A program made the position numbers and the translations under genes. Shown here piece by piece: positions 1 through 20,000 of a stretch of DNA of 20,000 bases (within the stretch, counting starts at the first letter, position 1; each line of letters starts with the position of its first letter). The stretch lies in the IMG/VR virus record IMGVR_UViG_3300042377_000720. One strand, 5' to 3'. The notes beneath the pieces were generated by a model, which worked only from the letters and a program-made list of their open reading frames with translations, did not search any database and was not told where the DNA came from. Source of the DNA: an uncultured virus (IMG/VR IMGVR_UViG_3300042377_000720) (Duplodnaviria; Heunggongvirae; Uroviricota; Caudoviricetes).

Positions 1-1
1 C

Positions 2-3000
2 GAGGTAAGAGGAGATGGTCAATACTATTGTAATGAACCGGTGGATTGTTTATTAGTTTCCGATTTATACATTGAGGTTATTGGACACAAATCAGGCGTT
101 CAAAATCCTAGTGGAGAATGGCCATTTTACATTTACGCAAACTGTGTGTCTGGTTATAACCAAAATGCGGACATATACATTGAGAGAGTACCGGGTGAAG
201 ACTGTGTCTTTAAATTAACTGGAATAACTCAAAATGAAATTATCGATTTTGACATTATTGACGGTGCAAATAAAGAAGTTAAATTTAGAATAGAAGGTTT
301 ACAGGCCAAAGTTGAACATGACCCATGTCCATTACCAAGTGGTAAAAGTCACGTTGAATTGTTCGAACTAATAGGTTTCCAAGGAACTTCAGGAAATAGT
401 ATATCATCCATATCAGGTGCCACATTCTGTGACAATTATACGGGACATACAATTCACCCTAAAGTTGAATATAGAAGTAATTTCAATTATGGTTTAAAAT
501 GTGATACGGATGTTTTAGTTGTCACAACGGGAATAACAATTAACAGCGGTACCACAAGTATTGATGTTGAAACTTTTATTTCAAACGGAGATATAATTAA
601 AAAAAGTGTTTGTGACCTTCTTGTTGATGATTACATTTTATCTGCTGAATACAAAGATTGTAACCAATTATCAAATCAACAATTCCAAGACGCACCTGAA
701 AATGGTTATTCGTTCACATATGAATATGTTAAATTAAAAGTTACCGATAAAGATTGTCTTGCTTCTGTTAAGAAGAGTGTCATTACGGGTTTAACCAATA
801 ATGGAATTTATGAAGTATTTGAAGTTTTACCAACAACCCAACTTAGAGTTTATACAAATAAGTTTATTGAGAATTTTGGAAATGTAACAAATGGTAACTA
901 TCACTTTGATGATAGATTTCCTGAAGAATTACAAAGTAAACCAATAGATTTCATTGAACCATGCTGTGACCACCCAAAAGAGTTATATAATCATGGAGAT
1001 TATTTAATTAATCAATATGGGTACCCAATCGAAGTGATTGCTGTCGATTTAAATTACTGTGAATCAAACCTATATTTTAATTTAAATGTTGAGAAGGACG
1101 GCACACCATTAGGTGATGATAGTTTCTTAGTAGTATTCAATGGTAACTCAAATGAACAATTACTAATGAAACACACATATAGTGTTCATCCGGGTCTTGA
1201 CTTTAAATTAGGTCAATATTATATTGACCCTGAACATTGTCCAACTGAACCAACAAATGAAGAATTAGAGATTTCGGTTTTTGGTGAGTGTATAGATTGT
1301 GATTTTGATATCGATGTGAACATATTAGATTGTAATTTTGATATCGATGTTGATGTTATATTTAACGAGACAACACCAACGCCAACATCAACTAGTACAC
1401 CTACTGTAACACCAACGGAAACTCCCACAGGAACGGTAACAAATACACCAACTAGTACGGTAACCCCAACTAGCACTGTAACACCAACAGCAACTCCGAC
1501 AGAGACACCAACTAGTACTCCTACTGCAACGGAAACGCCAACAATTACGCCGACAGTAACTCCTACAGGAACAGCAACACCTACTGCAACTCCTACTGAG
1601 ACACCAACCACAACTCCGACTGAAACGCCGACAGGAACCAGTACACCAACTATTACTGATACACCAACAATAACACCTACGGGAACTAGTACACCAACAG
1701 AGACTCCTACGGAAACGCCAACCGCAACTCCAACAGCAACTCCTACGGAAACGCCAACGGCAACTCCTACGGATACACCAACTACAACACCAACGGGAAC
1801 ATCAACTCCTACAGGCACTGCGACACCCACAGAAACGCCAACTAGTACTCCAACAGGAACCAGTACTCCTACAGAGACGCCAACTAGTACACCGACTAAT
1901 ACGGAAACGCCAACAATTACCCCAACAGGAACAGCAACTCCAACTAGTACTCCAACAGCAACTCCTACGGAAACGCCAACTAGTACTCCTACGGAAACAC
2001 CAACAGGAACTAATACTCCGACAGAGACATCAACAGCAACTCCTACGGAAACACCAACAGGAACGCCGACTATTACACCAACGGAAACGCCAACACAAAC
2101 GGCAACTCCGACTGAAACCCCTACTGAGACACCAACGGCAACGCCGACTAGTACGCCAACGGCAACTCCGACTGAAACACCAACTGAAACTCCTACGGAA
2201 ACGCCAACGGCAACTCCGACAGGAACCAGTACGCCGACTATTACTGATACACCAACTATTACACCTACAGGAACGGCAACTCCTACGGAAACACCAACAG
2301 TGACTCCTACGATTACACAGTCACCAACTGATACCCCAACTGTAACACCAACTACAACATGTACTTTGGTTACAACTCAATACTTGGAGGTAAAATTACT
2401 TGGATGTACTAATTTTAGTTTGAAATTATTTGATAATCCTAATTTAACGGGTAACGCAAATGCCATTTGTGATTATGTGGTATCAGGAACCGCATATGGG
2501 GATTTAGGTACGGTATATAATGGAACAGAAACAATCGCATACAACGACCATACACATTCGTTCAATTTGAATCCTGTTTTACAACAGGGAGAATGTGTTA
2601 GTAGTTTTACCGTTAATTCTGTCCAACCTGTATGTTCATGTGTTGAGGTAATTTATGTTCAAACAACACCAACACCAACTAGTACCGCAACACCTACAAT
2701 AACACCCACTGGAACTAGCACAGAGACGCCGACAGCAACTCCTACAGGAACTAATACTCCTACGGAAACACCTACGGGAACCGCAACTAATACACCTACT
2801 GAGACGCCGACAGTAACACCAACAGGAACCAATACTCCAACAGAGACACCAACGGCAACTCCAACAGGAACTAGTACACCAACTCCAACGGAAACGCCAA
2901 CAGCGACCCCAACTAATACGGAAACGCCAACATCAACTCCTACAGGAACGGCAACTCCTACCGGAACTAGTACTCCTACGGAAACACCAACAGCAACCCC

Positions 3001-5149
3001 AACAGGAACCATTACACCAACTAATACAGAAACACCAACTAGTACACCTACGGCAACTCCTACGGGAACTAGTACACCAACAGCAACTCCGACTGAAACT
3101 CCTACGGCAACTCCGACAGGAACTAGTACACCTACGGAAACGCCAACCGCGACACCGACAGGAACTAGTACACCTACTGCAACTCCTACGGAAACGCCAA
3201 CAGAGACACCAACGGAAACGCCAACAGCAACTCCTACAGGAACAGCAACTCCTACGGGAACAGCAACTCCTACTGAGACGCCAACAGCAACCCCTACGGG
3301 AACTGCAACTCCTACGGAAACACCAACTAGCACACCTACTGCAACTCCGACAGGAACAGCAACCCCAACAGGAACCATTACACCAACTAATACAGAAACG
3401 CCGACATCGACACCGACAGGAACTAGTACACCTACTGCAACTCCTACGGAAACACCAACTATAACCCCTACAGGAACTGCAACACCTACCGCAACTCCTA
3501 CGGAAACGCCAACCGCAACTCCTACGGGAACTGCAACTCCGACAGCAACTCCTACGGAAACACCAACTGCGACACCAACTATAACCCCAACACCTACGGA
3601 AACGCCGACAGCGACGCCAACTGCAACTCCTACGGAAACACCAACCGCAACTCCAACAGGAACAGCAACTCCAACAGGAACTGCAACACCAACAGAGACG
3701 CCAACAGCAACTCCAACAGAGACACCTACGGAAACGCCGACAGCGACGCCAACTGCAACTCCTACGGAAACACCAACCGCAACTCCAACAGGAACAGCAA
3801 CTCCAACAGGAACAGCAACTCCAACAGGAACAGCAACTCCAACAGGAACTGCAACACCAACAGAGACGCCAACAGCAACTCCAACAGGAACAGCAACTCC
3901 AACAGGAACAGCAACTCCAACAGGAACTGCAACACCAACAGAGACGCCAACAGCAACTCCAACAGAGACACCTACGGAAACGCCAACATCAACACCACCT
4001 ATTAATCTTATTCTTACATCATGTTGTGATGTAAGTCAATTTAAGTATGTAACGGTAGATGCTGGTGCATATGCAATAGATACTAATTTAACAACAAGTA
4101 TTTTTGGATGTTGTTACCATTTAACCGACATTGGTGGTAATGGTTCAGATGGATATTATCCTGGAACCACTTTATTTGATTTTACCACATGTGAAGATTG
4201 TTTGATTGAGAATCCGGGGTTATATGTGAATGTTAATTTAGACTCTTGTTGTCCTGAAAATCCTACAGTTAATAAACTTGATATTGGGGTGGGATGCTCA
4301 ACAGAATATACTTTACCAATCGTTGGTCAGATTATTAATTACTATGGATATTGTTACACAATAACAAGCGTAGGGTCAACAAATGAAGGATGTGCACCAA
4401 TATATCAATATTATAACACATGTTCAGATTGTGGACCATGCATAACACCTACACCGACAGTAACACCAACTAGTACGGCAACCCCTACAGGAACACCAAC
4501 ACCGACAGTAACACCAACCAGTACTGCAACACCAACTAGTACTGCAACCCCTACAGGAACACCAACTCCTACTGTAACACCAACAGCAACCCCTACAGCA
4601 ACCTTGGCGGTTGAATGTTACAACATAGGACCATCATATACGGGTGGTTGGATTTATTATATTAACTGTACAGGTGGAACGCAAGAACAGTATTTCAACC
4701 CGGGAGAAACGGGCACATTATGTATTGACGAATTACTTACTGACACTAATAACATTGCGGTACCAACAGGTGTACAGTGTTATGACTGCACCCCTTGTCC
4801 ACCATATAACCCGGCACCATTAATTTGTACGTGTCATGAAATAACAATTAGTCAAGAGGATATAGATAATGCGACAGGTAACAACAACCCTGTTACCATA
4901 AATGGGGCATACTACCCAAGTGCAAATGGAAAAGTATTCTTTAAATATTTTGAGTGCGGTTATGGTAATGAACCAAGGTTAACGATGTTTGGTGTTGCAG
5001 GAATATATAACATATGTATTTGGAGTGCAGATACTCGTTACTCACCTGCATTGGTTTACTTCCAAGGTGACGTTCAACTGACAGCTCCAACTTCTAGTTA
5101 TGTAAACAGTTTAGTACCATGTAATAAACCCGAGGATTGTGATAGATAA
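2..5149 (+). CDS. Very large modular protein, 5'-partial (>1715 aa): Cys-containing beta-rich N-terminal region, three mucin-like Thr/Pro tracts and several Cys-rich modules; putative virion structural/decoration protein
   Basis: The ORF track starts at GTG 41, but the frame is open back to the window edge ([13 protein letters not shown] at 2-40), so the gene starts upstream. TPT[A/E/G/S] tracts lie at about 1369-2358, 2660-4000 and 4442-4602. Stop TAA ends at 5149. Function is inferred from composition and context only. Confidence 0.8.
1369..2358 (+). repeat. Coding Thr-Pro low-complexity tandem repeat (12-nt TPTx and 18-nt TPTGTx units)
   Basis: About 330 codons of [17 protein letters not shown] units with varied third codon positions. 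Confidence 0.95.
2660..4000 (+). repeat. Coding Thr-Pro low-complexity tandem repeat, second and longest tract
   Basis: About 445 codons of TPTx/TPTGTA units. The distal part (3590-3980) has perfect nucleotide repeats such as GCAACTCCAACAGGAACA. Confidence 0.95.
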
Positions 5150-5161
5150 AATAAAGAATAA

Positions 5162-5172
5162 AAGTATTTATA
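5162..5172 (+). promoter_or_regulatory. Putative phage late promoter motif AAGTATTTATA
   Basis: Intergenic, 19 nt before ATG 5192. The same 11-mer recurs at 10352-10362, with variants at 7937 and 9413. Confidence 0.55.
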
Positions 5173-5191
5173 AAATAACAAGAAAAGACAT

Positions 5192-6217
5192 ATGTTTATA
5201 ACATTTACAATACCATCAGGATATACCGCAACAGATGCGGGACCATTTAATATTTCGGGATTAACCGATACGTTTGATGTTGTTCTTTTAGCAACAGGTA
5301 TCACAAAATCTCAATTATTAACGGGTTATACTGTTGACACCACACCATACACAATTGTAAGTGGAACAGTTGCTAGTGTTGGATTATGTACAAATGAAGT
5401 TAATTATGTTATTAGTTCTACCACACCAACACCTACTGTAACACCAACGGGAACTAGTACTCCTACAGTAACACCAACGGGAACTAGTACTCCTACGGGA
5501 ACACCAACGGAAACCATTACCCCCACACCAACAGGAACTAATACCCCAACTGAAACGCCGACAACAACACCTACTACGACACCAACAAGTACTAACACAC
5601 CAACAGTGGTAACACCAACAGAAACACCAATCCTATTTTGTTATGGTTATAACATCGAAGGTGCCGCATCTATTGATGTTGAATGGTTAGAGTGTGATGG
5701 AACACCAAATTCTGCAACAGTAACAAGTGCAATAGTTGTTTGTGCTCAAAATGGTTCAGTATTTCAAACCGGAGGTGAGGGTAACATAACACAACTAGGG
5801 GAATGTGAAACGATTACACCAATGGAAACTCCAACACCGACAGGTACTAATACACCAACATCAACACCAACGGGTACTAATACACCAACATCAACACCAA
5901 CAATAACTGTTACACCTACATTCACACCTGAACCAATAGGAACATCCGCATATGAGGCGGAAGAATGGTCATGTGAATACGATTCAGGAGGAGTAGCAAC
6001 AGGATGTACAATGATAAATGATAACGTAATTGTTGAGATGCCAACATCAACGTCTCCTGTATTTGGTAGATTCTACATTGAAAATGTTGGGGCGTGTACT
6101 GGAAGTATTTTTAAAATTACAGGTAACACTATAAGTGGTGGACCTAACTTAATACTTTACGGAACAACAGGTCATGGCGTGTGTACGAATGCATGTCAAG
6201 AAAATTGTCAATTATAA
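5192..6217 (+). CDS. Thr/Pro-linker, Cys-rich modular protein (341 aa), putative structural protein
   Basis: N-terminal ~75-aa beta domain (AGPFNISGLT...TGITKSQLLTGYT...SVGLCTN), TPT linker, Cys module, second linker, C-terminal Cys module. No signal peptide. Confidence 0.75.
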   Translation: MFITFTIPSGYTATDAGPFNISGLTDTFDVVLLATGITKSQLLTGYTVDTTPYTIVSGTVASVGLCTNEVNYVISSTTPTPTVTPTGTSTPTVTPTGTSTPTGTPTETITPTPTGTNTPTETPTTTPTTTPTSTNTPTVVTPTETPILFCYGYNIEGAASIDVEWLECDGTPNSATVTSAIVVCAQNGSVFQTGGEGNITQLGECETITPMETPTPTGTNTPTSTPTGTNTPTSTPTITVTPTFTPEPIGTSAYEAEEWSCEYDSGGVATGCTMINDNVIVEMPTSTSPVFGRFYIENVGACTGSIFKITGNTISGGPNLILYGTTGHGVCTNACQENCQL

Positions 6218-6221
6218 TTAA

Positions 6222-7913
6222 ATGGGACTAAACGTAAGAATATATAATATAATCTCAAATGGTAATTACACGATTCGTTATAAGTCGGGTAATAATCCAT
6301 ACCCCGTTGAAACTAATTCAACTTTTACGTTATTGGGTTCATATACTCCGTCAACAACTGAAATAACAATTTCAGGTTTAACATTCGATACTCAGTATTG
6401 GATTAAAATGACGGACAATGCAACGGGTAGATATATTGTTCAAAATATCTTTACTCACGATAGTAAGGCGTTCCCATGTTATGACACAATCTGTTTTAGT
6501 ATCGATGTGACATGTGAAAACCAATCAACACCTACACCAACGATAACTCCAACTCCAACCATAACGACAACCCCAACATCAACATCAACGGGAACTATAA
6601 CAACTACCCCGACATCAACTACTTGTAGTGACGATATTGTAAGAACATTGAACAGTCCATCAGTGTATAACAGACCTTCCGGTATGGTGTATAACCCAAA
6701 TAATAATGAAATTTATGCACTTAACGTTGGTGCGGCATATTACATTAGTAGAGTTATACCAAACTCATCAACACAATCCATATTTGGGACATTTACGACC
6801 AGTGTAAACACATCTATTATAGGTATGAATACCGTAACAAATAAAGTTTATGGGGTTGACGTAGGTGGCACTATACGTATGCAAAATACAACAATTCCAC
6901 AAACCGAAACATATTTAGGAAATGGACCAACAAATCCAAAGGCGTTTGAATTTAATTCGGGAGATAATGTAATGTATCTTTCCTCATATACTGGAACGAG
7001 TTCAGGTGAAATATCGGTAATAGATGGTTCTTCTGAAACATTTATTACACAAGTTACTGGTTTACCAATTAATAGTACGAGTTATACATTAAGTTATAAC
7101 TCAATTAACGATACTCTTTATCTTCCGGGTACGGGTACAACTGTTCAAAGATTTTCTACGATATCATATACAATAGTTGGGAGTATTGCGGTCAGTGGAA
7201 CGGTTCGTTCATTATCATATAAATCATCAACTAATCAATTATTTGTAATCCATACAGGGGGTTATGATGTAATCGATTGTTCAACAAATAGTGTTACAAA
7301 TTCATATAGTATTTCACTTGGGTTGACGATTTATAACTCTGTATATAACAGTGTAAACAATAAATTATACATCCCAATTTTTGATGGTGGAGTTGTTAAA
7401 GTTATTGATGTATCAACGGGTACACTATCAGATACAATAACAATACCGGATTCAACACCATTTGATGTGGTATTTTATCCACCAACAAACACAATTTATG
7501 TGTCCGACCCCAAAACAACAACATTTAAAATTGTTGAGATATGTGGTTCAATTGGAGCAACACCAACCCCAACGGTAACACCTACATCAACGACAACCCC
7601 AACAATAACTCCAACATCAACGGGAACTATAACAACAACCCCAACTTCAACACCAACAATAACTCCAACTTCAACACCTATGGAATTTTACTATTTTATT
7701 AGGGCAGTAAGTAACTGTGATACGGGCGCAGCGAGCGGCCCAACGTACATAGCGAAGTCCCTTGTTTCGTTATCAATAGGGACATTTGTAAATATGAGTA
7801 GTTTACCAAATCCTAATTGTGCTTGGAAAATAATAAGTGAAACCGTCGGTCCCGAGGACGACATAATAAGCGGAAGTTGTGGAACAAGTATACCTGTGGG
7901 TTGCTGTTGTTAA
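6222..7913 (+). CDS. FN3-like domain plus YncE/YVTN-like beta-propeller between Thr/Pro linkers (563 aa); putative adhesin/receptor-binding protein
   Basis: N-terminal YTIRYK...ITISGLTFDTQYWIKM matches the fibronectin type III pattern. About seven ~40-aa blades (PSGMVYNPNNNEIYAL, PKAFEFNSGDNVMYLS, ISVIDGSS, YNSVNNKLYIP...VKVIDVSTG, PFDVVFYPPTNTIYVS) lie at about 6630-7545. Starts 4 nt after the upstream stop. Confidence 0.75.
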   Translation: MGLNVRIYNIISNGNYTIRYKSGNNPYPVETNSTFTLLGSYTPSTTEITISGLTFDTQYWIKMTDNATGRYIVQNIFTHDSKAFPCYDTICFSIDVTCENQSTPTPTITPTPTITTTPTSTSTGTITTTPTSTTCSDDIVRTLNSPSVYNRPSGMVYNPNNNEIYALNVGAAYYISRVIPNSSTQSIFGTFTTSVNTSIIGMNTVTNKVYGVDVGGTIRMQNTTIPQTETYLGNGPTNPKAFEFNSGDNVMYLSSYTGTSSGEISVIDGSSETFITQVTGLPINSTSYTLSYNSINDTLYLPGTGTTVQRFSTISYTIVGSIAVSGTVRSLSYKSSTNQLFVIHTGGYDVIDCSTNSVTNSYSISLGLTIYNSVYNSVNNKLYIPIFDGGVVKVIDVSTGTLSDTITIPDSTPFDVVFYPPTNTIYVSDPKTTTFKIVEICGSIGATPTPTVTPTSTTTPTITPTSTGTITTTPTSTPTITPTSTPMEFYYFIRAVSNCDTGAASGPTYIAKSLVSLSIGTFVNMSSLPNPNCAWKIISETVGPEDDIISGSCGTSIPVGCCC

Positions 7914-7936
7914 AAAAATAATAAAAAATAGATTCA

Positions 7937-7944
7937 TATTTAAT
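7937..7944 (+). promoter_or_regulatory. Variant of putative late promoter motif (TATTTAAT)
   Basis: Intergenic, 4 nt upstream of ATG 7949, the same spacing as the 10355 copy. Confidence 0.35.
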
Positions 7945-7948
7945 ATAG

Positions 7949-9388
7949 ATGCCAACTTCAAGTTATGAAATAACAGTTTCCAATTTTAATGGTACAACAC
8001 CATGTGAAAGTTATTCAGTTTATACTGGAATAACTCACGACATTGATGACGCTGATTATGTGGAAGACGTTAACGTACCCGTTTCGGGATACACTTTAAG
8101 TTTGAATGTTGATAGTTCATATGATAATGTTTATTTATTTATTGAACATTGTGATGGACACATTAACTCGGTGCCAACGTCAACACCTAAATTACAAGGT
8201 GGTTATCAATTGGTTTTTGTTGATTTAAGATGTGACGATTGTATTTCACAAATAATCCCAACACCAACCCCCACGGGGACTAACACACCAACGGTAACAC
8301 CAACACCCACAACAACTAGTACTGATGTTACACCAACACCAACAATAACCCCAACTCCCACTGTGACCCCCACAGGAACTAGTACACCTACGGCAACCCC
8401 TACAGGAACTCCAACAGGAACCAGTACCATAACACCAACACCGGCAGAAGGATGTTATTGTTATGAATTCAATATTGATGAACGTGAATTTGGAGAATAC
8501 GGAGGGCCAATACTTCAATATTTAGATTGTAGTTTAACACCTCAAAGTATAGGATTTAGTGGTGTTGGGGGATTTTCAGGATATTGCATATCCTCAATAA
8601 CAGATTGGTATAGATATAATGGACCGGAAGAGTCTGATATCGTTCCGATTGAGTTTTCAACATATACTAATACATTAAACCCATGTACTATAGATGGTGA
8701 TTGTATTGTAACGGGTGAACCAACACCAACACCTACATTAACCCCTACGGCGACACCAACAATAACACCGACCCCTACTTTAACTCCAACAGGAACTAGT
8801 ACACCTACTTTAACTCCTACAGGAACTAATACACCTACAGCAACTCCTACGGGAACTAGTACTCCAACGGCGACGACAACGGAACAATCAACACCTACAC
8901 CTACAGAATCAAGACCATGTAATTGTTACACTGTTGAATGTTCGAATCCGGAAGGATGTTCGGTAACATATGAAGATTGTAACGGTGTGTTATTTGTAGA
9001 CTCAATTTCGGGCTCAACAACCATAAATCTTTGTGGTAATATAGTCAATTTAGACCAACCTAATTTAATAATTACAAATACAGGAAACGCATGTGTATTT
9101 GACGGTGAAATATACTCGTGTTTAACTGAGTGTCAATGCGCGAACATTTACATCGATGAAAGAGATTTAATTGCATCAGATGACGGTATTGTTTATGTTA
9201 GTATGATTAAATGTGACGGAACGGAAATTATAACCCAATACAATTCTCCTGCAACATATGTTGCGTGTGTACAAGTAATTAATAGTATTTACATTTTAAA
9301 ATTAGGAATCCAAAGTGCTCCGTCGTATAGTACTGCAACGATAATACCTGGTAGTAACTGTACAGTGGATAATGATTGTATGAGTTAA
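7949..9388 (+). CDS. Thr/Pro-linker protein with three CxC-initiated Cys-rich modules (479 aa), putative structural protein
   Basis: Modules begin CYCYEFNIDER (8453), CNCYTVEC (8918) and CQCANIYIDER (9131). Two TPT linkers. No signal peptide. Confidence 0.75.
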   Translation: MPTSSYEITVSNFNGTTPCESYSVYTGITHDIDDADYVEDVNVPVSGYTLSLNVDSSYDNVYLFIEHCDGHINSVPTSTPKLQGGYQLVFVDLRCDDCISQIIPTPTPTGTNTPTVTPTPTTTSTDVTPTPTITPTPTVTPTGTSTPTATPTGTPTGTSTITPTPAEGCYCYEFNIDEREFGEYGGPILQYLDCSLTPQSIGFSGVGGFSGYCISSITDWYRYNGPEESDIVPIEFSTYTNTLNPCTIDGDCIVTGEPTPTPTLTPTATPTITPTPTLTPTGTSTPTLTPTGTNTPTATPTGTSTPTATTTEQSTPTPTESRPCNCYTVECSNPEGCSVTYEDCNGVLFVDSISGSTTINLCGNIVNLDQPNLIITNTGNACVFDGEIYSCLTECQCANIYIDERDLIASDDGIVYVSMIKCDGTEIITQYNSPATYVACVQVINSIYILKLGIQSAPSYSTATIIPGSNCTVDNDCMS

Positions 9389-9410
9389 TACCATTTAAAA
9401 TTTACTTTCT

Positions 9411-9420
9411 AATATTTATC
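9411..9420 (+). promoter_or_regulatory. Variant of putative late promoter motif (AATATTTATC)
   Basis: Intergenic, 18 nt upstream of ATG 9439. Confidence 0.4.
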
Positions 9421-9438
9421 TGATATATTAGATACTAA

Positions 9439-10338
9439 ATGGCATGTACTCCAGATACAGTAACCCCAAAAGGTGTTACAATTAATTTAAATTCGGGTTC
9501 AGATTACACAAATTGTACTGTTTATACGGGTCTAACGGACTCTACGGTTACGGGGACAACTAATTGTGTAAATATAACTGGGACAACATGTACCTTAACA
9601 GGTTTGTCTGCAACATTAATGGAAGTTTTTGTTAAAATTGACTGTGAAGGGTGTTGTTCAAATACATTTAGAGTTAATTTAGATGAATGTTGTGGAGATA
9701 TAGTATCGACACCAACGCCCACCCCAACAGTAACTCCTACGGGAACTAGTACTCCTACGGTAACATCCACCTCGACACCAACATCTTCCGTATGTGAATG
9801 TAACACGTATAGAATTACATATATTTCTTATTGTGGAGAATTTATAAATTGGACTGATTGTAACACAAACACACCGATGTCCGAACGGGGTGATTATTTT
9901 GGATTACCTACCCCCCAATTCACTATGGGAACGGTGTTAGATTTATGTTCTTGCTCTTTACCAACAACAGATTGTACTTTAGTAACAATAAGTTTAGTTA
10001 CTACTGGATGTACACTTGAAGGTGGATTTATTACAACCACCTCAACTATAACCCCAACCCCAACACCAACATCATCTAATATACAATTTACAGTTCAAAC
10101 AGGTGATACTCTATGTAATGGTGGGACCTGCCAATTAAATGGTAATATTGGTAACTCAACAATTTACATGGGTTTAAGTGATTCGTTTGTTGATTCAACA
10201 ATCGTTTTCTCGGATGCGGGACTGACAACATATTTCCCAGATACCAACGCAATTAATCCCGGCGCTTCATATCCGAATTTATATTATGTACTTAGTGGGG
10301 TGTTATATATAGATTGTTTAAAAGGTAGTGGATGTTAA
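9439..10338 (+). CDS. Cys-rich modular protein with short Thr/Pro linkers (299 aa), putative structural protein
   Basis: The N-terminal domain with VYTGLT resembles VYTGIT in the 7949 gene. Central CECNTYRI...INWTDC module. C-terminal module ends in Cys. Confidence 0.75.
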   Translation: MACTPDTVTPKGVTINLNSGSDYTNCTVYTGLTDSTVTGTTNCVNITGTTCTLTGLSATLMEVFVKIDCEGCCSNTFRVNLDECCGDIVSTPTPTPTVTPTGTSTPTVTSTSTPTSSVCECNTYRITYISYCGEFINWTDCNTNTPMSERGDYFGLPTPQFTMGTVLDLCSCSLPTTDCTLVTISLVTTGCTLEGGFITTTSTITPTPTPTSSNIQFTVQTGDTLCNGGTCQLNGNIGNSTIYMGLSDSFVDSTIVFSDAGLTTYFPDTNAINPGASYPNLYYVLSGVLYIDCLKGSGC

Positions 10339-10351
10339 TAAAATTAATTAA

Positions 10352-10362
10352 AAGTATTTATA
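10352..10362 (+). promoter_or_regulatory. Putative phage late promoter motif AAGTATTTATA
   Basis: Identical to 5162-5172; ends 4 nt before ATG 10367. Confidence 0.55.
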
Positions 10363-10366
10363 TCAT

Positions 10367-12532
10367 ATGAGTTTTCTAAGTAAAAATAATTCGGAGTTCC
10401 TATCAGCAAGAATAACCCAAAAGGGAAGAAATTCTATTGCCAAAGGAAATTTTGTAATATCATATTTCCAAATTGGGGATTCTGAGTTTGATTACACAAA
10501 TCCATTCACAGGATTAACGGGTTTAGGTGGTGTTCAACACCAATCAGTATTCTCACCATTTGATAAAGAAGGTGGGGTAAAATACCCATATAAAATAGAT
10601 TCATCTGATACCTCAACAACGTATGGTATTCCTATTGATATGTCAGTAACTGACATTTTAAGAAATGTAATGGGACCTGCGGGATTCGTTAGTAATTACG
10701 AAGAATATGATAGTGTTGCATGTACAGGAACAACAATCCAATGTACAACACAATCAATCCCATTATCGGGAATTACAGGAACAACAAGTATAATTGTACC
10801 AACAGGTTCAAGTTTTAGTGACTGTGAATATATTACGGTGGTTTTCAATCAGTTCGGAGGTACCGACCCTAACTATCCTGTTATCACAGGACAAGCGTCA
10901 AGTTTAATTTATCAAGTAATCAGTGTAAGTGGAAACACAATCACGGTGGATAGAAATTTACCTAACTTCTCAGGATGTTCGGGTAATGTTCAGGTTATTT
11001 GTAATTCGTGTGAAAATGAATATCCTATAGATGCGGGAATTAGTCCGTATTGTAGTCCAAATGATATCGACCCATCACAACAATTAAATTCGTGGACAAT
11101 GAATATTGTATGGGATAAAAAACCAACCGGATTTGATGTTAATGGTTTAGATGAAAATCTAACTGGTTTCACAAGTAACAAACACGTATCAACAAAACAA
11201 TTTTTAGGTTATACCACAACAAGTGGTCAAACATGGGTAAACAGTACAGGTGGAACAATTACGGGTGTTACATCTTATTACAATTCATTTGACGAGAAAA
11301 TTATTGTTTCTCCCGAAGAACAAAGAACAATTGCGATTATTCATTATTCAGAATTGGGAGATTTAGTTAATGACCCTGAAAGATTTTATAAGTACGATGA
11401 TTACATCTCAACAAATAATGTTGAAGGTGATGCGTTATTGGAAGATGCCGATGAGAACACAATTACCGATTTAGAATATTTTGAGGTTTATATTCCGTTT
11501 GTTCAATATCACAGAAATACTGGAACCACAGTTGGTGCGTTATTTACAATGGATACTACCGATTACTATATGAAATCAAGTATTAACCCAACTCAATTAT
11601 TATTGTTCAGATATTTGTTAGATGAACAAGGTTATAAAGTTGGTAAGATTTACGTTAACAACAAAACAATTGTTTTTGACGACCAAGAACTTATTGCGGT
11701 ACTTGACTATAAATCAAATAGAAAATACACATTACCAGCACCTAAAATTAGTTTAATTCCGAGTGACACATCTACAGGAGAATCATTCTTCACAGGTTCA
11801 ACAACAGGACAAACTATTTGGGTAACATACATGTTCAATTACACAGGTGACACACAATTAAATGGATTACCATGTAATTATTATTCTAAAATTGAAGTAT
11901 TTGATGGTGACGAATGTTTAAAAAACCCATCTCAATTATTTGTTAAATTTGGAGAAGATAGTTTCCCATTCATGAATAACACAAACGTGTGTTCAGGAGC
12001 GTCATCAGGATTCATCGCAAACCAATTCCAAATTTTGGTACAAGTTACTGATACAGGTGAACTACCGATTCATGATAACTGGACAAGAATCAATTACACA
12101 TCACACATTTCGGGACATACGGTTGGACAATTAATTGACCCATTAGATATCACTAATGTTTCAATGAAAGTTACAAACGCAATGTATACAAGTGGTACAT
12201 TATATGATATTGAAAGTTATTTAGGTTTAGTTCCCAATGAATCTGATTCATTAACCGAACCTGGATTACCACAATTTGGTGATGAACAACCATTTCCGGG
12301 AAGTATTAGATTGGTTAGAGCAACTGACATAGAAAGAATGACATTTATGGTAAACTTACCATCATCTCAGTTCACAACAACACAAAATCCTACTTACCCA
12401 TCAGGTGCGGATAAAAGAATTACTGAAGTTGCCTTATTGAACAGTAATAAGGAAGTTATGGTGATTGCTAAAACCGCAAAACCAATTAAAAGAATTGGCA
12501 CACAAGTGTTTGGAGTAAGATTAGACTTCTAA
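10367..12532 (+). CDS. Putative virion structural protein (721 aa), baseplate/tail-collar-fibre-like termini
   Basis: N-terminal ARITQKGRNSIAKGNFVISYFQIGDSEFDY and C-terminal ITEVALLNSNKEVMVIAKTAKPIKR resemble the two conserved halves of phage tail-collar fibre (DUF3751-like) domains. Recognised by eye only. Confidence 0.55.
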   Translation: MSFLSKNNSEFLSARITQKGRNSIAKGNFVISYFQIGDSEFDYTNPFTGLTGLGGVQHQSVFSPFDKEGGVKYPYKIDSSDTSTTYGIPIDMSVTDILRNVMGPAGFVSNYEEYDSVACTGTTIQCTTQSIPLSGITGTTSIIVPTGSSFSDCEYITVVFNQFGGTDPNYPVITGQASSLIYQVISVSGNTITVDRNLPNFSGCSGNVQVICNSCENEYPIDAGISPYCSPNDIDPSQQLNSWTMNIVWDKKPTGFDVNGLDENLTGFTSNKHVSTKQFLGYTTTSGQTWVNSTGGTITGVTSYYNSFDEKIIVSPEEQRTIAIIHYSELGDLVNDPERFYKYDDYISTNNVEGDALLEDADENTITDLEYFEVYIPFVQYHRNTGTTVGALFTMDTTDYYMKSSINPTQLLLFRYLLDEQGYKVGKIYVNNKTIVFDDQELIAVLDYKSNRKYTLPAPKISLIPSDTSTGESFFTGSTTGQTIWVTYMFNYTGDTQLNGLPCNYYSKIEVFDGDECLKNPSQLFVKFGEDSFPFMNNTNVCSGASSGFIANQFQILVQVTDTGELPIHDNWTRINYTSHISGHTVGQLIDPLDITNVSMKVTNAMYTSGTLYDIESYLGLVPNESDSLTEPGLPQFGDEQPFPGSIRLVRATDIERMTFMVNLPSSQFTTTQNPTYPSGADKRITEVALLNSNKEVMVIAKTAKPIKRIGTQVFGVRLDF

Positions 12533-12535
12533 GAC

Positions 12536-12567
12536 TTTACTAATTGCATAATATTTCTTATATATTG
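12536..12567 (+). promoter_or_regulatory. Putative Bacteroidetes-type -33/-7 promoter
   Basis: TTTA at 12536, then TATATATTG from 12559, in the intergenic gap before ATG 12572. An imperfect match to TTTG-N19-21-TAnnTTTG. Confidence 0.4.
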
Positions 12568-12571
12568 TTAT

Positions 12572-13171
12572 ATGAGTATAAAACTAAAGAATGCACCCAA
12601 AATTTTGGGTTTAGACATTTCAACTAAGACCATCGGATGGGCGCTATTTGATATCGGTTCTTCTAAATTATTAGAACTGACACATTTTTCACCAAAAATT
12701 AAACCTCAACCCGAAGATAAAATTGAAGAACTTTTATTGAAGGCCGATGCGTTTAAAAAACAATTGGAGAACTACAGAGATGTTGGTATTACCAAGGTGG
12801 TGATTGAAGAGCCACTATTACAATCAAATAACATTTACACAGTTGGTACCCTTTTAAGGTATAACACATTGATTCTCAAGTCGTGTTATGATGTTCTTGG
12901 AGTACTCCCAACATTTATTTCAACTTACAACGCAAGGAAATTTGCATTTCCTGATTTGGTAAGTATGAACGATAAAGGTAGGAAAGTTTTATTTGGTGGT
13001 TTACCAAAAGACATTGATAAAAAACACGTTATATGGGAACACGTTAATGCGGTGTGTCCTGAGGTTGAGTGGTTATATGGTAAAACGGGACAACTCAGAA
13101 AAGAGAATTACGATATGAGTGACGCAGCAACTGCCGTTATCGGTCATGTTAATATGCAAAAAAGTTTATAA
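12572..13171 (+). CDS. ruvC: RuvC-like Holliday junction resolvase (RNase H fold)
   Basis: ILGLDISTKTIGWA (catalytic D), VVIEEP (catalytic E) and C-terminal DMSDA (two D) form the RuvC catalytic arrangement; 199 aa. Confidence 0.8.
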   Translation: MSIKLKNAPKILGLDISTKTIGWALFDIGSSKLLELTHFSPKIKPQPEDKIEELLLKADAFKKQLENYRDVGITKVVIEEPLLQSNNIYTVGTLLRYNTLILKSCYDVLGVLPTFISTYNARKFAFPDLVSMNDKGRKVLFGGLPKDIDKKHVIWEHVNAVCPEVEWLYGKTGQLRKENYDMSDAATAVIGHVNMQKSL

Positions 13172-13213
13172 TTAATTTTTTTTTATAAATCTTTTTACTT
13201 ATATTCTACAATA

Positions 13214-13282
13214 GTACTGAACCTATAGAAATATAGGTGTTAGTTACGGGTGGGGGTTTTGGTGTAACCTCCGCCCTTTTTT
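13214..13282 (+). ncRNA. Candidate small structured RNA (GAAA-capped hairpin plus terminator hairpin)
   Basis: ACCTATA-GAAA-TATAGGT (13221-13238) extends with bulges to 13214-13247 and abuts a second GC-rich hairpin with a U-tract. TATATTCT at 13200 could be a -7 element. Confidence 0.4.
13248..13282 (+). terminator. Rho-independent terminator
   Basis: GGGTGGGGGTT / AACCTCCGCCC 11-bp stem (two G-U pairs), 7-nt loop, followed by TTTTTT. Confidence 0.8.
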
Positions 13283-13289
13283 ATGCTCA

Positions 13290-13321
13290 TTTGGAAAATC
13301 CATTTTTTTTATTTATATTAT
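13290..13321 (+). promoter_or_regulatory. Putative Bacteroidetes-type -33/-7 promoter
   Basis: TTTG (13290-13293), 20-nt spacer with a T-tract, TATATTAT (13314-13321). Implies that the primase starts downstream of 13320. Confidence 0.5.
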
Positions 13322-13325
13322 GGGT

Positions 13326-14267
13326 ATGGCAACCCTTATTATGGAATACGAACCGATTATAGACATTCTTGAAGACATCTTAGGGGGACATCACATGCAC
13401 AACGACTACAAGGGTCAAATGTCATTTGATTGTCCTGTTTGTTCACATGATATCAAAGGTTTAGATGATGGTGATGGTAAGGGAAATTTGGAAGTAAATT
13501 ATCGTCGAGGTGTTTATAAATGTTGGTCTTGTGCAGAAACACATAACACATATGGTTCACTTTATAAGTTGATAAAAAAACACGGTAACGCAAAACATCT
13601 TAAAAATTATGAACTATTAAGACCTGAAGAAGATGAGGATGGAAATAAGAGAGTTTATAATAAAGTTCAATTACCAAAAGAATATAACTCGTTTGACAAG
13701 GCAAGTGCGGGATTAAAACTAACTCCACAATATAGACAAGCGTGGAATTATATTAAAAAAAGAAACATTACCGACCAAATGATTACCCGATATAACATTG
13801 GGTTTTGTTATGAAGGTCCATATGCATTTAGAATTATCATTCCATCATATGATGAATATTTCAAATTAAATTATTTTATTGCCAGGTCGTATCTGACAAA
13901 ACCTTATATGAAATATAAGAACCCCGAGGTTCAAAAAGAAATCATTATATGGAACGAATATAACATCAAATGGGAAGACCCCGTTTATATTGTCGAGGGC
14001 GCGTTCGATAGTATATTCTTACCCAACTCAGTACCAATGTTAGGTAAGTTCATGTCGGAACATTTATTTAATAAAATCTATGACAACGCAACTAAGGTGG
14101 TTATTGTGTTGGATGGAGACGCATGGAATGATGCTGAATTGTTATTCCACAAATTGAATTGTGGTAAGTTGATGGGTAAGGTATGGATAATTAAACTTCC
14201 AATAGAACAAGATATTGCCGACTTACAGGGTAAATTAGGTGATTACAAAGAATTTAAATTAGAATGA
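13326..14267 (+). CDS. DNA primase (zinc-binding domain plus TOPRIM), phage DnaG-type
   Basis: CPVC...CWSC zinc ligands, RIIIP, KYKNP, TOPRIM IVEGAFD and LDGDA. The start is uncertain (13320, 13326 or 13341); 13320 overlaps the putative -7 element. Confidence 0.88.
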   Translation: MATLIMEYEPIIDILEDILGGHHMHNDYKGQMSFDCPVCSHDIKGLDDGDGKGNLEVNYRRGVYKCWSCAETHNTYGSLYKLIKKHGNAKHLKNYELLRPEEDEDGNKRVYNKVQLPKEYNSFDKASAGLKLTPQYRQAWNYIKKRNITDQMITRYNIGFCYEGPYAFRIIIPSYDEYFKLNYFIARSYLTKPYMKYKNPEVQKEIIIWNEYNIKWEDPVYIVEGAFDSIFLPNSVPMLGKFMSEHLFNKIYDNATKVVIVLDGDAWNDAELLFHKLNCGKLMGKVWIIKLPIEQDIADLQGKLGDYKEFKLE

Positions 14268-15127
14268 TAGACTTAAAACAGATTGCTCAGGAGATGAGAG
14301 ATGCTCTTGAGATTAGAAGACAGGAAATGGAACTCACATTCATTGAAGAGGACCACATTTATTATATGAAGGATACCGATGGTGTTATTAAAAGTAACTT
14401 TCCTTCAGTTTCTAAAGTAATAAAGAATTTTTATGTACCATTTGACGCTGAAACAAAATCACTTCAAATGGCCAAAGGTGATTTAAATAAACAAAGGGAA
14501 TTACTGGAGCAATGGAAGGCATCGGGAGATTACTCAACCAATATGGGTAGTCGTGTTCACTATTTGTTAGAAACCGAAACCATCACAAGGTATGGAGACT
14601 ATAAACAAGTTAGAGAACCAATCTTTAATTGTGATAACAGTCAAATTATTAAGAGTGATTCGATGATTGGTGCTGGTAATAAGTTCTTAGATTTAATGAC
14701 CGAGAGAAATGCGGTATTATTAGACACGGAACTTGTACTTGGTGACCCTGAATTAGGTTACACAGGTCAACCAGATAAAGTGTGGTTGATGATGAACAAA
14801 ACACAAGATGGTTTTGGTATCGTTGTTACGGATTGGAAAACAAATCAACCAAAGAACTTTAAAATCCAACCTTACACAGGTAAGATGATACATCCGTTTG
14901 AAAATTATTACGATACGGCATTAACACATTATTTTATTCAATTACCATTATACGGTAAGTTGTTAATTAAAATGTTACAGGGTACTAAATTTGACCTAAC
15001 AAAATTATTGGGTTGTGTTGTTGTTTTATTAAAAGACGATGGTACATTTGAAGAGTTTAAGGTACCATTTGAAGTTACCCAATCAATATTACAAATGAAT
15101 GTTAAACAATACATGAAAAAGAAATGA
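14264..15127 (+). CDS. PD-(D/E)XK family exonuclease (RecB/Cas4-like phage nuclease)
   Basis: PSVS, GSRVH, E..L...GQPD, DWKT and QLPLY motifs. ATGA overlap with the primase. No four-Cys Fe-S ligand set is visible. Confidence 0.82.
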   Translation: MIDLKQIAQEMRDALEIRRQEMELTFIEEDHIYYMKDTDGVIKSNFPSVSKVIKNFYVPFDAETKSLQMAKGDLNKQRELLEQWKASGDYSTNMGSRVHYLLETETITRYGDYKQVREPIFNCDNSQIIKSDSMIGAGNKFLDLMTERNAVLLDTELVLGDPELGYTGQPDKVWLMMNKTQDGFGIVVTDWKTNQPKNFKIQPYTGKMIHPFENYYDTALTHYFIQLPLYGKLLIKMLQGTKFDLTKLLGCVVVLLKDDGTFEEFKVPFEVTQSILQMNVKQYMKKK

Positions 15128-15927
15128 TAAAAAAGATTATACATATTGCAGATTTGCACATTCGTACATATCAATACCATGAGATGTACAAGAGACAATT
15201 TGATTTACTATTGGAAGATTTAAAGGAACAAGTTTTGGATTATGACTATTCTGAAATTAGAGTTGTAATTGCTGGAGACATTGCACATCAAAAGATTAAT
15301 ATTTCAAACGAACAAATGATGTTAACCTCTTGGTTAATTAAAGAACTTGCCGATATTATTGGTAAAGTTATTATCATTCCGGGTAACCATGACTTCTTGG
15401 AGAACAACGTACAGCGTTTAGATAGTATCACACCTGTGGTTGAGTTATTAAACCACGAGGATATTAAATACTATAAAAATAGTGGAGTATATGAAGATGA
15501 CAACATCAATTGGGTTGTTTATTCATTATATGAACACAATCAAAAACCTGAGTACACAAAAGAAGAAGGTTTCTACGTTGGTTTATTTCACGGACCAATT
15601 CAAGGTCTGTCAACCGACTTAGGATTTGAATTTGAAAGTGCGTACTCACCATTAAACTTTGTTGATTTAGATTTACTTCTATGTGGTGATATTCATAAGA
15701 GACAAATGTTTGATTTACCCGGTGGAGGTAAGGCAATAATGATTGGTTCATTAATCCAACAGAACTTCGGTGAGACCGTAAACTACCACGGATATGGTAT
15801 TTATGATGTACCAACAAACGAATACACAACACGCGATTTAAAAAACGAACAACCATTCCTGCACTTCTCAATATCAGATATTGCAGACATAGAAAATGAA
15901 GAAGAAAATCTCCTTAACGTTAGATAA
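15124..15927 (+). CDS. sbcD: SbcD/Mre11/gp47-like metallophosphoesterase nuclease subunit (short, 267 aa)
   Basis: Phosphoesterase motifs HIADLH, AGDIAH, PGNHD, FHG, GDIH and GSLIQQNFGE. ATGA overlap. SbcC lies 1.5 kb downstream. Confidence 0.85.
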   Translation: MIKKIIHIADLHIRTYQYHEMYKRQFDLLLEDLKEQVLDYDYSEIRVVIAGDIAHQKINISNEQMMLTSWLIKELADIIGKVIIIPGNHDFLENNVQRLDSITPVVELLNHEDIKYYKNSGVYEDDNINWVVYSLYEHNQKPEYTKEEGFYVGLFHGPIQGLSTDLGFEFESAYSPLNFVDLDLLLCGDIHKRQMFDLPGGGKAIMIGSLIQQNFGETVNYHGYGIYDVPTNEYTTRDLKNEQPFLHFSISDIADIENEEENLLNVR

Positions 15928-16507
15928 CGACTTTCAACAATATTGTGATTTAAACAACATTGAAAACCCTGAGAAACTTGCCAAACAAGTATTCAATAAG
16001 GGGTTTTCGTTGTTGAAGTATGGTGAGACACCTAACGGGTTTAAATCAGAACCCACGGTTGTTGAAAAGGAGGTAATCAAAGAAGTTATTAAAGAGGTTG
16101 AGGTAGAGAAGATTGTTGAGAAGATAGTTAAAGTTCCTGTTGAAGTTATTAAGGAAGTAATCAAAGAGGTACCAGTTGAGGTCATTAGGGAAGTAATTAA
16201 AGAGGTAACCGTTGAAGTGGTTAGAGAAGTACCTATCGAAATAAAAGGTGACACTCAAGTCATTACAAAAGAAATAATCAAAGAAGTTAAGGTAGAGGTA
16301 CCTGTTGAGGTTATTAAGGAAGTTAAGGTTGAAAAAATTGTTGAGGTTATAAAAGAAGTAATCAACACAGAAGAAATTGACAAATTAACCCAAGAGAATC
16401 TTAAACTAACAAACGAATTGAATTCACTTAAAAGTTCCCTCGACAATATTGGTAAGAAGGGTACATTAATGCGTGGTAGTAATATGTCATCATTATATGA
16501 CGAATAA
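15896..16507 (+). CDS. Hypothetical protein with V/I-K-E-V(P) repeats and C-terminal coiled coil (203 aa)
   Basis: VEKEVIKEVIKEVEVEKIVEKIVKVPVEVIKEV... at about 16057-16365, then a heptad-like IDKLTQENLKLTNELNSLKSSL. Overlaps the sbcD end by 32 nt. Confidence 0.75.
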   Translation: MKKKISLTLDNDFQQYCDLNNIENPEKLAKQVFNKGFSLLKYGETPNGFKSEPTVVEKEVIKEVIKEVEVEKIVEKIVKVPVEVIKEVIKEVPVEVIREVIKEVTVEVVREVPIEIKGDTQVITKEIIKEVKVEVPVEVIKEVKVEKIVEVIKEVINTEEIDKLTQENLKLTNELNSLKSSLDNIGKKGTLMRGSNMSSLYDE

Positions 16508-16539
16508 TTTGGTTTAGTCAAATTTTTTTCGTATTATTT
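16508..16539 (+). promoter_or_regulatory. Putative Bacteroidetes-type -33/-7 promoter
   Basis: TTTG (16508-16511), 20-nt spacer with a T-tract, TATTATTT (16532-16539), followed by A-rich AAAAAAACTT-ATG. Confidence 0.5.
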
Positions 16540-16553
16540 TAATAAAAAAACTT

Positions 16554-16862
16554 ATGGCAACATTATTTTTATGGTCTTTTATGGCATATGGAATGACAAC
16601 AATACTTGTCTATGGTTCCATCTTTGAAAAATCAAGAGAGTGGATTAAACGAAATTCAAAATTCTTTGGAGATTTAATTTCATGCATGTTATGTACATCG
16701 ACGTGGGTCGGTTTCTTCATGTCAATAACCCTTGGTGGATTAACTACATCATTGGATATCCATTGGATACCATCAATTTTTTTCGATGGTATGTTTACTG
16801 CGGGTATTGTTTGGGCGATTAACGGAATCGTTGAGTTCTTCGAGGAGAGCAGAATAAAATAA
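16554..16862 (+). CDS. Small membrane protein, DUF1360-like, with CxxC
   Basis: Three hydrophobic segments. IFEKSREW...LISCMLCTSTWVG matches the L..CxxC.S.W pattern of DUF1360 proteins. Confidence 0.65.
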   Translation: MATLFLWSFMAYGMTTILVYGSIFEKSREWIKRNSKFFGDLISCMLCTSTWVGFFMSITLGGLTTSLDIHWIPSIFFDGMFTAGIVWAINGIVEFFEESRIK

Positions 16863-16896
16863 ACCACCATTGAGTGGATGCATTAGATTATGATTA

Positions 16897-17424
16897 ATGG
16901 CATTTATAAGAAGAAATTTTGATGACACTCTTGTTAGAGAATTTGGAATTAAATTTACAAAAGAACAGTTTGGTTTACTATTTGAAAACCACCCAAACAA
17001 AATTGCGATAGACCTAATCAACCCTGAAGATTACAATAAAGGAGTTGAGATGGAAGGAGGAGGATGGGAAGGTGATTTTTGGTTAAATGAGAAATATGTG
17101 AAGATTAGTAAATTAGATTTTGGTACAATTAATATCCCAATCAGGAAAACAAAATATTGGTATGATAAAATAAATGAAGTTTTACTTCCGAATAGGAAAA
17201 AAAATCTGTTTATTCGCACCAATAAAGACTTCACCCAAGCGATTGTAATTAAACCAACAACAATTAAGAACAGAAACAAAATACTGTGGACCGAGTTCCA
17301 ACCAAACAATAGTACTGAAGTTGAGAAGTGGATGTCATTCAGACAAGAACACGTAGACACATACGACTTGGTTGGTGGTAAATGGAAAAAACAACGAATT
17401 AAAAAGAAAAATGGCATACAATAA
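16897..17424 (+). CDS. Hypothetical basic protein, possible PD-(D/E)XK-fold endonuclease (175 aa)
   Basis: IDL...GVEME acidic arrangement, W.G.FW and INIPIRKTKYW; Lys-rich. The nuclease call is tentative. Confidence 0.5.
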   Translation: MAFIRRNFDDTLVREFGIKFTKEQFGLLFENHPNKIAIDLINPEDYNKGVEMEGGGWEGDFWLNEKYVKISKLDFGTINIPIRKTKYWYDKINEVLLPNRKKNLFIRTNKDFTQAIVIKPTTIKNRNKILWTEFQPNNSTEVEKWMSFRQEHVDTYDLVGGKWKKQRIKKKNGIQ

Positions 17425-19753
17425 CCCATACATTAAAGTAACTTGGCAGGATACACCTGAGAATTTTACCCCTGAAAAAATCAGAAGTGTTAAATCCTAT
17501 TTCCAAAATAAATACAATAGTAAGAATGTTCAAATTATTACTAAGACCGTTTCTAATGTTGAGGATACGAAATTAAAGTCACTTGATATTTCTGAAAACA
17601 TTTCAGATAACGATTATCAAAAAACCTTAATGAAGGATTTTGTTGAGGAAAACAAAATTGATGTTATTTGGGAAAGACTTGACAAGTTGGATAATAAAGT
17701 CAACGAAGAGTTATTACATATTAACGGTAGTAAAGTAAAATATAATAAGTGGTTCATTAAGAAAGTAGAATTTTCAAACTTTCTTTCTTATGGTAACGAT
17801 AATATTATTGATTTTACAGATTTACCTGGAATCACTGTTGTTGAGTCAACACCTAAAAACTTTGGGGGTAAATCAACTGCAACAGTTGACCTATTAATGT
17901 TCTTATTCTTCAATAAGACAACTAAGACCAAAACCAATATTGAAATCTTTAATCGTTTTACAGACATCGATGATGTATATGTAAAAGGGTTTGTGTCGAT
18001 AGATGGTGACGATTACGTTATTGAACGAATCACTAATCGTAAAAAAGGTAGAAGTGGTGATTATACCGTTACCAATAAACTTGAGTTCTACAGACAAAAT
18101 CTTGACGGTACCATTGAGAACTTAAATGGTGAACAACGTAGAGAAACTGAGGCGTTTATTACGTCCGCAATTGGTTCAGAAGAGGACTTCTTATCGACTA
18201 TCTTAACAACAGGATATAACTTGGAGGAGTTAATTGAATCTAAACCAACCGCACGTGGACAAATCCTTACTAAATTCTTAGGATTGGAAACCCTTAAACA
18301 AAAGGAGGAGATTTGTAAGAGTATTCAAACTGAGTGGTCTAAAAAACTAACATCCAACAATTATAATACAATTCAGTTAGAAACAGACATCACCCAATAC
18401 AAAGAAGAGATTGAAACCAATCAAAACAATATTCTAAAATATCAGGGAGAGTTAGAAACAACACAAACTAACTTATTGGAACTTGAAACGAAAAAAGAAG
18501 ATGCGTTAAAGAGAAGAAACAACGACATCGACCAAGAGTTAATCAGGACAAACCCCGACCAAATCAAATCGGATATCAATGCGTTCAATGTTTCAAAAAC
18601 TTCTGCGGTAAACAACGCAAAATCTGTCGATGTAAAAGAACCATCTCAATATTATGATGAGGATGCCCATCAAAAACAAAATGATATAATCAACAACATT
18701 ATTGTTGAAGGTAGAGCGAATACAGGTGAGATTACCCGTTTAGAAAATTTGGTTAAACAATTGACCGAGGGTTCAATTTGTCCAACATGTAAACGAGCAC
18801 TTGCGGACGTTGACCACACTGATGAGATTAATAAAATTAAAGAGGACATCAAAAAACTGTACGATTTAAAAGATGGTTTCACAAAGAACTTGAACGAACA
18901 GAATGAACTTCAAACGGTATTCGTTAACTTGAAGAAAGAGTTTGATGAGTACGAGAAGAATAAGTTAAAGAAGGCTCGTTATGAACTCGAGTCGGAACAA
19001 AAACAAAATGAAATTGATAAGTTACAAACCAAGTTAGACAACTTTGACCGTAACAAACAAAAGTTAGAGGAGAATAAAAAGATTGATACGGATTTGGTTG
19101 GTTTGAGAACACAGATTGAAACCGCAAACGCCAACATTCGTAACTACAATTCACTAATTGAAAGATGTAACAGTAACATCTCCGTACTAAATGATAAGAT
19201 TAAGACTTCAGAAGAATTAATCGCAAAAATCAAAGTAGAGAATGAAACTCAGGCAATCTTCAAAGTGTATTTAACTGTGTTTGGTAAAAATGGAATCTCT
19301 AAGGTTGTTCTTAAAAACATGATTCCATTAATCAATCAGGAGTTGTATCGTTTGTTGGTTGATAGTTGTCACTTCATATTGGAATTGAATATTAATGAAA
19401 AGAATGAGGTTGAATTCGTAATGATTGACACAGAAACAAGAGTTGTAAAACCACTTAATTCTGGTTCAGGTTATGAACGTACCATTTCATCGTTAGCACT
19501 TAGAAGTGTATTAACTAAGATATCATCATTACCAAAACCAAACATCGTTGTGATGGATGAGGTGTTCGGTAAGATTGCAGATGAGAACTTGGAGATGGTT
19601 GGTGAGTTCTTCAAAAAGATTAAAACTTACTTTGACCATATATTTGTTATCTCACACAATACATTAATACGTAATTGGTCCGATAACTTGATTATGGTTA
19701 AAAAAGAGGATAACATAAGTTCTGTGGATTATGTTACCCCCAAAATTTCCTAA
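17411..19753 (+). CDS. sbcC: SbcC/Rad50/gp46-like SMC ATPase with N-terminal extension
   Basis: FSNFLSYG, Walker A-like NFGGKST, coiled coils, zinc hook CPTC (18779-18790), signature SGYE, Walker B VVMDE and H-loop ISHN. ATG 17411, after an A-rich stretch, is preferred over the TTG at 17372. Confidence 0.9.
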   Translation: MAYNNPYIKVTWQDTPENFTPEKIRSVKSYFQNKYNSKNVQIITKTVSNVEDTKLKSLDISENISDNDYQKTLMKDFVEENKIDVIWERLDKLDNKVNEELLHINGSKVKYNKWFIKKVEFSNFLSYGNDNIIDFTDLPGITVVESTPKNFGGKSTATVDLLMFLFFNKTTKTKTNIEIFNRFTDIDDVYVKGFVSIDGDDYVIERITNRKKGRSGDYTVTNKLEFYRQNLDGTIENLNGEQRRETEAFITSAIGSEEDFLSTILTTGYNLEELIESKPTARGQILTKFLGLETLKQKEEICKSIQTEWSKKLTSNNYNTIQLETDITQYKEEIETNQNNILKYQGELETTQTNLLELETKKEDALKRRNNDIDQELIRTNPDQIKSDINAFNVSKTSAVNNAKSVDVKEPSQYYDEDAHQKQNDIINNIIVEGRANTGEITRLENLVKQLTEGSICPTCKRALADVDHTDEINKIKEDIKKLYDLKDGFTKNLNEQNELQTVFVNLKKEFDEYEKNKLKKARYELESEQKQNEIDKLQTKLDNFDRNKQKLEENKKIDTDLVGLRTQIETANANIRNYNSLIERCNSNISVLNDKIKTSEELIAKIKVENETQAIFKVYLTVFGKNGISKVVLKNMIPLINQELYRLLVDSCHFILELNINEKNEVEFVMIDTETRVVKPLNSGSGYERTISSLALRSVLTKISSLPKPNIVVMDEVFGKIADENLEMVGEFFKKIKTYFDHIFVISHNTLIRNWSDNLIMVKKEDNISSVDYVTPKIS

Positions 19754-19777
19754 AACCAAAAATTTTTCTTATTTTTA
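19746..19777 (+). promoter_or_regulatory. Putative Bacteroidetes-type -33/-7 promoter
   Basis: TTTC (19746-19749), 20-nt spacer with a T-tract, TATTTTTA (19770-19777), before AAAAACAAATT-ATG. Confidence 0.35.
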
Positions 19778-19790
19778 TAAAAAACAAATT

Positions 19791-20000
19791 ATGAACACAA
19801 ACGATTATAAAGACTTTGGATTATATGCCAAAGACAAAGGTATCAGTAGTCTAAGTCTACACAATTTCAATAAACAAATTGAATCAAGTCTAACACCTTA
19901 TATCCTTGAGGAAAGACAAATGAACATCACCGTAATGGATGTGTTCTCTCGTTTAATGATGGAACGTATCATATGGGTTGCCGGTGAGGTAAACGACCAC
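19791..20000 (+). CDS. clpP: ATP-dependent Clp protease proteolytic subunit, 3'-partial
   Basis: Not in the ORF track. My translation is MNTNDYKDFGLYAKDKGISSLSLHNFNKQIESSLTPYILEERQMNITVMDVFSRLMMERIIWVAGEVNDH; TPYI.EER...MDVFSRLMM.RII is the ClpP N-terminal motif in its Bacteroidetes form. Confidence 0.9.
   Translation, partial: MNTNDYKDFGLYAKDKGISSLSLHNFNKQIESSLTPYILEERQMNITVMDVFSRLMMERIIWVAGEVNDH

Follow-up and report, generated by a model that had tools for sequence, protein, structure and literature searches.

A short [ST]-G-x-T motif in outer virion proteins of a T4-like jumbo phage and a glycosyltransferase-like gene lost with it among relatives

The baseplate region and its genes

The DNA analysed here (a 20,000-nucleotide stretch, referred to as the window) is the baseplate region of a 311-kb genome from an uncultured T4-like jumbo phage, whose host probably belongs to the Bacteroidota. 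Genes for proteins with Thr-Pro (TP) linkers are followed by that for a 721-aa virus-only protein and by a replication and repair block (Table 1), one product of which we take, from reading its sequence, to be SbcC-like. The first of these genes starts ~2.96 kb upstream of the window; the whole 2703-aa protein has 16 copies of [ST]GxT (1.8 expected), and its N-terminal part has homologs in the related records G013, G016, G020, and G023.

The 721-aa protein matched no Pfam or PHROG family, and its Atlas neighbours are all viral and unnamed. Assignment to a tail-collar family found no Pfam support. The sole similarity to gp107 of Flavobacterium phage vB_FspM_immuto_2-6A (NC_055915; hereafter immuto), a cultured relative with 40% MCP identity over 58% of the query, is a 37-residue match (E 9e-6). 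All 11 homologous ORFs examined contain 10–20 motif copies against 0.7–1.8 expected, with new sites appearing in insertions.

Table 1 Features of the window. Numbers in brackets after a count are positions of motif copies; shuffles are those reaching the observed count.
Feature	Position	Strand	[ST]GxT observed vs expected	Shuffles	Remarks
Baseplate-region protein, 2703 aa (3' part)	2..5149	+	7 (218, 413, 440, 527, 545, 785, 4670) vs 0.92, in-window non-repeat part	0/2000	Thr-Pro linkers, Cys-rich modules
TATTTAT, candidate late-promoter element	5165..5171	+			21 nt upstream of ORF 5192; putative promoter
341-aa protein	5192..6217	+	6 (5216, 5255, 5294, 5321, 5999, 6119) vs 0.73	0/2000	Small domains with TP linkers between
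563-aa protein	6222..7913	+	3 vs 1.25	247/2000	TP linkers; not enriched
479-aa protein	7949..9388	+	3 (8024, 8084, 9008) vs 0.40	8/2000	TP linkers; weak enrichment
TATTTAT	9413..9419	+			Upstream of ORF 9439
299-aa Cys-rich protein	9439..10338	+	5 (9526, 9550, 9577, 10003, 10099) vs 0.93	3/2000	TP linkers
TATTTAT	10355..10361	+			Upstream of 721-aa gene
721-aa virus-only protein	10367..12532	+	14 (10508 to 12110) vs 1.26	0/2000	Last baseplate-cluster gene; 18 copies including x-S forms
Replication and repair block	12572..20000	+	0		RuvC-like resolvase, primase-like, phosphoesterase, probable SbcC-like protein, ClpP start

The heptamer TATTTAT occurs upstream of 8 of 16 motif-rich ORFs, compared with 66 of 361 ORFs genome-wide (Fisher p=0.003). 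Motif and element are associated, but the confinement that the sequence-only reading of the window had proposed to test does not hold: the element is also present at the portal, tube, and primase genes, where the motif is absent.

A motif selected at the protein level in variable outer parts of the virion

The sequence-only reading had proposed that [ST]-G-x-[ST] saturates the structural proteins, is absent from the replication proteins, and marks sites of virion glycosylation. The enrichment is real, but the motif is narrower. T-ending forms far exceeded shuffled sequences (SGxT 57 vs 9.0 expected; TGxT 77 vs 11.8), while x-S forms were at chance level (SGxS 9 vs 7.8; TGxS 12 vs 9.1). The resulting [ST]-G-x-T occurs at ~6 times the chance level in outer tail and capsid proteins, with S or T preferred at position 0 over A, C, D, or N, and ranks top among 11,979 class patterns (z 19, in a protein set picked partly by motif counts). 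Sets defined by position were also enriched: the 13 ORFs from gp25 through the 721-aa gene together hold 78 copies (10.9 expected) and another such set 26 (6.0 expected). The capsid and sheath proteins are enriched as well. The N-glycosylation sequon N[^P][ST] is not enriched (186 vs 191.8).

Counts made by hand in that reading proved accurate. Its list of 18 [ST]G.[ST] copies in the 721-aa ORF matches exactly, and shuffles of this ORF give 2.26 ± 1.44 copies, in line with its estimate of about 2 (0 of 1000 shuffles reach 18); its eight copies for the in-window N-terminal part of the first ORF are also correct. Among the ORFs said to carry the motif in N-terminal domains, 5192 (6 vs 1.1) and 9439 (6 vs 1.4) do so beyond expectation, ORF 7949 is marginal (3 vs 0.8; 46 of 1000 shuffles as high), and ORF 6222 shows no enrichment (4 vs 2.6; 266 of 1000 as high). 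The TGTS words of the linkers do not belong to the motif, since the linkers consist of TGTA (21), TGTS (19), TGTN (8), and others, none of which fits [ST]GxT. To speak of saturated structural proteins was too wide, as portal, tube, gp25, gp6-like, tape-measure-like, and neck proteins have zero copies (each with less than one expected). Positions 12572–20000 do lack the motif, but this says little because only 1.8 copies are expected there in nine whole ORFs (P(0)=0.16); the ClpP ORF holds one copy past the window end.

The motif is frame-specific, with 134 copies in frame and 0 and 6 in the other two frames, and TCN, AGY, and ACN codons are all in use. Its sites turn over: the 428 copies counted in 98 sheaths occupy 137 columns, and 101 of these columns are common to two rows or fewer. 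Sheath copies are located in variable insertion domains of mixed secondary structure, and O/E was 5.06 and 2.94 in insertion regions and 0.46, 1.16, and 1.02 in conserved parts, with regions taken from a predicted model (pLDDT 88). The sheath on a 210-kb contig (locus L575) is without the motif (locus 2 vs 2.0 expected). These data show that the motif is under selection as a protein feature, in those variable parts of the capsid, sheath, and peripheral baseplate proteins that project outward. That one short motif was selected in outer virion proteins of unrelated kinds is well supported.

The motif fades where a GT4-like gene is lost or decayed

A search for glycosyltransferases, which the sequence-only reading had recommended, found at least 14 glycosyltransferase-like genes in the genome (GT2, GT4, GT7, GT60, and GT47-like types, along with sugar-nucleotide enzymes), as well as methyltransferases, a carbamoyltransferase, and many LamG lectin-like genes. 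The candidate for the motif enzyme is a 405-aa GT4-like protein (G000:C1:260150-261364) encoded ~61 kb upstream of the window. It matches phrog_7162, a PHROG glycosyltransferase family (E 9.6e-42), and RfaG/GT4-like (RfaG/Glycos_transf_1) viral clusters in the Atlas. The protein itself had no direct Pfam match and no PDB sequence match, though PF00534 or PF13692 was found on 3 of 120 homologs among the matches listed; its single-sequence fold model (pLDDT 33.6) is too low for a GT-B fold reading. Among 8,000 candidates scored for the family, 7,770 reached E<=1e-10. Another 47 fragments gave 14 strong matches, one weak paralog, and no informative loss; six of them have the core GT4-like gene and lack the candidate, and their low identity to the query suggests that they belong to the G027/G028 group, in which these two genes lie ~90 kb apart.

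Motif abundance follows this gene among relatives. Whole-record O/E was 2.58, 2.55, 2.08, and 1.99 in four records with the enzyme and 1.04, 1.18, and 1.10 in three without it. G023, whose degenerate copy keeps 33 of 73 near-invariant residues (70–73 in 12 sampled homologs), had a value of 1.48, with its baseplate region still at 2.09. Over the baseplate region alone, O/E ranged from 1.46 to 6.40 in 13 records with the enzyme and from 1.16 to 1.55 in four without. All records without the enzyme (G012, G013, G014, and G020) fall in a single clade (quick sheath tree, SH-aLRT 100), so the rank test (p 8e-4) overstates the evidence; the co-loss consists of one clade-level loss and one decay. Among 50 genes common with G016 and G022, only the candidate enzyme and a weakly conserved 141-aa ORF are absent from G013, G020, and G014. 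The interpretation in the sequence-only reading is in part supported: co-loss with one GT4-like gene speaks for a link between the motif and a phage glycosyltransferase, to the extent that one loss and one decay allow.

Some records fit less well. G028 keeps a divergent enzyme copy at a baseplate-region O/E of 1.46 (p 0.14; scored on sheath and baseplate regions alone), and G050, a 58-kb fragment from which the baseplate cluster is absent, has the enzyme and an O/E of 1.08; we regard both as weak counter-cases. In the G016 baseplate region, the motif stands at 2.11 and the control pattern at 1.98. Immuto has no candidate enzyme, yet its [ST]GxT O/E is 1.69.

Other genes were considered as the motif enzyme and rejected. 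The core GT2 and second GT4-like genes, a pair adjoining the late sigma factor, are kept in 12 of 12 near-complete records, motif-less ones included. The GT4 of the second glycan cluster (L006:9584-10939) occurs in 4 of 40 records (the phage's own and the [ST]GS clade) and in 0 of 12 near-complete ones. The GT60+GT7 fusion had no BLAST match in G016, G013, G020, or G023, and the GT7 pair and second GT4 cluster had none in motif-positive G016.

Proposed virion glycosylation, its alternatives, and its meaning

Since relatives that lost the enzyme also lost the pattern, the motif is a probable sugar site on the phage's own particle. We assign a probability of roughly 0.6, judging from sequence data, to cytoplasmic, sequon-directed O-glycosylation of the virion in which the soluble GT4-like phage enzyme reads [ST]-G-x-T. 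Late in infection, the enzyme would take a sugar from a nucleotide-sugar in the host cytoplasm and transfer it to the hydroxyl of the first Ser/Thr, the presumed acceptor, with Gly at +1 providing access and Thr at +3 serving as the putative recognition residue. Variable GT2, GT7, GT60, and GT47-like enzymes, together with methyl- and carbamoyltransferases, may then extend and decorate the glycan. The outcome would be a dense, fast-changing glycan coat, whose most likely role would be as a shield against proteases, off-target adsorption, or particle recognition.

Two alternatives retain a functional motif. It may be a short linear signal that directs a modification other than glycosylation or the docking of a decorating protein, with the co-lost GT4 acting on DNA, the host surface, or a similar target. 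Turnover and surface location would suit any short linear motif, the genome also has the methyltransferase, carbamoyltransferase, and LamG genes, and phage GT-B enzymes are known as DNA modifiers (according to the available text of PMC12619734). We nevertheless consider this unlikely: no other candidate gene shares the phyletic pattern, the position-0 hydroxyl suits an O-linked acceptor, and no TET/JBP or hydroxymethylase families were found among 250 ORFs >=120 aa. Palindrome avoidance is strong both with the enzyme (mean O/E 0.63–0.72) and without it (0.58–0.61), and therefore gives little sign of DNA shielding. About equally unlikely is a glycosylation sequon read by a different initiating enzyme (the core GT2 or GT4-like pair by the late sigma factor, a divergent gene invisible to BLAST, or a host enzyme), with the co-lost GT4 adding a later sugar or lost for another reason. 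The number of glycosyltransferase-like genes, the single independent full loss sampled, and the misfit of G028 and G050 leave room for it, while the distributions of the rejected genes count against it: both core enzymes persist in motif-less records, motif-positive G016 lacks BLAST matches to the fusion, the GT7 pair, and the second GT4 cluster, and the second-cluster GT4 is missing from the near-complete records.

A plain structural preference for Gly turns in beta-rich surface domains, amplified by Ser/Thr-rich composition, is largely refuted and very improbable. There is a weak x-G-x-T background ([DN]G.T 1.2–1.9 in whole records), fibre proteins stand at ~1.7, and a single protein of G016 carries 34 copies, placed in solenoid-like repeats that alternate with NGS and TGS words. 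However, G016 without this protein still gives 2.04, and no enrichment was found in the T4 structural region (10 [ST]GxT vs 10.7 expected) or, in the genome of our phage, in 13 LamG proteins (13 vs 11.6) and in proteins with signal peptides (3 vs 4.9). Control patterns in the motif-rich set were likewise at expectation ([DN]G.T 16 vs 15.6; [ST]G.V 15 vs 13.9), only 14 of the 428 sheath copies map to two-residue hairpins, and homologous folds in the enzyme-less clade are without the motif. Position-0 codon use is skewed, as a DNA-level repeat or codon-context artefact might produce, but the skew tracks genome-wide CTGG/CCAG avoidance (O/E 0.45) and is mostly common to non-motif S-G and T-G pairs (Thr p=0.68, Ser p=0.019); frame specificity and the disjoint codon families refute this explanation.

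Virion O-glycosylation by the GT4-like enzyme would resemble several described systems in part. Mycobacteriophages, as the available text of later papers reports, carry virion glycans at the C-termini of capsid and tail-tube subunits (Freeman et al. 2023, as cited in PMC12619734 and PMC12582341), and share with our phage the phage-coded glycosyltransferases and a glycan shield proposed for structural proteins. Our motif differs in being an internal four-residue one, known from sequence alone, with up to 16 sites per protein in sheath, capsid, and baseplate and none in the tube; the C-terminal capsid and tube sites of mycobacteriophages were not found. The PBCV-1 chlorovirus capsid is N-glycosylated at N-T-x-T (PMC9614988, in the text available), which like our proposed site is an atypical four-residue sequence with Thr at +3 in virus-directed particle glycosylation; unlike that eukaryotic virus, with its Asn acceptor and few fixed sites on one protein, our phage has Ser/Thr-Gly first and many turnover sites on many proteins. 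In the Bacteroidota, likely the host phylum, a motif also directs O-glycosylation, which in the accessible part of review PMC12871550 is periplasmic, OTase-dependent, targeted to D-[ST]-hydrophobic, and said to be the sole bacterial O-glycosylation known to follow a motif. In B. fragilis, glycosylation was abolished when Gly followed the acceptor (same source), and D-[ST]-[AILVMT] is not enriched here (61 vs 63.4).

Moraphages are aquatic Bacteroidota jumbo phages of 200–307 kb with four core glycosyltransferase groups and a glutamine synthetase (PMC12619734). Our phage resembles them in such features rather than by a tree placement. The available text of that paper gives no substrate for the core glycosyltransferases and describes no sequon or motif. 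Immuto, like our phage, has a glycosyltransferase cluster and motif-rich structural proteins, but its enriched word is [ST]-G-S (sheath 7 vs 1.3; baseplate-bearing 50 kb 63 vs 15.7), none of the three core enzymes is present in it, and its GT4 is a different one that the 311-kb phage also carries. We see even odds that a large, widespread clade of T4-like Bacteroidota jumbo phages has its own cytoplasmic sequon O-glycosylation. In this reading, [ST]-G-x-T (in some lineages [ST]-[GA]-x-T) would be read by one GT4-like family, the sister clade with immuto among its members would use another GT4 and an [ST]-G-S dialect, and the gain, change, and loss of a sequon would go along with those of its enzyme.

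With one enzyme and one peptide named, the proposal lends itself to a single in vitro assay, and the related [ST]-G-S dialect is open to testing in a cultured phage. Outside the periplasmic Bacteroidota system, O-glycosylation in bacteria is described as motif-free (PMC12871550, in the text available). The two-dialect reading, if true, would give the bacterial world a second O-glycosylation code directed by a motif, with a portable four-residue tag. If the GT4-like enzyme does read [ST]-G-x-T, protein glycoengineering would gain a soluble enzyme with a short portable tag, one unexplained core glycosyltransferase would gain a substrate, and an abundant group of jumbo phages would have heavily glycosylated particles.

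Definition and setting of the motif

The sequence-only reading had proposed [ST]-G-x-[ST] as a sequon of the structural proteins. Its hand counts (18 copies in the 721-aa protein, eight in the first ORF) proved exact, and 18 far exceeds shuffled expectation in the 721-aa protein (2.26; 3.09 in local 30-residue shuffles; none of 1000 reached 18). The pattern held for forms ending in T (SGxT, 57 copies vs 9.0 expected; TGxT, 77 vs 11.8) and failed for those ending in S (SGxS, 9 vs 7.8; TGxS, 12 vs 9.1). TGTS in the linkers drops out as well, since linker words do not match [ST]GxT, and while proteins encoded from 12572 to 20000 indeed carry no copies, this is uninformative with just 1.8 expected. 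The original pattern occurred 14 times in 55 non-structural proteins (16.8 expected).

[ST]-G-x-T ranked top of 11,979 three-class patterns (z 19.1) in a 20-protein set chosen partly by motif counts; the count was therefore redone on position-defined sets, giving 78 copies vs 10.9 for all 13 ORFs from gp25 through the 721-aa gene and 26 vs 6.0 for the full set of 11 ORFs called near the sheath gene; the capsid protein had 4 vs 0.5 and the sheath 11 vs 1.6. Five of six window ORFs passed a shuffle test for the refined motif (0, 0, 8, 3 and 0 of 2000); the ORF at 6222 did not (247 of 2000). A hydrophobic residue is mildly preferred ahead of the motif, and x is seldom Pro (1 of 253 copies pooled from relatives). 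Expected values are mostly composition products after masking of TP-rich and S/G/T-rich windows, except those for the 721-aa, form-wise, 55-protein, window-ORF, LamG, signal-peptide and 39-kb counts. This is a genuine, clade-wide motif under selection, and a narrower one than first described.

The window is the minus strand of a segment of G000, the 310,691-bp query phage record. A Pfam scan of 250 ORFs of at least 120 aa (361 called) recovered a T4-type set (Gp23 capsid, portal, prohead protease, terminase, sheath, tube, gp25 and a baseplate-J-like wedge protein) together with one protein whose C-terminal domain is of the Por-secretion type, suggesting a Bacteroidota host. By capsid protein, the nearest cultured phage is Flavobacterium phage immuto. 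The six window genes that end the baseplate cluster received no family assignment from Pfam, PHROG or Atlas, but their cluster position, together with a TATTTAT element preceding three of the genes, suggests that they encode virion components. GATC is essentially absent from G000 (O/E 0.0), CTAG, CGCG, AGCT and CCWGG are avoided, and relatives lack CCGG or GATC. Several unrelated ORFs in fetched loci L002 and L001 (six by the strict pattern) open with a similar leader, K-I-I-x-T/S-E-x-Q/D-L, which we take to resemble a capsid-targeting or prohead-protease signal.

Coordinates of features in the window, virus records (G) and fetched loci (L)
Feature	Location	Remarks
Window	G000:C1:178900-198899	Minus strand
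Last six genes of cluster	window 2-12532	After gp25 and wedge gene
TATTTAT	window 13310-13316	Just upstream of a primase-like gene without the motif
Thr-Pro linkers	window 1330-4000, 5425-5625, 8255-8900 and others	Very long (TPTAT, TPTET, TPTGT)
405-aa GT4-like gene	G000:C1:260150-261364	Candidate enzyme
Divergent copy in G023	G023:C1:183643-184749 (L489)	Open 369-aa frame; 40/73 near-invariant residues lost
Fibre-like protein	G016:C1:203464-206898	1145 aa; 34 [ST]GxT copies in solenoid-like repeats
GT4-GT4-GT2 cluster	L006:9584-13087 and L007:3356-15526, with the nearby 4057-aa fibre	Carried by G000
GT60 (PF11397)+GT7 fusion	L001:13054-15450	
Tandem LamG (PF13385) genes	L009:104-6953, L008:12285-19512	About eleven; adjoin glycan-biosynthesis cluster
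TnpB/Cas12f-like gene	L004:2666-4090	
Acb1-like anti-CBASS gene	L006:2809-3345	Below Pfam cutoff
SmpB	L001:562-987	

Protein-level signal, site placement and dialects

A DNA artefact has next to no chance of explaining the motif, which is frame-specific (134 copies in frame, 0 and 6 in the other two) and uses both serine codon families and threonine codons; the first-position codon skew tracks genome-wide CTGG/CCAG avoidance. That the motif reflects turn preference is very unlikely. A weak x-G-x-T background does exist ([DN]G.T ~1.2–1.9 in whole records; [ST]GxT 1.69 in immuto), so ratios below ~1.7 carry little weight, but the motif was not enriched in the T4 structural region (10 vs 10.7), 13 LamG proteins of G000 (13 vs 11.6) or four of its signal-peptide proteins (3 vs 4.9). 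Control patterns ([DN]G.T, [ST]G.V, AG.T and CG.T) were not enriched in the motif-rich set, and sheath sites fall in coil, strand and helix ends, with 14 of 428 on a two-residue hairpin. The motif is a protein-level feature, neither DNA-level nor a generic turn.

Sites turn over. In the 721-aa family (11 of 25 loci, near-duplicates omitted), every ORF carried 10–20 copies vs 0.7–1.8 expected, and the three most distant homologues had new copies within their own insertions. Across 98 aligned sheaths, the 428 copies occupied 137 columns, of which 101 were common to no more than two rows; conservation around the copies was low (0.16 vs 0.34 for all Gly). An AlphaFold model from this alignment (mean pLDDT 88.3) matched T4 gp18 and, over ~280 residues, minimal sheaths; O/E was 5.06 in residues 104–330 and 2.94 in 501–660, and 0.46, 1.16 and 1.02 in the conserved N-terminal, middle and C-terminal parts. 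Insertion domains of T4-type sheaths project away from the tube.

Sheaths of 150 representatives and the query showed three states: [ST]GxT-rich, none, and a separate [ST]-G-S-rich clade. Among 229 sheaths of at least 650 aa from fetched loci, 11 had no copy and 10 had one. With 7 copies in its sheath (1.3 expected), immuto falls into the [ST]-G-S group, and this dialect marks structural proteins of immuto (NC_055915; L123, L124, L127) and of its clade (records G029–G031). [ST]-A-x-T is also enriched in some gut-type lineages (e.g., 32 vs 8 in the baseplate region of G024), and is not in G000 (47 vs 46). Both systems may exist in G000, which has the GT4-GT4-GT2 cluster of the [ST]-G-S clade and, near it, a 4057-aa fibre with 24 [ST]GS copies (13.0 expected).

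A candidate glycosyltransferase

Glycan genes of G000 include GT2, GT4, GT7, GT60 and GT47-like genes, UDP-galactopyranose mutase, a UDP-glucose dehydrogenase-like gene, methyltransferases and a carbamoyltransferase. Both GT7 enzymes of the LamG-adjacent cluster are fused to LamG domains. The GT60+GT7 fusion could modify the Thr-Pro linkers, which resemble mucin-type or cellulase linkers.

Four candidate enzymes were searched in 40 related records, 12 near-complete. One GT4 was limited to this phage and the [ST]-G-S clade (4/40 records, 0/12 near-complete), and the GT2 and the GT4-like gene next to the late sigma factor occurred in all 12 near-complete records; these were set aside. The 405-aa gene, which matches phrog_7162 (glycosyltransferase; E 9.6e-42) and viral RfaG/GT4-like Atlas clusters, was present in 10 of the 12; G013 and G020 lack it, and in G023 the match was weak. 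Whole-record O/E was 2.58 in G000, 2.55 in G016 (2.04 after removing one 34-copy repeat protein), 2.08 in G022 and 1.99 in G010 (partial), all with the gene; it was 1.04 in G013, 1.18 in G020 and 1.10 in G014 (partial), without it, and 1.48 in G023. In enzyme-less records blastp, tblastn and two HMMs did not find the gene, though its flanking genes are present. In G023 the gene retains 33 of 73 near-invariant residues, compared with 70–73 in 12 sampled of 120 homologs; this copy may have taken on another function instead of decaying. Only two of 50 genes common to G000, G016 and G022 are absent from G013, G020 and G014: the 405-aa gene and a 141-aa ORF of weak conservation. Over the 39 kb that follow the wedge gene, O/E was 1.46–6.40 in 13 records with the gene vs 1.16–1.55 in four without (p 8e-4, G023 left out, the four forming one clade).

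Since those four are a single clade, the evidence amounts to one loss and one decay; that clade is sister to G015/G016 (quick tree, SH-aLRT 100), which argues against habitat as the cause. Several scores run counter to the link: 1.46 (p 0.14) in G028, whose copy is divergent; 2.09 in the G023 baseplate region; 1.98 for the control pattern vs 2.11 for the motif in the G016 baseplate region; and 1.08 in G050, a 58-kb fragment that has the gene but not the baseplate cluster. The 405-aa GT4-like gene is the single named candidate enzyme for the motif.

Proposed modification of the virion

That another enzyme initiates glycosylation seems unlikely, and that the motif marks a non-glycan modification or docking is a minor possibility. 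The favored reading, glycosylation by the candidate enzyme, would resemble virus-directed particle glycosylation in its general working. In mycobacteriophages, the capsid and tube subunits of the virion are reported to be glycosylated at their C-termini (Freeman et al. 2023, as cited in PMC12619734 and PMC12582341), a placement that our motif does not share. For moraphages, the main text of PMC12619734 describes four core glycosyltransferase groups and raises virion glycosylation only as a possibility. D-[ST]-hydrophobic, which a Bacteroidota review presents in its main text as the sole motif known to direct O-glycosylation in bacteria (PMC12871550), was not enriched in the tested proteins of this genome. 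In the full-text literature searched (main texts, PMC12386605 included, with few subscription papers), no paper described this motif or a phage O-glycosylation sequon.

The first Ser/Thr is the probable acceptor, because S and T are interchangeable there whereas T at +3 is fixed, because [ST]-G is common to both dialects, and because chlorovirus sites, N-T-x-T in the main text of PMC9614988, have the same spacing. At a probability of roughly 0.6, we propose that the candidate enzyme would be made late in infection and act in the cytoplasm, O-glycosylating this residue where loops of capsid, sheath and peripheral baseplate proteins face outward, and that variable enzymes would then extend the glycan.
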